Shown: positions 1 to 64,000 of the stretch, piece after piece
Numbering within the stretch: the first letter of the stretch is position 1
Layout: every line of letters begins with the position of its first letter
Origin: Bacteroidales bacterium
Lineage (GTDB): Bacteria > Bacteroidota > Bacteroidia > Bacteroidales > WCHB1-69
Assembly (NCBI GenBank): GCA_045132235.1
Contig: JBGURX010000021.1
Span: 8,604 to 72,603, forward strand
DNA length: 64,000 bases
Reading direction: 5' to 3'
Position numbers and translations under genes: made by a program
The notes under the pieces: model-generated
The model's input: only the letters and a program-made list of their open reading frames with translations
The model's database searches: none
Told to the model about the DNA's origin: nothing

Positions 1-1088
1 ATGCGGCCTTGTTGGGGATTCCGTTGCCGTTGTGTTCGTGCGGCGTAATTCCTACCGCCATCGGACTGAAGAAAGAAGGAGCCTCCAAAGGAGCGGTGGC
101 CTCGTTTCTGATTGCCACGCCGCAAACGGGCATCGACTCCATCTTGGCCACCTTCTCACTGATGGGCTTGGGCTTCGCCATCATTCGTCCTGTAGCCGCC
201 TTGATCACCGGCATTTGCGGCGGACTGCTGGTGAATCGCTGGGTGAAAAACGATGATGTAACGGCTGATGTATCAGATACTTGCACAATAGAACGAGGCA
301 ATCCGTTGTGGCGCGTGCTGAAATACGCTTATTTCGACATGATGCAGGACATCGGTCTCAGGCTCTTCATCGGTTTGCTGTTGGCGGCGCTCATCAATGT
401 GGCTGTTCCCGATGAGTTTTTCCTCACTTTCGGGCATCAGCCCTTGCTGCAGATGTTGGTTATTTTGATCGTGGCGGTGCCGATGTACATCTGTTCCACC
501 GGCAGCATCCCCATTGCGGCTGCGCTGATGCTGAAAGGTCTCTCACCTGGTGCCGCGTTGGTGATGCTGATGGCCGGTCCCGCCGTCAATATCGCCTCCA
601 TCTTGGTGGTGCGCAAATCACTGGGGAGACGTTTCACCTGGATTTATCTGCTCACCATCGTCAGTTTTTCTGTGCTTTTTGGATTGTTGATCAACGCGTT
701 TGGAATTAATGCTTTCGGTATGACCGAAGGCTGCGGAATGCATAGCGCCTGCTGCCATTCGGAGGCCGCTTCGTCCAGCGTTTTTCAAATTATCTGTTCG
801 TCATTATTACTATTATTCATTATCATCGCTTTGAGTATGAAATTTTTTAGCCGATTCAAAAAACAACAAGAGATCCCTGAAGGGACAGTCGTTTATACCG
901 TGGAAGGAATGAATTGCAGCCATTGCAAGGCCTCTGTAGAGCAGGCGGTGCGAAGCCTCAAGGGAGTGACTTCCGCTGAAGCCAATCCGGGTGCCAAAAC
1001 ACTTGCCGTAACGGGTACTGCCTCAGCGGAAGAAATCCGCAAGGCCGTGGAAAGTGTGGGATTCGTGTTCAAAGGGGAAGCACGATGA
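1..1088 (+). CDS. Metal-efflux-type permease (DUF318 / SO_0444-like) with C-terminal heavy-metal-associated (HMA) domain; N-terminus cut by the window edge
   Basis: ORF 9..1088 stays open in frame back to the window start. The protein is multi-pass and hydrophobic, with a CSCG motif, a Cys-rich GCGMHSACCH segment and a C-terminal GMNCSHC HMA motif. Confidence 0.8.
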   Translation, partial: AALLGIPLPLCSCGVIPTAIGLKKEGASKGAVASFLIATPQTGIDSILATFSLMGLGFAIIRPVAALITGICGGLLVNRWVKNDDVTADVSDTCTIERGNPLWRVLKYAYFDMMQDIGLRLFIGLLLAALINVAVPDEFFLTFGHQPLLQMLVILIVAVPMYICSTGSIPIAAALMLKGLSPGAALVMLMAGPAVNIASILVVRKSLGRRFTWIYLLTIVSFSVLFGLLINAFGINAFGMTEGCGMHSACCHSEAASSSVFQIICSSLLLLFIIIALSMKFFSRFKKQQEIPEGTVVYTVEGMNCSHCKASVEQAVRSLKGVTSAEANPGAKTLAVTGTASAEEIRKAVESVGFVFKGEAR

Positions 1089-1474
1089 AACGAATTCTCA
1101 CCTTGATCATCATCGCTTTAGGGGCTTTTTGTGCGCAGGCCCAAACTTTCATCGGCACCATGACGGTGGACAGTTATACCCGAAAAAATGTGACCGTAAA
1201 ACTGCAATCCACATCTTCTTCAGAGACATGCTCCATCACGATGTATGATGTCAAGTTTTCTTGGTTGATGCCTGTTACTCTGGATGTTACAATAAAACCT
1301 GTTACCAAGAAAAACGGGCAGATAACAGGAAACAACATTGTGCCCACCAACGACGGAAAACGGTACGAAAAATACACCGTGCGACAACTGAAGGGCACGG
1401 TCAGCAACACGAAATTGCAATTCTCCTGTCAGATGGGAAGCAAACGGCTTTCGTACGAAGGAAAGAAGAAATAG
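1085..1474 (+). CDS. Hypothetical secreted beta-rich protein
   Basis: ATGA stop/start overlap with the permease gene. Signal peptide MKRILTLIIIALGAFCAQAQ. No recognisable catalytic motif. Confidence 0.6.
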   Translation: MKRILTLIIIALGAFCAQAQTFIGTMTVDSYTRKNVTVKLQSTSSSETCSITMYDVKFSWLMPVTLDVTIKPVTKKNGQITGNNIVPTNDGKRYEKYTVRQLKGTVSNTKLQFSCQMGSKRLSYEGKKK

Positions 1475-1481
1475 GGTGGCC

Positions 1482-2075
1482 TCACGGTGTCGGATGGATG
1501 ATGACCATCAGGTTGTTGACGAACATATTGATGGCCATGGCCAACAGAATGACACCGAAGAATTTACGAATGATGAAGATGAGGTTGGCGCCTAAGAGTT
1601 TCTGAATCTTGTCCAAGAAGCGGATGACGAGGTAGTCGAGGATGAGGTTCAGCAGCAGTCCGAGCAGGATGTTGACCACGGCGTAGTCGGCGCGGAGGGA
1701 GAGCAGGGCGGTGATGGCGCCGGGGCCGGCGATGAGCGGAAAGGCCACAGGCACGATGCTCGCGCCGCCGCTGTTGGGTTCGTTCTTGATGATGTCGCGA
1801 CCCAGCACCATCTCCACGGCAAGGATGAACAGCACGAAAGCCCCTGCCACGGCGAAGGAGGCCGAGTTGATGCCGAAGAGCCGGAAGAGCGCGTCGCCTG
1901 CGAAAAAGAAGAGCAGGAACAGTCCCAACGCCGTGAGGCACGCCTGCGCCGCCTTGATGTCCTGGTTTTTCTCCCGTATGCTCATAAAAATCGGGATAGA
2001 CCCCAAAATGTCGATGATGGCGAACATCACAATAAAGGAGCTGAAAATCTCTACAAAGTTGATTTGATGGAACAT
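1482..2075 (-). CDS. MarC family (UPF0056) integral membrane protein
   Basis: 197-aa six-TM-like protein. N-terminal FAIIDILGSIPIF and overall pattern are typical of the MarC family. Confidence 0.8.
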   Translation of the reverse strand: MFHQINFVEIFSSFIVMFAIIDILGSIPIFMSIREKNQDIKAAQACLTALGLFLLFFFAGDALFRLFGINSASFAVAGAFVLFILAVEMVLGRDIIKNEPNSGGASIVPVAFPLIAGPGAITALLSLRADYAVVNILLGLLLNLILDYLVIRFLDKIQKLLGANLIFIIRKFFGVILLAMAINMFVNNLMVIIHPTP

Positions 2076-2086
2076 AGCGGTCTGGT

Positions 2087-2380
2087 TTATTGCTGTTTGG
2101 AGCGTTGCAATTCCCTTCTATTTCTTCCAATATAAGTGAAATAGAGCACCAAGTCGGTGGCTACCAGCACGGCGTTGAACACATAGAGCCAGATCACGAT
2201 ATCGTGGCTGTACAATGCCTTGTGGATGATGCCGAAGATGTAGCCCAAGATAATGAGCGACATAAAGATTGGACTTTTGCCAATTACGATTTTGGTGCGC
2301 AGCGATTTGGCAATAGACAATGGCCAGCTGACCGCGAAACAAAGCAGGAACAAGACTTCCCAGATGCTGAAATGTGGCAT
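2087..2380 (-). CDS. Small 3-TM membrane protein, PQ-loop/SemiSWEET-like (tentative)
   Basis: 97 aa with three hydrophobic helices. WPLSIAKSLRTK follows TM1, resembling a PQ-loop motif. It lies 16 nt downstream of the CoA-transferase gene and 11 nt upstream of the MarC gene. Confidence 0.55.
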   Translation of the reverse strand: MPHFSIWEVLFLLCFAVSWPLSIAKSLRTKIVIGKSPIFMSLIILGYIFGIIHKALYSHDIVIWLYVFNAVLVATDLVLYFTYIGRNRRELQRSKQQ

Positions 2381-2396
2381 ATTTTTATTTTTTTAG

Positions 2397-3713
2397 TTAG
2401 ATATTGTTTTTACAAATATAATGATAATGTGAACCGAAACGCTTGAAGGCGGCCTCCTCCAGCTGCTCCTGAAACTGGGGATGCGCTACCGAGATGATGA
2501 GCTTGGCCCGTTCCTGCAAGGAGCGTCCATAAAGGTTCACCGCTCCGTACTCGGTGATGAACCAGTGGATATGGTTGCGCGTGGTGACAGCCCCCGACCC
2601 CAAGTCCAAGGCTGGCACAATTTTGTTGATGCCTTTGCGGGTGGTGGAGGGCATCGCAATGATGGCCTTGCCGCCTTTGGCGCGCGACGCACCATACACG
2701 AAGTCGATCTGGCCGCCCACGCCGGAATAGATTTTGTCGCCCAACGAGTCGGCACATACCTGTCCCGACAAATCCACCTGTATGGCCGAGTTGATGGAGG
2801 TCATTTTGGGCTGCTGCGCGATGATAAACGGGTCGTTGGTATATTCCACGTCTTTCATCAGCACCTGCGGGTTGCCATCGATGAAGTTGTAGATTTTTTG
2901 TGAACCCATCACAAAAGTGGAGACGATTTTGCCACGATCCAACTTCTTGCACTTGCCGTTGATGACGCCTTTTTTCACCAAAGGCAGGATGCCGTCGGAG
3001 AACATCTCGGTATGGATGCCGATGTCCTTGTGGTTGCCGAGGCACGACAGGATGGCGTTGGGGATGGAGCCGATGCCCATCTGGAGGCACGCCCCGTCTT
3101 CGATGAGTTCGGCACAGTAGCGGCCGATGGTCTTCTCCACCTCGGTGGGCGCGGGCGCGTTCACGGTGAGCAGCGGGTCGTCGTCTTCCACAAAATAGTT
3201 GATTTTGCTGATGTGGATTTGGGAGTCGCCGAGCGAGCGGGGCACGTGCTTGTTGACGACCGCGATGGTGAACTCCGCACTCTCCATAGCAGCGAGGGTG
3301 GCATCCACCGATGAGCCGAGCGAGACATAGCCGAACTTGTCGGGCGGGCACACCTGAATCATCGCGACGTTGCACTTGATATATCGCTCACGGTAGAGTT
3401 TCGAGGTTTCGCCGAGGAAAACGGGAATGTAGTCGGCCAGTCCTTTCTGGACGCTCTCGCGCACGTTGGCCCCCACGAAAAAGGCGTTGTGCTGGAAGAT
3501 TCCCTCAAATTCGGGGTTGACGTAGGGCGCGGCGCCTTCGGTATGCAAATGGTGGATATAGACATTCTTCAGCTCCCCGGCGCGTCCGCGCTCGCAAAGA
3601 GCCTTCACCAAACACTGGGGCACATTGGATACCGAACTGATGTGGACGTGGTCGCCCGACTTGATGACCTTGACGGCTTCTGCCGCCGTAACTGCCTGAT
3701 ACTGTTTCTTCAT
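2397..3713 (-). CDS. Acetyl-CoA hydrolase/transferase family protein (4-hydroxybutyrate / butyryl-CoA:acetate CoA-transferase-like, 438 aa)
   Basis: Full-length ORF. Size and N-terminus (AVTAAEAVKVIKSGDHVHISS) and the GIGSIPNA and SGVGGQIDF segments are typical of the family. The competing same-strand alternate-frame ORF 2410..3375 (321 aa) is Arg/Pro-rich junk. Confidence 0.85.
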   Translation of the reverse strand: MKKQYQAVTAAEAVKVIKSGDHVHISSVSNVPQCLVKALCERGRAGELKNVYIHHLHTEGAAPYVNPEFEGIFQHNAFFVGANVRESVQKGLADYIPVFLGETSKLYRERYIKCNVAMIQVCPPDKFGYVSLGSSVDATLAAMESAEFTIAVVNKHVPRSLGDSQIHISKINYFVEDDDPLLTVNAPAPTEVEKTIGRYCAELIEDGACLQMGIGSIPNAILSCLGNHKDIGIHTEMFSDGILPLVKKGVINGKCKKLDRGKIVSTFVMGSQKIYNFIDGNPQVLMKDVEYTNDPFIIAQQPKMTSINSAIQVDLSGQVCADSLGDKIYSGVGGQIDFVYGASRAKGGKAIIAMPSTTRKGINKIVPALDLGSGAVTTRNHIHWFITEYGAVNLYGRSLQERAKLIISVAHPQFQEQLEEAAFKRFGSHYHYICKNNI

Positions 3714-3829
3714 TTCTTCATCATTTTTTATTTCATATCAAAAACAGCAGCAGAAAACAAAATGAGAATGGCAAGCGCACATACGCTTCCCTGACAATTC
3801 CCAAGCTTTTGTTCCCGAAAGCTGCGGAC

Positions 3830-3990
3830 ACGGAAACGGGCAGGTCTTCTGGCTTGTTCCACTTCCGGCGTCTTCCCGATAAAATATCAGTGACGTAGGT
3901 GCCGGAAGCACATTTCGGAACTCACAGCTACGGGCATAGCCCCTGATTTTCACAGGATTCCCTATTAATCGGTGAGAACCCGATTCCGGC
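3830..3990 (-). promoter_or_regulatory. Cobalamin (B12) riboswitch
   Basis: The minus strand reads TTAATAGGGAATCCTGTGAAAATCAGGGGCTATGCCCGTAGCTGTGAG ... GTCACTGATATTTTATCGGGAAGACG ... AGCCAGAAGACCTGCC. The last element is the B12 box at 3839-3854. Core and B12 box are in the correct 5'->3' order. Confidence 0.85.
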
Positions 3991-3992
3991 GG

Positions 3993-4000
3993 CAAAAGTA
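3993..4000 (-). promoter_or_regulatory. Bacteroidota -7 promoter box (TACTTTTG) for the riboswitch-led transcript
   Basis: Exact TAnnTTTG match on the minus strand, immediately 5' of the riboswitch. Confidence 0.5.
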
Positions 4001-4063
4001 CAATAATTTGTTGAATTGTTGATTCGTTTTGTTTACAACCCCGTCTTGATCTTGCTACGGTCA

Positions 4064-4268
4064 TCGCTGTCGGGTTTGGCCGCGCCTATCTTTCTGTAAC
4101 CGTTGAAGTTGTAGCTGATTCCTAACCATACCATCCGGCTCTTGCCGTGCAGCATATTGCTCATCCGATAGTAGTCGGTTTTCCCGACACCTTGCAAGTC
4201 TCTTGCTGTGCGACAGCGGTACAGCAGAGAATCAGGAGGATGATGAAAAGCGCGAGGCGGCGGGGCAT
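4064..4268 (-). pseudogene. Deletion remnant of an outer-membrane beta-barrel (CarboxypepD_reg-like plus OMP barrel) gene
   Basis: N-terminal piece MPRRLALFIILLILCCTAVAQQETCKVSGKPTTIG* is fused out of frame to C-terminal piece MSNMLHGKSRMVWLGISYNFNGYRKIG...*. These match the N-terminus (AQQETITVSGRVTG) and C-terminus (HKSRMVWISIAYRFGDY) of the intact 787-aa paralogue at 54232-56595. Confidence 0.7.
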
Positions 4269-4362
4269 AGGTGTTTTATGTGAAATGATGGGGCAAAAGT
4301 ACGATAATTTTTGAAACACCCAAGCCCCCGCCTCATTTTTCCGTTCTATAAAAGAAAAGACT

Positions 4363-4920
4363 ATGCGATTCCGGCTGCTTTTCTTCCTTCTTTTTATAGG
4401 GTTGATGATGATGGGGAACGCCCAGCACATCACCATGAAAAACTACCAGCAAAAGGTGCCGCCCAGAGGGCTGGTACGAATTTCACAAAACGCGTATAGG
4501 GACCGCAATCCCATCTCCAACCTCGACTGGCTCGAGTACCTTTATTGGTTGGAAAAGATTTATGGAAAAGAATCGGAAGAATACCAAGCCGCCCAGCCCG
4601 ATATGCAGATCCTTCTCCAGCAGCTGCCCGACAGCATCGCCACCTATTATTTTCGGAATCCGGTGTACAACTCGTTTCCCGTGTTGGGCATTTCGCCCCA
4701 GCAAGCCCGCACCTACTGCCAGTGGCGCACCGACCGAGTGGCAGAATGGATGCTCGTCAAGTTGAAACTTTTACCCAACTACAGTGACTGGGGTCGTGAA
4801 AATCAATTTACCATTGAGAATCAAGAGATTCCGGTGGGATTGAAAATCCTCTACTTCTTCCTGCCCACCGAAAATACAGAAACCCGCTACGGGTTTGTAT
4901 GTTTCGCCGAGTGGCGGTAG
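4363..4920 (+). CDS. Secreted truncated FGE/SUMF1-like domain protein (185 aa)
   Basis: Signal peptide present. It carries NLDWLEYLYWLEKIYGKES, VLGISPQQARTYCQWRTDRV and a terminal RYGFVCFA. It is a clear paralogue of 53505-54059. It lacks the GNV.EW and RGGSW segments of full FGE domains. Confidence 0.8.
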   Translation: MRFRLLFFLLFIGLMMMGNAQHITMKNYQQKVPPRGLVRISQNAYRDRNPISNLDWLEYLYWLEKIYGKESEEYQAAQPDMQILLQQLPDSIATYYFRNPVYNSFPVLGISPQQARTYCQWRTDRVAEWMLVKLKLLPNYSDWGRENQFTIENQEIPVGLKILYFFLPTENTETRYGFVCFAEWR

Positions 4921-4942
4921 CGCAATTTTGTCACCCATATCA

Positions 4943-4994
4943 GACAAATCGTCATCCTTGACGGACAGATTGTCGCCATTTGATCATCAAATGG
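4943..4994 (+). promoter_or_regulatory. Putative regulator-binding sites upstream of the sigma-54 promoter
   Basis: GACAAATCGTC (4943-4953) and GACAGATTGTC (4964-4974) start 21 bp apart. They are followed by the perfect 9-1-9 inverted repeat CCATTTGATcATCAAATGG (4976-4994). Confidence 0.4.
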
Positions 4995-5008
4995 GCGGGG
5001 TGCCATTT

Positions 5009-5024
5009 TGGCACGCTCTTTGCA
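5009..5024 (+). promoter_or_regulatory. Sigma-54 (RpoN) -24/-12 promoter
   Basis: TGGCACgctctTTGCA is an exact match to TGGCAC-N5-TTGCW. It ends 85 nt upstream of the hsp20 ATG and is the only such match I found in the window. Confidence 0.65.
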
Positions 5025-5108
5025 AATCCTATTAGCGGTTCGCCGAGGCGAAAGCGGAGGCGGCCGAAAAAAACAAAATGTCTAACAAATTAAAAATGGA
5101 GGTGTATT

Positions 5109-5534
5109 ATGCTACCAGTAATGTTTAAAAACAGTTGGTTTCCGACAGTGTTTGAAGATTTCCTGAACAATGATTTTATGCCTCGTGCCAATACCACAGC
5201 ACCGGCAGTCAATGTGAGGGTAGATGACAAGGCCTACACCATGGAGGTGGCCGCTCCGGGTATCAAGAAGGAGTTCTGCCGTGTGAGCATCAATGACGAA
5301 GGCAACCTGAATATCGCCATCGAGAACAAGGTGGAACACAAAGAGGAAGAGAAAAAACACCACTACTTGCGCCGTGAGTTCTCTTACACCAACTACGAGC
5401 AGGCCTACACGCTGCCCGAAGACGTGGACAAAGACCACATCGAAGCCAAGGTGGAGCACGGTATTCTGACTGTCACCCTGCCGAGGGTGCAGAAAGAGGT
5501 GAAGAAACTCTGCCGCAACATCAACATCGGATAA
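5109..5534 (+). CDS. Hsp20/alpha-crystallin family small heat-shock protein
   Basis: 141 aa with an alpha-crystallin domain pattern (AVNVRVDDKAYTMEVAAPG ... GILTVTLP). An unusually strong GGAGG sits 8 nt upstream of the ATG. Confidence 0.9.
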   Translation: MLPVMFKNSWFPTVFEDFLNNDFMPRANTTAPAVNVRVDDKAYTMEVAAPGIKKEFCRVSINDEGNLNIAIENKVEHKEEEKKHHYLRREFSYTNYEQAYTLPEDVDKDHIEAKVEHGILTVTLPRVQKEVKKLCRNINIG

Positions 5535-5555
5535 TCTTCAAAACCAATCCAACGG

Positions 5556-5590
5556 AAAAAGCCGCAGCTGAACAGCCGCGGCTTTTTTTG
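5556..5590 (+). terminator. Intrinsic terminator after hsp20
   Basis: GC-rich hairpin GCCGCAGCTG..CAGCCGCGGC followed by a T7 run. Confidence 0.7.
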
Positions 5591-5684
5591 TAATGACTTA
5601 CCTTCACACTGCGCTCAACAATTTTATCCCAATAAATTTTCTTACTTTTGCAACTCCAAATTCGCCTCACCTAAACCCTTCAAC

Positions 5685-6764
5685 ATGGAAAACCACAGAA
5701 CCGTATTGTACCTTCATGGCTATGGCAGCGATAAGAACTCATACACTGGCAACACACTCAAGGCCCTTTTCCCGCAGCATCGTTGGGTGCTGGAGACCTT
5801 CGACCTGCTCGATGTCTTCGCCATGCGCGAAAAACTCCGCCATCTTATCGACGCTGAACAGATTGATACGGTGGTCTCCTCCTCGCTCGGCAGCATCTAC
5901 AACCTTTTTATCAAGAATCCCATCAACCCCACTCGTGTCATCAATAAGGTTCTCATCAACCCCTGCTGTTTTCCCTCCCAATTGTTAGGCAGCATTGCCC
6001 AATTGTCGCAAGAACAGCTTGCGATCTGCAAGGCGGTGGAAACCAACATCTACCAGATTCATCGCGAAAATACGCCGAAGAATTTATTCGGCATTTTCGC
6101 CAAAAATGACGAACTGCTGCAGTATCACGACTTCTTTGTAGGCCGCTACGGCAACGCGGGCATCGACGGCCGCATCACCTCCACCAACGCCATTTGGGTA
6201 GAGGGCGGCCACCACCACCTTTCGCCAGAGGTGCTGCTCGAAGCCGTCGGCCAAGCTTTCAGCTATTTCGACTCGATGGCTGCGGAGAAACCCGTTGCCC
6301 CCCAACCCGAAAAGCCCATTCTGTACATCGATATGGACGGCACTTTGGTGGATTTTGAAAGTGGCATTCAGCGACTCACCACGTTGGAAAGGATACAGTA
6401 TGACGCCTACTTTGACGAGGTGCCCGGCATCTTCGCCCGCATGGAACCCATGCCCGGTGCCGTGAATGCCCTCGCCCGACTGTCGAAGCGGTACGATGTG
6501 TACATCCTCTCCACCGCCCCGTGGCGCAACCCGACGGCCTGCAATGACAAACTGCATTGGATCCACCAACATTTTGGGAAAGAAGAAGATAGCTGTCTGT
6601 ATAAACGGCTGATTTTGTCGCACCACAAGGATTTGAACAGGGGAGAGATTCTGATTGATGACCGACCTCACAAGAACGGGGCGGAAAAATTCCCCCGCGT
6701 GCTGCATTTCGGCGTGCCGCCCTACGACACGTGGGCCGCAGTGGAGAAGGCGCTGCTCGGATAG
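5685..6764 (+). CDS. Fusion protein: YqiA-like alpha/beta-hydrolase (esterase) N-domain plus 5'(3')-deoxyribonucleotidase (NT5C, HAD) C-domain
   Basis: N-terminal half has LYLHGYGSDKNS, SSSLGS and GGHH. C-terminal half has the HAD motif I YIDMDGTLVDF and NT5C-like features. A TACTTTTG box lies at 5643-5650. Confidence 0.75.
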   Translation: MENHRTVLYLHGYGSDKNSYTGNTLKALFPQHRWVLETFDLLDVFAMREKLRHLIDAEQIDTVVSSSLGSIYNLFIKNPINPTRVINKVLINPCCFPSQLLGSIAQLSQEQLAICKAVETNIYQIHRENTPKNLFGIFAKNDELLQYHDFFVGRYGNAGIDGRITSTNAIWVEGGHHHLSPEVLLEAVGQAFSYFDSMAAEKPVAPQPEKPILYIDMDGTLVDFESGIQRLTTLERIQYDAYFDEVPGIFARMEPMPGAVNALARLSKRYDVYILSTAPWRNPTACNDKLHWIHQHFGKEEDSCLYKRLILSHHKDLNRGEILIDDRPHKNGAEKFPRVLHFGVPPYDTWAAVEKALLG

Positions 6765-6767
6765 CAG

Positions 6768-9065
6768 CTACTTACCGAACGGCAGCGTCAGCTGCGCCCC
6801 CACTTCGAGATGGGGACACTCTCCCATGAAGTCACGTTTTTCGAGGAGCCGGCTGATGCGATACTGCACGTAAACCGACACGAGGTCAAAGCCGATTCGT
6901 GCCCGCACGCCCCACTCCAAACGGTTGACCACATGCTGATCGTCGTGCTCGCGCACGCGAATGCCTTTGTCGCCGATGGTTTGCCGGCAGCCGAAATTCC
7001 AGCGACCGTAAATGCCCGTGTCGAAGAATACGCCATAGCCGAACAAACCGCCGGCAGCAAGACGGAACCGCTGGTAGATTTCAGCCGTAAGATGCCCCAT
7101 GCTCAATTGGTAGTGCGGCCACCTCTGTTCGGAGAGTATGACGCTGGAAGGAAACACTTCAGAGTACAGCCGGTACCAAGTGCCGCCCAGCTCCAAATTG
7201 CCGCCCAGACTGTACCACTTGCAGAAGTTGTGCTTGTAACGAAGTCCTACAAGGAAGCTGACCGATTGTCCGCCCTTCACGATGCCGTCGCCGGGGTCAT
7301 CCATATAGATGCCGTTGCTAAAGGGCACAGGAAATCCCAACGATAGGTAGGGCGCAAAGTTGTAGCGGGCATTCACTCCGCGCTTTTGGGGGCGATCGCT
7401 TTCGGCGGTGTGACTCTCCGTGGTGCGCCAGAAAATCCGGCGGTTGTACATCTCTTTGGGAATCTTTTCGAGAACATCTTTATCTGAACGATATTCAACG
7501 GTATATCCATCATAATGGGCGCGCAACACCCAGCCGTTGATGGTTTTATAGTTGGCTTTCGGAATTCTGATGATATTTTCGCGCTCCTTGATGAGGAGGG
7601 TTTTGTACACCACAATGCGGCCGTCGTGACGGGCGATGTGGTAGAGAAGATGCCCGTCGCGGATGCACTCGTCAGGTACTACGATGAAGATGGCAGAGTC
7701 GTTCTCGTAGAGTTTGAGAGTGGGCGGTGTAGCTTCCTTTTGGGGAGCGACGAAGTAGTCGGCTTGCGGCACGCCGTAGCCGTACTGGTAATCATAGTAG
7801 GGATAGAGATTTCCAGATTTCTCGATTTCCTCCATCAGCTGGCGGTTGGTCCAATCGCGGTGGGTTTGCCAGGCGCAGGCGACGAAGCCGGCGGTGAGGG
7901 GACTGGCAAAGGAGGTGCCGGAGGCTTTGGTATAGGGTTTCGAATGTGAAGGGTTGGCCACCTCCACACGGGTGCCCATGGCGCTCACATTGGGTTTGAG
8001 GCGTCCGTCGGCACTGGGTCCCAGCGAGGTAAAGGAGGAGGGATTGCCGTCGCGGTCGATGCCGCCCACGGCCAGCACACCCTCTGCATCAGCCGGTGTG
8101 ATGATGGTGCGCCACGTGCGGTCGTCGCCCTCGTTGCCCATCGAGTTGCACACCACGATGCCCTTCTCGGCGGCCATCTGCGCGGCCTTCGCCACTACCG
8201 AGGTGCCGTCCATCTGGTTCGGGTTGTAGCGGTCCTTGCCGTAACCCAACGAGCTGTTGATGATGTGGGCCCCGTTGCGGTCGGCCCACTCCATGCCCAT
8301 CGTCCACCACACCTCCTCGATGCGGTTCTCGAGGCCGGTTTCGGTGCGGGCCAGCAGGAACTCGGCGCCGGTGGCGAGGCCCAGCGGCTCACTATGCTTC
8401 CCGATTCCCGCGATGCAGCTCAGCACCATCGTGCCGTGCGAGTCCCAGCCATACACATTCTCCTTCTTCAACGGGAAGTTGTAGGTGGCCACAATGCGAT
8501 GCCCATCCCGCAGGTGCTGGAACGCCGGGTGGGTGTCGGCCATGCGGAAGCCGCCGTCCAGAATGGCAATGCGCATGCCTTCGCCATGGATGCCGTTGTC
8601 AAAAAAAGCCTCCCCGTTCATCAGCATGAGCTGTTCGGGAAGCTGCACGGGGGCGGACTGACTACTATGATCTGTTTCGTCAATCTCAACCTCGGCGGGC
8701 TGAAAGTCGCTGGCGATGTGTTGCACCTGCTTCACAAAAGGAAGCTGCGCAATTTCTTCTATTTGGAAGGTTTTGATTGCCAACGCATTCAGCCATCTGC
8801 TTTCTCCTATCACCTCTTCCGAAAGAGCGGCAGTTTGGCTTTTGTACTGTTCGTTAAGCGGAAAGTCGGTGGAGTCGCAGAGCGGAAGGCCGCACTGCAG
8901 GCGTCGTTCGATGGCCTTGGGATGAAAGTACGTGGCGGGATCGAAAGAGGTCTCTTTCTTATCCTTGAAAAATACCCAATAATACTCTTGTGCAGAGACG
9001 GAGGTTGTGATAAGAATAAGTATTAGGAGGGAAGAGAAAAGGATAAGCGGGCGTGAAGTTTTCAT
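6768..9065 (-). CDS. S8 (subtilisin) family serine peptidase with a C-terminal beta-barrel-like extension
   Basis: Signal peptide present. Catalytic triad contexts are AILDGGF (Asp), HGTMVLSCIAG (His) and SGTSFASPLTAG (Ser). The last ~230 aa show an alternating hydrophobic, aromatic/Gly-rich pattern. Confidence 0.9.
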   Translation of the reverse strand: MKTSRPLILFSSLLILILITTSVSAQEYYWVFFKDKKETSFDPATYFHPKAIERRLQCGLPLCDSTDFPLNEQYKSQTAALSEEVIGESRWLNALAIKTFQIEEIAQLPFVKQVQHIASDFQPAEVEIDETDHSSQSAPVQLPEQLMLMNGEAFFDNGIHGEGMRIAILDGGFRMADTHPAFQHLRDGHRIVATYNFPLKKENVYGWDSHGTMVLSCIAGIGKHSEPLGLATGAEFLLARTETGLENRIEEVWWTMGMEWADRNGAHIINSSLGYGKDRYNPNQMDGTSVVAKAAQMAAEKGIVVCNSMGNEGDDRTWRTIITPADAEGVLAVGGIDRDGNPSSFTSLGPSADGRLKPNVSAMGTRVEVANPSHSKPYTKASGTSFASPLTAGFVACAWQTHRDWTNRQLMEEIEKSGNLYPYYDYQYGYGVPQADYFVAPQKEATPPTLKLYENDSAIFIVVPDECIRDGHLLYHIARHDGRIVVYKTLLIKERENIIRIPKANYKTINGWVLRAHYDGYTVEYRSDKDVLEKIPKEMYNRRIFWRTTESHTAESDRPQKRGVNARYNFAPYLSLGFPVPFSNGIYMDDPGDGIVKGGQSVSFLVGLRYKHNFCKWYSLGGNLELGGTWYRLYSEVFPSSVILSEQRWPHYQLSMGHLTAEIYQRFRLAAGGLFGYGVFFDTGIYGRWNFGCRQTIGDKGIRVREHDDQHVVNRLEWGVRARIGFDLVSVYVQYRISRLLEKRDFMGECPHLEVGAQLTLPFGK

Positions 9066-10072
9066 TTTTTAATTTTTGAACGGATGTTGATGATGTAATC
9101 AGCCACCTCTTCAATGGTTTCTTCACTTTGGAACAGGGCCATGGAGGGATCGCGGGGAAGGAAATATTCGTAGAAGAGATATACGTCAACAGCGTGACTG
9201 TCGAGCGCGATTTTGAACATCCGCATGGCAGGACTGTTCTTGAGCTGCTTTTTGTTGTAGGTGAGATAGGTGTTGACAATTGCCTCTTTCACGCGCATGA
9301 AGGCGCCTCCACCCATGCTGGCCGCGTAGCCGGGTTCATGTTCCCAAACGGCATTCACCAAAGCATAGGCAAACCAGTCTTCATCGTACTCAATCACCAC
9401 CACATCCTTTTCTCTCTCCTCATTGTATTCGGTGCTGATACGGCACTTCGGGTCAAGATACCAGTCCACGTAAGCCACTTTGTTGGCTTTGAAAATGCCG
9501 TTGAGCATGATGTTCAGGTTCTGGTTGTTGCGGTTCAGCACCTTGGCGATGGCAATCTCTTTGAGCGCCCGTTTCGGCTCACCGGTGTACATGCAGGCGT
9601 GGGCCAGTCCCCAGTGGGCGAGGTAGTCGATGTAGTTGGCTTTCACGGCTTTTTCATACCATTGCTCTGCTTGGAGATAATTTTTTTCATGGAAATAGGT
9701 GTCGCCGATATACACCATCACCTTGTAAAGGTTGGGGTCAATTTCCAACACTTTCAGATAATAGTCACGCGCACCCGAGAAGTCGTAGTCGCCGAAAAGC
9801 TCTTCCGCTTTATCGTACATCTCCTTCGCTTTTCCTTCCATTACATACTCCTTGATGTCGTAAGAGGAGTCTTGCTGAACACGGAAAAGGTTGTGAGGGA
9901 GCACATTGTTGGAAAAATCGCTGGCTCTGAAATTTGCAGATTTAAGGGTATAAGAGACCGGTGAGTCGGTCATGATTTGCACGATTTGCGACGGGGTGTG
10001 GATGTCGTGCGACTGGGCGAAAAGGCCAACAGTTGTCAATAAACAAAGGATAAAAAGGGTTAATTTTTTCAT
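9062..10072 (-). CDS. Secreted TPR-repeat protein
   Basis: Signal peptide MKKLTLFILCLLTTVGLFAQS. TPR-like repeats include ARDYYLKVLEIDPN and YLQAEQWYEKAVKAN. Its stop overlaps the S8 peptidase start (ATGA). Confidence 0.75.
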   Translation of the reverse strand: MKKLTLFILCLLTTVGLFAQSHDIHTPSQIVQIMTDSPVSYTLKSANFRASDFSNNVLPHNLFRVQQDSSYDIKEYVMEGKAKEMYDKAEELFGDYDFSGARDYYLKVLEIDPNLYKVMVYIGDTYFHEKNYLQAEQWYEKAVKANYIDYLAHWGLAHACMYTGEPKRALKEIAIAKVLNRNNQNLNIMLNGIFKANKVAYVDWYLDPKCRISTEYNEEREKDVVVIEYDEDWFAYALVNAVWEHEPGYAASMGGGAFMRVKEAIVNTYLTYNKKQLKNSPAMRMFKIALDSHAVDVYLFYEYFLPRDPSMALFQSEETIEEVADYIINIRSKIKK

Positions 10073-10223
10073 GATGGGAATGTTTTAATTTTTTAATAGG
10101 GCAAAAATACATTTTTTTTCGATTTCTAAAAGAAGAATTCTGATTTTTTATGTAACTTTGCCGTTGATTGTGGAATTTTGTGGAGGAATTATTAATAAAT
10201 TGTATATCAATAATTTATAAAAT

Positions 10224-11087
10224 ATGAAAATTCCAGCTTCTGAATTACCGCTGACTTCTGACGGCAGAATCTACCATTTGGGCATCTTTCCGCAGGATTT
10301 GGCCGACCATATCATTGTGGTGGGCGACCCCGGACGCGTGCCGGATGTCTCCAAATATTTCGACACGGTGGACTTCACCCATGTGAACCGCGAACTGGTG
10401 GTGCACACTGGCACCCTGCGCGGCCAGCGCATCACCGCCCTCTCCACAGGCATGGGCACCGACAACATCGACATTGTGATGACCGAACTGGATGCCTTGG
10501 CCAATATCGACTTGAAGGCGATGGAGGTGAAGCCGGAGCACCGCACCCTCAACATTGTGCGCATCGGCACCTGCGGCGCTTTGCAGAAAGAGATTGATGT
10601 CCACTCGTTCATCGCCGCAGAGTACGGTTTTGGTCTGGACGGCCTCATGCACTTCTACCAGCATGGCGAAGGTTTCGACGAGGAAATCGTCAAGGCGTTT
10701 GTGGAGCATACCGGCTGGAACGAGCGCCTGCCCTATCCCTACTGTGTCAAAGGCAGCAGCGAGCTTTTCAACCGCATCGCTTTCGACATGGTGAAAGGCG
10801 TGACTGCCAGCGCCCCGGGCTTCTTCGGTCCGCAAGGCCGGTCGGTGCGCGCCCAGCTCCAATATCCCGACCTCAATTCCAAAATCGACTCCTTCCGCTT
10901 CGGCGACCGCAAAATCACCAACTTGGAGATGGAGACCTCCGCGCTGTATGGCTTCGGCCAGATCATGGGGCACAACGTGCTCACCATCTGCCTCGCCATC
11001 GCCAACCGCATCACCCACGACTTCTCCAAAGACTATCATCCTTATATGGAAAAACTCATCCAGACCGTTCTCAACCGCATTTTCTAA
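10224..11087 (+). CDS. Nucleoside phosphorylase (PNP/UDP family 1; uridine/purine nucleoside phosphorylase-like)
   Basis: IVVGDPGRV, ALSTGMGTDNIDI, RIGTCGAL and LEMETSALY motifs. A TAACTTTG box lies at 10153-10160. Confidence 0.85.
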   Translation: MKIPASELPLTSDGRIYHLGIFPQDLADHIIVVGDPGRVPDVSKYFDTVDFTHVNRELVVHTGTLRGQRITALSTGMGTDNIDIVMTELDALANIDLKAMEVKPEHRTLNIVRIGTCGALQKEIDVHSFIAAEYGFGLDGLMHFYQHGEGFDEEIVKAFVEHTGWNERLPYPYCVKGSSELFNRIAFDMVKGVTASAPGFFGPQGRSVRAQLQYPDLNSKIDSFRFGDRKITNLEMETSALYGFGQIMGHNVLTICLAIANRITHDFSKDYHPYMEKLIQTVLNRIF

Positions 11088-11098
11088 CATCAACCATT

Positions 11099-11656
11099 AT
11101 GAAAAGAAAAACTCTCCTTTTCGCCACACTCTTCATCGCAGCGGCAGTGCTGGCTGCCAGCTGCAAGCACAAAGGCGACAACACAGAAGAAGCCCCGCAG
11201 AAAATTGTCTCGCTGGACCTCTCCGACAGCACGGCTTTCCACGAGCTGATCCACTTCTACATCACCAGCGACATCATCCCCAAAGAGGCGGTGCTCTGCG
11301 ACCACGAAAGCAAAGGCGGCATGCACACCTTTGAATGCCTGGCCGAAGACCTCGAGCTGTGCGCCCCCGACTACCTGCAGGACTCGCTGCACGGCACCTT
11401 CTTCCAAGAAATTGTCTATCACCCGGGCTCCTCCGGCGACAACAACATCTATATCTGTAATAAAGACGAAAAGGGATTCCACCTTCTCAAAACCATCATC
11501 GGCACCACCAACCCCGATCTCGGTCCGCAAGACGAGGTGGTCAACGGCTACAAGGTGCTCTACTACCAGACCGAAGACAGTGCCTACAAGCTCTATTACG
11601 ACGGCAAGGATTTCGTTACGGAACCCGTCACCGCCCCAACTTTAGCCAACAACTAA
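11099..11656 (+). CDS. Hypothetical lipoprotein
   Basis: Lipobox LAASC follows the signal peptide. No recognised domain. Confidence 0.65.
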   Translation: MKRKTLLFATLFIAAAVLAASCKHKGDNTEEAPQKIVSLDLSDSTAFHELIHFYITSDIIPKEAVLCDHESKGGMHTFECLAEDLELCAPDYLQDSLHGTFFQEIVYHPGSSGDNNIYICNKDEKGFHLLKTIIGTTNPDLGPQDEVVNGYKVLYYQTEDSAYKLYYDGKDFVTEPVTAPTLANN

Positions 11657-11662
11657 TCCGCC

Positions 11663-13720
11663 ATGCAGTTCACGCAACCGCTATTTCTCATCGGCTACGC
11701 CGCCATCCTCATCCCCATCCTCATCCACCTGTTCAACTTCAGGCGGTACAAGACCTACTATTTCTCGAATGTGAAGATGCTGCAGGATGTGGCGCAGAAG
11801 ACCAAACGCGAGTCGCGGGTGAAACACCTCATCGTGCTGCTGCTGCGCTGCCTCGCCATCATCGCCCTCGTCACCGCTTTCGCCCGCCCCTACTTCCCCA
11901 ACCACAACGCCGAGCAGAAAAGCGGCAACCTCGTCACCATCTACCTCGACAACTCCTTCTCCATGGAGGGCAACACCCCCGAAGGCACACTCTTCTACGA
12001 CGGTATCGAAAATGCCCGCCAGATCATCAGCCATTTCGACTATGCCGACCAGTTCATCCTCTACAACAACGACTTCACCTCGCGTCAGCGCATGAAACTC
12101 ACCAAGGAGGAGGCGTTGCAGGAACTCAGCAACTGGAACATCTCGCCTAACAGCCGCACATGGAAAGAGCTTCTTCCCTTCGAGAAAAGTGCCTGCACAG
12201 AGAGTGCCGACAAGAATGTCTTTCATTATTATATTTCTGATTTTCAAAAGAATAACTTTGACTTCAATGATTTTTCGACGGCTGCGGGCAGTGCCTCCTA
12301 CCTCATCCACAAGCCGGCGAAAAGTGTCAGCAACGTGTCGATTGACAGCTGCTGGTTCCTCTCGCCCGTGTTCCGTGCCGGCCAGCAGGTGACGCTCACC
12401 GTGCGGCTGCGCAACTGCGGCGAGGGCGAGGTCATCAAGCTGCCCATGAAGCTGCATGTAAACGGCGAGCAGAAGGCGATGGCGGCGGTGGACATCGCGG
12501 CGGGCGGCACCGCTGAGTACCAGCTCAACTACACCCTGTCGGACGATGCCGTGCAATGCGGCACCCTCTCCATCGAAGACGCGCCCATCACCTTCGACAA
12601 TAATCTCTACTTCACCTACCGCGTGTCCGACAACAGCCGCATCACCGTCATTGATGAGAAAGAGCAGAACCGCTACGTGAACGCCCTTTACGGCAAAGAC
12701 TCCATCTTCGAATACAGTGCGATGCCTGCCGGCCGCATCAACTACAGCGTCTTCTCCGGCAGTGCTGTAGTGGTACTCGACGAGGTGAAAACAATTTCGT
12801 CGGGGTTGGCCGACGAGCTGGCGAAGTATCTGAACAGCGGCGGCACCGTTTTAGTGCTTCCCGCCGAAGAGATGGAGGCCGCCTCGTGGAACAGTTTCCT
12901 GTCGGGTGTCGGTGCCAGCCAGTATGGCAGCCTCGTGCAGCAGGAGCTGAAGGTGGGCAGCATCAACTACGAAAGCATCTACTTCAAGGGCAGCCTCGAC
13001 CAGAGCGACGAGCGCATCGACATGCCCACCTCCACGCAGCATTTCACCTTCAGTGACTTCCACTCCGACGAGACCGTGATGACCTTCGAGAACCAAGCCC
13101 CGCTGCTGACCGTGAACAAGGTGGGCAACGGACGCATCATCCTGTCGGCGGTGGCCATGAACGACCGCTTCGGCAACATCCACAAGCACGCGCTTTTCTT
13201 CATCCCGCTGCACAACATCGGCATCCGCACGCTGATGCAGCAGAAACTGTACAACACCATCGGCCGCGACCATTCGCAGAGCGTGTCCAAACGGGCGGAA
13301 GGCTCCGAGAATGTGCTGTCACTGAAGTCGCAGCAGGGTGGCAAGGAGATCATCCCCGAACAGAAAAACCTCGGCAGCGAGACCATGCTCTTCTTCAACG
13401 ACCAGCTGTCGGAGGCGGGCATCTACGACGTGCTGCACGACGGCGCGAAGCAGGATGCCGTCGCCTTCAACTACGACAGGAAGGAGTCGCAGCTCATCTA
13501 CCACACCGACAAGGAGCTGCGCGATGCGGTGAGCGCCCAGCCCAAAGAGAGCCACGTGCAGCTCATCACCGGCGACTCGCAGGACATCAGCGGCCAGATT
13601 GCGGAGACCATCCATGGCAAGCCGCTCTGGTTCTACTTCATCCTCATCGCCTTGGCATGCCTGCTGGCGGAGGTGGCCATCCTCAGGTTGTGGAAACACC
13701 GCGAGAAAACTCAAGTTTGA
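11663..13720 (+). CDS. BatA-type N-terminal double-transmembrane domain protein (685 aa) with a C-terminal TM anchor
   Basis: N-terminus FTQPLFLIGYAAILIPILIHLFNFRRYK is typical of the aerotolerance-related N-terminal double-TM region. C-terminal TM is LWFYFILIALACLLAEVAIL. Confidence 0.75.
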   Translation: MQFTQPLFLIGYAAILIPILIHLFNFRRYKTYYFSNVKMLQDVAQKTKRESRVKHLIVLLLRCLAIIALVTAFARPYFPNHNAEQKSGNLVTIYLDNSFSMEGNTPEGTLFYDGIENARQIISHFDYADQFILYNNDFTSRQRMKLTKEEALQELSNWNISPNSRTWKELLPFEKSACTESADKNVFHYYISDFQKNNFDFNDFSTAAGSASYLIHKPAKSVSNVSIDSCWFLSPVFRAGQQVTLTVRLRNCGEGEVIKLPMKLHVNGEQKAMAAVDIAAGGTAEYQLNYTLSDDAVQCGTLSIEDAPITFDNNLYFTYRVSDNSRITVIDEKEQNRYVNALYGKDSIFEYSAMPAGRINYSVFSGSAVVVLDEVKTISSGLADELAKYLNSGGTVLVLPAEEMEAASWNSFLSGVGASQYGSLVQQELKVGSINYESIYFKGSLDQSDERIDMPTSTQHFTFSDFHSDETVMTFENQAPLLTVNKVGNGRIILSAVAMNDRFGNIHKHALFFIPLHNIGIRTLMQQKLYNTIGRDHSQSVSKRAEGSENVLSLKSQQGGKEIIPEQKNLGSETMLFFNDQLSEAGIYDVLHDGAKQDAVAFNYDRKESQLIYHTDKELRDAVSAQPKESHVQLITGDSQDISGQIAETIHGKPLWFYFILIALACLLAEVAILRLWKHREKTQV

Positions 13721-13745
13721 AATCACTTTAAATATATAATGTATT

Positions 13746-15203
13746 ATGAAAATGACAGATTTAGAACCCAAAGCGATTTTTCATTATTTCAATGAAATCT
13801 GCAAAGTGCCCCGTCCCTCCAAGAAAGAGGAGAAGATGACCGAATGGCTGCTGAAAACCGGCAAGGAGCTTGGCTTGGAAAGCAAACGCGACAAAGCCGG
13901 CAACGTGCTGATTTCCAAACCCGCCACCAAAGGCAAGGAGAATGTCACCCCCGTGATTTTCCAAGCCCACATGGATATGGTTTGTGAAAAGAACAACGAC
14001 ACGAAATTCGACTTCGAGAAGGATGCCATCCAAGCATACGTGGATGGTGAGTGGCTGAAGGCCAAAGGCACCACCCTCGGTGCCGACGACGGTATCGGCA
14101 TCGCCATTGCCCTCGCCTTCCTCGCCGACAAGAAAATCGAACACGGTCCCATTGAATGCCTCTTCACCGTGGACGAAGAGACCGGCCTCACCGGCGCTTT
14201 CGCCCTGAAACCGGGATTCATGACCGGCAAGATTCTCCTCAACCTCGACTCCGAAGACTGGGGTGAGATCTTCATCGGCTGTGCCGGCGGCAAGGACACG
14301 GTGGCCACCTACGAGTGCGAGTATGAAGACCAGATTCCCGAAGATTCTGTTGCCTATAAGGTAATGGTCGGTGGTTTGATGGGCGGTCACTCCGGTGACG
14401 ACATCAACAAGAACCGCGGCAACGCCGTGAAGCTGCTCAACCGTATTTTGTGGAACGCCTATCAGGAATACGATGCCCGTATCGCCGACATCAACGCCGG
14501 CAACCTGCGCAACGCCATCGCCCGCGAAGGCTGGGCCATCGTGACGATGCCGAAGGGCAAGGCCGCCGCTTTCCGCAAATATGTGGCCAAGGTGGATGCC
14601 GACTTCAAGAACGAGTTCCACACCAGCGACCCGGGTGTGTTTGCCGAGTGCAAGAAGATGACCAAGCTGCCGGAACACATCCTCAACGAGATGCTGCAGA
14701 TCGACGTGATGAACGCCCTATACGCTTGTCCGCACGGCGTGCTGGCCATGTCGCAGGACATCCCCGGCTTCGTGGAGACCTCCACGAACCTCGCTTCCGT
14801 GAAGCTGATCGACGACAAAATCGTCATCACCACCAGCCAGCGCAGCTCCGTGGAGAGCCGCAAGCAGGATGCCTGCGACCACGTGTCGTGCGCCTTCTAC
14901 GCCACTGCCGCCGACGAGGTGACACAGGGCGACGGCTACCCGGGCTGGAATCCCAACCCGAACTCACAGGCCCTCAAGCTGTTGGTGAAAGCCTACAAGA
15001 ACATCTTCCACGAAGATCCCGCCGTCAAGGCCATCCATGCCGGCCTCGAGTGCGGACTCTTCTCCGAGAAATATCCTGAACTCGACATGGTCTCCTTCGG
15101 ACCCACCCTCCGCGGTGTTCACTCTCCGGATGAAAAGCTGGAGATTGCCACCGTGCAGAAATGCTGGGACCTCATCCTCGAGTTCTTCCGCCTTTTGAAA
15201 TAA
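13746..15203 (+). CDS. pepD: Aminoacyl-histidine (Xaa-His) dipeptidase
   Basis: 485 aa, M20 family. IFHYFNEICKVPRPSKKE, HMDMV, GADDGIG and FTVDEETGLTGA are characteristic of PepD. Confidence 0.9.
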   Translation: MKMTDLEPKAIFHYFNEICKVPRPSKKEEKMTEWLLKTGKELGLESKRDKAGNVLISKPATKGKENVTPVIFQAHMDMVCEKNNDTKFDFEKDAIQAYVDGEWLKAKGTTLGADDGIGIAIALAFLADKKIEHGPIECLFTVDEETGLTGAFALKPGFMTGKILLNLDSEDWGEIFIGCAGGKDTVATYECEYEDQIPEDSVAYKVMVGGLMGGHSGDDINKNRGNAVKLLNRILWNAYQEYDARIADINAGNLRNAIAREGWAIVTMPKGKAAAFRKYVAKVDADFKNEFHTSDPGVFAECKKMTKLPEHILNEMLQIDVMNALYACPHGVLAMSQDIPGFVETSTNLASVKLIDDKIVITTSQRSSVESRKQDACDHVSCAFYATAADEVTQGDGYPGWNPNPNSQALKLLVKAYKNIFHEDPAVKAIHAGLECGLFSEKYPELDMVSFGPTLRGVHSPDEKLEIATVQKCWDLILEFFRLLK

Positions 15204-15216
15204 CCGATTTTTCATC

Positions 15217-15259
15217 AGAGGAGGATTTGCCACAGTAAATCCTCCTCTTTTCATTTTTT
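15217..15259 (+). terminator. Intrinsic terminator after pepD
   Basis: Perfect 12-bp stem AGAGGAGGATTT / AAATCCTCCTCT followed by a T-rich run. Confidence 0.7.
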
Positions 15260-15274
15260 CACCCTTTATCTTTT

Positions 15275-16423
15275 ATGAAACACCTTCTCCTCCTCTTTTT
15301 TCTCATTCCCTCCCTGCTTTTCGCACAAGTTTATCCCCAACACAAACCTGATAAAAACCTCAGTGAACTGAGTATCAGTGAGTTGAATAAGCTTTTCGAC
15401 GAAGCGAACCTCGCCCACAAGACCAAGGCCGTGCAGGCACATGCCGACACGATGTGCAAACGGCTCAACGGCACGCTGCTCATTGCGCAGAACGATGTGG
15501 TGCTGGCCCATAAGGCATCGGGGTACAAAGTGCTGGACAAGAAAGACCAGCCCATTGCCGAGGGCACTTGCTTCGAGTTGGCTTCCGTATCCAAAGAGTT
15601 CACCGCCGCCGCCGTGCTGATGCTGGTGCAGGAGGGGAAAGTCAGTCTCAACGACTACCTCGGAAAGTATTTTCCCAGTTTGCCCTATTCCGGCATCACA
15701 GTGCACAACCTGCTGTGCCACACCTCCGGACTGCCCGAGTACTTCAACTTCAAGGAGTCGTGGTGGCCGCAAGGGCGCCTCACCAAGAATCAGGATGTGG
15801 TGGATGTCCTTGTTAAATACCAGCCCAAAAGGATTTTTGCTCCCGGCACCAGCTACAAATACACCAATACCAACTATGCCCTGCTGGCTCTGATTGTGGA
15901 GCAGGCTTCCGGCAAGAAATTCGAGGACTTTGTCAGGGAGAACATCTTCGAGCCGGCCGGCATGACCTCCTCCTTCTACATCACCGAGCGGGCCTCCAAA
16001 ATTGGATACAGCATTGCCACAGGCCATAAGGCCGATCGTATTCCGCAGGTTATCAAAGGGTTGGATGGAACTTTCGGCGATAAGGGGATGTACTCTACCA
16101 TCAATGATTTGTTTGCATGGAAGAAGGCCTATTTCACTAACTATACCATTCTTCCCAAAGAGATAGTGGAGATGGCCACCACCGCCCAGAACACTCTCAA
16201 AGATGGCAAAAAGCCTTCTGAGGATTATGGCTACGGCTGGCATTTGGAGGAGAATCCCTACTATGGGCATATCATCTATCATGGCGGACTCTGGCACGGC
16301 TTTAACCACGTGCTGCTCTATTATCCCGAAAGGGACATTTTCATGGTGTTTCTGAGCAACTACTGCAACCGTGGTCATCGCGGACAGACTGCCAACGTGC
16401 TCCGTATTCTCTGCGGTGCATAA
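15275..16423 (+). CDS. Serine hydrolase, beta-lactamase (class C / PBP-like) family
   Basis: Signal peptide, S-x-x-K motif (SVSKEF) and YTNTNY (Y-x-N). The antisense 399-aa ORF has no motifs. Confidence 0.85.
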   Translation: MKHLLLLFFLIPSLLFAQVYPQHKPDKNLSELSISELNKLFDEANLAHKTKAVQAHADTMCKRLNGTLLIAQNDVVLAHKASGYKVLDKKDQPIAEGTCFELASVSKEFTAAAVLMLVQEGKVSLNDYLGKYFPSLPYSGITVHNLLCHTSGLPEYFNFKESWWPQGRLTKNQDVVDVLVKYQPKRIFAPGTSYKYTNTNYALLALIVEQASGKKFEDFVRENIFEPAGMTSSFYITERASKIGYSIATGHKADRIPQVIKGLDGTFGDKGMYSTINDLFAWKKAYFTNYTILPKEIVEMATTAQNTLKDGKKPSEDYGYGWHLEENPYYGHIIYHGGLWHGFNHVLLYYPERDIFMVFLSNYCNRGHRGQTANVLRILCGA

Positions 16424-16564
16424 GTCTTTCTTTTTTCTCTGAAAAATCAAGTATTTTATAATCAATTATTTAATAATTGAAAAAAAATTCATGTAATCTG
16501 CTGTGGGTACAGATTTTTTTTCTAATTTTGCACACTTAATATTAGAATAAAACCGTTTTCAGAT

Positions 16565-17266
16565 ATGAGCGAGAAAAAATCACCTAAAGTTGACCTTGAA
16601 TCCAGGTTAGTCAACTTCTTTCTTTTGGGTTGCGCCATCGGCCTGACCCTCTCTCTGCTGGCGCTTGACATTTGGGCCAATGTGAAAACTTCCACCGGTG
16701 CCTCTATTGCTACCGAGGCAGAACCTGCCGTGGAGGACCTGCAGATGCCGAACACCGATATTGAAACTCCTCCGCCACCAGAACCGGAGCAGACTCCTGA
16801 ACAGGAAGAGGTTGTGGAACAGATCTTGAAAGAGACTCAAGAGGAAGTGGCCACCAACTTCGAGTTCAGTGTGGAAGCCGATGATGAACTTGCCATCGAA
16901 GGGGATGATGAGGAAATCAGTACAGAAACAGAGGTGATTTTGGTGGATGAACCCATTGTGAAAGTTCCTCAGGTGAGAGCTGAATTTCCTGGCGGTATGG
17001 CCGAGTTGAGAAAGTACCTCGCAGAGAATTGCCAGTATCCTGAAGCCGCCCGTACAGCTGGATGGCAGGGTGTGGTTCTGCTTGAGTTTGTGGTTGAAAA
17101 AGATGGTAGTATCAAACAGGTCAATGTGTTGAGAAGCGTTTGCCAAGCTCTTGACGAAGAGGCAATCCGTGTGGTGAAGAGCATGCCGAAATGGAAAGCC
17201 GGTGAGAACAACGGACAGAAGTGCCGTTCCTTCTTCCAGCTGCCGATCACCTTCTCCCTGCAGTAA
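16565..17266 (+). CDS. Energy transducer TonB family protein
   Basis: N-terminal TM, Pro/Glu-rich linker (PPPPEPEQTPEQEE) and C-terminal TonB domain (AEFPGGMAELRKYL ... GVVLLEFVVEKDGSI). A TAATTTTG box lies upstream. Confidence 0.85.
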   Translation: MSEKKSPKVDLESRLVNFFLLGCAIGLTLSLLALDIWANVKTSTGASIATEAEPAVEDLQMPNTDIETPPPPEPEQTPEQEEVVEQILKETQEEVATNFEFSVEADDELAIEGDDEEISTETEVILVDEPIVKVPQVRAEFPGGMAELRKYLAENCQYPEAARTAGWQGVVLLEFVVEKDGSIKQVNVLRSVCQALDEEAIRVVKSMPKWKAGENNGQKCRSFFQLPITFSLQ

Positions 17267-17283
17267 CCTTTTGCATACAGATA

Positions 17284-17323
17284 AAAGAAACAGCCCTGTA
17301 ACTTGTTACAGGGCTGTTTCTTT
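17284..17323. terminator. Bidirectional intrinsic terminator between convergent genes
   Basis: AAAGAAACAGCCCTGTAAC / GTTACAGGGCTGTTTCTTT is a near-perfect hairpin flanked by A and T runs. Confidence 0.75.
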
Positions 17324-17352
17324 TATGCCATTTTTAAATGAATAATTTCTGA

Positions 17353-17973
17353 TTAAAACCCCCACATGTCAATGGTGGCCATGTCGTCGCTGTAGAAGTC
17401 AAGGATGTCGAAATCCACCTCATCGAGATCGTTCTCATCAAGGTTTTCGGAGATGAACTGCTCGGTAGCGGCATCTGCCACGGGTTGGGTCTTGGCGGTG
17501 GGGCGGGCTTTTGTGGCCGGCTCGGCAGGCGTGTCGGTATAGGCCAGCGCTTTGTCAAGGTCGAGTGTGTTTTGCGGAGTTTGGGCAGGGGAGGGGGGCG
17601 TGTTTTTCACGTGGGCTACCTTGTCGCCTGTCAGTCCCTCCGGATCACGCAGCATATTAAAAACATAGATGCCCGTTCCCATCAGCAGGCCGGCGCAGGC
17701 GGCTACGGAGGCGATGCGGATCAGGCGGCGGCGCAGCACCAACGTGCGGCGGCTGCCTTCGGCGGCCATGCGCGCCGACACCTCAGCGGGAAGTTTTTCG
17801 AAATAACCCTCAGGAACAGCATAACCCTCGTTGTTGCGATGTGCCTCCAGCAGGGCGGACACTTGCGCATCCTCCGCTGCAATGCGGGCCATCACCTTGT
17901 CGGGCAGACTATCGAAATAGCCCTCCGGCGTAGGAGCCTGATGATTCTTGTATTGGTCTAATATCTCTTCCAT
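17353..17973 (-). CDS. Hypothetical single-pass membrane protein with duplicated N-terminal motif
   Basis: PEGYFDSLPDKVMARIAAE and PEGYFEKLPAEVSARMAAE form an internal repeat. One TM (IASVAACAGLLMGTGIYVF). Acidic C-terminus. Confidence 0.6.
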   Translation of the reverse strand: MEEILDQYKNHQAPTPEGYFDSLPDKVMARIAAEDAQVSALLEAHRNNEGYAVPEGYFEKLPAEVSARMAAEGSRRTLVLRRRLIRIASVAACAGLLMGTGIYVFNMLRDPEGLTGDKVAHVKNTPPSPAQTPQNTLDLDKALAYTDTPAEPATKARPTAKTQPVADAATEQFISENLDENDLDEVDFDILDFYSDDMATIDMWGF

Positions 17974-18050
17974 CGGATTTTGGGAAACGTTCTCTTGACG
18001 TGAGAGTTGCGGAAAAGTTTAAACGAATTTGAAAATTTTTCAAAGAAAAA

Positions 18051-19421
18051 TCACTCCAAATCCAAATGTTTGATAGAATCCTTATCGACTTTTACCTCGC
18101 CCCACACCTTTTTGGTGATTTTGAGGGCTTCGGCGGTAGTAAGTTTGTCAGTCTGTTCGAGGATGCGCTGCACGAAGAAGCACTGCCGGATGTCGGCCTT
18201 ATTGTTGACGACAGCCTCGGCGAGGGCCTTGCAGGTCTGGTAGCCGCAGATACGGCAGTCCACCTGGGGCAGGTCGTTGGTGATTTCAAACACCTTTTTC
18301 ATCTTGCGCATGGCGATGGAGATATTGTCATCAAGTTTGTCCATCGAGCGGGGCTGCACTTCGCCCACGGCCATGTTGTCTTTAAGGTAATCCTTGTAAT
18401 TGAGGATGTTATTCTCTTGTGGGGTGACAGCTTTGGGGCGTTGCTTGGCGCGTTTTCGTTGCCGTTCGGCGATGAGGAATCGGTTGCCGGCGCAGAGGAT
18501 TCCGCCCGCACAGCTTTCGTCGCAGGCACGCAGCTCTAGGAAGTCAATGTGGTCAAGGTCTTCATTTTCGAGCTTGTCGAGGAAAGCCGACACGTTGTGC
18601 ACTTCGTCGATGGCGAGGTTGCGGCCCACGGGAATGTCTTTGATCTCGCCGCCGGTGAGCGACCAGAGAATGCTGTTTTTGGAGAGGGGATGGAAGTCGA
18701 ACTCATCTTCCCTCAGGGTGTAAACGCCCTGTTTAATGACGCGGAACACCTTGTTGTACAGGTAGTTCATGTTGATTACACCGTCGATGTTGGATTTTTC
18801 CTCTCCGACAGGGCTCTTCACGGCGGCGATTTTGGCGGCGCAGGGAGCCACATAGAAAATGCCGATGTCTTCGGGCGCATTGCCGCGTTCCACGAGCACT
18901 TCGCGGATATAGAGGGCGGTGACATCCAACGGGGGCTTCGTAAGCAGCAGGTTATCTACCAGAGAGGGATATTTCACCTGGATGAGGCGCACAATGGCAG
19001 GGCAGAAGGTGGAGATGATGGGCTTTTCGGCTGAAGTGTCCTTCACCTTTTCATTGATAACCTCCTTTAGTACATCTACGCTCTTTTCCACCTCATACAC
19101 ATATTTGAAGCCGAGGTGGTAGATGGCGGAGAGGATGGCCCGCTGGCTCACCTTTTCTGGAAACTGCGCGCTGAAGATGGAGGGCACCAGCAGTACGGGG
19201 CATTTGAAGTTGTAGATGGTCTCGAAGTCATCCTGCTCGATATAGATGGCGTTCATGGGGCAGGTCTGGTAGCACATGCCGCAGTCGATGCACCGGTTGG
19301 GATCCAAGATCGGACGTCCGTCTTCCACATGAATGGAGCATGTGGGGCACACGCTGGTGCAGTGCGAGCATCCGATGCACAGGTCATACTTGAATTTGAG
19401 GGCGTGGTGGATGTGTTCCAT
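18051..19421 (-). CDS. [FeFe]-hydrogenase-like (H-domain) Fe-S protein with N-terminal 2x[4Fe-4S] ferredoxin and C-terminal RnfB-type Fe-S domain; putative sensor
   Basis: CIGCSHCTSVCP and CIDCGMCYQTCP are ferredoxin motifs. Degenerate H-cluster motifs are STFCPAIV, APCAAK and ACDESCAGG. C-terminal motif is CRICGYQTC-x16-C. Confidence 0.8.
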   Translation of the reverse strand: MEHIHHALKFKYDLCIGCSHCTSVCPTCSIHVEDGRPILDPNRCIDCGMCYQTCPMNAIYIEQDDFETIYNFKCPVLLVPSIFSAQFPEKVSQRAILSAIYHLGFKYVYEVEKSVDVLKEVINEKVKDTSAEKPIISTFCPAIVRLIQVKYPSLVDNLLLTKPPLDVTALYIREVLVERGNAPEDIGIFYVAPCAAKIAAVKSPVGEEKSNIDGVINMNYLYNKVFRVIKQGVYTLREDEFDFHPLSKNSILWSLTGGEIKDIPVGRNLAIDEVHNVSAFLDKLENEDLDHIDFLELRACDESCAGGILCAGNRFLIAERQRKRAKQRPKAVTPQENNILNYKDYLKDNMAVGEVQPRSMDKLDDNISIAMRKMKKVFEITNDLPQVDCRICGYQTCKALAEAVVNNKADIRQCFFVQRILEQTDKLTTAEALKITKKVWGEVKVDKDSIKHLDLE

Positions 19422-19427
19422 AGTGAG

Positions 19428-19838
19428 TTAGAAATAGTTGACAATTTCTACTGTAGTTCCTTTTCCGACGACCGAGTTGACGGTGAGCTTGTCGGAGTTG
19501 CTCTGCATGTTGGGCAGTCCCATACCGGCGCCGAATCCCATCTCGCGCACTTCGGGCGAGGCGGTGGAGTAGCCCTTCTGCATGGCCTGGTTGATGTCGG
19601 GGATGCCGGGGCCTTCGTCTTCGAGACGGATGGAGACACTGGTGTCTTCCAAATCCACATAGATGGTGCCCCGGTAAGCGTGGGCCACAATGTTGACCTC
19701 GGCCTCGTAGAGGGCCACCACGGTACGTTTCACAATCGCCGGGTCCACACCCAGCTGTTTCATCATCTTCTTCACTTTACTGGAGGTGGTGCCTGCATTG
19801 GTGAAATCACCACCTTCCACATTATATTCAAAATGCAT
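19428..19838 (-). CDS. Anti-sigma regulatory factor-type ATPase (HATPase_c Ser/Thr kinase-like)
   Basis: 136 aa with NIVAHAY, EDEGPGIPD and GFGAGMGLPN (N, G1 and G2 boxes). Confidence 0.8.
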   Translation of the reverse strand: MHFEYNVEGGDFTNAGTTSSKVKKMMKQLGVDPAIVKRTVVALYEAEVNIVAHAYRGTIYVDLEDTSVSIRLEDEGPGIPDINQAMQKGYSTASPEVREMGFGAGMGLPNMQSNSDKLTVNSVVGKGTTVEIVNYF

Positions 19839-19850
19839 AATCTCTGATTT

Positions 19851-20198
19851 TTAATAAACCCCCGAAAGCCCTGCATTGAAAAGGGTTCCCGAAGTGCGGT
19901 ACAAGGAAAGGTTTGTGGTGATGAGCAGCATGTCGTTGTCCTCGGCCAGCTCTTTCATCTCTTCAGTGACTTTTTTGCCACGGACAAACAACACCACTTT
20001 GATGTCAGACATTTCACACGTTCTGATGGTCTGCGTATTACAAAGTCCTGTGATGAGCATCACCGACTTGTCGGTGCGCAGTGTCAGCACGTCGCTCATC
20101 AGGTCCGAGGCGAAGGCGCAGTCGATGTCTCTGTCGCAGAACGCCTCGCCCTCCACGACAGTGCCTGAAATTAAGGATGTAATTTCTTGGATTTTCAT
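19851..20198 (-). CDS. DRTGG domain-containing protein
   Basis: I moved the start to the internal ATG (MKIQEITSL...) because the TATCTTTG -7 box at about 20229-20236 (minus strand) lies inside the longer ORF. The protein has the LRTDKSVMLITGL pattern. Confidence 0.75.
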   Translation of the reverse strand: MKIQEITSLISGTVVEGEAFCDRDIDCAFASDLMSDVLTLRTDKSVMLITGLCNTQTIRTCEMSDIKVVLFVRGKKVTEEMKELAEDNDMLLITTNLSLYRTSGTLFNAGLSGVY

Positions 20199-20288
20199 TG
20201 TAATAATAAAATTGTCATAAAATCGGGTGCAAAGATACGACAATTTGTTGAATGATGGGGTGAAAAATGAAGAGATGCCCGTGTCTTT

Positions 20289-21530
20289 TCAGCGGCTCAG
20301 GTAGAACAGGGTGTTGTCGCGCTGCGGGATGACGCTCTCGCGCATCAGTCGCAGAATCTGCTCCTCGCCGACGGCCTGGTATTTCTGCAGGTCGTTTTCA
20401 AAGTCTTCAGCTTTGCTGATGGACTCTTCCACCGCGAGGATGGAGGTGCGCCCGTCGAGTTTGATTTCGTTGCTGAGCAGTGCTGACTCGTTTTTGTTTT
20501 TTACCTTTTGAAGATTATGCGAGAAATGAGGACCGAACTGCAGGTCATTGTACAGAAACTGCTCAAGCTGGGCGTTGGCTTCGTGGATGTCCACGCCGTC
20601 GGCGGGGCGCGCCACCAAGGCGAGGATGCCGGGGCCTGCCGTGCCGGTGACAGTCACGGAGATGTCGGTGAAGAGCTGCCGCTTGGCGATGAACTCGCGG
20701 TAAAGGCACGACGACTTGGAGTTGCCGAGCAGGTCGGAGAGCAGGTCGAAGGCGCAGAAGTCGGGATGCAGGCGGTGGGGCATCTTCCAACCTTTGAGGA
20801 GCATGGGATACGGCACGTTGCGGGTGACCGTCTTCACACGGCCTGCCCGCTGCTGCGGCTCGCGGAGGTACTCGTGCGGCACGGGGTCTCCTGACGGGAT
20901 ATCGCCGAACCATTTCTCCACCATCGGCACCACCTCCTCAAAGCGCACCGGGCCGCCCACCACCAGCACCGCGTTGTTGGGTGTGTAGTAGCGGCGGTAG
21001 AAGTCGCGCACAATGTCCATGGTAACCGATTCAATATGAGATATTTTCTTCCCGATGGGCATCCATTTATAAGGATATTTCCTATAGACAAAATCGTTGA
21101 AAAGTCCCCACAGGTCGCCGAAGGGACGGTTGAGCGACACCTCCTTGAACTCTTCAATCACCACGTGCTTCTGTGTGTCGAGGCCTACGGGGTCGAAGGC
21201 CAGCTCCATCATGCGGTCGGCCTCCAACCAGAGGGCTGTTTCAAGGTTGTCGGCGGGCAGAATCACATAGTACTGGGTATGGTCCTGCGAGGTATAGGCG
21301 TTGTTGATGCCGCCCACCCGCTGCAGCGGCGCATCGTAGTTGGGAATGTTTTTCGAGCCGCAGAACATGAAGTGCTCCATCAGGTGCGCGAGGCCGGTCT
21401 GGTGCGGATCCTCATCGCGCGAGCCTACACAATATATTATATTACACGCCACCAGCTGTGTGGTGAAATCTTCGTGCACAAGAAGTCTCAGTCCGTTGGA
21501 AAGCGTATGTCTGCGGAAAGGGATAGGCAT
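20289..21530 (-). CDS. M16 (pitrilysin/insulinase) family zinc peptidase
   Basis: Inverted zinc motif HLMEHFMF (HxxEH). 413 aa. Confidence 0.85.
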   Translation of the reverse strand: MPIPFRRHTLSNGLRLLVHEDFTTQLVACNIIYCVGSRDEDPHQTGLAHLMEHFMFCGSKNIPNYDAPLQRVGGINNAYTSQDHTQYYVILPADNLETALWLEADRMMELAFDPVGLDTQKHVVIEEFKEVSLNRPFGDLWGLFNDFVYRKYPYKWMPIGKKISHIESVTMDIVRDFYRRYYTPNNAVLVVGGPVRFEEVVPMVEKWFGDIPSGDPVPHEYLREPQQRAGRVKTVTRNVPYPMLLKGWKMPHRLHPDFCAFDLLSDLLGNSKSSCLYREFIAKRQLFTDISVTVTGTAGPGILALVARPADGVDIHEANAQLEQFLYNDLQFGPHFSHNLQKVKNKNESALLSNEIKLDGRTSILAVEESISKAEDFENDLQKYQAVGEEQILRLMRESVIPQRDNTLFYLSR

Positions 21531-21534
21531 AGAG

Positions 21535-21960
21535 CTAGTTTTGGAAGGGTTTTGTCACCACGAAGGTGACGTTCTTTTCGATGCGTTGGCGGAAAACCCA
21601 CAGCAGGACGAAGTACAAGGCAGTGAGACCGAGCGACACGGCCACGTTGACCCACTCGACCGAGCAGACGAGGTACATGAGGCAGAAGGAGGCGAACAGC
21701 ACGATGAACGGCACCAAGTAGCAGATCAGCACTGCTTTCATGGCGAGCGTCTGCCGCATCTCCACGGCCACGGTGTCGCCCACGGAGAGAGCGAGGTGGT
21801 TGACATTGACGGCCGTCACCACCTTGTCGCGGCTGTCGGCGGCGCCACAGATGCCTTTTGCATGGCAGCCGGAACAAGCCGACCCTACCGTCATCTTTAC
21901 CGTAACCTTCAATCCATCAACAGATTGAACAACTCCTTCGTGTTTGATATTATGCTCCAT
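21535..21960 (-). CDS. RseC/MucC (SoxR-reducing system) family protein
   Basis: HEGVVQSVDGLKVTVKM..SACSGCHAKGICG is followed by two TM helices. The start is uncertain (21960 or 21993). Confidence 0.7.
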   Translation of the reverse strand: MEHNIKHEGVVQSVDGLKVTVKMTVGSACSGCHAKGICGAADSRDKVVTAVNVNHLALSVGDTVAVEMRQTLAMKAVLICYLVPFIVLFASFCLMYLVCSVEWVNVAVSLGLTALYFVLLWVFRQRIEKNVTFVVTKPFQN

Positions 21961-22585
21961 CTTCCTCTTTTCTCCGTTTAAGTTCGTCATCAATTTCCGC
22001 GGCCAGTTCGAAATTCTCCGTCTCCTCTGCCGTTTTCAGCAGTTGCCGCAGCTGCCGTTCGGAGGCCATGGTAAGGTCGAGCGGGATGGATTCACCGTTG
22101 CCCAATTCGAAATGGTCGGGTTCGCCGTCTTCAGTCAGCCTGTCCGGCTGGGCGGCCTCCTGCGATTGCAGAAACTTATCCTTCTGGCTGTAGGAGGTGG
22201 CGTTGAACACCGACTCTTCGAAACAGATGGGGGCATTGGCCTTGAGGGCCAGCACCACCGCATCCGACAGCCGCGCATCAATTTGAAAATCCCCTTGCGG
22301 CCCTTGCAGTTCGAGATGGGCGAGGTAGATGCCCTCGCGGAAGCCGTCCACCAGCAACTTCACCACTTTTGAGTCAGCGTGTTGGAGCAGAGTCATGAAG
22401 AGGTCGTACGACATCGGGCGGGGAAGCTGGATGTGGTTCAGCTCCAGCACCACACTTCGGGCTTCGTTGAGACCGATGAGCACCGGCACAAAGCGGTCGC
22501 CGCCCTTCTCGTGCAGCACCAAGGTGAAGGCATCGCCGGAGACAGGCATTCGCTGAGGGTAAACCACTTCGACTTCAATTTCCAT
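21950..22585 (-). CDS. Bifunctional nuclease (DUF151) family protein with C-terminal UVR motif
   Basis: LVLHEKGGDRFVPVLIG..EARSV and a C-terminal ELAAEIDDELKRR UVR-like helix. A TACTTTTG box (minus strand) lies at about 22600. Confidence 0.8.
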   Translation of the reverse strand: MEIEVEVVYPQRMPVSGDAFTLVLHEKGGDRFVPVLIGLNEARSVVLELNHIQLPRPMSYDLFMTLLQHADSKVVKLLVDGFREGIYLAHLELQGPQGDFQIDARLSDAVVLALKANAPICFEESVFNATSYSQKDKFLQSQEAAQPDRLTEDGEPDHFELGNGESIPLDLTMASERQLRQLLKTAEETENFELAAEIDDELKRRKEEDGA

Positions 22586-22748
22586 TTTTGCGGATTTTGT
22601 GGGTGCAAAAGTACGATTTTTAATTCTAATTTGAAAAACATTCTTTCATCAACCCGCTGTTATACGGCACTATTTTACACTTAAATTATTGATTAATAAT
22701 TAATTAAAATAATTTTTCAAAAATAATGGATAACATTTAAAAAAAATG

Positions 22749-22756
22749 TATTTTTG
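22749..22756 (+). promoter_or_regulatory. Bacteroidota -7 promoter box (TATTTTTG) for tRNA-Gln
   Basis: Exact TAnnTTTG match, ending 25 nt upstream of the tRNA 5' end. Confidence 0.5.
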
Positions 22757-22780
22757 CGGTCTGTTGATTTGACCAATTAT

Positions 22781-22851
22781 TGGGCGTTGGTGTAATGGCA
22801 ACACTACAGATTCTGGTCCTGTCATTGAAGGTTCGAGTCCTTCACGCCCAA
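22781..22851 (+). tRNA. tRNA-Gln (anticodon CTG)
   Basis: Hand-folded cloverleaf. The 7-bp acceptor TGGGCGT/ACGCCCA is perfect and the D stem is GTGT/ACAC. The anticodon loop is TTCTGGT and the T arm is GAAGG-TTCGAGT-CCTTC. No encoded CCA. Confidence 0.85.
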
Positions 22852-22856
22852 CGAGA

Positions 22857-22883
22857 AGACCTGCATTAAGCAGGTCTTTTTTT
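22857..22883 (+). terminator. Intrinsic terminator after tRNA-Gln
   Basis: AGACCTGC-attaa-GCAGGTCT followed by a T7 run. Confidence 0.8.
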
Positions 22884-23014
22884 CTGCCCTCTAACGACAG
22901 AAAATGACGTTCTTTTCTCAAAATTCTCACATTTTATAATAATTTTGAGCGAAGTGTTATACAATGAAAAAAAACTTGTAAATTTGCAGCCTTAAAATTA
23001 TAAATATAGTAAAA

Positions 23015-23797
23015 ATGGCAAATACCGAAAAATTAGGCGATTTGAACGATAACGTGGTCAACGAAAAGGCAAAAAATCAGACCAATACTGACAAATTAGG
23101 CTCCGTGCAGGGTGAAAAAGGCAAGTTGGCCGCATGGTATGCCAAGTACAAGAAAATCATTGACATCGTTTTCTTTGCGGTGATCATCGTGATTTTGCTG
23201 GCGATTGTCTATTACCAGTGGCTGGCTCCGAGATGGAACAACGCCGCTTCCGAAAATGTGCAGCCCACCATTGCCCAAGCCGTGCAGAACTCCACATTGA
23301 GCACTGATACTGCCGTGCTGAAAGCCGCTCTGGAAGGCGACGAGGCCGGCGAGACCGAAGGTTTCCTCTCTGTGATTGAGAGCTACGACCACCCCGGCTT
23401 CAAGACCGCCCGCGCTGCCAAGTTCAGCTTGAAATACTATGCAGCCCTCTGCTACCTCAACCTCGGTCAGGAAGATGAGGCGCTGGAGACCCTGCTGAAG
23501 ATGAAAAAACGCGACAACTACCTCTGGTACGAAGCCCAGATGCTGATCGGCGACCTCTACGACGATCAGGATGACATGGACAATGCCAGAAAATATTTCC
23601 AGAAAGCCGCCAAGGGCGAGACTGACTTTGTGGCTCCTATCGCACTCTGGAAACTCGGTATGCTTTGCGAGCGTGAAGGCGACTGGGACGGTGCTTTCGA
23701 GAATTACGAAGAGATTCAGAAAGAGTATCCCGAAAGATACAACCAGATGGGTGTCGCCAAGTATTACGAACGTGCTAAAATCAAAGCCGGAAAATAA
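23015..23797 (+). CDS. Membrane-anchored TPR-like protein
   Basis: One TM (IVFFAVIIVILLAIVYY) and TPR-like helices (ARKYFQKAAKG, EGDWDGAFENYEEIQKEYP). A TAAATTTG box lies upstream. Confidence 0.7.
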   Translation: MANTEKLGDLNDNVVNEKAKNQTNTDKLGSVQGEKGKLAAWYAKYKKIIDIVFFAVIIVILLAIVYYQWLAPRWNNAASENVQPTIAQAVQNSTLSTDTAVLKAALEGDEAGETEGFLSVIESYDHPGFKTARAAKFSLKYYAALCYLNLGQEDEALETLLKMKKRDNYLWYEAQMLIGDLYDDQDDMDNARKYFQKAAKGETDFVAPIALWKLGMLCEREGDWDGAFENYEEIQKEYPERYNQMGVAKYYERAKIKAGK

Positions 23798-24294
23798 TGG
23801 AGAAAAAGAAAAACCTTTCCGATATTTTCGTTCCCAACACCAATAATGCCAATTTCAAAATTGGCATTATTGTTAGTAAGTGGAATGAAACCGTCACCGG
23901 AGCGCTGAAAGAGGGCGCCATGCAGACCCTTTTGGAGTCGGGTGTGCCGCGGAAAAACATCCTTGACTTCGAGGTGCCGGGCAGCTTCGAGCTTCCCAGC
24001 GCGGCCGCCATGCTGCTGGATGCCAACGAGGACGTTGATGCGGTCATCTGCCTTGGCTGCATCATACAGGGCGAAACGCGCCACTTCGAGTTCATCGCGC
24101 AGGCGGTGGCCAACGGCATCGCCAAGGTGGGCATTGAATACACCGTGCCGGTCATCTTCGGCGTGCTGACCTGCGACACCGCCGAGCAGGCCGCCGACCG
24201 TTCGGGCGGCAAGCACGGCAACAAGGGCGTGGAAGCAGCGGCCTCATGCCTGCAGATGCTCCATACCCACCAGCAGATGTACAACAAGAAATAA
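23797..24294 (+). CDS. ribH: 6,7-dimethyl-8-ribityllumazine synthase
   Basis: FKIGIIVSKWNETVT, VPGSFELP and GETRHFEF motifs. TAATG 1-nt overlap with the upstream gene. Confidence 0.9.
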   Translation: MEKKKNLSDIFVPNTNNANFKIGIIVSKWNETVTGALKEGAMQTLLESGVPRKNILDFEVPGSFELPSAAAMLLDANEDVDAVICLGCIIQGETRHFEFIAQAVANGIAKVGIEYTVPVIFGVLTCDTAEQAADRSGGKHGNKGVEAAASCLQMLHTHQQMYNKK

Positions 24295-24305
24295 ATAATA
24301 GTACA

Positions 24306-25253
24306 ATGAAGGTAGTTTTCATGGGAACCCCCGAGTTTGCCGTGGGTGCCTTGGAGGCCATCCACCAGTCGAAGCACGAGGTTTTGGCCGTGGTGACGGC
24401 TCCCGACAAGCCCGCCGGCCGCGGCCTCAAGCTGAAGGCCTCCGAGGTGAAGGAGTACGCCCTCGCGCACCAGCTGCCGGTGCTGCAGCCCGAGAAACTG
24501 CGCGATGAGAATTTCCTCGCCCAGCTGCGCGCACTGAATGCCGACATCTTTGTGGTGGTGGCCTTCCGCATGCTGCCCGAGGTGGTGTACGCCATGCCGC
24601 CCCATGGCACCTTCAACATCCACGCCTCGCTGCTGCCCAACTACCGCGGCGCCGCCCCCATCCACTGGGCGGTCATGAACGGCGAGTCCCGCACCGGTGT
24701 CACCTCCTTTTTCCTGAACAGGCAGATTGACACGGGCGACATCATCGGCACCACCGAGGTGGAGATCGGTCCGGCGGAGACCACCGGCGAACTCTACGAG
24801 CGGCTGATGCACTGCGGCGCCGAACTGGCGGTGCACACCCTCGACCTTGTGGAGAGCGGGCAGGCTCAACCGCGCCGGCAGGAGGAGAGCGCCGACCTCA
24901 AGCCCGCCCCGAAGATTTTCAAGGAGGACACCTTCATCGACTGGAGCCTGCCCGCCCGCGACATCTTCAACAAAATCCGCGGCCTTTCGCCCTTCCCGGG
25001 CGCCTGCACCCACATCACCAACAGGAAGGGAGAGACCGAGCTGGTGAAGATTCTGGAGGCTGAAATCACCCCTTTAAACGCTGTAAAACAAACGGGTACA
25101 ATTGAGATAGAAGCAACCAATTCTTTCCAAATTTACGCCAAAGACGGCAAAATTTCAGTGAAAACCATCCAATTTCAGGGCAAATCAAGGCAAAAAATCA
25201 CTGATTTTCTAAACGGATTCCATCCCGAGAACTACGAATTGGTTTTTGTATAA
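24306..25253 (+). CDS. fmt: Methionyl-tRNA formyltransferase
   Basis: Start moved to MKVVFMGTPEFAV. HASLLPNYRGAAPI motif present. Confidence 0.9.
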   Translation: MKVVFMGTPEFAVGALEAIHQSKHEVLAVVTAPDKPAGRGLKLKASEVKEYALAHQLPVLQPEKLRDENFLAQLRALNADIFVVVAFRMLPEVVYAMPPHGTFNIHASLLPNYRGAAPIHWAVMNGESRTGVTSFFLNRQIDTGDIIGTTEVEIGPAETTGELYERLMHCGAELAVHTLDLVESGQAQPRRQEESADLKPAPKIFKEDTFIDWSLPARDIFNKIRGLSPFPGACTHITNRKGETELVKILEAEITPLNAVKQTGTIEIEATNSFQIYAKDGKISVKTIQFQGKSRQKITDFLNGFHPENYELVFV

Positions 25254-25398
25254 ATCTGATTATAAAGCATTTATAAATCCCCATTATATTTTTTTTATCT
25301 TTTTTTATAAAAATTGGGGAAATTATGCCAAAGTATCAAAAATACTCTTATATTTGCGCTGCTAAAAGTTAATATATTAACCAATTAAATTTATTCAA

Positions 25399-25662
25399 AT
25401 GAACAAGAGCGAATTGATTGATGCCATTGCTGCAAAAGCTGGCCTGAAAAAAGCTGATGCCAAGAACGCCCTCGAGGCTTTCATGGCTGCCACTTCTGAC
25501 ACTCTGAAAGAAGGTGGTAAAGTTTCTCTCGTTGGTTTCGGTACCTTCTCCGTCACCGAGCGCGGTGCAAGACAGGGTCGCAACCCGAAAACCGGTGCTA
25601 CCATGACCATTCCCGCAAAGAAGGTTGTGAAATTCAAAGCCGGTGCTGAAATGGGCCGCTAA
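25399..25662 (+). CDS. hup: HU family DNA-binding protein
   Basis: [11 protein letters not shown]...[21 protein letters not shown] is a canonical HU sequence. A TATATTTG box lies upstream. Confidence 0.9.
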
Positions 25663-25685
25663 GCGGATAGCATTCAAGCAGATTA

Positions 25686-25714
25686 AGCCCCATGAAAATG
25701 GGGCTTTCTTTTTC
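25686..25714 (+). terminator. Intrinsic terminator after hup
   Basis: AGCCCCA-tgaaaa-TGGGGCT followed by a T-rich run. Confidence 0.75.
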
Positions 25715-25732
25715 ATTAAAACTAAGATTACT

Positions 25733-27019
25733 ATGAATTTCATTGAAGAATTGAAATGGCGTGGCATGATCCACGATATGATGCCCGGCACGGAGGAACA
25801 GCTCAGCAAGGAGATGACCACCGCGTATGTGGGCATTGACCCGACGGCCGACTCGTTGCACATCGGCCACCTCGTAGGTGTGATGATGCTGAAGCACCTG
25901 CAGGAATGCGGCCACAGGCCCATCGTGCTGCTCGGCGGTGCCACCGGCATGATCGGCGACCCCTCCGGCAAGTCGCAGGAACGCAACCTGCTTGACGAGG
26001 CCACCCTCCGCCACAACCAAGAGTGCATCAAACAGCAATTGGCAAAATTCCTCGACTTCGACAGCAAGGAGCCCAACGCCGCCATCCTCGTCAACAACTA
26101 CGACTGGATGAGCAAGTTCTCGTTTCTCGAATTCATCCGCGACATCGGCAAGCACATCACCGTGAACTACATGATGGCCAAGGATTCGGTGAAGAAACGT
26201 TTCAACGGCGAGGGCGACGGCATGTCGTTCACCGAGTTCTCATACCAGCTGGTGCAGGGCTACGACTTCATGTACCTGAACCAGAACTATAACTGCAAGC
26301 TGCAGATGGGCGGCTCCGACCAGTGGGGCAACATCACCACCGGCACCGAGCTGATACGCCGCAAGACCAACGGCGAGGCCTTCGCCCTTACCTGCCCGCT
26401 CATCACCAAGGCCGACGGCGGCAAGTTCGGCAAGACCGAAAAAGGCAACATCTGGCTCGACCCCGCCAAGACCTCCCCGTACGACTTCTACCAGTTCTGG
26501 CTCAACTGCAGCGACGAGGACAGCAAGAAGTACATCCGCATCTTCACCCTCTTCAGCAAGGAGGAGATTGCGGCGATGGAGAAAGAGCACGAGGCTGCCC
26601 CGCACCTTCGTGTGCTGCAGAAGGCACTGGCCAAAGACCTCACCATCCGCGTACACTCCGAAGCCGACTACAACGCCTCGGTGAGCGCATCGGAAATCCT
26701 GTTCGGCAAAGGCACCGCCGAGAGCTTGGCCGCCCTGCCGGAAGAGATGTTCCTTTCGATCTTCGACGGCGTGCCGCAGACCACGATTGCACGCGACACC
26801 CTCAATGCCGGCATCAGCATCGTGGACCTGCTCAGCGACCACACGCAGATGCTCGCCAGCAAGGGTGAAGCCCGCCGCGAGCTGAAAGGCAACGGCATCT
26901 CGGTCAACAAGAACAAGGTCAACGACCAGTTCGTCGCCAACGGCGACTGCCTCATCAACGGGAAGTACATTCTGTTGCAGAAGGGCAAGAAGAACTACCA
27001 CATCGTAAAGGTGGAATAA
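25733..27019 (+). CDS. tyrS: Tyrosine--tRNA ligase
   Basis: Start moved to [11 protein letters not shown], after the hup terminator. HIGH (HIGHL) and KMSKS-like (KFGKT) motifs and a C-terminal S4-like domain are present. Confidence 0.9.
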
Positions 27020-27026
27020 AAACAGA

Positions 27027-27053
27027 AGGACGGTCAAAATGGCCGTCCTTTTT
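27027..27053 (+). terminator. Intrinsic terminator after tyrS
   Basis: 9-bp stem AGGACGGTC / GGCCGTCCT (one G-U pair) followed by a T run. Confidence 0.7.
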
Positions 27054-27084
27054 AATAAAATAATAAAGGTATATCCAAGCGGAT

Positions 27085-27963
27085 TTACCTCAGCTCCTTT
27101 TCAATCACATTGTTGATGCGCGAGTAGATTTCGCCGGCCACGCGGGCGTTGTTCATCGTGTAGAGGTGGATACCGTCGGCGTCGTTGGCCAGCAGTTCGA
27201 GGATTTGGGTGATGCTGTAGGCCACGCCGATCTCGAACATGGCCTTGCGGTCCTCGCGGAAGCGGTCGAACAGCACGCGCAGCTCGAACGGGATGGTGGC
27301 GCCCGCCATGTTCATGATTTTGTTGAACAGGTTGGCGTTCACCAGCGGCATGATGCCCGGGATAATCGGGACGGTGATGCCCATCTTGCGGGCGGCGCGC
27401 ACGAGGCGATAGTAGTAGTTGTTGTCGTAAAACACCTGTGTGATAAAGAACTGTGCCCCTTGGTCCTGTTTAATTTTCAGGTTGACGAGGTCTTCGTAAA
27501 GACTCTCGCATTCGATATGTCCTTCCGGGTAGCACGCACCCGCCAGGCAGAAATTGTGCGAGCGGCGCAAGTGCTCCATCAGCTCGGAGGCATGCTGGAA
27601 GCTCTTGAGGTAGTCGCCGGTGTAGTCGGCGGGACGGTCGCCGCGGAGGGTCAGCACATTCTCCAACCCTTCATGCTCCAAAATATCGGCCAGCCGGTCC
27701 ACCTCTGTTGTGTCGAGCGCACCGCAGGTGAGGTGCACCAACGGCTCGGCGGTGGTGTGGTGTTTTACATAACTGGCCAAGTCAATGGTATTCTGGTTGT
27801 AATCACCTGATGATTTGAAGGTTACACTGATAAAGTCGGGGTTGTACTGCTGCAGGGCATCGATGGTGCCCAGCACATCACTCACCTTGCTGACAGCAGG
27901 GTTGGGCGGAAAAACTTCAAAGGAAAGCGTTTTTTTACGCTTTAAGATTTCACTGATTCGCAT
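27085..27963 (-). CDS. metF: Methylenetetrahydrofolate reductase
   Basis: 292 aa. SFEVFPP, FISVTF and the TIM-barrel MTHFR pattern (HLTC, LRGD) are present. Confidence 0.85.
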   Translation of the reverse strand: MRISEILKRKKTLSFEVFPPNPAVSKVSDVLGTIDALQQYNPDFISVTFKSSGDYNQNTIDLASYVKHHTTAEPLVHLTCGALDTTEVDRLADILEHEGLENVLTLRGDRPADYTGDYLKSFQHASELMEHLRRSHNFCLAGACYPEGHIECESLYEDLVNLKIKQDQGAQFFITQVFYDNNYYYRLVRAARKMGITVPIIPGIMPLVNANLFNKIMNMAGATIPFELRVLFDRFREDRKAMFEIGVAYSITQILELLANDADGIHLYTMNNARVAGEIYSRINNVIEKELR

Positions 27964-28018
27964 GATTCGACAAAATATTCAATAAAGATTCGTAAAAATG
28001 CAAGTTGCTTGCTGCTGA

Positions 28019-28462
28019 TTATTTGGAGAGATAGATGGTGAGGGTGGACTCTTCCACTTTCACAAACTCCTCTCCGAAGGTTCCCGACTCTTTCAGGTAG
28101 TCGGTGAGCTCGGTCTGCGTGAACTGGTAGCTGTTGAGGTTTTTGCCTTTGTGTTTCACCAGCTCTTCCACCGACAGGTCGAGCTGGCGGTTTGATTCGC
28201 GGAAGGCGGGGTTGAGGAGGGCGAACCCTCTGGCCTTGAAGGTGAGGCGGATGTCGGAAGAGACATCCGCCTTGTTCTTGCCCGCCGGCAGGTCGATGCA
28301 GTTCACCTTATAGTCGTAGGTGACCGTGTATTCGCGGGAGAGGGTGACAAACACCCATAGCATCGCACTGATAACCAGACAGATAATGAAAGCCAACGAG
28401 GGCATCTTCAGATGCCCCTGTCCGTTGATGATTTCCTGTCGGATCTGTTCGGCGGTTCTCAT
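28019..28462 (-). CDS. Hypothetical membrane-anchored protein (YbbR-like, tentative)
   Basis: One TM (LAFIICLVISAMLWVFV). It is the last gene of the nusB-DUF1573-yajC cluster. Confidence 0.6.
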   Translation of the reverse strand: MRTAEQIRQEIINGQGHLKMPSLAFIICLVISAMLWVFVTLSREYTVTYDYKVNCIDLPAGKNKADVSSDIRLTFKARGFALLNPAFRESNRQLDLSVEELVKHKGKNLNSYQFTQTELTDYLKESGTFGEEFVKVEESTLTIYLSK

Positions 28463-28468
28463 CGTGTA

Positions 28469-28786
28469 CTATTTAAGAGCTGCTTCGTTGAAGGCGATGG
28501 CCGTCTTGTCCACTTCGATGTGGGTGTTGTCCTCCACGGCGATGACGAAGGTCTGTTCGCGGATTTCCACAATCTTGCCATGGATGCCGCCTGCGGTGAC
28601 CACTTTGTCGCCTTTGGTGAGGGCTTCGCGGGCCTCCTGCAGTTTCTTCTGGCGTTTCTGCTGCGGACGGATCATGAAGAAGTAGAAAATGACGATGAGC
28701 AGCACAATCATACCGACGGTGGGAAGCCATGACATGGGTCCGCTGGGTTTCTGAGCTTGCTGTTGCAATAAGAAAAGGTAATTCAT
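28469..28786 (-). CDS. yajC: Preprotein translocase subunit YajC
   Basis: A single TM followed by IRPQQKRQKK ... GDKVVTAGGIHGKIVEI. Confidence 0.85.
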   Translation of the reverse strand: MNYLFLLQQQAQKPSGPMSWLPTVGMIVLLIVIFYFFMIRPQQKRQKKLQEAREALTKGDKVVTAGGIHGKIVEIREQTFVIAVEDNTHIEVDKTAIAFNEAALK

Positions 28787-28817
28787 AATGGGTAAAGTTT
28801 ATGGGTTATAAAAATGA

Positions 28818-29282
28818 TTACTGTTTGATGACGTGGGCTTTGATGGTGAGCACGGCGGGCGACGGGTAGGCGTTGGAGGCCACGCGCACCTTGTTCTCCA
28901 CATCCCCGTTTTTGGTTTTGGAGTCGAAAGTGACGTCGATTTTCCCTTTCTCGCCGGGTTTGATGGGGGCGCGGGGCGGGGTGGAGGTGGTGCAGCCGCA
29001 CGATGCGCTGGTGGAGGAGATGACCAAGGCCGAGTTGCCGGTATTGGTGAAGGTGAAGGTGTGGGTGAGCTTTTCGCCCTGCATCACGTTGCCGAAGTCG
29101 TAGGAGGTGTGGTCGAACTGTATCTTCGGACCGTTGGGGTCGGCTTTGGAGGCTTTTCCGTCCTTGGTGTCGGCGGTGGCGGGAATGTTCACCACCGATT
29201 GGTTCTCCTTGCTGCCACAACCCGACAGGAGGGCGACGGAGAACAGCATCACAATCCCTACAAATATTTTTAATTTATTCAT
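28818..29282 (-). CDS. DUF1573 domain lipoprotein
   Basis: Lipobox LLSGC. FDFGNVMQGEKLTHTFTFTNTGNSALVI ... CGCT is the DUF1573 signature. Confidence 0.8.
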   Translation of the reverse strand: MNKLKIFVGIVMLFSVALLSGCGSKENQSVVNIPATADTKDGKASKADPNGPKIQFDHTSYDFGNVMQGEKLTHTFTFTNTGNSALVISSTSASCGCTTSTPPRAPIKPGEKGKIDVTFDSKTKNGDVENKVRVASNAYPSPAVLTIKAHVIKQ

Positions 29283-29295
29283 TACTAATAATTTA

Positions 29296-30276
29296 CTAAT
29301 TCAAGCTGCGATCCAAAAGGCCTCTTCCCTGCTTGTTGAGGCGACCCTCTTCGCGCAGTTCCCGTGCAATTTTATCTACCAGTCCGTTGATGAACAGGCC
29401 GCTCTTTTCGGAGCCGTAGGTGCGGGCAATGTCGATGTATTCGTTGATGGTCACCTTGGTGGGGATGCTGGGGAACTCCATCAGCTCGCACACGGCCATC
29501 TTCATCAGAATCATGTCGGTTTCGATGATGCGGTCGCTCTCCCAGTTCTTGAGGTTGGCCTCGATCATTTTCTGGTATTCGGCATCGTTTTTGATGGTGA
29601 GTTTATAAAGGTTTTTGTAGAAAAGCACATCCTCGGTCTCGTCTTTGTAGAGCGGCGACATCTTCACCTGCTCCTGCGAGGCTTTCCAGAAGTTGATGCC
29701 TTGATACACCTGCAGCAGCGCGTCGTTGTAGTCGTCGAACCAGTGCACAAACTTCTCCTCGAAATACCAGTGCAGCAGCTCGCTTTCGGCGAACACCTTT
29801 TCCAAGATGGTGAGGATGAGCTCCTTGTCGGCCTTGTAGTTGGTGTCGGGAGCGGTCATGTAGGCCTGATATTCGGGAAGTGCCTCAATCTGGTTGAACA
29901 GGTTGATGATGAGCTCTTTGTTCTCCACCCAGTTGATTTTGAGGGAGCGCCAGTAGCGGTTGAGCTGGTCGCACGTCTCCATCTGCCGGATGACGCGGTT
30001 CTCCACAAAGCGGGTGTTGGGGTTCAGGTCCTCCTCGGTCGGGAAGATTTTGTTTTTGCGGTCTTCCTGTTTGGTTTCAATATAATGTTTGATTTCAGGG
30101 AAGATGGAGTAGAAGTAAACGGAGAGCACTTCGCACTGCCGGATGGAGTCTTCCAATTGCTTTTCGCCCATATACAGCTGTGTATCAGGGTTGGCCTGGC
30201 GGGCGTAGAGGGCCTGCATCACTTTGATTCTCAAATATCTTCTGCTAATCATACTCTTTGACAAATTAGGCTGCAA
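29296..30276 (-). CDS. nusB: Transcription antitermination factor NusB (long Bacteroidota form)
   Basis: C-terminal NEYIDIARTYGSEKSGLFINGLVDKI NusB signature. A TACTTTTG box (minus strand) lies at about 30270. Confidence 0.8.
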   Translation of the reverse strand: MQPNLSKSMISRRYLRIKVMQALYARQANPDTQLYMGEKQLEDSIRQCEVLSVYFYSIFPEIKHYIETKQEDRKNKIFPTEEDLNPNTRFVENRVIRQMETCDQLNRYWRSLKINWVENKELIINLFNQIEALPEYQAYMTAPDTNYKADKELILTILEKVFAESELLHWYFEEKFVHWFDDYNDALLQVYQGINFWKASQEQVKMSPLYKDETEDVLFYKNLYKLTIKNDAEYQKMIEANLKNWESDRIIETDMILMKMAVCELMEFPSIPTKVTINEYIDIARTYGSEKSGLFINGLVDKIARELREEGRLNKQGRGLLDRSLN

Positions 30277-30356
30277 AAGTACATAAAATCTTTCATTCTT
30301 TTCCCATTATTTCAGGAAAATCGTGTAATTTTGCACCCTCAATTCAAAAATAGTAT

Positions 30357-31082
30357 ATGGGAAATGAAGTACGGATGGGAGAATTTCAGATTCTTCCGCC
30401 AGTGGTTAAGAATTTACTGATTATCAATGCGCTCTTTTACTTGGCCGATGTGGTGTTCGGATTCAAAGGGATTGAATTGACCGATTGGCTGGGATTGCAC
30501 TATTTCAAGGCTCCCGACTTTGCCATCTGGCAGCCGGTGACCTATATGTTCATGCACGCCAATTTCGGGCATCTGTTCTTCAACATGTTCGCCTTGTGGA
30601 TGTTCGGGGCGGCCATCGAGAACTACTGGGGCACCAAGCGGTTTCTCGTCTTCTATTTTGTGGCGGGCATCGGCGCGGCCATCGTGTATGAGGCATGGCA
30701 GTACATCGACTTCACTTTCGTGAAGCATCTCTGGGATTATCAATTGGTACAAGTTTCACAATATCAGTCAATCACCGTTCAGGAGTATCTCAATTATTTC
30801 ACCTTGGTGGGTGCTTCGGGTGCGGTGTACGGACTGCTGCTCGCTTTCGGCATGTTGTTCCCCAACTCGCTCATCTACCTCTATTTCCTCATCCCCATCA
30901 AAGCCAAATGGTTTGTGCTGATTTTTGGTGGTATCGAAGTTTTGTACTGCGTTTTCGCCTCCGGTGACGGTATTGCCCATATCGCTCACCTCGGCGGCAT
31001 GCTTTTTGGATTTTTCCTTATTCTTTATTGGAAAAGAAAAGACAAGCGTAGAAATCCTTTTTATGAATATCCTTTTCAGTAA
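30357..31082 (+). CDS. Rhomboid family intramembrane serine protease
   Basis: GASGAVYGLL (catalytic Ser) and AHLGG (His) in a multi-TM protein. Confidence 0.85.
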   Translation: MGNEVRMGEFQILPPVVKNLLIINALFYLADVVFGFKGIELTDWLGLHYFKAPDFAIWQPVTYMFMHANFGHLFFNMFALWMFGAAIENYWGTKRFLVFYFVAGIGAAIVYEAWQYIDFTFVKHLWDYQLVQVSQYQSITVQEYLNYFTLVGASGAVYGLLLAFGMLFPNSLIYLYFLIPIKAKWFVLIFGGIEVLYCVFASGDGIAHIAHLGGMLFGFFLILYWKRKDKRRNPFYEYPFQ

Positions 31083-31116
31083 TCTGCATTCATAACCCTT
31101 TATCCTCCATATCCCT

Positions 31117-32271
31117 ATGGCAAAGAAAGAGTTGGTTAAAAAAGTTTTATTTTGGATTGTGTTGGCACTCAATATAGTAGCTGCACTGATGCTGCTGATG
31201 TCGTGGATGTCAGGTTTTGTACATCCCTCCATCTCGCGGCTGGTGGTGTTCTGCGGACTGGGTTTTCCCTATCTGCTGATCATCAACATCGCTTTTGTGC
31301 TGGTGTGGCTGTTTTTGGACTATCGTTTCTGCTTGCTTTCCATCGCTCTTATTTTATTGAATATTAATACGATAGATAAGCATTTTCAATTTCGGGGCGC
31401 GGATGTGCCGGAAAACTGTCCCAATGCCATCAAAGTGTTGAGTTACAATACGAACCTGTTCGGGTTGTATCAGGACAGTGACATGGGGCGGCGGCGTGCC
31501 GACTTGCAGGAGATTATCGGTTACCTGCAGGGAGTCAACCCCGACATTGCCTGTTTTCAGGAGTTTTTCTGGGACAAGAGCGAGACGTTGAATTTCCACA
31601 CGCGCGACCAGGTGGCGGCGCTGATGAATGTGGAGGAGACGCCGCAGCACTGCTACCTCTACTTCACCGACACGTCGCAGAGCAAGTATTTCTTCGGGGT
31701 GGCGATTTACAGCAAGTATAAGATTGTGGATGCCGGTCCGGTGCTGGACGACCGCAGCTCGAATGCGATCATCTATGCGGACATCAAGTTCCGCGAGGAT
31801 ACGGTGCGGGTGTATAACGCGCATCTGTCGTCGATACACATGAGTGCGACCGACTATGCCATCAGCCGGCAGCTGACCACCAATGCCGGACAGGACCCGA
31901 CTTTCGAGAAGAATGCGAAGAAGCTGTACCGCAAGGTGGCCGATGCCGCTGCCACCCGCCAGCAGCAGGCCGACTCGCTGCGCAGCCACATCGACCTGTG
32001 CCCCTATCCGGTCATCGTGTGCGGCGACTTCAACGACACGCCGGCCGGCTACTGCTACAACACCATCGCCCGCCATCTTGACGACAGCTTCCGCAAGAGC
32101 GGCAAAGGCCGCGGCATGACCTACCACGGCGGCTCCATGCCCAACTACCGCATCGACTACATTCTGCACTCGCCCTGTTACCTCTCCTACGGCTATACCG
32201 TCGGGAAAGAGATGGGCATCTCCGACCATTATCCTGTCACTTCCACCATCTCATTGTTGAAGAAAAAATAA
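31117..32271 (+). CDS. Endonuclease/exonuclease/phosphatase (EEP) family protein with N-terminal TM segments
   Basis: VLSYNTN, CFQEF, VCGDFND and SDHYPV are EEP motifs. Confidence 0.8.
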   Translation: MAKKELVKKVLFWIVLALNIVAALMLLMSWMSGFVHPSISRLVVFCGLGFPYLLIINIAFVLVWLFLDYRFCLLSIALILLNINTIDKHFQFRGADVPENCPNAIKVLSYNTNLFGLYQDSDMGRRRADLQEIIGYLQGVNPDIACFQEFFWDKSETLNFHTRDQVAALMNVEETPQHCYLYFTDTSQSKYFFGVAIYSKYKIVDAGPVLDDRSSNAIIYADIKFREDTVRVYNAHLSSIHMSATDYAISRQLTTNAGQDPTFEKNAKKLYRKVADAAATRQQQADSLRSHIDLCPYPVIVCGDFNDTPAGYCYNTIARHLDDSFRKSGKGRGMTYHGGSMPNYRIDYILHSPCYLSYGYTVGKEMGISDHYPVTSTISLLKKK

Positions 32272-32353
32272 ATGTTCGTGATAAGCAAAAATCCCGTATT
32301 TTTGCAGCCCTTTTGTAACAACCAATTTTATTCATTCTAATTCTTAAAATTTT

Positions 32354-34447
32354 ATGGAAGAAAAAGACCTTCTCCGCACGGAAAATGATGAAAATCAGCT
32401 TTCTAATGCGACTCCTGCTGCCGAAGAACCGGCGCAAGAACATGTAATTGAAGACACCACGGAACAGCAGACCGAGCCGGCTGTTGCCTCCGAAGAAACG
32501 GCTCAAACCCCGTCTGAGGAACCTGCCGCAGAGCCCGTTCAGGAAGAACAGGCTGAACCGGCACCTGCCGAGACTCCCGCCGAAGCCCCCGCTGCTGAAG
32601 CCGAGCCCGCAGGCGCACAGGCCATCATGGACGAGATTGAAAACGCCAATGCGGAACCCGAGACCGAAGAGGAGACCGAAATCCCCGAAGAGTCGGTGGA
32701 GCAGATTGAGGCCGAGTATGCGAATCTTTCGCTCGAAGAGGCCGTGGAAGAACTTCACCGCGTGGCCGCCGATCCCGACTACAATCGCATCAAACAGCGC
32801 GTGGGCGTGCTCCGTTCCAAAATCATCGCCCTGCTGAAAGAGGAGCGCAACCAGAAGTTGGAACAGTTCCTCGCTGAAGGCGGTCAGAAAGAAAATTTCG
32901 AACCCGAAAAGAGCGACCTCGAGCGCAAGTTCGACAACGCCCTCCAGATATTCAAAAACAACAAGAACAAATTCTTAGAAAATATTGAAGCCGAAAAGCA
33001 GCGCAACCTCGAGGCCAAGAACGGCATTATCGACGAATTGCGCCAGCTGCTGGAAGACAACGAGGCCAATCCGAAAAATCTGAAAGAGCTCAACGACAAG
33101 TTCAAAGAGCTGCAGGAGAGATGGAAAAGCGCAGGTCCCGTGCCGCAGAACGAGTCCAACAACCTGTGGCAGAACTATCATTTCTATGTGGAGAAATTCT
33201 TCGACATCCTCCGCATGAACCGCGAGCTCAAAGACCTTGACCTGAAGAAAAACCTCGAGCAGAAAATCAAACTCTGCGAGCAGGCAGAATCATTGTTGCT
33301 GCAGGATTCTATCAAGCAGTCGTTCAAAGAGTTGCAGGACTTGCACGAAAAGTGGAAAGAAATCGGTCCTGTGCCGGAGGACAAGAAAGAGGAGCTGTGG
33401 GAGCGTTTCAAGAATGCTTCCGACCAGATCAACCAGCGCCGCCGCGAGCACTACGAGCAGATCTATGCCGAGCAGCAGAACAACTACAACGCCAAGGTGG
33501 TGCTGTGCGAGCAGGCCGAGGAGGTTACCGCCCAGCCCGCCGAAACCGCCAAGGAGTTCAACGCCATCAGCGACCAGCTCACCGAGCTGCTGAAGGTGTG
33601 GAAGACCCTCGGCGCCGCACCTCCGAAGGTGAACGAGGAGATCTGGAACCGCTTCAAAGGAACTTTGGATAAATTCTTTGAAAAGAAGAAAGAGTTCTTC
33701 GGCAAAATCAAAGACGAGCAGCAGACCAACTACAACATGAAGGTGAACCTCGCCATCCGCGCCGAGGCCATCGCCAAGCGCACCGACTGGCGCGCCGCCA
33801 CCGACGAGATTCTTCAGCTCCAGAAGGAGTGGAAAGAGATTGGCGCCACCTCGCGCAAGCACTCCGAAGCCATCTGGAAACGCTTCCGCACCGCCTGCGA
33901 CCAGTTCTTCGAAGCCAAATCCAACTATTTCAACAACGCACAAGAAATTGAGGCTGAAAATCTTAAAAAGAAAGAAGACCTCATCGAGCGATTGAAGAAC
34001 CACGCTTTCGGCGCCGACCGCAACGAAAACCTCGAGGCCATCAAGGCTTACCAGCGCGAATGGACGGAGATTGGTTTTGTGCCCAAAAAGGAGAAAGACC
34101 GCATCTATGCCGCCTACCGCGAAGCCCTCGACCAGCGTTTCGCCGACCTGAAGATCAGCGCGGAAGACCGCAAGCGCGACAACTACCGCAGCCGCATCAA
34201 CAACATCCTCAGCGATCCCAACGCCGACCGTCTGCTCGACAAGGAGAAACGCTTCCTGATGAACAAACTCGACCAGCTGAAGAACGACATCTCCATCTGG
34301 GAGAACAACCTCGGTTTCTTCGCCAACTCGAAGAACGCCGACCTGCTGAAAGCGGAGTTCTCGAAGAAGATCGATGCCGCCAAGCAGGAGGTGAAAGAGT
34401 TGGAGTACAAGCTCAAGATGATGAACGAGAAGCCGAAGGAGGAGTAG
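32354..34447 (+). CDS. DUF349 domain-containing protein
   Basis: Five or more repeats of the W(K/T)xxG(P/A)xP helix pattern (ERWKSAGPVP, EKWKEIGPVP, KVWKTLGAAP, KEWKEIGATS, REWTEIGFVP). The N-terminus is an acidic Pro/Glu/Ala tract. Confidence 0.8.
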   Translation: MEEKDLLRTENDENQLSNATPAAEEPAQEHVIEDTTEQQTEPAVASEETAQTPSEEPAAEPVQEEQAEPAPAETPAEAPAAEAEPAGAQAIMDEIENANAEPETEEETEIPEESVEQIEAEYANLSLEEAVEELHRVAADPDYNRIKQRVGVLRSKIIALLKEERNQKLEQFLAEGGQKENFEPEKSDLERKFDNALQIFKNNKNKFLENIEAEKQRNLEAKNGIIDELRQLLEDNEANPKNLKELNDKFKELQERWKSAGPVPQNESNNLWQNYHFYVEKFFDILRMNRELKDLDLKKNLEQKIKLCEQAESLLLQDSIKQSFKELQDLHEKWKEIGPVPEDKKEELWERFKNASDQINQRRREHYEQIYAEQQNNYNAKVVLCEQAEEVTAQPAETAKEFNAISDQLTELLKVWKTLGAAPPKVNEEIWNRFKGTLDKFFEKKKEFFGKIKDEQQTNYNMKVNLAIRAEAIAKRTDWRAATDEILQLQKEWKEIGATSRKHSEAIWKRFRTACDQFFEAKSNYFNNAQEIEAENLKKKEDLIERLKNHAFGADRNENLEAIKAYQREWTEIGFVPKKEKDRIYAAYREALDQRFADLKISAEDRKRDNYRSRINNILSDPNADRLLDKEKRFLMNKLDQLKNDISIWENNLGFFANSKNADLLKAEFSKKIDAAKQEVKELEYKLKMMNEKPKEE

Positions 34448-35640
34448 TGTTGACACCGGCCGAGCTTATCCGACAGCATCTCAACGACGACATCTACACG
34501 CTGTCGGCACAGGACCGTTGGCACGAACCTTACGACAAGCGCTGGCTGCTCCAGCAGATCCAGTCGCGACAGAAAGCCAAGTCGAAGCTGCCGTCATGGT
34601 ACGGCAACTTCGACTTGCTGTTTCCGCCCCCCTTGTCGGTGGAGCAGTGCTCGTCGGAACTCACCGCCGGCTACAAGGCGGCCCTCGCGCACGGCGGCTC
34701 CCTTATCGACATGACCGGCGGGATGGGCGTGGACGCCGCCGCCTTCGCCCGCCGCTGCGACACCGTCACCTTCATCGAGCGGCAGCCCGATGTGGCCGAG
34801 ACCGCCCGCCACAACTTCCCCCTCCTCGGTCTCCGCAACATCGAAGTGGTTTGCGGCGACTCCACAGCGCTGCTGGCCAGCCTACCGCCCGCCGACCACA
34901 TCTACCTCGACCCCGCCCGCCGCAACGCCGGCCGCAAGGTATTCCGGCTGGAAGAGTGCGATCCCGACCTGCTGCAGCTGCTGCCCGCCTTGCGTACCCA
35001 TACCCGTCACCTGCTCGTGAAACTGTCGCCGCTCATCGACCTCACGCTGTTGCAGCGGCAGCTGCCCGGCATCACCACCCTACACATTCTGTCGGTGCGC
35101 AACGAGGTGAAGGAGGTGCTGGCGGAGGTGCGCTTCGACCTGCCGGCGGCACCCCCCGACATCGTGTGTGCCGAGCTGGCAGAACCCGCCCGCCAAGTAA
35201 CTTTCAGCGAGGAAGATAGAAGCGCTGGTAGCGTGCCGCTGGCTGAAACGGTCGGCCAGTACCTGTACGAGCCGCACCCCACGGTGATGAAATCGGGCCT
35301 GATGGATGTGCTGGCGGCAAGGTTCCACCTCAGTAAGTTGCATCCCCACAGCCACTTATACACCTCCACGAAGCTGGTGTCCGACTACTTTGGACGCGTG
35401 TTTGCCGTGCAGCGTGTGTTCGGCATGGGGAAAAAGGAGTTGAAAGAGGGGTTGGATGGCCTGGCGAAAGCTAACATCACCACGCGCAACTTCCCGCTGT
35501 CGGCGGAGGAAGTGCGAAAGAAACTGAAATTGAGCGATGGCGGGGCGGTCACCCTTTTCGCCACCACAATGGGCAGCAACCAGCATGTTTTGATTCGCTG
35601 CGAGGCGGTTACTCCATCTTCAGCGACTTGTAGCCGATGA
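34447..35640 (+). CDS. Class I SAM-dependent methyltransferase (THUMP-like associated family)
   Basis: SAM motif IDMTGGMGVDA and DHIYLDPARR. No ATG lies near the conserved N-terminus, so I infer a GTG (34447) or TTG (34450) start abutting the DUF349 stop. The ORF-track extension to 34060 overlaps the DUF349 gene. Confidence 0.7.
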   Translation: MLTPAELIRQHLNDDIYTLSAQDRWHEPYDKRWLLQQIQSRQKAKSKLPSWYGNFDLLFPPPLSVEQCSSELTAGYKAALAHGGSLIDMTGGMGVDAAAFARRCDTVTFIERQPDVAETARHNFPLLGLRNIEVVCGDSTALLASLPPADHIYLDPARRNAGRKVFRLEECDPDLLQLLPALRTHTRHLLVKLSPLIDLTLLQRQLPGITTLHILSVRNEVKEVLAEVRFDLPAAPPDIVCAELAEPARQVTFSEEDRSAGSVPLAETVGQYLYEPHPTVMKSGLMDVLAARFHLSKLHPHSHLYTSTKLVSDYFGRVFAVQRVFGMGKKELKEGLDGLAKANITTRNFPLSAEEVRKKLKLSDGGAVTLFATTMGSNQHVLIRCEAVTPSSATCSR

Positions 35641-36874
35641 GTCGGTCGTAGGCGCCGCCGTCATCCAACAGATAAAGCAAAATTACATACTCGTTGCTGG
35701 TTTCCCAGTGGCTGCCTTCGATATAGGTCTCATCAATTCGTTGGGAGTTGTCGGGCACAAATACATATTGATAGTTGTAAAAACCCTGTTTGAGGTAAAG
35801 ACTTGTCTCCCACGAGCTGATGGCGTTGTTGTACTGCATCTCCGCCTCCGGCACGATGCGCCAGTCGGTGAGCTGGCCGAACACATACACCTTGCCGCCC
35901 GTCAGCGGGTAGTCGGAGCGGAGGGTGAAGTAGGTGTGTACATACTCCTCGCGGTTCTCGCCCTCGAAATCCTCGGTTTTGTAGAAGCACCTGCCGGCGG
36001 CGGTGGTTCCCGACACGTAGGGACCGAAAGGCCGCGCCATATCCTCCAGCACGTAGGCCACGTTGCGGCCGCGTTCCAGTCCGCACGACACGATGCGGGT
36101 GCCGTTGTATTTCAGACTTTTGAGGTCAAAGGTGCGGAACTCGGAGCCGCCGTTGAACACGTTGCTGTTGTCGTCGTAGTCAAAGCTGTATTCGCCGGGC
36201 TTGCCGGAACGGTAGCGGAGGCCCATGATGGCATTGTCCCACCGGCCGTTCTGCACGATGGTGGCGTGGAGGTGTTGCGACGGGTTGCGGACGTTCCAGC
36301 TGCCCGTGTTGGCTACGAAGTCCACCTCCTGCTTCTCGTACATCACATTCACGTCGGAGGCGCGGTGCACCGAGGCGGTAATGCCTGCCTGCAGCGGCTC
36401 TATCACCATGAAACGGCGGGTGAGGACGGGATGGTCGGGCTCGTCTTCATATACATATAGAATATAGTTGCCCGACCGCGCGATGCGCATCAGCTCGCCC
36501 GGAAACTGGAGCTTATAGTGCACATAGTACTGCAGCGTGTTCATCGAGTAGCTGTATTCCGTGATCTCATCTTCCTGAAAACCATCTAAATACTCAATCT
36601 GGTTCATGCCGTCGAGTTGCCAGTCGTGCGTGCAGTGGATGAAGGTGTATTTGAAATAGCGCGGTTCGCCCTTCAGGTCGTCGAAGGTGAGGGTGAGGGG
36701 ATCGCCGCCCCGCAGTGTCATCACGGGGAAGCCTATCTGGTAATCGCCGCTGTAGAGCTGCACGCTGCTGATGTCGTCGGCATACACCATGTCGGTGAGC
36801 TGGATGGCGCTGAAATCCTGCGCCCGCAGCAGCGTGGCCGAAAGGAGCAGGACGAGGATGACGATTCTTTTCAT
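35609..36874 (-). CDS. DUF5103-like secreted protein (T9SS plug-protein family, tentative)
   Basis: Signal peptide and beta-rich sequence. The N-terminal YADDISSVQLY...DPLTLTFDDL pattern is recalled from the DUF5103 family. It overlaps the methyltransferase 3' end convergently by 32 nt. Confidence 0.65.
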   Translation of the reverse strand: MKRIVILVLLLSATLLRAQDFSAIQLTDMVYADDISSVQLYSGDYQIGFPVMTLRGGDPLTLTFDDLKGEPRYFKYTFIHCTHDWQLDGMNQIEYLDGFQEDEITEYSYSMNTLQYYVHYKLQFPGELMRIARSGNYILYVYEDEPDHPVLTRRFMVIEPLQAGITASVHRASDVNVMYEKQEVDFVANTGSWNVRNPSQHLHATIVQNGRWDNAIMGLRYRSGKPGEYSFDYDDNSNVFNGGSEFRTFDLKSLKYNGTRIVSCGLERGRNVAYVLEDMARPFGPYVSGTTAAGRCFYKTEDFEGENREEYVHTYFTLRSDYPLTGGKVYVFGQLTDWRIVPEAEMQYNNAISSWETSLYLKQGFYNYQYVFVPDNSQRIDETYIEGSHWETSNEYVILLYLLDDGGAYDRLIGYKSLKME

Positions 36875-36897
36875 AGTCTATATGGTAAATGGTTTGA

Positions 36898-38124
36898 TTA
36901 CTCAAACCGGATGGCATTCACCGGCGTGATGCGCTTCGAGACGAAGGTGGCGGGAATGAGCAGCACCAACAGACAGATGACCAGCAGCACCACGTTGACA
37001 GTAATCAGGAAAACCCAGTCGAAGGAGATGGGCACGAACGGCACATAGTAGGAGTGCTCGTCGAGTTTGATAAGATGGAAATATTTCTGTAATAAACAGA
37101 TACCGAACCCCACCACATTGCCGATGAGCATTCCCAACAGTATCATGCGCAGTCCCAGGCGGATGAACACCCCGCGCACGTCGGTGGTGGTCATGCCCAT
37201 GGTTTTGAGGATGCCGATGGTGGGCGTGCGCTCCAGAATGATGATGAAGCAGGTGGAAATAAGCGTGATCATGCAGACGAGGATGGTGATGGTGAGCAGC
37301 ACCATCACGTTGGTGTCGAACAGGTCGGTCCATTCGAAGATGGCGGGATAGAGCTGCTTGATGGTATGCGCCTGCAGGTCGTAGCCGATGTGCTGGTGCA
37401 CATACTCGCCCACCTCGTCGAGCTTGTCGTAGTCGTTAATCAGGATTTCCACGCAGCCCACCTGATTCGTCTCCCAGCCGTTGATTTTCTGCACATGACG
37501 GAGGTCGCCAATCACATAGTGGTCGTCGTACTCGGGCATGCCGGTGCTATAGATGCCGCTGACGCGGAAGGCGCGGTCGAATTTCTTGCCGTCGTTCCAG
37601 AAATAGCCAAACACCTTGTCGCCCACCTTCAGTTTCAGGCGGTCGGCGATGCTGCGCGACACCAATATGCCTTTGGTGACGGTGTCGCCCGCAAGTTCCA
37701 GTGGCTTTCCTTCAACCAGATTCCGTTGGAACGCCTTCCAGTCGAAGGAGGCATCAATGCCTTTCAGCACGATGCCTTCCACCTGCTCGTCGCTTTTGAG
37801 CACTCCGCACTTGGTGGCCGCATACTGGATGTGCGCCACGTCGGGATTGCCGTGCAGCTCCTTTAGCAGGGCGGCATCCTTTGTGATGGGATGCACGTCG
37901 TAGCTGGGGTTGTTTTCGTAGTAGGTGATGCGGATGTGCGAGCCCATGTCAATCACCTTCTGCTCAATCACTTGGCGGTAGCCTGTGGAGATGGAGACGG
38001 CGGCGATGATGATGATCAAACAGATCGCGATGCCCGCCACCGAGAGCCGCACGATGGGGCGTGTCTGGCTTCCCTGCGACGATTTCAGCAGGCGGCGCGA
38101 TAGCAACTGTTTGACGGATTGCAT
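36898..38124 (-). CDS. ABC transporter permease, FtsX/LolE-like
   Basis: N-terminal TM, a large periplasmic domain, then the FtsX 3-TM module (ILKTMGMTTTDVRGVF). Confidence 0.85.
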   Translation of the reverse strand: MQSVKQLLSRRLLKSSQGSQTRPIVRLSVAGIAICLIIIIAAVSISTGYRQVIEQKVIDMGSHIRITYYENNPSYDVHPITKDAALLKELHGNPDVAHIQYAATKCGVLKSDEQVEGIVLKGIDASFDWKAFQRNLVEGKPLELAGDTVTKGILVSRSIADRLKLKVGDKVFGYFWNDGKKFDRAFRVSGIYSTGMPEYDDHYVIGDLRHVQKINGWETNQVGCVEILINDYDKLDEVGEYVHQHIGYDLQAHTIKQLYPAIFEWTDLFDTNVMVLLTITILVCMITLISTCFIIILERTPTIGILKTMGMTTTDVRGVFIRLGLRMILLGMLIGNVVGFGICLLQKYFHLIKLDEHSYYVPFVPISFDWVFLITVNVVLLVICLLVLLIPATFVSKRITPVNAIRFE

Positions 38125-38129
38125 TTTAT

Positions 38130-38708
38130 TTAGAATTTATAATTCACTCCCACTTTGACTTCCATGATGGAATAAACGTTCAGTTCATCATAGACGGGAA
38201 ATAGGAAAAGTCCGTACATAGACCAGTGGTCGGTGATATCCTGCTTGTAGCCGGCACCCACGAGCACGCCGTTGGTGTTCTCGCGCCCGTCGGCACCGCC
38301 CGGGAAACTGAGCCATTCGTACTCGGCGTGCAGCACCAGCCGTTTCCAAATATAGCCCTCCACGAAGGCGCGCGCCCCGAAGATGTGCGTGAAATATTTG
38401 ATGCCGTCGTAGCTTTTGTAGTAGCTAAGATGGTAGGTGCCGCCGATGCCCACGCAGATGAAGTCGATGCCGGGACAGATGCCGAAATGGGGCGAAATCT
38501 GCATGTTGAGCTGCGAATAGCTGACACCGAAACCCACGTTACCGCCCACCACGAACTTCACCTTCCGTTCGGCAAGGGGACTGTTGTCGCGTGCCATGAG
38601 ACTTTTGGGCAGCGGCACATTCTCCACATCCGTCTGCGCTACCACATCGCCGGCGGTCAACACCAGCAGCAACAGGAGGCTGAAACAATAGCTTAGTTTT
38701 TTGTTCAT
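38130..38708 (-). CDS. Outer-membrane beta-barrel protein (small, porin-family-like)
   Basis: Start moved to MNKKLSY, after the upstream stop. Signal peptide, alternating beta pattern and a C-terminal ...VGVNYKF. Confidence 0.65.
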   Translation of the reverse strand: MNKKLSYCFSLLLLLVLTAGDVVAQTDVENVPLPKSLMARDNSPLAERKVKFVVGGNVGFGVSYSQLNMQISPHFGICPGIDFICVGIGGTYHLSYYKSYDGIKYFTHIFGARAFVEGYIWKRLVLHAEYEWLSFPGGADGRENTNGVLVGAGYKQDITDHWSMYGLFLFPVYDELNVYSIMEVKVGVNYKF

Positions 38709-38718
38709 TATCAATGGT

Positions 38719-39645
38719 TTACACAAATTTCCGTCTTACCAGATCACAGAGGGAGAGGTAGGCCGAGGAGTCAATGTCCCACGCGTAGTATTTTTTCAGC
38801 ATGTCGATGGTCTGGAAAGCCTCGTCGATATTTTCGCACATATTCAGTTTCTGGATGGCTTTGCCGAAGTCCTCGCCTTTGCCTTTGAAGAGTTCTTTGA
38901 TGTATAAGAATTTGTCGTTCAGTGAGATGGCTTTTGAAAGGTCGTCGATGTGGCCGTGTTGGAACTTGGAAGCCAGGGAGTTGTCCTCTTGTCCGAGCAG
39001 GTCGTTGAGCGAGCGTTTGGGTTGCGGGGCAGGGGCGGGTTCTTCGGCAAACAGCTGGGGCTCGGGACGGGGTGCCGGTGCCGGATGGGGTTCAGCCACG
39101 CGGACCGGTTCGGAAGCCGGTACCGGCTTGGGAGTCGGGGCGGGTTCGGGCTCCGCAGCAGGTTCTGCAACATCAAGGAAGGAGATGATATCGGGAATCG
39201 GTTCGGGAACGGGCTCCGGTTCTGTCACTTTAACGGGTTCGGGTTCTGCCACTCTGACCGGTTCAATGACCGGCTGAGGCTTGGCGACGGGAGCAGGTTG
39301 CGGTTCGGGCGCTGCCACTTTAACAGGTTCGGGTTGCACTTCGCGTACGGGTTCCGGAGCGGGTGTGGGTTGGGGAGCAACCATGCGGACCGGTTCCGGT
39401 TTCGGTTCAGTTTTGATTTCGCGTACAGGCTCCGGCTCGGGTTCTGCCACGGGGGCGGGTTCGGAAGTGGGAGCGGGCATGTCGGCACCCTGCAGCACGG
39501 CCATGTAGGCGTCGCGGAGCAGTTGCAGGGTCAGGTCGCGCTCAATAGGGGAGATGGGGAGATGGTTTTCGGCGATAAGTGCCAACTTATGAGCGATTTG
39601 CGCTAAATCCTCATAAAATTTTGCATTTTGTTCAAAATTATTCAT
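38719..39645 (-). CDS. Hypothetical protein with a long Pro/Glu/Val-rich repeat linker
   Basis: The central ~170 aa consist of PEPEPV(R/K)-type repeats. The N- and C-terminal domains are structured. Confidence 0.65.
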   Translation of the reverse strand: MNNFEQNAKFYEDLAQIAHKLALIAENHLPISPIERDLTLQLLRDAYMAVLQGADMPAPTSEPAPVAEPEPEPVREIKTEPKPEPVRMVAPQPTPAPEPVREVQPEPVKVAAPEPQPAPVAKPQPVIEPVRVAEPEPVKVTEPEPVPEPIPDIISFLDVAEPAAEPEPAPTPKPVPASEPVRVAEPHPAPAPRPEPQLFAEEPAPAPQPKRSLNDLLGQEDNSLASKFQHGHIDDLSKAISLNDKFLYIKELFKGKGEDFGKAIQKLNMCENIDEAFQTIDMLKKYYAWDIDSSAYLSLCDLVRRKFV

Positions 39646-39740
39646 GTTGAAAGTGGCTAATGGTATTAAAGTTTTTATAAATTTGCGTTCGCAAAAAAAG
39701 CGGCCAAAATTACAATTTTTTTTTCAATAATTTCATCAAA

Positions 39741-40340
39741 ATGTATAGGGAAACAAAAGTTAATCGCAATATCAACAGAGGTTGGATTGAAGTGGTGTGC
39801 GGGTCGATGTTTTCGGGAAAAACGGAGGAATTGCTGCGACGTATCAAGCGTGCGAACTTCGCCAACCAGAAAATCGAACTTTTCAAACCCGCCATTGATG
39901 TCCGCTACGATGAGGAGGAGGTGGTGTCGCACGACTCCAATTCCATGATTTCGACGCCAGTGCACAACTCGGCTGAAATTCTCCTGTACGTGAATATCGA
40001 AGAGGTGGAGGTGGTGGGCATCGACGAGGTGCAGTTTTTCGACGACGGCATTGTGGAAGTGTGTAATAAACTCGCTGACAGTGGAATACGAGTCATTGTG
40101 GCAGGTTTGGATATGGATTATTTGGGAAAGCCTTTCGCCTGTATGCCGAAACTGATGGCCATTGCCGAGTATGTGACCAAGACGCACGCCATCTGTGTGA
40201 AATGTGGTGAGCAGGCGCAGTTCTCGCACCGCTTGGTGGCCAACTCGCAGCAGGTGCTGCTGGGCGAAAAAGACAGCTACGAGCCGCTGTGCCGCCACTG
40301 TTACAACGAGGTGATGGAGGCAGAGAAGCGGGAACGCTAA
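39741..40340 (+). CDS. tdk: Thymidine kinase
   Basis: P-loop [12 protein letters not shown] and a C-terminal zinc ribbon C..C...C..C. Confidence 0.9.
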
Positions 40341-40430
40341 AACATTTTCTTGTAAAATTTCACCAATTCAAAAAAATCTTGTATCTTTGCCGCGCAAATT
40401 GTGTATTATACCTAAATTAAAATACAAGCT

Positions 40431-40655
40431 ATGAAAAAATGCCTTGTAAGTGCCGCTATCCTGCTTTTCGCGGCCGTTCTGTTTTCCTCCTGCGAGAAAA
40501 ACTGCATGTGCAAAACCACCCGCGTCACCGCCACCACCAACGATTCCCGCACCGATGACATGGGCAAGATGACGGAAAAGAAGTGCCTTGAATACAACGG
40601 CACCGTCAACGATGGGGAAGGCGTGGTGCGCACCATCGATTGCCATCTGGACTAA
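40431..40655 (+). CDS. Small Cys-patterned lipoprotein (family member 1)
   Basis: Lipobox FSSC followed by EKNCMCK ... KKCLEY ... IDC. A TATCTTTG box lies upstream. Confidence 0.6.
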   Translation: MKKCLVSAAILLFAAVLFSSCEKNCMCKTTRVTATTNDSRTDDMGKMTEKKCLEYNGTVNDGEGVVRTIDCHLD

Positions 40656-40690
40656 CAAATTGTAAATTAAAAACTTAAATATTGTATAAC

Positions 40691-40984
40691 ATGAAAAAAA
40701 TTCTTTGTATTTGCTTTGCTTTGGCTTTCGTTGTTTCAATGATTTCATGCCAAAAAGAGTGTGTTTGCAAAAAGAGCGTCAGCCAGCTGGAGACCTCCGA
40801 CACCACCACCGTGGTGGACAGCACCACCACCACCACCACCGACAATTCCGCCACCATGGATTCCATCATGCTGAATGCCGGTCACATCTACGACAAGCGC
40901 GAGTGTGAATACCTGAACCTCGCCGACACCACCGTCAACACCGTGACCACGCTCACCTGCACGATGCAGAAGAAAGAGAAATAA
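40691..40984 (+). CDS. Small Cys-patterned lipoprotein (family member 2, Thr-rich insert)
   Basis: Start moved to MKKILC. Lipobox MISC followed by QKECVCK ... RECEY ... LTC. Confidence 0.6.
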   Translation: MKKILCICFALAFVVSMISCQKECVCKKSVSQLETSDTTTVVDSTTTTTTDNSATMDSIMLNAGHIYDKRECEYLNLADTTVNTVTTLTCTMQKKEK

Positions 40985-41042
40985 AATTCGCGAACCCGTA
41001 TAAAGGCCGTCTGCTTCAGATGGCCTTTTTTTTCATATTGCC

Positions 41043-41579
41043 ATGAGTGATTTCAAAGACCAGAGCGACATTCTGCGCTCCAAACCCGTGCTGGAGGTCT
41101 TCGCCATTGCCTCCGAATTCTGTATGTTTATCGACAGAATCGAGCAGGCCGAGCCTGACAAAGCCTTGACATTCCTGCAGAGCATCCTGCCCGCGCTCTA
41201 CCTCAAGGGGTCGATGCTGCCCGATGTGGAGGTGCAGGACGACTCCGCCAACGAGCGTTTCGTGACCGAGGAGGAGTACGAGACCCTGCGCTACCGCCTC
41301 GCCCGATACTTCGACACCCGCGACTACTTCTCCACCGTGGACCTCACCGACGGCAGCATCGAGTCGGTGCCCACCTCGCTGTCGGAACTGCTGGCCGACA
41401 TTTATACCGACTTGAAGGACTTCCTCATCCTGTACGCCAAGGAGAACCCCAGCGCGAAGGAGAACGCCGTGGCCGCCTGCCACTATTACTACCATGTGGG
41501 CTGGGGCAGTCGCATCGTCACCGCCCTCCCGCAGATCCACCATCTTGTGGCCGCTGCCACGCTTCCGGAAGAGGAGTAA
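41043..41579 (+). CDS. Hypothetical cytoplasmic protein (DUF5063-like, tentative)
   Basis: 178-aa helical protein. The family name is recalled only from its N-terminal pattern. Confidence 0.6.
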   Translation: MSDFKDQSDILRSKPVLEVFAIASEFCMFIDRIEQAEPDKALTFLQSILPALYLKGSMLPDVEVQDDSANERFVTEEEYETLRYRLARYFDTRDYFSTVDLTDGSIESVPTSLSELLADIYTDLKDFLILYAKENPSAKENAVAACHYYYHVGWGSRIVTALPQIHHLVAAATLPEEE

Positions 41580-41660
41580 CAATTTTCACTTTTTATTTCT
41601 CAATTTATTTCGTAACTTTGCCGCGTTATTCTCGAAAATCAATCATTAAAAATATTCATC

Positions 41661-42857
41661 ATGAAATCCATCGATTTGGCTCCTTTGAAAGGAAAGAAAG
41701 TACTGGTAAGAGTGGACTATAATGTTCCGCTGAACGAACAGTTAGAGGTGACCGACACCACCCGTATCGTGCGCACGGTCAACACGGTGAAGAAGATTCA
41801 GAACGAGGGCGGCATCGCCATCCTCATGTCGCATCTGGGCCGCCCGAAAGGCGTGGCCAGCGACAAGTTCTCGCTGAAACATATTGTGACCACGGCCAGC
41901 GAGGTGCTGGGCACCCCCGTCACCTTCCTCGGCGATGTGCTGGATGCTGATGTGGAGAAAAAGGTGGCCGAATTGAAACCCGGCGACGTTGCGCTGCTCG
42001 AGAACCTGCGCTTCCACAACGAGGAGGAGGCCGGCGACGAGAACTTCGCCCGCCAGATCGCCCGCCTCGGCGACCTGTATGTGAACGACGCTTTCGGCAC
42101 CGCCCACCGCGCACACGCCTCCACCGCTACCATCACGAAGTTTTTCCCCGGCCAGTGCTATGCCGGCTACCTGCTCTACGAAGAGGCCACCAACCTCGAC
42201 ATGGTGCTCAACAATGCCGGTCATCCTTTCACCGCCATCATCGGCGGCAGCAAGGTGTCGTCCAAACTCAAAATTATCACACATCTGCTCGAAAAGGTCG
42301 ATAACCTCATCATCGCCGGCGGCATGAGCTACACCTTCCTTCACGCCATGGGCGTCAAGATCGGCAACTCGTTGCTGGAAGAGGATATGATTCCCGTTGC
42401 CAAGGACATCATCAACCACGCGCACCTCAAGGGTGTGGACATCTACCTGCCCATCGACAATATCTGCGCCGACAAGTTCGACAATAACGCCAACCAATAC
42501 ATTACCACCCACAACGATATTCCCGAAGGGTGGGAAGGCATGGACATCGGTCCCCGCACCATCCGCAAGTTCGCGGCCATCATCAAGAATGCCAACACCA
42601 TTCTGTGGAACGGACCGGTGGGCGTTTATGAGTTCCCGAATTTCGAGAAGGGTACTCAGTCGGTGGCATTGTGCGTGGCTGTGGCCACCATGTCGGGCGC
42701 TTTCTCCCTCATCGGCGGCGGCGACTCCATTGCAGCGGTCAACAACTTCCACCTTGCCAACCAAGTCTCCTATATCAGCACCGGCGGCGGTGCCATGCTG
42801 GAGTATCTGGAAGGCCGCGAGCTTCCGGGCATCAAGGCACTCAACGAGGACAAGTAA
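41661..42857 (+). CDS. pgk: Phosphoglycerate kinase
   Basis: VRVDYNVPL, SHLGRPKG and GGGDS motifs. A TAACTTTG box lies upstream. Confidence 0.9.
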   Translation: MKSIDLAPLKGKKVLVRVDYNVPLNEQLEVTDTTRIVRTVNTVKKIQNEGGIAILMSHLGRPKGVASDKFSLKHIVTTASEVLGTPVTFLGDVLDADVEKKVAELKPGDVALLENLRFHNEEEAGDENFARQIARLGDLYVNDAFGTAHRAHASTATITKFFPGQCYAGYLLYEEATNLDMVLNNAGHPFTAIIGGSKVSSKLKIITHLLEKVDNLIIAGGMSYTFLHAMGVKIGNSLLEEDMIPVAKDIINHAHLKGVDIYLPIDNICADKFDNNANQYITTHNDIPEGWEGMDIGPRTIRKFAAIIKNANTILWNGPVGVYEFPNFEKGTQSVALCVAVATMSGAFSLIGGGDSIAAVNNFHLANQVSYISTGGGAMLEYLEGRELPGIKALNEDK

Positions 42858-42893
42858 TTCCCCTTTATATCATTATTCATCTTAATTCAAAAA

Positions 42894-43229
42894 ATGGAAA
42901 ACGAAAACAACACCCTGACTGAACAGCCGCAGTACATTAATCCCGCTCCAGCGCCGGCCCCCAATTTCCTCCCGGTGGCCATCGTAGCCGTTGCGCTTGC
43001 AGCCATTCCTTTTGCAGGCATTGCCTCCATCATTTTGGGTGCAAAAAACAAAAAGAAAATCAAAAACTACCTTGCCGAAGGCGGTCCTAAAACAGCTATG
43101 GTAAAGGTCAGCTCTATTCTGAGCACGGTCGGCCTCTGGTTTGGCTTGGGTATGACCATTTATTGGACTATCTATTTCTCTGTGATTGCAATAGCTGCGA
43201 TCTCTTCAGCAGCTGTGGCTTCGTTTTAG
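42894..43229 (+). CDS. Small membrane protein (DUF4190-like, tentative)
   Basis: Pro-rich N-terminus followed by two or three TM helices. Confidence 0.55.
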   Translation: MENENNTLTEQPQYINPAPAPAPNFLPVAIVAVALAAIPFAGIASIILGAKNKKKIKNYLAEGGPKTAMVKVSSILSTVGLWFGLGMTIYWTIYFSVIAIAAISSAAVASF

Positions 43230-43252
43230 TATCAGCGTAATAGATTGTTGAG

Positions 43253-44686
43253 TCAGGAGTTTTTCTCCTGCTCACGATGTCGCAACACCACATTCACCTG
43301 CGGGTATTTGGCTCGCAGGTGGTCGGCAACGCTCTGCGCGAAATACACCGACCGGTGCTGTCCACCCGTGCAGCCGCAGCTGACACACAGGTGCGAGAAC
43401 TGCCGCTCCAAGTAGTTGTCCACGCTCATGTCCACGATAGCGAACAGATGCTGCTTGAAAGTCTCCACCTCGGGATAGCGCTCCAAGTAGTCGATCACGC
43501 ACTGGTCGCGGCCGGTGAAGGTGCGATAGGCTTTCTCGCGTCCCGGGTTGGGCAGTGCGCGGCAGTCGAACACGAACCCGCCGCCATTGTCCGACTCATC
43601 CTCTGGAATACCTTTCTTGAACGAGAAGCTGCTCACCACTACGGTCAGTTTTCCATCCTCTCTCTTTTCGGGAGTCCATCGCCGTGCCGTGATGGCTTTC
43701 ATCACCTTCTCCAATTCCGGAACATTTATTGCAATCTTTTTATTTTCAATTAAATAGCGAAGATTTTCCACCGCTGGCGGGATGCTTTGCAGGAAATGGC
43801 TTTTCCGCTCGAAGTAGCCGCGATAGCCGTAGGCTCCCAGCACCTGCAACGCCCGGATCAGCACAAAGCCGTAATAGCGCTGCCGGAAATCCTTTGCGTC
43901 AACAGGCAGCTGTTTTTGCAGCTCCTGCAAGTAGTAATCCAACAGCTCCTCGCGCAGCTGCTCCGACAGTCCCGCCCGCGCCTGAACCAACAGCGAGGCG
44001 ACGTCATACTGCAATGCGCCTTTTCTTCCTCCTTGATAATCAATAAAATAGACATCTTCGTCTTTAATCATGATGTTCCTCGACTGGAAATCACGGAACA
44101 GGAAAAAGTCGGAGGGGGTCTCCTCAAGGTAGTCCATCAGCGTCTGAAAGTCGTTTTCCAGCAGCTGTTCGTCGAAAGGGATGTAGGTCAGTTTGAGGAA
44201 GAAATATTTGAAATAGTTGAGGTCCCACTGCATCGACTGTCGGTCGAAGGCTTCGCGGGGGTAGCACACCGAGAAGTCGAAATCTTTGCGGCCGCAAAGC
44301 TGTATGCGCACCAGCTCGTGCAGCGCCGCCTTGAAGTAGTCCACCACGTCGCTGGGCAGTTCGCCGCCGCACTCTTTCCGCCGCTTTTCCAAGTAGCTGA
44401 ACAGGGTCTCGTCGCCGAGGTCGGAGAGCAGATAGTACTGCCGGTCGTCGCTCACCGTCAGGAGTTTAGGCACGTTGATGCCTTCGCGGTAGAAGAAGTC
44501 GGTGAAGGTGAAGAAGGCCTCGTTCTCTTTCACGTCGTCGTTGAACACGCCCATCAGGGTGGTGCCGTCGGCGAGGAAGAGGCGGGTGTAGATGCGGTGC
44601 GAGCCGGACTGTGCGATGCGGCTGCTTTTAGTGACCGCCGCGGAGGTGTAGGTGGCGGCAAGGGTAATTAATTGATTGATTTCCAT
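43253..44686 (-). CDS. Fusion protein: aminoglycoside-phosphotransferase-like (APH/AmgK-like) kinase domain plus RapZ C-terminal domain
   Basis: Start moved to MEINQLITL. The kinase-like core is FRDFQSRNIMI and FIDYQG. The C-terminal half carries SSFSFKKGIP, FDCRALPNPG and CGCTGGQHRSV, a strong RapZ-C signature. Confidence 0.75.
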   Translation of the reverse strand: MEINQLITLAATYTSAAVTKSSRIAQSGSHRIYTRLFLADGTTLMGVFNDDVKENEAFFTFTDFFYREGINVPKLLTVSDDRQYYLLSDLGDETLFSYLEKRRKECGGELPSDVVDYFKAALHELVRIQLCGRKDFDFSVCYPREAFDRQSMQWDLNYFKYFFLKLTYIPFDEQLLENDFQTLMDYLEETPSDFFLFRDFQSRNIMIKDEDVYFIDYQGGRKGALQYDVASLLVQARAGLSEQLREELLDYYLQELQKQLPVDAKDFRQRYYGFVLIRALQVLGAYGYRGYFERKSHFLQSIPPAVENLRYLIENKKIAINVPELEKVMKAITARRWTPEKREDGKLTVVVSSFSFKKGIPEDESDNGGGFVFDCRALPNPGREKAYRTFTGRDQCVIDYLERYPEVETFKQHLFAIVDMSVDNYLERQFSHLCVSCGCTGGQHRSVYFAQSVADHLRAKYPQVNVVLRHREQEKNS

Positions 44687-44866
44687 TTTATTTTTGAAAG
44701 GAAGATAGGGGAACGAGACCTGTGGATTGAGCTGTTCCCCATAGATTCGTATGGTTGTTGCTTCTTGCCTGCAAAAGTACGATTTTTTCCAATAATTTTT
44801 GTATCTTTGCTGCCAAAATGTTGTGATAGACGAGAAAATCATATCATTAAAGATTCTCTATAACCC

Positions 44867-45493
44867 ATGTTGCAACCAGCACCCTTCATCGGTATTATAC
44901 GGCATCGCATCGGCATTGATGGCGACGGGGTGACCACTTTGGCGGCCTTCCACGGCTGTCCGCTGCACTGCCGCTACTGTCTGAACCCGTCCTGTCTCGG
45001 TTCGGCGGAACGGTTGCGCTGTCTGACGCCGGAGCAGCTTTACGAGGAGGTGCGCATCGACCAGCTGTACTTTCTGGCCACCGGTGGCGGGGTTTGTTTC
45101 GGCGGTGGCGAGCCGCTGCTGCGCCCCGACTACCTCATCCGTTTCCGCGAGTTGTGCGGCTCCGACTGGCAGCTCACCCTTGAAACCTCCCTCAACGTGC
45201 CGGAGGAGAACCTGCAGGCGGTGCTGCCTCATGTGAATGCCTTCATCGTGGATATCAAGGACCTGCATCCCGACATTTACCAGCAGTACACCGGCCAGCC
45301 GATCACCCGACTCCTGCGGAATTTGGAACACCTTGCGGGCCACTTCCCCACCCAGCAGGTGGTGGTGCGCGTGCCGCTCATCCCCGACTACAACACCGAC
45401 GACGACCGGGCGTGGAGCGTGGAGCAGCTGCAAGCCCACGGCTTTGAGCGTTTCGACAAGTTCACGTACCGCACGGAGGGAAACCGCCAGTAG
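44867..45493 (+). CDS. Radical SAM protein, glycyl-radical-enzyme-activase-like (208 aa)
   Basis: GIDGDGVTTLAAFHGCPLHCRYCLNP contains the CxxxCxxC cluster in a PflA/NrdG-like context. GGGEPLL is also present. Confidence 0.8.
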   Translation: MLQPAPFIGIIRHRIGIDGDGVTTLAAFHGCPLHCRYCLNPSCLGSAERLRCLTPEQLYEEVRIDQLYFLATGGGVCFGGGEPLLRPDYLIRFRELCGSDWQLTLETSLNVPEENLQAVLPHVNAFIVDIKDLHPDIYQQYTGQPITRLLRNLEHLAGHFPTQQVVVRVPLIPDYNTDDDRAWSVEQLQAHGFERFDKFTYRTEGNRQ

Positions 45494-45631
45494 GGGCGCG
45501 AAGCGGCCACTCAATATTTATTTCGCTGAATAATTTATATAATTCGCTGAAAAATAAATTGCGAAAACTATCGTTATTTCTATACCACCTCCTTCAAAAC
45601 CAACTTTTTACAAAAAAAATCCCCCGCCATT

Positions 45632-46669
45632 ATGAAACACATCCTCCTATCCATTTCCCTTTGCCTCCTCCTTGGTAGCGTTTCCGCGCAGAGCCGCAAG
45701 GATATCAGACAGTATTATTATTGGGTCAACCAAGCAGAACTGTCCATCTGCGACAGCAACTTCCAGCGGGCCTCCGACTGCTATCACACTGCTTTTACTT
45801 TCAAGAGAGCCTGCATCAGGGATGCCCATTTCGCATTTCAGCTCAACAGCATGTATCTCTACAACTTGGACCGTGCCTGCGAGGCGTTCCACTTCCTTGT
45901 GCAGGCGGGGGACAAAGCATACAACGAGTACGGCTCTTATTTGGAAGACACAACGGTCTATCCGGAGTTGTGGAATTGTATGAAGATTATATCAGATACG
46001 ACCCAATCATTAGTGGATGAGAATCTGTACAATGCTTTGAATGAAATAAGAAAAGATGACCAAAGGGTGCGGATGGCCTTTTATGAGAGCGACGAACTTG
46101 CATACGCGACCATTGGCCACACCGACAGCCTGAATTTCCAAAAAGCACAACAGATTTTCAAACAGTATAAGGATATTGATGAATATAATTCAGGGGGTGC
46201 CGTAATGATGAGTGCGGTCTTCATTCATTTTGCCAGATTGCGATTGACGACGCCCGATGTTTTTTATGAAAAGTTGGTAAAAAGTGGGAACCTTAGTGCA
46301 GCCAGTTATATGCAAAACTATGACTATTGCTACCATTCCATCTTCAAAGGTGACGACAAGACCACTTACGGCACCGACCCTTCGTACACCTATATCATCA
46401 ACAACACCTTATTTATCCGTTATCCTGACGATATTCAAAAAATCAATAAGAATCGCAAAAAGCTCAATGTGGCCGAAACGTGGGAAGATTATGTGACGAA
46501 GGTTCTTTACGTTAACCGGCACAAGGATGGATTCAGGTTCTATCCCAGGCAGTATGTGATTCGCGGCGGCGAAGCGGAGGAGGAACAGCATGAGAAAGAT
46601 GAGCGTGCCCGTTACGACAGCGGTGAAGTAAAAGGGATGTATTACGAATTAAACACCAGAGAACAATGA
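45632..46669 (+). CDS. Secreted protein of unknown function, array family A (A1, 345 aa)
   Basis: Signal peptide present. It is a paralogue of 48544-49581, sharing AQSRKxxRQYYYW.NQAEL.ICD, KINKNRKKL.VAETWED and MYYE. Confidence 0.7.
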   Translation: MKHILLSISLCLLLGSVSAQSRKDIRQYYYWVNQAELSICDSNFQRASDCYHTAFTFKRACIRDAHFAFQLNSMYLYNLDRACEAFHFLVQAGDKAYNEYGSYLEDTTVYPELWNCMKIISDTTQSLVDENLYNALNEIRKDDQRVRMAFYESDELAYATIGHTDSLNFQKAQQIFKQYKDIDEYNSGGAVMMSAVFIHFARLRLTTPDVFYEKLVKSGNLSAASYMQNYDYCYHSIFKGDDKTTYGTDPSYTYIINNTLFIRYPDDIQKINKNRKKLNVAETWEDYVTKVLYVNRHKDGFRFYPRQYVIRGGEAEEEQHEKDERARYDSGEVKGMYYELNTREQ

Positions 46670-47490
46670 AATTTGGCAAATTGTTGTTGTTTTTCGCCCT
46701 TTGGGGTGTGATTCCTATTTTCGCCCAGCGTATTGATACCGTTTGGATGGACAGCATCCCGATAGAGATGGTCTTCGTGGAGGGAGGGTCTTTTGTGCAA
46801 GGGTGCGATACGAAAGATACTTCCATTCATTGTCCACAAACGAGTACTCCAGCTCATAAAGTAGTGCTAAACGACTTTTATATAGCAAAATATGAACTGA
46901 CACGTGAACTTTATTCGGCCATAATGGGCAAAGACCCTTCCATTTGTAGTTTTGAACATCCACGCAGGTTATGTCCTGTCGAGAATGTTTCTTGGTATGA
47001 CGCACAGGCTTTCATTGACACCTTGAATGCGAGAACAGGGATGCATTTTCGTCTTCCTACCGAAGCAGAATGGGAGTATGCGGCTCGTGGTGGGAAGTAT
47101 CACAGTCCGTTCCGTTTTGCTGGCAGCCATAACATCAACGATGTGGGATGGCGTGTGGAAACAGACCCCAAAGTGAGAGGACAGGTTTGTCAATGGACGA
47201 AACCTGTGGGGCAAAAGCAGCCGAATGCATTGGGACTGTACGACATGACCTGTAATGTCAAGGAGTGGTGCAGTGATTGGTTTTCGTCAGAATATTATTC
47301 TTTGCAGAACTCATTCAAAAATCCTAAAGGTCTGGCACAAGGTGATGAAAAGGTGTGCCGTGGTGGTAGTTGGGGTGAAGGAGATATAAAGAATTGCTGG
47401 GTGTCGACCCGGAGCAAAAGCAATCCTGAAACCCATTCTCCATGTATTGGTTTCCGCCTTGCGATGGATGCCGAAGATGTTAAACAATAA
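46666..47490 (+). CDS. Secreted FGE/SUMF1 (formylglycine-generating enzyme-like, lectin fold) domain protein (B1)
   Basis: ATGA overlap with A1. VENVSWYDAQAF, RLPTEAEWEYAARGG, GLYDMTCNVKEWCSDWF, CRGGSW and IGFRL are present. The catalytic C-H-x-S-Y-C pair is absent. Confidence 0.85.
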   Translation: MKFGKLLLFFALWGVIPIFAQRIDTVWMDSIPIEMVFVEGGSFVQGCDTKDTSIHCPQTSTPAHKVVLNDFYIAKYELTRELYSAIMGKDPSICSFEHPRRLCPVENVSWYDAQAFIDTLNARTGMHFRLPTEAEWEYAARGGKYHSPFRFAGSHNINDVGWRVETDPKVRGQVCQWTKPVGQKQPNALGLYDMTCNVKEWCSDWFSSEYYSLQNSFKNPKGLAQGDEKVCRGGSWGEGDIKNCWVSTRSKSNPETHSPCIGFRLAMDAEDVKQ

Positions 47491-47501
47491 TTTTACATAT
47501 T

Positions 47502-48413
47502 ATGAAACCTAAAAACATAATTCTCGTCCTGATGGCGATGCTGCTGTTGGTTTCGGCGGCGGCGCAGCCCAAACGTTCCAAAGCGGACGTTAAAAAAGAA
47601 AAAGAACTGGTAGGCGCTTTCGTGCGGATACCCGAAAACAGCTTCACTATGCAGGATGTGTATGACGACGGCACCCTCGGGCCTGAAGTGGAGTACAAGA
47701 CGGCCGCATTTTATATGCTCGAGACGGAAGTCACGAACAAGGCTTACAACGGCTTCCTGAATGATTTGAAAGCGCAGGGGCGCACAGAAGACTACGAAAA
47801 AGCGCGCTTCCGCTCCGAGAACTGGTACACTCCGAGAAGCCACAGCGAGCTGGGGCGACAGTATTATGACAATTATCCGGCATACGACCATTATCCGGCC
47901 GTCACTGTGCCTTACGAGGGCGCATTGCTCTTCTGCCAGTGGCTTACCGAAAAGGTGGGCAATCCCGAATGGGTGTATGAGCTGCCGTCGCAAATCCACT
48001 GGGTGTGGGCAGCCAGCGGCGGGAAGGACGGTGTGCCCTACTCAATGGGCGAACCCTTTTTGACGGCAAGGGATGGTACCCCCTATTATCACTACCTGCA
48101 TATTGATGATGCGTGGATTGCCCGCACGGACAGCGGATTCCAAGTTGTGGACAATCATCCCGGCACAATGCGTACCGACTTTATTGGCAGCGATATCCCC
48201 TTTCCAGCAAAGTCGCTACGGGCGAATGAGTACGGGCTGTACAATATGTGCGGCAATGTGGCGGAGATGGTCTCCAACCCCAACCTTGCGGTGGGCGGCA
48301 GCTGGCTCGACCCCGGCTACGACATTCGCATCTACAGCACCAAGGAATACACGCAGCCCTCGCCCCAGATCGGCTTCCGTGTGATTGCCCGCTGGGTGGG
48401 GAGGAAGGATTAA
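47502..48413 (+). CDS. Secreted divergent FGE-like domain protein (B')
   Basis: Signal peptide present. AFYMLETEVTNKAY, ALLFCQWLTEKVG, YGLYNMCGNVAEMV, VGGSW and IGFRV are present. There is no Cys pair. Confidence 0.75.
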   Translation: MKPKNIILVLMAMLLLVSAAAQPKRSKADVKKEKELVGAFVRIPENSFTMQDVYDDGTLGPEVEYKTAAFYMLETEVTNKAYNGFLNDLKAQGRTEDYEKARFRSENWYTPRSHSELGRQYYDNYPAYDHYPAVTVPYEGALLFCQWLTEKVGNPEWVYELPSQIHWVWAASGGKDGVPYSMGEPFLTARDGTPYYHYLHIDDAWIARTDSGFQVVDNHPGTMRTDFIGSDIPFPAKSLRANEYGLYNMCGNVAEMVSNPNLAVGGSWLDPGYDIRIYSTKEYTQPSPQIGFRVIARWVGRKD

Positions 48414-48463
48414 AGGATGAAGAGATTAAAAGATGAAAGGATGAAAAGATGAAAGGGGATAGG
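48400..48463 (+). repeat. Purine-rich 8-nt tandem repeat (GATKAARR units) at the 3' end of B'
   Basis: GATGAAGA GATTAAAA GATGAAAG GATGAAAA GATGAAAG run from 48416-48455, flanked by further G/A-rich sequence. Confidence 0.55.
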
Positions 48464-48543
48464 TGCTTTGTCCTTCCGTGCGACTTAACAGCCCAATGAA
48501 TATAGAATTTTATGAACCTGCAACCAGATAAACCGCAATACCA

Positions 48544-49581
48544 ATGAAAAAAATCCTCTTTACCATCCTCCTCTGTTTGGTATTTTATGCACTTTCCGCG
48601 CAGAGCCGCAAGCAAGTCCGGCAGTACTACTACTGGATTAATCAGGCCGAGCTGGCCATCTGCGATGATAATCTACAGCTTGCGGATTCGCTCTATACCC
48701 GAGCTTTCAGCATCAAGGAACCGCTGGCACGCGAAATGCGTACCGCCTACTGGGTGGCCGTTCAAACCGAAAACCACGAGAAAATCTTGCAGATAGCAAA
48801 ATGCCGGATTGAATTGGGTGATGAGGGATTGGCTAATTCATATCAGTATATGTCGCCGCACTTTGACACGGTTGTTTACCAGCAATTGCTCGACATCGAG
48901 GCTCAAACGATTAAAACTTACTGTGTGAAATTTGACACGATCTTGGAGCATATCAATGAGCGTGACCAACGATACCGAATGCAAGGTATGGGGCGCTCAC
49001 CGGAGCAGTTTGCATTGGATGATGAGAACCGTAAACTCATCAAGCAGTTTTACCGTGAATATCCTGACTTCAACGAATGCGTGGCGGGATTTTACTATAT
49101 GGGAATGTTGGGTGTTGTATTACTCCATGCCGTGCAGACGGACCACTATGACTTGCAACCACTGCTTCGCAAGAAAGTGATGGCTGGGATTTTCCCTGCC
49201 CAGCAATATATGGAACTGGAAGATGTATGGGCACAAATACATTCCTCACGAAACGAAATGTACGGTGAAGGAATGGGAAGCGAAAACATCTATTATATCG
49301 GGAATACCTTGTTTGTAACACGTCCCGAAAACCTCAAGCAGATCAACAAGAACAGAAAAAAGCTGGGGGTTGCCGAAACATGGGAGGATGGCGTTAAAAA
49401 AATGATATGGGAATGCAAGCATAAAAACTCCTGCATTACCGGAAGCAGACATATCATAGTATTCGGCGATGAAGATGACGATGCCGCCGAGGTAGCGCGC
49501 TTGAAACAGGAAATCGATGCCGAGCACGCCAAAGGCGACTTTCATCGGATGTATTATGAAAGAAGTTCTAAAAATGAATAA
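48544..49581 (+). CDS. Secreted protein of unknown function, array family A (A2, 345 aa)
   Basis: Paralogue of A1, with the same length and the same N- and C-terminal motifs. Confidence 0.7.
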   Translation: MKKILFTILLCLVFYALSAQSRKQVRQYYYWINQAELAICDDNLQLADSLYTRAFSIKEPLAREMRTAYWVAVQTENHEKILQIAKCRIELGDEGLANSYQYMSPHFDTVVYQQLLDIEAQTIKTYCVKFDTILEHINERDQRYRMQGMGRSPEQFALDDENRKLIKQFYREYPDFNECVAGFYYMGMLGVVLLHAVQTDHYDLQPLLRKKVMAGIFPAQQYMELEDVWAQIHSSRNEMYGEGMGSENIYYIGNTLFVTRPENLKQINKNRKKLGVAETWEDGVKKMIWECKHKNSCITGSRHIIVFGDEDDDAAEVARLKQEIDAEHAKGDFHRMYYERSSKNE

Positions 49582-49584
49582 CCG

Positions 49585-50442
49585 ATGAAACGAGCGCTCC
49601 TTATTTTATTGATACTCATTTTGTATTTCCCTGCTTCTTCTCAAAAAAACAAAGTGGTCTCAATTAAAATCAATGACAAAGTTAAAATCGACATGGTTTA
49701 CATTCCTGCAGACACCTTTGTGCGAAAGAATTTCTATGGCGACACCTGCCGCCATTACCACTTAATCCCAATCGTAGCTGAAGGCGCCTATAATGGTTAT
49801 GACACCATTGTGCTTTCAGGTTACTACATTTCAAAATATGAGGTCACACAGTTGGTTTATGAAACGGTGATGCACAAGAATCCGTCGTGGTACAACAAAG
49901 ACAACACTCCAGTATTGCGATATCAAGAATTTGATTACAGAGTATGTCCGGTAGAACGTCTTTCCTGGTATGACGCGCAGGAGTTTGTGGATTCATTGAG
50001 TTCGCTCACGGGCCGGCATTTCCGCCTGCCCACGGAAGCGGAATGGGAGTATGCCGCACGCGCCAAACATTACAATGACCGTTTCAGCGGTGGCGACATT
50101 TTTGAAGAATTGGCTTGGTCATGGGATAACGTGGGACATAATTCGCATCCTGTTGGAATACTGAAACCAAACGCTTTCGGGCTATACGATATGAGCGGCA
50201 ATGTGGAGGAGTGGTGCAGCGACTGGTTTTCTTCCTACTATTATCAATCCGACACGCTGTATGTTAATCCGACCGGTCCATCGGAAGGACATCTGAAAGT
50301 GCTCCGTGGTGGAAGCTGGGGCGTGTATCCCAATCGCGCTTGCGAACTGGATACGCGCAGAGGTGAAAACCCTTCAGTAAGAACCAATCAGGCGTCCGGC
50401 ATACGGTTGGTGATGGATGCCAAAGAAATCAAACAAGAATAA
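49585..50442 (+). CDS. Secreted FGE/SUMF1-like domain protein (B2)
   Basis: Starts 3 nt after A2. VERLSWYDAQEF, RLPTEAEWEYAARA, GLYDMSGNVEEWCSDWF, LRGGSW and GIRL are present. There is no catalytic Cys pair. Confidence 0.85.
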   Translation: MKRALLILLILILYFPASSQKNKVVSIKINDKVKIDMVYIPADTFVRKNFYGDTCRHYHLIPIVAEGAYNGYDTIVLSGYYISKYEVTQLVYETVMHKNPSWYNKDNTPVLRYQEFDYRVCPVERLSWYDAQEFVDSLSSLTGRHFRLPTEAEWEYAARAKHYNDRFSGGDIFEELAWSWDNVGHNSHPVGILKPNAFGLYDMSGNVEEWCSDWFSSYYYQSDTLYVNPTGPSEGHLKVLRGGSWGVYPNRACELDTRRGENPSVRTNQASGIRLVMDAKEIKQE

Positions 50443-50498
50443 TCCCCCACCCTTTATGAAACACCTCCTCCTTTCCTTGGCACCCTAATCCGCATTGT

Positions 50499-51380
50499 AT
50501 GAAAAAATTTCTTCTTTTTTACGTAGTCCTGCTGTGTGCCTATTGCGCATTCCCCCAAACGGAGCAATGGAGGAAATACTGTGTGCTTCAGTATCAAGCC
50601 AAGGCGGCCTTTGACAACAACGACTACAGCAATGCCGCCCAATTCTATCAGCAGATGGACTCCGTATATGGACTCATTGTGGATTACAAGGACATGAGGA
50701 ACTTTTGCATTGCGGCGGCAATGTGCAGTGATACGAACTCGGTGCAACGTTCACTTCTCGCCCTCACGAAATATAAATGCTTCGACATCGGATTCTTGGT
50801 CAATCCCATTTTCAATTCATACAAAAAGAAAGATTGGTGGGCGGAATGTGATTCCCTTTCCCATATCTACGGGCATAAAAACCAGTGGTACATCGACACG
50901 CTAAGGAAAATTCAAATTGCGGATTCTGCGGTGCGATATAAGTTCATTCATGCAACCGATATAACGGTTCGGGACTCCATGAGAGCCCTTATGGCGGTGA
51001 TGGATTCTGTCAACACCCTCAAATTGGAAACGCTCATCAAAGAACAGGGGTTGCCCACGTTCCGGAATGTGGGCTATGAGGGATTTTATAGTGCCTATAT
51101 CATTATGATGCATATCAATTCAGAACTGCAAGATTCTCTTATCGAAAAATTCATCCCATTGATGGAAACCGGGGAGGTGCCCCGTGACAAGATGGCATAC
51201 CTGATTGACCGCAGTCTAATTAGAAAGAAACTGCCGCAACGATATGGCTGTCAGATTTATCGAAGTGGGAAATCACAGCCGATTGAAGATATAGACCACC
51301 TCAATGAACGCCGGGAGGCAATGGGACTCTGTCCGGTGGATATTGAAGATTTGAAAACAAGGATTGTGGAGTATGAGTGA
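50499..51380 (+). CDS. Secreted protein of unknown function, distantly A-like (A3, 293 aa)
   Basis: Signal peptide present. C-terminal NERREAMGLCPVDIED parallels NKNRKKLxVAETWED of A1 and A2. The middle region QGLPTFRNVGYEGFYSAYIIMMH recalls DUF6624-type proteins (from memory). Confidence 0.65.
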   Translation: MKKFLLFYVVLLCAYCAFPQTEQWRKYCVLQYQAKAAFDNNDYSNAAQFYQQMDSVYGLIVDYKDMRNFCIAAAMCSDTNSVQRSLLALTKYKCFDIGFLVNPIFNSYKKKDWWAECDSLSHIYGHKNQWYIDTLRKIQIADSAVRYKFIHATDITVRDSMRALMAVMDSVNTLKLETLIKEQGLPTFRNVGYEGFYSAYIIMMHINSELQDSLIEKFIPLMETGEVPRDKMAYLIDRSLIRKKLPQRYGCQIYRSGKSQPIEDIDHLNERREAMGLCPVDIEDLKTRIVEYE

Positions 51381-51398
51381 ACAACCCAAACTATATTT

Positions 51399-52277
51399 AT
51401 GAAACAACTGATTTTCATCCTGACGGCAATTCTGCTGGGGTTTACAGCATCTGCCCAATCCCAACCCACCCAATACTCACAAAGCGGCGGTGGCATTTGG
51501 TTTGAGGTGAGAAATGACACCTCGAACCCCTGCCGCTATACCGAGGACAATAAGATTTATCAGGCCGACAGGGAGTTCACATTCGAGTTCCACTATTTCG
51601 ACCCACAGGGCAAGGAACGCTATATGAGGTATGAACGTGTTCCTCATCAAGGGTATGAACTCACGGAAAATGGCGACACCTCTTATTACACCTACTATCG
51701 TCCGGGATTTTCCTTCTCGGATGTTTTTGACGCCTCCGATTCCTGCATCAACCGCTACCTGTTGAAAGTCGCCTGTACGGGTAAAGGGTTCCGTAAAGAT
51801 TACAACCAAACCGTGGAGGAGTTTTACTTTTTCTTGGATGGACAGACATCAAGATTGCCCTCGTCAATGTCCGGCATTGTGGAAAACGAACGGAATTTGT
51901 GGATGCATCCAAACAGATCTTGCCTGTTCCGCATCCTCGAACTCAATCCATTTCCGTATATCCAATACCCTGTCAAAAAAAGTAAAACTTGGAGATGGCG
52001 GCTCTCCATCGGCAGTCAGTGGGGCGACGAGCGATGGAAGACTTGGACGGGTGGCACCGTCAACAAGTACAGATACAAAATTACCGATACGGATTGCGAA
52101 GTGGTCACGCCCATGGGCACGCTTTCGTGCGTGAAGGTGGTGGCCGTGGCCAAGAGCCGCATCGGGAAAACTTATCTCACAGCATACTATAACGACACCT
52201 ACGGTTTTGTGAAAATGGACAACGCCAACATCGACGGCTCGCGGTTGGAGATTGACTTGGTGGGGACGAATTTCTGA
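51399..52277 (+). CDS. Secreted protein of unknown function (C, 292 aa)
   Basis: Signal peptide, Trp/Tyr-rich beta-type sequence and no recognised motif. It starts 18 nt after A3. Confidence 0.6.
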   Translation: MKQLIFILTAILLGFTASAQSQPTQYSQSGGGIWFEVRNDTSNPCRYTEDNKIYQADREFTFEFHYFDPQGKERYMRYERVPHQGYELTENGDTSYYTYYRPGFSFSDVFDASDSCINRYLLKVACTGKGFRKDYNQTVEEFYFFLDGQTSRLPSSMSGIVENERNLWMHPNRSCLFRILELNPFPYIQYPVKKSKTWRWRLSIGSQWGDERWKTWTGGTVNKYRYKITDTDCEVVTPMGTLSCVKVVAVAKSRIGKTYLTAYYNDTYGFVKMDNANIDGSRLEIDLVGTNF

Positions 52278-52289
52278 TGGGATGGAGCG

Positions 52290-52691
52290 TCACACCAGAC
52301 TGATGGACTCCAGCTCTTTGGTCAGGGATCGGATGCCCTGTTGGATTTTCTCCGCCTGCTTGCGCCGGGGTTTGTGCACTCCGGCAGCATAGTGCCAAAG
52401 CTGCCGCTCGTTGATGCCTGTGATTCGACTTAAAGCGGCTTTGGTAAAGATTCCGCTATAGTAATTGATAAAAGTGGCCGTATCAATACGGAACTTCAAT
52501 TCAAAATCGCCAGTGAGCTTGTCGCACGGATTGGAATTGTCCTCCAGATAAAGCTCCACAGCCTCTTGCATATTGCGCTCCACCTCTTGAATGTTGCTGC
52601 CCACCGTGATAATCGGCGCTCCTTCAATAAAGGCGCTCAAATTTTTCCCTGCAAATTCCACAATCACTTCCACGATTTTCATATTGTTCAT
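52290..52691 (-). CDS. hicB: Type II antitoxin HicB family (with C-terminal HTH)
   Basis: N-terminal HicB/UPF0150-like fold (VEFAGKNLSAFIEGAPIITVGSNIQEVERNMQEAVELYLED). It lies 4 nt downstream of hicA. Confidence 0.75.
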   Translation of the reverse strand: MNNMKIVEVIVEFAGKNLSAFIEGAPIITVGSNIQEVERNMQEAVELYLEDNSNPCDKLTGDFELKFRIDTATFINYYSGIFTKAALSRITGINERQLWHYAAGVHKPRRKQAEKIQQGIRSLTKELESISLV

Positions 52692-52695
52692 CTTT

Positions 52696-52890
52696 TTATT
52701 TTTCTTTTAATCCCGCCTGACTCAGTATGTTATAGTATGTCCCTTTCTCAATGCCCTTACTCCCATGATTGGGTACAACTACAATTCGTCCCTCCTTTTC
52801 AAACTTCATGTGGCTGCCCTTTTGCGCCTTTAAAACAAAGCCATTCTTCTTTAGTAAGTCAATTACAAATTTCACTGATTTGTAGCTCAT
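52696..52890 (-). CDS. hicA: Type II toxin HicA (mRNA interferase)
   Basis: Start moved to MSYKSVKFVIDLLKKNGF. KGSHMKF and VPNHGSK..GTYYNILSQAGL are the HicA signature. A TATATTTG box (minus strand) lies at about 52915. Confidence 0.8.
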   Translation of the reverse strand: MSYKSVKFVIDLLKKNGFVLKAQKGSHMKFEKEGRIVVVPNHGSKGIEKGTYYNILSQAGLKEK

Positions 52891-53031
52891 CGTTGTAGAG
52901 TTAGTAAGAGGCTGCAAATATAGTAAAAAAATGAATACTTTTATGCATAGTTTGAAAAATATCAAAAAATTTCATTCCCCTTCAATAACAGTATCAAAAA
53001 TAATACTATTTTTGCAGTGTAAGAATAGAAT

Positions 53032-53445
53032 ATGGAACAGATAATTGCAATGGTGGACTGGTGCGGAAAAAACTACGCATCCTATATCAACGACCCGCGC
53101 ATTGGTGGGCTGGTGATCTCAACAGGCAAAACCTATGAAAAACTCCAACAAGAAACTGAAGAGGGATTGAGATTCCATCTGGAGGGCTGTCTTGCCGACG
53201 GCGACCCCATTCCCGAGGCCATCCGCAACGGCAACTACGAACTTGTATACGAAAAACGGATGAGTGCCATCCTGCATGAGGCTCAACAATACACCACTCT
53301 CGCAGCTTTGAGCCGGGTGACAGGCATCAAGCATGCACAGCTATCGCATTATGCCAATGCCGTAGCACAACCCCGCCCCAAGCAAAGAGCCCGCATCGTA
53401 GAGGGTCTTCATCAGATTGGAAATCATTGCCTCTCCATGCTATAA
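53032..53445 (+). CDS. Orphan HicB-family antitoxin paralogue
   Basis: The domain order matches 52290-52691: N-terminal VDWCGKNYASYINDPRIGGLVISTGKTYEKLQQE and C-terminal HTH LAALSRVTGIKHAQLSHYA. There is no adjacent hicA. Confidence 0.7.
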   Translation: MEQIIAMVDWCGKNYASYINDPRIGGLVISTGKTYEKLQQETEEGLRFHLEGCLADGDPIPEAIRNGNYELVYEKRMSAILHEAQQYTTLAALSRVTGIKHAQLSHYANAVAQPRPKQRARIVEGLHQIGNHCLSML

Positions 53446-53504
53446 CACGTCCCTTCCCCCCAAGATTTTCGCTTTCATTTTCGTTTTTAAAAAGAAAAAC
53501 AAAA

Positions 53505-54059
53505 ATGAAACTCCGCCACATCATCCTTTGTCTTTTGGTGGCGGCTGCAACTTCGGCGGCCGGACAGCACCTTACCCTGAAAAACTACCAAAAGAAAGCC
53601 CTGCCACAGAAATTGATCATGGTTGGAAACGGGCTGTATTGCGACTCCGAGCCCATCACCAACCTTGATTGGCGCGAGTACCTGTATTGGCTGGAACGAA
53701 TATACGGAAAAGAGTCGGAGCCATACCGTGCCGCTCTGCCCGATGAGGAGATTCTCCGGCAGCAGCTGCCCGACAGTCTCGCGAGGTACTACCTGCGCAA
53801 CCCAGTGTTCAACGATTTCGCCGTCTTGGGCGTGTCGCCAGAGCAAGCCCGTGCCTACTGCCAATGGCGCACCGACCGCGTGGCGGAATATATTCTGGTG
53901 TGCATGAAAATTCGTGAATGGGACCCCGACGCTCCCTTCTTCCTTGCGGACTACGACAATCCGAAAAATCTGCAATTTCTCCACTTTTTTCTTCCACAAG
54001 AGGGCATGGAAACCCGATATGGCTTTGTGTGCTTTGCGATGTGGAAAACTGAAAACTGA
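53505..54059 (+). CDS. Secreted truncated FGE/SUMF1-like domain protein (184 aa)
   Basis: Start moved to MKLRHIILCLL. It is a paralogue of 4363-4920, sharing NLDWREYLYWLERIYGKES, VLGVSPEQARAYCQWRTDRV and RYGFVCFA. Confidence 0.8.
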   Translation: MKLRHIILCLLVAAATSAAGQHLTLKNYQKKALPQKLIMVGNGLYCDSEPITNLDWREYLYWLERIYGKESEPYRAALPDEEILRQQLPDSLARYYLRNPVFNDFAVLGVSPEQARAYCQWRTDRVAEYILVCMKIREWDPDAPFFLADYDNPKNLQFLHFFLPQEGMETRYGFVCFAMWKTEN

Positions 54060-54105
54060 GAATTGAAAACTGAAAATTGAAAGGTGAAAAGTGGATGGTG
54101 GAAGG
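54042..54105 (+). repeat. Heptamer tandem array (TGAAAAY-type, 9 units)
   Basis: TGGAAAAC TGAAAAC TGAGAAT TGAAAAC TGAAAAT TGAAAGG TGAAAAG TGGATGG TGGAAGG. The array starts inside the last codons of the preceding gene. Confidence 0.75.
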
Positions 54106-54218
54106 ATTATTTTTTCAGATGTGAAGGGATAAAAACTCAGAAATAAAGGAGAAAATCGAAAAGTTTCGAGGGGGTTCACATTTTGGGTGTGAAGGGATAA
54201 ATTTTCAAAAAAAAGATG

Positions 54219-54226
54219 TATATTTG
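54219..54226 (+). promoter_or_regulatory. Bacteroidota -7 promoter box (TATATTTG)
   Basis: Exact TAnnTTTG match, ending only 5 nt before the ATG at 54232. This implies either a near-leaderless transcript or a different true promoter. Confidence 0.4.
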
Positions 54227-54231
54227 TCGCC

Positions 54232-56595
54232 ATGAAAAGATTAACGGCGATCTTGTTTTGGCTTCTGCTCGGCTGCGGCACAGTGTTTGCCCAGCAGGAA
54301 ACCATCACGGTCAGCGGCCGGGTGACCGGCACCGACACGTTGGGGGTGCTTGGTGCGCATATAACAGTCCACAACGGGCATGAGTATGTCGGGATGACCA
54401 CTACCAATGGACATGGGTTCTTCACTCTCTCGCTGCCACAGTCGGAAAACGACTATACGCTCACATTCTGGAGCTGGGGTGCCGAGGTCAAAACCATTAC
54501 ACTGCCCCCCGAATCCACCCAATCGCTAAACGTGACACTGGAGTTGCCATCACAAGGATATGTGAAAGGGAAGACATACTATTCAGCAGACGGTATCGCC
54601 ACCCGAACGGTGTACGTAGTTGATAATGAAAACGAAGTGCAAGTGCTGGCAGACCTCCTGTACTTCTTCCCGGAGTTCTCCATCTCAAAGGAAGGTATTT
54701 TGTCGTACGAAGGAAATGAAAATACACTAATATTATTTGATAATCAACCCATTACAGTAGAAGACCTTGAGCAACTTTTTCTGCCACCCCATACCCGTGT
54801 ACAATTGGAAGTTCTCCATTCTTCCCAAGAATGCTGCCAAGACTGCATGGCCGCCACAATTCATATTACCTCTCACCCACTACAGGACGCTGGCTTTGGT
54901 GGCAATATTTCCGCACAGTATGGCTTTTTTCATTTTGCCAATGCCGATGTCAATCTATGGCTTTCCAAAAAGAAATTCGATCTTATTTTTCAATATAATA
55001 TTGATTATGAGAATGATATATTTAAGGGGGACTTTGAATATCAGCAGAAAACCACAGCAAATACAGCAACAACGGAGTTCCAAAACCAATGCCGGCAGTT
55101 GCGCAACGACTTCCGCCTGAACGGCTTTTTCCTGCTGAATGACCGAAACAGTCTGGAGGTGAACGTGCGGGCGAAGGTGCCGCGCCTACTGGCGGACCAT
55201 GCCTACGACAACAGTGCCGACGGAGAGCGATGGCAGTCGCTGGAAAACGGTTTCACCGGCAGGCGCTGGCAGCAGGAATCTGTGGAGGGCATGATTCGTT
55301 ACCGCCACACCATCCAGCCCTACCTGTCGCACCGTCCCAACAGCTCCTCTTTTTCGTTAGACTGTTCATTTTCAAAAGCGTGGGAGCGGCGCGAAGAGAC
55401 CTACCGCGAAGACTTTTACCATGAAAACTTGATCTGGGCACAGTCACAGTCCAGCGAAGGCCCGTTGAGTGCCTCCCTGAAGGCGGATTTCACCATCCAA
55501 CGGAAACACTCAATCTGGCAAGTGGGCGCGCAGGCGTTGTACCGCCGCAACGGCTTCAGCCAGAACCTGACGGCAGCCGCCGACAGTGTGCCGGCCGCCT
55601 TCCAGCCACTCCAGTACCATCTCACCCACCAAGAGGTTGTGCCCTCGGTTTATGTAAATTACATTTTCGCAAAACATTATTTCTTCTTGAAGGCAGGACT
55701 TCAGAGCGAATACATCCGGTCATGGCACGATGCTTCCGATGCGTTGCAGTCCCACATCATTTTTGCGCCCAACCTGCAACTCACTTTCCGCATCACGCCG
55801 CACCAGTCGGTTGACCTTGAATACCGCTGCCATGCCGAGCGTCCCGACTATGCAGAGCTGACCTCGTACCGGTACCTGCTGGATGCCAACACCTATCTGC
55901 AAGGCAATCCGTCACTCCGTCCGGAGATTGTCAACAGTGTGGCGGCAAGCTACCATTTGAGCACAAAGTTTGTACAATTGCATGCGGATTTGTTTTATCG
56001 ACACACCGCCCGTTATATTACACAAATCGCTCGTTTTCAAGAAAATGCCATCTCAATCGAATACGCCAACATCGCCCATGATGCCAAAGCTGGATTAGAT
56101 TTCCATTTGTTAGCAGGGATCCTTTACCACTGCTATGCGACATTCAACTCAAGCACCTACTATCGGCATGCCTCTGCCATGTTAGATGGAGTGGACTGGT
56201 CGAATCGCGGATGGACGAGCGACAATTCAATAGAATTTCATTATAGTCCGGTACGAAGATACAAGTATTATTTGATGCTTCACGCAGACTATCACATCGT
56301 TACGCCGCAATTTCATCCGCAGTTCACCACCTCGCTCAGCCACTACCTGAACCTCAAAATCAGCCACATCTTCTTTTACAGACTGAATGTTTCGCTGTCG
56401 GCCACAGATGTGTTCAACACCGCTCGCTGGGCTGCCCATTTCGATAATGGAACTTACAGCCTGATGCACCGCAGCACGCACAAAAGCCGGATGGTATGGA
56501 TTAGCATTGCCTACCGGTTTGGTGATTATCACACCCAACTTTGGAAAGACACAGGGAACCCGCGTTCCAACCGACTGATTTCAATGGGATTCTGA
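54232..56595 (+). CDS. Outer-membrane beta-barrel family protein with N-terminal carboxypeptidase-regulatory-like domain (TonB-dependent-receptor-like, 787 aa)
   Basis: Signal peptide present. The N-terminal domain reads ITVSGRVTGTDTLGVLGAHITV...TNGHGFFTL. A long alternating beta-strand region ends in ...RMVWISIAYRFG. Confidence 0.8.
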   Translation: MKRLTAILFWLLLGCGTVFAQQETITVSGRVTGTDTLGVLGAHITVHNGHEYVGMTTTNGHGFFTLSLPQSENDYTLTFWSWGAEVKTITLPPESTQSLNVTLELPSQGYVKGKTYYSADGIATRTVYVVDNENEVQVLADLLYFFPEFSISKEGILSYEGNENTLILFDNQPITVEDLEQLFLPPHTRVQLEVLHSSQECCQDCMAATIHITSHPLQDAGFGGNISAQYGFFHFANADVNLWLSKKKFDLIFQYNIDYENDIFKGDFEYQQKTTANTATTEFQNQCRQLRNDFRLNGFFLLNDRNSLEVNVRAKVPRLLADHAYDNSADGERWQSLENGFTGRRWQQESVEGMIRYRHTIQPYLSHRPNSSSFSLDCSFSKAWERREETYREDFYHENLIWAQSQSSEGPLSASLKADFTIQRKHSIWQVGAQALYRRNGFSQNLTAAADSVPAAFQPLQYHLTHQEVVPSVYVNYIFAKHYFFLKAGLQSEYIRSWHDASDALQSHIIFAPNLQLTFRITPHQSVDLEYRCHAERPDYAELTSYRYLLDANTYLQGNPSLRPEIVNSVAASYHLSTKFVQLHADLFYRHTARYITQIARFQENAISIEYANIAHDAKAGLDFHLLAGILYHCYATFNSSTYYRHASAMLDGVDWSNRGWTSDNSIEFHYSPVRRYKYYLMLHADYHIVTPQFHPQFTTSLSHYLNLKISHIFFYRLNVSLSATDVFNTARWAAHFDNGTYSLMHRSTHKSRMVWISIAYRFGDYHTQLWKDTGNPRSNRLISMGF

Positions 56596-56630
56596 TGGAA
56601 GGTGAAAATTGAAAATTGAGAATTGAAAAT
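56596..56630 (+). repeat. Heptamer tandem array (5 units) directly after the OMP stop codon
   Basis: TGGAAGG TGAAAAT TGAAAAT TGAGAAT TGAAAAT. The first unit is identical to the last unit of the 54042-54105 array. Confidence 0.75.
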
Positions 56631-56708
56631 TTTACTTACTTTTGCAAAATCATTTTAGGGATGATTTCCTGAAAGATTGTCTGCTGTAAATTATTAAAAT
56701 AGAAAAAT

Positions 56709-58058
56709 ATGAAACTGAAAATCAGACTGATTGTGATGAACTTCCTGCAGTATGCCGTGTGGGGAGCTTATCTGACATGTATGGGCAAATACTTGGGCAA
56801 ATGCGGTCTCGGCAGCGACATCGGATTGTTCTACGCCATGCAGGGTATCGTTTCGCTGTTCATGCCCGCCCTGATGGGCATCATCGCCGACCGCTGGATC
56901 CAAGCCCAAAAAACGCTGGGAATCTGCCACATCCTGGCGGGTGGTGCGATGATTGCAGCCTGCTTCTACGGGCTGGCGAATCCCAACCCCAACTTTATCG
57001 GACTGTTCACCCTCTATTCCATCAGTGTGGCCTTCTACATGCCTACCATTGCATTGTCCAACTCCGTAGCTTACAATGCATTGGAGAACGGCGGATTGGA
57101 TGCGGTGAAGGACTTTCCGCCCATCCGCGTGTTCGGCACTATCGGTTTCATCTGCGCCATGTGGCTGGTGGACCTCGTTCATTTTCCTGACGGATTCCTT
57201 GCCTCCTGTCTGTCGAATCCCGCCGACTTTCTGTGGGCACAACACGAGCCGGGGATGGCTGTACAGGCTTCCAACACCCCGTTCCAGTTCATGCTGAGCG
57301 GTATTCTGGGCATCCTGCTGGGACTATACTCCTTCACGCTCCCCCAGTGCGCCATCAACAAAGGAGAAAAGAAAAGTTTTGTGGAAGCTCTTGGCTTGCA
57401 GGCATTTTCTCTTTTCAAACAGAAGAGAATGGCCATCTTCTTCATCTTCTCGATGTTGTTGGGTGCCGCCTTGCAAATCACCAACGGCTTTGCCACCCCG
57501 TTTATCTCGTCCTTCGCCGCCGACCCCGCCTTCGCAGACACCTTCGGCGTGAAATACTCGGTCATCATCTACTCCATCTCCCAGATTGCGGAGACCCTCT
57601 GCATCCTGCTCATCCCCTTCTTCCTCAAGCGTTTCGGTATCAAAAAGGTGATGCTGATGGCCATGATTGCATGGTTCTTCCGTTTCGGATTGTTCGGCAT
57701 CGGCGATACGGGCAGCATGGTGTGGGCCATCATCCTCTCGATGATCGTATATGGATTTGCCTTTGACTTTTACAACATCTCCGGCTCCCTGTTTGTGAAT
57801 CAGGAGACCGACCCGAGCATCCGCTCGTCGGCACAAGGCTTGTTCATGATGATGACCAACGGCTTCGGCGCCACCATCGGCACGTTAGGCGCGCAGGCCA
57901 TCGTCAATCGGTTCTGCGCATGGAACGAGGCGGGACTGCTGGTAGGCACCGAAGGCACCGGCGGCTGGCCGGCCGTATGGTTCATCTTCGCCGGCTACTC
58001 GCTGGTCGTGGCCATCCTGTTCGCCATCTTCTTCCAATACAAACACGAGAGAAAGTAG
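56709..58058 (+). CDS. MFS nucleoside:H+ symporter family permease (NupG/XapB-like)
   Basis: 12-TM protein. The N-terminus RLIVMNFLQYAVWGAYLT is typical of the Nuc_H_symport family. A TACTTTTG box lies at 56637-56644. Confidence 0.85.
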   Translation: MKLKIRLIVMNFLQYAVWGAYLTCMGKYLGKCGLGSDIGLFYAMQGIVSLFMPALMGIIADRWIQAQKTLGICHILAGGAMIAACFYGLANPNPNFIGLFTLYSISVAFYMPTIALSNSVAYNALENGGLDAVKDFPPIRVFGTIGFICAMWLVDLVHFPDGFLASCLSNPADFLWAQHEPGMAVQASNTPFQFMLSGILGILLGLYSFTLPQCAINKGEKKSFVEALGLQAFSLFKQKRMAIFFIFSMLLGAALQITNGFATPFISSFAADPAFADTFGVKYSVIIYSISQIAETLCILLIPFFLKRFGIKKVMLMAMIAWFFRFGLFGIGDTGSMVWAIILSMIVYGFAFDFYNISGSLFVNQETDPSIRSSAQGLFMMMTNGFGATIGTLGAQAIVNRFCAWNEAGLLVGTEGTGGWPAVWFIFAGYSLVVAILFAIFFQYKHERK

Positions 58059-58082
58059 AGACGCGATTAATCGCGTCTCTAC
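58055..58082. repeat. Perfect 28-bp palindrome (shared-stem element, copy 1); possible terminator
   Basis: GTAGAGACGCGATTAATCGCGTCTCTAC overlaps the permease stop codon. Confidence 0.7.
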
Positions 58083-58106
58083 AAACGCAAATACAAACCT
58101 TTTACC

Positions 58107-58784
58107 ATGGTCAACCCTGTCATTGAAGAATCTTGGAAGCGCGCGTTAGCCGACCAGTTTGCCTCACCCTACTTTGAGGAGCTGAAGCGGTTTCTGATTG
58201 CGGAGAAACAGCAGCACCCCGTCTATCCTCCGGGACCGCTGATTTTCAACGCCTTCAACCTCACGCCGTTTGACAAGGTGAAGGTGGTGATTCTCGGGCA
58301 GGACCCGTACCACGAGCCCGGACAGGCGCACGGACTCTGTTTCTCGGTGCAGCCCGGCACGAAGTTCCCGCCCTCGTTGGTGAACATCTTCCAAGAGCTG
58401 CAGTCCGACCTCGGCATCCCCGTGCCGCCCACCGGCAATCTGGAGGGCTGGGCGCGCCAGGGCGTGTTGCTGCTCAACGCTACCCTGACGGTTCGGGCGC
58501 ACCAGGCCGGCTCGCACCAACGGCACGGCTGGGAGGCCTTCACCGACACCGCCATCGCACGGCTCTCGCAACAACGCAGCGGCATCGTGTTCTTGCTCTG
58601 GGGCTCCTACGCACAGGCCAAAGCACAACTCATCGACCCCTCCAAACACTTCATCCTCACCGCCCCGCACCCCTCCCCTCTCTCCGCCTACCGCGGCTTC
58701 TTCGGCTGCAAACACTTCTCCAAAACCAACCAGCTGCTCATCCAGTCCGGGCAGACTCCCATCCGGTGGGAGGAAACCACCTGA
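58107..58784 (+). CDS. ung: Uracil-DNA glycosylase
   Basis: GQDPYH and HPSPLS motifs. 225 aa. Confidence 0.9.
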
Positions 58785-58801
58785 ACGGGAAATTGAAATC
58801 T

Positions 58802-58827
58802 TAGAGACGCAGCATGCTGCGTCTCTA
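58802..58827. repeat. Perfect 26-bp palindrome (shared-stem element, copy 2); possible terminator
   Basis: TAGAGACGCAGCATGCTGCGTCTCTA has the same 9-10-nt stem as copy 1 and a different palindromic loop. Confidence 0.7.
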
Positions 58828-58845
58828 CTTTTAACTCTTGACTAT

Positions 58846-59526
58846 ATGAAACAGATCCTCTCCTTTTTAGACCAGCTGATGCGCCACAACTACCGCGAAT
58901 GGTTCATGGAACACAAACAGGAATATGTGGCGGCACAGGCGCATTTCAACGAATTTACGGAAAAACTGATTGCGGAGGTCGGGAAATTCGATCCCTCCAT
59001 CCGCGACCTGACCGTGAAGGACTGCACCTACCGCATCTACAAGGACATGCGTTTCTCGAAAGAGAAAATCCCTTACAAAACCCATATCGGGGCCTATCTT
59101 TGTCCGCACGGCAAGAAGTCGGGCTACGCAGGCTACTATTTTCACTTGGAACCCTCGGAATCAGAAGATTACTCTTTTGGCAATATGCTGGCAGCTGGCT
59201 TGTACAACCCTACCCCGTCGTTGGCCATTGCCATCCGCGACCGCATCCATCACGAAGGGGAAACGTTCCGTCAAGCCGCCGCACAGGCCACTCACTACCA
59301 CTGGAACGACAATGCCAAATACAAGCAGGTTCCCAATGGGTTTCCGCAAGACGATCCGAATGCGGAATTCCTGAAACTCAAGACTTTCACCATCGCGGCA
59401 GAACTTCCTGATGATATGGTTTTTGGAGACGAAACGCGGCTTTTGAAATTTGTGACGGAGCGTTTCCGCGAAGCCAAACCCGTCAACGACTTCATCAACC
59501 AAGTAATCGAAGGGGGATGTTGGTGA
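58846..59526 (+). CDS. DUF2461 (TIGR02453) family protein
   Basis: NYREWFMEHKQEY and RIYKDMRFSKEKIPYKTH are typical of the family. Confidence 0.8.
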   Translation: MKQILSFLDQLMRHNYREWFMEHKQEYVAAQAHFNEFTEKLIAEVGKFDPSIRDLTVKDCTYRIYKDMRFSKEKIPYKTHIGAYLCPHGKKSGYAGYYFHLEPSESEDYSFGNMLAAGLYNPTPSLAIAIRDRIHHEGETFRQAAAQATHYHWNDNAKYKQVPNGFPQDDPNAEFLKLKTFTIAAELPDDMVFGDETRLLKFVTERFREAKPVNDFINQVIEGGCW

Positions 59527-59631
59527 AATTAACGATTTTTAACCTTTTCAACCGCCCATTATATTCAAAAAATATTTCTATTTTTGCATCGAAAAATAAT
59601 TTTTTATTAACCATTTAAAAACCAAAACATT

Positions 59632-59847
59632 ATGAAGAAAGTATTCGTAGCATTCGCCGCTATGGCATTCATTTTCGGTTTCGCTTCCTGCGACAAGAAA
59701 TGCACCTGCAAATGGTACAACAATGGCAAAGTTACTGCCACCCAGACCTACACCATCGACAAAGATTCTGACAAGAAATGTTCAGACTATGCCACTACCG
59801 CCATTTATGACGATGGTAACGGCAAATCTGGTGTTGAATGCAAATAA
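59632..59847 (+). CDS. Small Cys-patterned lipoprotein (family member 3)
   Basis: Lipobox FASC followed by DKKCTCK ... KKCSDY ... VEC. A TATTTTTG box lies upstream. Confidence 0.6.
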   Translation: MKKVFVAFAAMAFIFGFASCDKKCTCKWYNNGKVTATQTYTIDKDSDKKCSDYATTAIYDDGNGKSGVECK

Positions 59848-59865
59848 GCATCCGAAACAAACACA

Positions 59866-59896
59866 AAAAGGCGCAGTTTTCACTGCGCCTTTTTTA
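59866..59896. terminator. Bidirectional intrinsic terminator
   Basis: A-run, then GGCGCAG-ttttca-CTGCGCC, then T-run. It overlaps the mutY stop. Confidence 0.8.
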
Positions 59897-60931
59897 TTGC
59901 TGAAAAACGCGTTGTAGAGCCCGCTCCGTCACTTTCGCCACCGCATAGTCGCGGAGACGGCCAACCGGCACGATCTGCTGGTGTTCTGACAGTGGCGGCA
60001 GGCATTTCACACTCACCACATAGAAGTAGGCGAAGATCCTGCGGTGGGTAAGCTGATGCTGCGTTTGCCACACCAGACGGGGTTCTTCCGTATATTCTAT
60101 TTTATTATCATTCAAATAATTAATAATATCAAACTGCACTCCATCGAGTTCCACGAGTGGAAATTCGTACAGCTCGCGCCAGATATCATTCTCCGCGCGC
60201 CGTTGCAGGATTGTTTGGTCGTTATGGAGAAAGATGAGGTAATGGAAGTAACGGTTTTTCACTGTAATAGTTTTCTGTTTGACAGGGAGTTGTTCCACCT
60301 GCTGGTGCTGAAAGGCGTAGCACTCTGATGCGAAGGGGCACTTTGGGCAGTCAGGATTTTTGGGGGTGCACATCATGGCGCCCATTTCCATCATGGCCTG
60401 ATTGAAGTCGCCCGGGCGGTCGTTGGGAATCCACTTTTGGCAGGTGGCCTCCACCAGCTTGTGGGTGGCGGGGGCGGCGATGTTGTCGAAGATGCCCTGA
60501 TGGCGGGCGACGACGCGCAGCACGTTGCCGTCCACGGCGGGATAAGGCAGCTGGAAGGCGATGGAGGCGATGGCCGCGGCGGTATAGTCGCCCACGCCCT
60601 TCAGCGCGCGGATGCCGGCGTAGTCGGAGGGAAACACCCCGTTGTGCCGTTCCACCATCTGGCGAGCGGCGGCGTGCAGGTTACGGGCGCGGCTGTAGTA
60701 GCCAAGCCCCTGCCACAGCTTGAGCACCTCCGCCTCGGGAGCCGCCGCGAGGGCTTGCAGCGTGGGGAATGCCTCAAGGAAACGACGGTAGTAGTCCATG
60801 CCCTGCACCACGCGGGTTTGCTGCAGAATCACCTCTGAAATCCAGATGCGATAAGGGTCGCTTTCGCCACGCCAAGGCAATTCGCGCTTGTGGGTGTCAA
60901 ACCAGTCGAGCAGGCGTTCGGTGAATTTCAT
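59894..60931 (-). CDS. mutY: A/G-specific adenine DNA glycosylase
   Basis: HhH-GPD pattern (LPWR, VSEVILQQTRV, LKGVGDYTAAAI), a 4-Cys Fe-S loop (C..C.C....C) and a NUDIX-like C-terminus. Confidence 0.85.
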   Translation of the reverse strand: MKFTERLLDWFDTHKRELPWRGESDPYRIWISEVILQQTRVVQGMDYYRRFLEAFPTLQALAAAPEAEVLKLWQGLGYYSRARNLHAAARQMVERHNGVFPSDYAGIRALKGVGDYTAAAIASIAFQLPYPAVDGNVLRVVARHQGIFDNIAAPATHKLVEATCQKWIPNDRPGDFNQAMMEMGAMMCTPKNPDCPKCPFASECYAFQHQQVEQLPVKQKTITVKNRYFHYLIFLHNDQTILQRRAENDIWRELYEFPLVELDGVQFDIINYLNDNKIEYTEEPRLVWQTQHQLTHRRIFAYFYVVSVKCLPPLSEHQQIVPVGRLRDYAVAKVTERALQRVFQQ

Positions 60932-60973
60932 TTTTAGAAAAAGAAGGGGAAGCGATTGGCTTCCCCTAAATGA

Positions 60974-61978
60974 TTAGTTGTTGTCGATGATTTGGAAAAG
61001 CTCGTCGAGCTTGGGGGTGAGGATGATCTCCGTGCGGCGGTTCTTGGCGCGGGCCTCGGGCGTGTTGGCGGGGTCGATGGGGAAATACTCGCCGCGGCCG
61101 GAGGCGGAGATACGTTCAGGGTTTATGTCGCCGTACGAGAGGATGAGTTTCACCACGGAGGTGGCACGCATCACACTCAAATCCCAGTTGTCCTTCACCT
61201 GACCGCTGCCGTTGTAGCGGAGGTTGTCGGTGTGGCCTTCGATGAGCACGTTGATGGTGCTGTCGGCTTCCAACACTTTAGCCAGCTCCTTGAGAGCTTC
61301 TTTACCTTCGCCTTGCACTTCCCAGCGTGCGGAGGCAAACAGGAGTTTCTCATCCATAGAAACATACACCTTACCATTGCGCTGTTCGACCTTGAGGCCG
61401 CTGCCTTCGAAGTTCTTAAGGGCGTTGCTCACCTTGTCTTTGAGGGCGCGCACTTCGGCATCTTTTTGGTCGAGAATCTTCTGCAGTTCAGCGAGGCTGC
61501 TGGCGAACTGGTTCAGCGAATCCTGCTTGGCCTGAAGCTCTTCCGACTGGCGTTCGAGGCGGCGTTGCATCTCTTCCAGTTCAGCTTCCTTGTTGCGGAG
61601 CTGGAGCTGGGCGCTGTCGAGGTTGCTCGACAACTCGCTGATAGCGGCACCGCTATTTCTGGTCAATTCCTTGATATCCTTCGCCAACTCGTCGTAGTCG
61701 TGGCGCGATTTGGCATACTCGGCTTCCGTCTGGGCCAGTTTGCGGCTCAGGTCGAGGGTGTCGTGCTTCAGCTGGTCAACTTTGGTTTGCAAAGCATTGA
61801 CCTGTCTGTCCAGATCCTTGTTTTTATTCTGGCAATCAGAAAGTTCGGTATCTGCAAACCGCTTGTCCTCCATACACTCCTTATACTTGCCTTCCAATTC
61901 CAGATACTTCTGCTTGGTGACGCAGGAGGTGGCGAGGATAGCCATGGCTGCCATGGCAATGAACATCAATTTTCTCAT
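60974..61978 (-). CDS. OmpA/MotB-family lipoprotein with long coiled-coil
   Basis: Lipobox ATSC and a heptad-rich middle region. The C-terminal OmpA-like domain reads NWDLSVMRATSVV ... GRGEY ... NRRTEIIL. Confidence 0.85.
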   Translation of the reverse strand: MRKLMFIAMAAMAILATSCVTKQKYLELEGKYKECMEDKRFADTELSDCQNKNKDLDRQVNALQTKVDQLKHDTLDLSRKLAQTEAEYAKSRHDYDELAKDIKELTRNSGAAISELSSNLDSAQLQLRNKEAELEEMQRRLERQSEELQAKQDSLNQFASSLAELQKILDQKDAEVRALKDKVSNALKNFEGSGLKVEQRNGKVYVSMDEKLLFASARWEVQGEGKEALKELAKVLEADSTINVLIEGHTDNLRYNGSGQVKDNWDLSVMRATSVVKLILSYGDINPERISASGRGEYFPIDPANTPEARAKNRRTEIILTPKLDELFQIIDNN

Positions 61979-62061
61979 TCTTACGTTTTATGGTTAATGG
62001 TTGATTTTAAGAAAAGAGCGCCGAAAAGGAATTCCGACGCCCTTGTTACGTCAAGAAGACG

Positions 62062-63153
62062 TTATTGTTTGATAAATCCTTCTACTTTAATAACCTGTAC
62101 AGGATTGGTGGGACTATTGGTAATCACCTCGAAATTGCTGGACTGTTTGCCACGGCGGGACTGGGCTTTGAATGTAAGTTCGAGGGTGCCTGATTGTCCG
62201 GGCTCGATGGTCATGCTGGACATCTTGTAGGAGATAGCAGGGAGGTTGTTGGTGTCAATTTTGCGGATGATGAGCGGGGTTTTACCCGTATTGGAAATGG
62301 TGATGACATCCGTGACGACCTCTTTCTGGGCGATGGTGTCGAATTTGAAGACCGTCTTGCTATACACAACTTTGGGGGCTCTTTCAAGCTCTTTCTGCGA
62401 CATCTGGGAGAAATCCTCCGTAATCTTGACAGAGTAATGGATATATTTCTTCGCTTCAATAGTATCGTTGGTAATGAGGGCGATACGGTCTTTGAGGGTC
62501 CCCCAGCCATTACGGAGGGAAGCATCGTATTTGAGTACGATGTAACCCTCTTCGCCAGCTTTGATTTCATTGCCGAAGCTGCGGCTCACCTCTTGGATGT
62601 AGGCAGGCAGTTCGGTCTGCACGGACACTTTGCGGCCGTTTTCATAGAAATTGCGGAGCCAGAGGGTATCCAAATGGGATTGGGTATTGGTAAGGTTGAC
62701 GCTGACAGAGTATTCCTTCACCCTCACTTCACCTTTACCAGCCTTGTAGCCAGCCAATTCATACTTTGTGGGGGGGCGTTTGATGACGTTGCCCTTGATG
62801 AAAATGATATACGGGCTGGCCTGATCGGGCTCGTTGGTGCTGACCTTGATGTTCTTGTTGAAACTGCCGGGGCGGTTCCACGGATCGTAGGTGGCATCGA
62901 TGAAACCGGTCTGACCGGGGGCGACTGCCTCGCGGGTGTAGTTGGCAGCGGTACAGCCGCAACCGGGCTTGACATTCGTAAGCACAAGGTCTTCCGTACC
63001 CACATTCTTGAAAATGAAACGGGCCGTTACCTTGCCGCCTTCCTCGTGAATGTCGCCAAATTCATGCGTTTTCTTTTCAAACTCGATTTTCGGCTGGGCC
63101 ATGACGCACAAAACGGCCAACAGCATCGTCAAAGATAAAACTAACTTTTTCAT
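62062..63153 (-). CDS. DUF1573 domain-containing secreted protein (multiple Ig-like repeats)
   Basis: HEFGDIHEGGKVTARFIFKNVGTEDLVLTNVKPGCGCT is an N-terminal DUF1573 unit. A second related unit lies near the C-terminus. Confidence 0.8.
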   Translation of the reverse strand: MKKLVLSLTMLLAVLCVMAQPKIEFEKKTHEFGDIHEEGGKVTARFIFKNVGTEDLVLTNVKPGCGCTAANYTREAVAPGQTGFIDATYDPWNRPGSFNKNIKVSTNEPDQASPYIIFIKGNVIKRPPTKYELAGYKAGKGEVRVKEYSVSVNLTNTQSHLDTLWLRNFYENGRKVSVQTELPAYIQEVSRSFGNEIKAGEEGYIVLKYDASLRNGWGTLKDRIALITNDTIEAKKYIHYSVKITEDFSQMSQKELERAPKVVYSKTVFKFDTIAQKEVVTDVITISNTGKTPLIIRKIDTNNLPAISYKMSSMTIEPGQSGTLELTFKAQSRRGKQSSNFEVITNSPTNPVQVIKVEGFIKQ

Positions 63154-63387
63154 CGTTACTTTATTTAAATTTTCCTAATTATTGCAGTTTACAAAAAACG
63201 GGTGCAAAAATACTATTTTATTTTGTAAAATCGCTTCCCTATTCATATTTATTTTTTTAAACTAAAAAATGCATTGTCAAAAAAAATGTCTAAATTTGCG
63301 GCTTGATTGGAGAAATGGGGGGTAGGTTTAATTCTCTCTTTGAAAAAATTTATAAATTATTAATAATCAATAGACTAATTTCCTATT

Positions 63388-64000
63388 ATGCAAATCAGTG
63401 AAATTGAAAAAATTCTTTTTGAAGGCAAAAAACTCATCATCAGTGCCGAAGACCGGAACAGAATTGAGCGCAGTTATAACTTCCTGAAGCAGTTTTCAGC
63501 CGACAAAATCATCTATGGCATCAACACGGGATTCGGTCCCATGGCGCAATATCGCATCTCCAACGACGACCTTTTGTCACTCCAATACAACATTATCCGC
63601 AGCCACTCGACGGGTGCCGGAGAGCCTTTTGACGAGATTTACGTGAAGGCCGCGATGTTGTCGCGCTACATGACCTTTGCCAGCGGCAAGTCGGGCGTGC
63701 ACATCAGTGCATTGGAGATGCTGGCAGCCTTCATCAACAACGGCGTCTATCCCTACATTCCGCAGCACGGCAGTGTAGGCGCCAGCGGCGACCTCGTGCA
63801 GCTGGCCCATCTCGCCCTCACCCTCATCGGCGAAGGACAGGTGTTCTACAAAGGAGAACTCCGTCCCACCGCCGATGTGATGAAAGAGCTCAACCTCACC
63901 CCGTTCCAGCCGCACATCCGCGAAGGCCTCGCCCTCTGCAACGGCACCGCCATGATGACCGGCGTCGGCTTGGTGAACCTGCACTATGCCAAGCAGTTGC
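63388..64000 (+). CDS. hutH: Histidine ammonia-lyase (aromatic amino acid lyase family); 3' end beyond the window
   Basis: The frame is open from ATG 63388 to the window end. YGINTGFG and the MIO-forming GSVGASGDL motif are present. A TAAATTTG box lies upstream. Confidence 0.85.
   Translation, partial: MQISEIEKILFEGKKLIISAEDRNRIERSYNFLKQFSADKIIYGINTGFGPMAQYRISNDDLLSLQYNIIRSHSTGAGEPFDEIYVKAAMLSRYMTFASGKSGVHISALEMLAAFINNGVYPYIPQHGSVGASGDLVQLAHLALTLIGEGQVFYKGELRPTADVMKELNLTPFQPHIREGLALCNGTAMMTGVGLVNLHYAKQL

Follow-up and report, generated by a model that had tools for sequence, protein, structure and literature searches.

The array at 45632-52277 of the window (the whole 64-kb stretch of DNA analysed here) encodes periplasmic accessory proteins whose genes have been duplicated and rearranged. 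Its gene families are part of grasp-with-spasm graspetide RiPP gene clusters in related Bacteroidales, and the array itself very probably belongs to this graspetide-associated accessory set. The mechanism proposed below, taken as a whole, is more tentative, possible rather than probable: the array would encode modules that bind graspetides or inactivate them in the periplasm, with protection as the likeliest purpose.

The array is composed of seven open reading frames, all on the forward strand, with coordinates, intergenic gaps (−4, 11, 130, 3, 56 and 18 nt in array order) and an ATGA overlap between A1 and B1 that are those of the preliminary description. That description had also assigned a signal peptide to every product, and we agree. 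Judged from the n-region, the Kyte–Doolittle core and the residue pattern, the N-termini of all seven products, of D and of the downstream outer-membrane protein have a K/R-containing n-region followed by a 10-residue hydrophobic core (2.6–3.8) and by Gln at residue 20–22 after a small residue. This pattern fits type-I signal peptides of Bacteroidota. The short remnant behind B2 derives from the beginning of an A-type gene and the sequence just upstream of it, and marks a module boundary left by rearrangement.

Features of the array and of the genes directly downstream (positions in the window)
Feature	Position	Strand	Description
A1	45632..46669	+	secreted, 345 aa; N-terminal helical (weakly TPR-like) region and DUF6624-like domain (predicted)
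B1	46666..47490	+	secreted FGE-fold protein, predicted non-catalytic; start overlaps A1 stop (ATGA)
B′	47502..48413	+	divergent secreted FGE-fold protein with GldJ-like N-terminal half
A2	48544..49581	+	A1 paralogue, 345 aa
B2	49585..50442	+	B1 paralogue, 3 nt after A2
A-type gene remnant (MKHLLLSLAP*)	50438..50476	+	79% copy of 45614-45652
A3	50499..51380	+	secreted DUF6624 protein, distant member of the A superfamily
C	51399..52277	+	secreted all-beta protein, predicted YmcC/LolA-like open barrel
HicA toxin gene and partner genes	52290-53445		directly downstream of the array
D	53505..54059	+	secreted, 184 aa; N-terminal half of the FGE/GldJ fold only
Outer-membrane barrel	54232..56595	+	CarboxypepD_reg and OMP_b-brl_3; TonB-dependent-receptor-like

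The array lies in an island (45.6–56.6 kb) with a G+C content of ~0.47, compared with ~0.53 in the flanks. D and the outer-membrane barrel probably belong to this island too, less certainly than the array genes do. D matches NCBIfam GldJ at 1.4e-14, below the cut-off, and its short form also adjoins arrays in two related loci (L004 and L018). The barrel matches Pfam PF14905 at 1.8e-38; its family adjoins arrays in L004, L018, L022, L043, L044 and L052, and pfam14905 is one of the graspetide-associated families (Makarova et al. 2022, PMC8939145, Table 1). The earlier statement that regulator, transporter and mobility genes are missing holds within 45632-52277 but not directly downstream, where the HicA module and the OMP_b-brl_3 barrel are found.

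A1 and A2 are paralogues, as previously proposed: both are 345 aa long and they are 31% identical (E 4e-48). Conserved motifs of A1 are DDQRVR (143-147), TDSLN (164-168), H199 and NKNRKK (273-278). Pfam has no match for A1, A2 or C; A3 matches PF20329 (DUF6624) with 34 bits against a cut-off of 27. A link between A3 and A1/A2 was not detected by BLAST. Profile–profile comparison of the A2-family alignment with A3/DUF6624 gave an hhalign probability of 98.4% (E 7.9e-15, 274 columns), bearing out a DUF6624-like similarity that had been suggested tentatively. A1, A2 and A3 thus form one superfamily, with weakly TPR-like N-terminal helices and a DUF6624-like domain. The AF2 model of A1 (pLDDT 88.8) is mostly helical. 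A profile search with the A family retrieved 1197 related clusters, and D143, Q144, H199 and R275 are near-invariant in a family with a mean column identity of 12%. The A genes are mosaic, with 5′ halves that are 60–76% identical among relatives and 3′ halves that, like B, are 98–100% identical. The first ~540 nt of A1 are 60–76% identical to the L014 locus and the rest of the gene, like B1, 98–100% (nucleotide identity); against L004, the 3′ half of A2 is 99–100% identical and the 5′ half 61–96%.

The FGE domains reported for the B proteins are clear, Pfam PF03781 (FGE-sulfatase) matching B1, B′ and B2 at 4.5e-47, 1.2e-23 and 1.4e-40, respectively. B1 and B2 are 42% identical (E 1e-66); B′ is distantly related to both (E 5e-4 and 6e-6). 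The closest solved structure to B1 is TvpA (2y3c, 2.4e-24), followed by FGEs, and B1 has another residue in place of the first catalytic Cys of FGE. All three proteins have the FGE fold without its catalytic cysteine pair and are predicted to be non-enzymatic, in keeping with the preliminary description. NCBIfam GldK/GldJ matches of B′ are far below the cut-off; over residues 1–40, B′ looks like the N-terminal part of DUF4932 proteins. The B′ family (cluster 8) is present in five loci, and the gene preceding B′ in relatives is most often one for sigma70/DUF2807 or for an outer-membrane barrel.

A neighbourhood survey reaching beyond the source genome found A directly followed by B in 17 adjacent pairs at 13 loci, mostly with the ATGA overlap. 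As the pair recurs in other genomes, the pairing is more than chance, and A–B appears to be the real, conserved, translationally coupled unit that the preliminary description had taken it for. The two families co-diversify, A and B identities being correlated across pairs (r = 0.88, Mantel p ~2e-4). A without B is also common in relatives (A–ATP-grasp, A–DUF4932, A–sigma/DUF2807, A–A3 and tandem A–A fusions), and B is therefore not an obligatory partner of A.

What links the array to graspetides is the setting of its relatives. A full grasp-with-spasm cluster contains an ATP-grasp maturase, a small LPL protein, a SPASM maturase, a peptidase-ABC exporter, HlyD and TolC. A, A–B or A3 genes adjoin or sit within such clusters in at least ten related loci. 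They lie 9–35 nt upstream of the ATP-grasp gene in L014, L017, L024, L031 and L039, A3-type genes are directly 5′ of the maturase gene in L017 and L046, and L046 also has an A fragment and B placed between its ABC exporter and HlyD genes. In L014, the ATP-grasp gene scores 261 bits against TIGR04192 (cut-off 230) and the SPASM gene 286 bits against TIGR04193 (cut-off 175); in the other loci, HMMs derived from these clusters served to identify the grasp and SPASM genes. Three of four distant A members sampled also adjoin grasp-with-spasm genes. Copy number and order of the array genes vary between close relatives.

The array shares its lineages and accessory families (A/A3 and the OMP_b-brl_3 barrel) with the grasp-with-spasm system (TIGR04192/TIGR04193; branch 5 of Makarova et al.), which is complete in related loci. 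The 64-kb window, in contrast, holds no homologue of grasp, SPASM, ABC or HlyD and neither an LPL nor a recognisable precursor gene. For want of a grasp, SPASM or exporter gene in the window, we call the array orphan. L004, L018, L021 and L022 likewise contain arrays that have none of the grasp, SPASM, ABC and HlyD genes within 10 kb.

The preliminary description knew of no characterised system with this architecture, a view that we revise. Judged by motif, description and gene context, the A family is probably the secreted ‘cluster 23’ with conserved H/D/R, found in nearly every Bacteroidetes ATP-grasp+SPASM graspetide locus (Makarova et al. 2022, PMC8939145). DUF6624/‘cluster 23’ has been reported among the most frequent accessory families of graspetide RiPP clusters (PMC8939145; PMC13097080). 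The ‘cluster 23’ alignment starts with a DQxxR...D motif, as in the A family (PMC8939145), and DUF6624 occurs in 63.6% of one graspetide group, which has HlyD and the NHLM ABC exporter as well (PMC13097080 supplement). ‘Cluster 23’/DUF6624 (PF20329) and array A have in common a signal peptide, this motif and a conserved His and Arg, and, in relatives, a place beside ATP-grasp, LPL and SPASM genes and a peptidase-ABC/HlyD exporter. Unlike ‘cluster 23’/DUF6624, A1 and A2 score below the Pfam threshold and possess an additional helical, weakly TPR-like part at the N-terminus; their signal peptides are type I rather than lipoprotein ones, and their genes are tandem-amplified, paired with an FGE-fold gene and detached from any biosynthetic gene.

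Standing alone, the array families seem to protect against or handle graspetides, not to make them. Because all array products carry Sec signal peptides, they would be unable to act on cytoplasmic precursors, and would meet the peptide after export or on its entry from outside. Each A–B pair, produced in fixed proportion through translational coupling, may capture or inactivate one particular modified peptide in the periplasm. The fast-changing 5′ half of A would decide which peptide is recognised; binding or hydrolysis would come from the conserved DUF6624 core (DQxxR, DxxN, His and Arg) and the conserved FGE-fold partner. A multi-copy orphan array could then shield the cell from graspetides of kin or competitors in the rumen. 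There are signs favouring recognition or protection over biosynthesis: the signal peptides, a window free of biosynthetic genes, orphan arrays elsewhere, copy variation, mosaic A genes, A–B co-diversification and the lower G+C content of the island. Against protection count the near-invariant polar residues of A, which suit an enzyme more than a protein that only binds, the frequency of A without B, the stand-alone occurrence of C in housekeeping contexts, and a biosynthetic cluster that the source genome could carry beyond the window.

Such a distant cluster is part of an unlikely but substantial alternative, in which A (with B) is a maturation or tailoring enzyme that trims or modifies the graspetide in the periplasm after export. 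Conservation of the D/Q/H/R residues over the whole A superfamily speaks for it, as does the position of A, which overlaps the start of the ATP-grasp gene in L035 and lies 9–35 nt upstream in several loci. It also matches the published interpretation of DUF6624/cluster 23 as an ‘auxiliary extracellular enzyme’ or biosynthetic enzyme (PMC8939145; PMC13097080), and genes for precursors, perhaps for other parts too, can lie apart from the ATP-grasp gene (PMC8939145). However, no maturase or exporter gene lies within 10 kb of several arrays, and the present island is free of them for 45 kb upstream and 7 kb downstream; up to five A-type copies per locus, with mosaic 5′ halves next to nearly identical remainders, look more like diversifying recognition than housekeeping tailoring, and the exporters have a leader peptidase domain of their own. 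A third reading makes A and B a sensing or general ligand-recognition apparatus for extracellular peptides or glycans that feeds trans-envelope signalling, with neither a protective nor a catalytic role. At least eight loci have genes for LytTR membrane regulators upstream of their arrays, the order A – sigma70/DUF2807 – outer-membrane barrel – B′ recurs in relatives, and both A, with its weakly TPR-like region, and B, with its FGE/C-type-lectin fold, contain binding scaffolds. But neither a sigma factor nor a LytTR gene lies beside the array in the window, and multi-copy arrays with mosaic recognition halves are explained no better than by protection; we consider sensing improbable.

The two remaining readings retain an immunity role for B. 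Orphan bacteriocin or effector immunity arrays, such as the acquired interbacterial defence islands of Bacteroidales, are multi-copy, variable sets of small envelope proteins, detached from weapon genes and atypical in base composition. The array resembles them in copy number, variability, lack of weapon genes and base composition; it differs in that the window array has no recombinase, the FGE fold is the only known immunity family, and the presumed adversary is a RiPP instead of a type VI secretion (T6SS) effector. An orphan protective or immunity-type function, as first suggested, is still the most plausible one, but the periplasm-acting T6SS effectors then named as adversary find no support, and an immunity array against them, with B acting like Tsi3, is very improbable. 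In favour of such an array, every product is periplasmic, and the low-G+C island adjoins a toxin–antitoxin module. Tsi3 also provides a precedent for FGE-like arrays, which had been presented as novel: it is an FGE-fold, non-enzymatic immunity family, 84% of it in tandem groups of divergent copies and its homologues reported from Proteobacteria only (Lopez et al. 2021, bioRxiv 10.1101/2021.05.21.445229). Compared by fold, location and arrangement, Tsi3 and array B share an FGE fold without catalytic cysteines, a periplasmic location and several divergent copies per locus. Unlike Tsi3, the Bacteroidales B copies have A genes between them, show a link to RiPP export genes and have no T6SS or Tse3-like gene nearby; VgrG, Hcp, PAAR, Rhs and DUF4123 are all missing from the loci with precomputed Pfam annotation and from the annotated parts of the window. 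A–B could also be a toxin–immunity pair, in which A is an antibacterial protein exported by Sec and B confers immunity to it in the periplasm. The order of the two genes and their ATGA coupling are like those of effector–immunity pairs, A changes faster than B, and FGE-fold immunity proteins have the precedent just described. Yet A frequently occurs without any B, and it has neither a known toxin domain or fold match nor a release or delivery domain such as the T9SS C-terminal domain, which leaves this pairing highly improbable.

The last gene of the array, C, has a predicted YmcC/LolA-like beta-barrel fold (AF2 model, pLDDT 90.2). Its Foldseek matches are 4fvs (9e-6) and 3fzx (1.2e-5), both with a probability of 1.0. 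C shares its fold with these YmcC/DUF3108/LolA-like exported beta-barrels of Bacteroidales (BF2203, 3fzx; BDI_3050, 4fvs), described as a putative exported protein and a putative lipoprotein; it differs from them in being ~80 residues longer and in a sequence similarity below the Pfam threshold. Homologues of C fall into at least 174 clusters; the family stands alone in Saprospiraceae, and in relatives of the array C recurs after B or A3.

The array comprises seven co-directional genes (45632-52277; table), which encode three DUF6624-like secreted proteins (A1, A2 and A3), three FGE-fold secreted proteins (B1, B2 and B') and a secreted all-beta protein, C. ORF calling returns exactly the seven ORFs proposed in the preliminary description, with the close spacing claimed for them (-4, 11, 130, 3, 56 and 18 nt, in order). 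The two paralogous pairs, the FGE domains and the signal peptides that it had reported are also recovered: A1 and A2, each 345 residues long, share 31% identity from end to end (E 4e-48), identity between B1 and B2 is 42%, and B1, B' and B2 match Pfam PF03781 (FGE-sulfatase) with E values of 4.5e-47, 1.2e-23 and 1.4e-40, respectively. Each of the seven N-termini has one K/R or two, then ten residues of strong hydrophobicity, and a Gln at 20-22 that directly follows a small residue. Type-I signal peptides of Bacteroidota share this layout, by which seven of the seven products are predicted to carry one. The G+C content is ~0.47 across 45.6-56.6 kb, against ~0.53 in the surroundings, and the array is flanked by housekeeping genes, including those for phosphoglycerate kinase, a nucleoside symporter and uracil-DNA glycosylase.

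Positions of the array genes and of features in and around the array
Feature	Position	Strand	Description
Radical SAM gene	44867-45493		208 aa, glycyl-radical-enzyme-activase-like, short form; upstream of the first A gene
A1	45632-46669		ORF, co-directional with the other six
B1	46666-47490		ORF, co-directional with the other six
B'	47502-48413		ORF, co-directional with the other six
Start of B'	47502-47618		First 40 residues: signal peptide and ~20 residues
B'-A2 spacer	48414-48460		Filled by GATGAAAGG-type repeats
A2	48544-49581		ORF, co-directional with the other six
B2	49585-50442		ORF, co-directional with the other six
B2-A3 segment	50438-50476		39 nt, 79% copy of 45614-45652
A3	50499-51380		ORF, co-directional with the other six
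C	51399-52277		ORF, co-directional with the other six
HicA block	52290-53445		Between the array and D plus the barrel gene
HicA partner	52290-52691		133 aa
HicA toxin gene	52696-52965	-	Pfam 1.2e-16
Partner paralogue	53032-53445		Inverted
Inverted arms	52387-52439 / 53302-53354		53 nt
D	53505-54059	+	184-aa secreted protein
Repeats before barrel gene	54044-54097		14-nt GAAAAYTGAAAAYTGAGAATTGAAAA-type
OMP barrel	54232-56595	+	OMP_b-brl_3, pfam14905-like
Repeats after barrel gene	56604-56629		14-nt GAAAAYTGAAAAYTGAGAATTGAAAA-type

A3 matches Pfam PF20329 (DUF6624) with 34 bits (cut-off 27); A1 and A2 have no Pfam match. The A-family profile aligns with A3 over 274 columns, its whole length (hhalign probability 98.4%, E 7.9e-15), so A1, A2 and A3 form one superfamily, in which A3 is a plain DUF6624 member by its Pfam match and A1 and A2, linked by the profile alignment, are remote members. 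The likeness of the A proteins to DUF6624, at first tentative, is thereby substantiated. A word-indexed search relates only 29 clusters, all unnamed, to A1, and the profile built from those 29 retrieves 1197 clusters at E <= 1e-3 among 1.84 billion representatives. The A family is accordingly large, and its members have diverged strongly: mean column identity is 12% in a sample of 51 members, only 2 of which reach Pfam DUF6624, and the close A-family alignment was used as the query for the locus scan, the broad one being too divergent for it. Across 51 diverse members of the superfamily, D143, Q144, H199 and R275 are near-invariant, and the close A family additionally conserves R147, D165, N168, N274, K277 and E282-W284. 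The AF2 model of A1 is mostly helical (pLDDT 88.8, pTM 0.85). Foldseek searches with it of the PDB and BFVD yield nothing below E 0.1, either solved or viral predicted, and an HMM search of PDB sequences gives weak consensus-TPR matches for the first helices (profile positions 42-100). EgtB joins a DinB helical bundle to an FGE domain; an EgtB-like split enzyme made of helical A and FGE-like B was rejected, as A has no DinB-type fold match and only one invariant His. Cys40 of A was discarded as a catalytic or modified residue because A3 has Phe at that position.

About 40 related loci were gathered from species-representative genomes, metagenome contigs and individual homologue look-ups, some being duplicate records of one place, and were annotated by ORF calling, clustering and family HMMs built for the purpose. 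Their sources are almost exclusively Bacteroidales MAGs from the rumen or the gut of herbivores. B directly follows A in 17 pairs at 13 loci, mostly with an ATGA start/stop overlap, and the adjacency of A-type and FGE-like genes proposed from this one genome thus recurs elsewhere. Among the 14 complete pairs, A identities track those of the partner B (Pearson 0.88, Mantel p ~2e-4), A1-type being paired with B1-type and A2-type with B2-type. The A-B module is inherited as one unit and, as had been claimed for the array, duplicated as one. In other cases A has no B partner and precedes an ATP-grasp gene, a DUF4932 protein, A3 or a fusion of sigma70 and DUF2807, or forms tandem A-A fusions.

Nucleotide identity is unevenly distributed along the module. 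Between the window and the related locus L014, the first ~540 nt of A1 are 60-76% identical and the rest of A1 plus B1 98-100%, with a short divergent patch (63-82%) at the A tail and B signal peptide. Between the window and locus L004, the 5' half of A2 is 61-96% identical, and its 3' half plus B2 99-100%. On these alignments, the 5' half of A is undergoing exchange or diversification while the remainder of the module stays fixed. As a result of the mosaic A genes, B is more conserved than A within a clade (amino-acid identities of 91-98% versus 74-89%).

Many relatives place these genes at grasp-with-spasm clusters, which are graspetide RiPP clusters with an ATP-grasp maturase, LPL, a SPASM maturase, a peptidase-ABC exporter, HlyD and TolC. 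In L014, L017 (twice), L024, L031 and L039, an ATP-grasp gene starts 9-35 nt after the final gene of the A, B or A3 type, and downstream of that ATP-grasp gene are a ~60-aa ORF and then a SPASM-domain gene. The L014 ATP-grasp protein scores 261 bits against NCBIfam TIGR04192 (equivalog cut-off 230) and its SPASM protein 286 bits against TIGR04193 (equivalog cut-off 175); matches were also scored for an ABC exporter of the bacteriocin type in L014 and for HlyD and TolC in L031. In other loci, grasp-with-spasm genes were recognised by HMMs derived from these clusters. A-family genes are found adjacent to an ATP-grasp maturase in L014, L017, L024, L031, L032, L035, L036, L039 and L046, with fragments in L026. 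L046 (7709-16454) is the clearest case of B inside a RiPP cluster: there, the genes for the peptidase-ABC exporter and HlyD are separated by a B gene and a fragment of an A gene, and A3, ATP-grasp and SPASM genes come next. Three of four distant A-family members picked from the profile search regardless of context also lie beside grasp-with-spasm genes (L032, L036 and L035, where A overlaps the ATP-grasp start); the fourth is marine and stands alone. Between its SPASM gene and exporter, L014 (7587-10367) contains a DUF4932 protein as well as another RiPP maturase of the radical SAM/SPASM type, its second (TIGR04463-like, E 1e-60). Because it is present inside this cluster, DUF4932 also belongs to the accessory repertoire.

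Makarova et al. 2022 (PMC8939145) described an uncharacterised secreted family, cluster 23, that is encoded by nearly every ATP-grasp+SPASM ('branch 5') locus of Bacteroidetes; many members have a signal peptide, His/Asp/Arg are conserved, and the authors proposed a role as 'predicted auxiliary extracellular enzymes'. The A proteins resemble cluster 23/DUF6624 in signal-peptide layout and in conserved Asp/His/Arg positions, and the DQxxR...D motif of the A family is visible in the first block of the published cluster 23 alignment (PMC8939145). The A family is probably identical with cluster 23, an equation that rests on motif, description and context. The same paper describes a small protein, 'LPL', whose gene invariably lies upstream of that for SPASM, and lists pfam14905 outer-membrane barrels among graspetide-associated families (PMC8939145); the ~60-aa ORFs of the related loci read MKTKKLIPLEY..., and the window barrel is pfam14905-like. 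A 2026 study found DUF6624 in 63.6% of one graspetide group also with HlyD and an NHLM exporter, and called it a possible new biosynthetic enzyme (PMC13097080). The array probably belongs to a graspetide-associated accessory set.

The window array is not beside an ATP-grasp maturase. Searching the 64 kb by tblastn with the ATP-grasp, SPASM, ABC, HlyD, DUF4932, LytTR and sigma/DUF2807 proteins of relatives reveals no such genes, the sole match being 40 residues between DUF4932 N-termini and the B' N-terminus. The features that define a grasp-with-spasm cluster (TIGR04192, TIGR04193 and a peptide exporter) are thus not found in the 64-kb window. Full arrays without a maturase within 10 kb are present in L004, L018, L021 and L022, and gene content varies between close relatives. 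L004 has near-identical A2-B2, A3, C and D genes, in an array ordered A-B-A-A-B-A-B-C-A'-OMP-A3-C. The segment between B2 and A3 that copies the A1 upstream region and start codon encodes only MKHLLLSLAP and a stop; it is the severed start of an A-type gene and records an earlier rearrangement where modules meet. Over its first 40 residues, B' shares 65-70% identity with the N-termini of DUF4932 proteins from other arrays (L005 11972-13504 and L011 7704-9215), to which it is unrelated, and the leader MKPKN...VSAAAQ is also carried by some A-family proteins (P0002 and P0026-P0028). Such sequence matches suggest that cassette genes share or exchange their 5' ends even when they are unrelated.

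Among solved proteins, B1 is most closely related to TvpA, a variable protein of Treponema (2.4e-24), with true FGEs next. True FGE has two copper-binding catalytic cysteines. B1 reads GEGD--IKNC where S. coelicolor FGE reads LCHDSYC, so that the first catalytic Cys is replaced; B2 and B', by reading of their sequences, likewise lack the pair, and the catalytic segment contains no invariant Cys among 9 B sequences. B was therefore rejected as a true FGE despite the presence of PF03781. The lipoproteins GldJ, GldK and PorK were rejected as identities: scores fall far under the cut-offs (B1 has the best, 113 bits against NCBIfam GldK, cut-off 350; B' and D reach 56 and 54 bits against GldJ, cut-off 458), and no lipobox Cys precedes the mature N-terminus. 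A TvpA-like DGR variable protein was also dismissed, since the only repeats in 44000-58000 are paralogous gene segments (72-79%), with no TR/VR repeat, and no reverse transcriptase was seen among the annotated window genes. D is a stable 182-190-aa form containing the N-terminal half only of the FGE/GldJ fold. C has no Pfam match above threshold (DUF3108_like only at E 0.14). Its AF2 model (pLDDT 90.2) is all-beta, and Foldseek matches the YmcC-like exported proteins 4fvs (BDI_3050) and 3fzx (BF2203) at 9.2e-6 and 1.2e-5 (TM 0.50 on target for 3fzx) and YmcC itself (2in5) at 3.7e-3, with LolA among the best matches. C is thus predicted to share the fold of YmcC/DUF3108/LolA-like barrels, within which its family has an invariant block (E162, N163, N166, W168, H170, P171, R173 and E181). 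The C family is broad and stands alone in Saprospiraceae; C may work independently of the array, as an enzyme or as a carrier.

That the array is a protection mechanism against graspetides has, in our estimation, a little under an even chance. Because the products are Sec-exported and graspetide maturases are cytoplasmic, A and B would meet the peptide only after export or on its entry from outside. A/B modules would bind or inactivate particular peptide variants, including those of other strains. Specific protection would be expected to produce such an array, one that is multi-copy and rearranging, persists without biosynthetic genes and has its variable part in one half of A. Tandem arrays of FGE-fold proteins with a non-enzymatic immunity role have been reported (Lopez et al. 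2021, bioRxiv 10.1101/2021.05.21.445229), a precedent that fits B. The DUF6624 core has invariant polar residues, which suggests that binding is not all that A does; as a speculation, it might hydrolyse a graspetide cross-link. A fuller version, in which A-B is a polymorphic periplasmic defence whose recombining 5' half of A picks the peptide, whose conserved core and FGE-fold partner sequester it or open its ester/amide cross-links, and whose orphan arrays provide acquired protection against the peptides of rumen neighbours, we consider tentative and somewhat unlikely.

The main rival is the published view that A and B are post-export maturation enzymes, with the biosynthetic cluster elsewhere in the genome. 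We judge it improbable. A family that is secreted, amplified, mosaic, paired with an FGE fold of the binding type and able to persist without biosynthetic genes points to self- or cross-protection. Other readings are less likely than protection against graspetides. The FGE fold recalls T6SS immunity proteins of the Tsi3 type (close similarity being set at E < 1e-50 in the original survey), yet T6SS genes (VgrG, Hcp, PAAR, DUF4123 and Tse3) were not found in any Pfam-annotated locus or in the annotated parts of the window, and Tsi3-type immunity is unlikely for B. The pairing could also be that of a toxin, A, with its immunity protein, B, but A often occurs without B. A purely sensory role is less likely as well, although LytTR genes and sigma70/DUF2807-barrel genes adjoin arrays in relatives. 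A known anti-phage defence system was rejected, as eight proteins gave no PADLOC match at E <= 1.

Bacteroidota graspetide clusters are abundant and, to our knowledge, their products have no known biological role; nor do we know of a function for cluster 23/DUF6624, a very common RiPP accessory family and the most frequent one in those clusters. For this family the array provides an alternative to the 'biosynthetic enzyme' assumption. The component families, the link of DUF6624/cluster 23 to graspetides and FGE-fold immunity are already published. What appears to be new is the coupled A-B module, amplified in tandem in Bacteroidales of the herbivore gut and found within graspetide clusters as well as in orphan arrays, and the mosaic 5' half of A; module, dual occurrence and mosaic A are not described in the literature found. 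If A or A-B is protective, graspetides would be weapons in gut communities, with immunity traded separately. A polymorphic defence would give DUF6624/cluster 23 its first function, contradict the published biosynthetic-enzyme guess and extend FGE-fold immunity from T6SS effectors to RiPPs. If A-B is a maturation enzyme, it would be a routine extension of known RiPP biology.

Several further features adjoin the arrays. A 620-640-aa protein in which sigma70 regions 2 and 4 of the ECF type are fused to DUF2807 recurs in L005 (6100-7998), L043, L044 and L018; the recurrent order A - sigma/DUF2807 - OMP_b-brl_3 barrel - B' is reminiscent of a unit for signalling at the cell surface, and the window contains no such fusion gene. 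Upstream of many arrays (L005, L007, L016-L019, L026, L028, L040, L041 and L053), the opposite strand encodes membrane-anchored LytTR-domain proteins of ~355-400 aa, often with a SprB-like protein carrying a T9SS C-terminal domain nearby. In the window, promoter and terminator scans give counts no higher than chance, and the Bacteroidetes -7 box was not found upstream of A1, A2 or A3. GAAAAYTGAAAAYTGAGAATTGAAAA-type repeats lie immediately before and after the barrel gene and GATGAAAGG-type repeats lie in the B'-A2 spacer; these might be regulator binding sites, given the LytTR regulators and sigma factor near the arrays of relatives. The 133-aa HicA-partner gene also adjoins D in L004. Finally, the short radical SAM gene precedes the first A gene at the same distance, exactly 138 nt, in the window and in L018 (7862-8488). 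This gene, of which L018 has a second copy, may be a conserved flank or part of the island.
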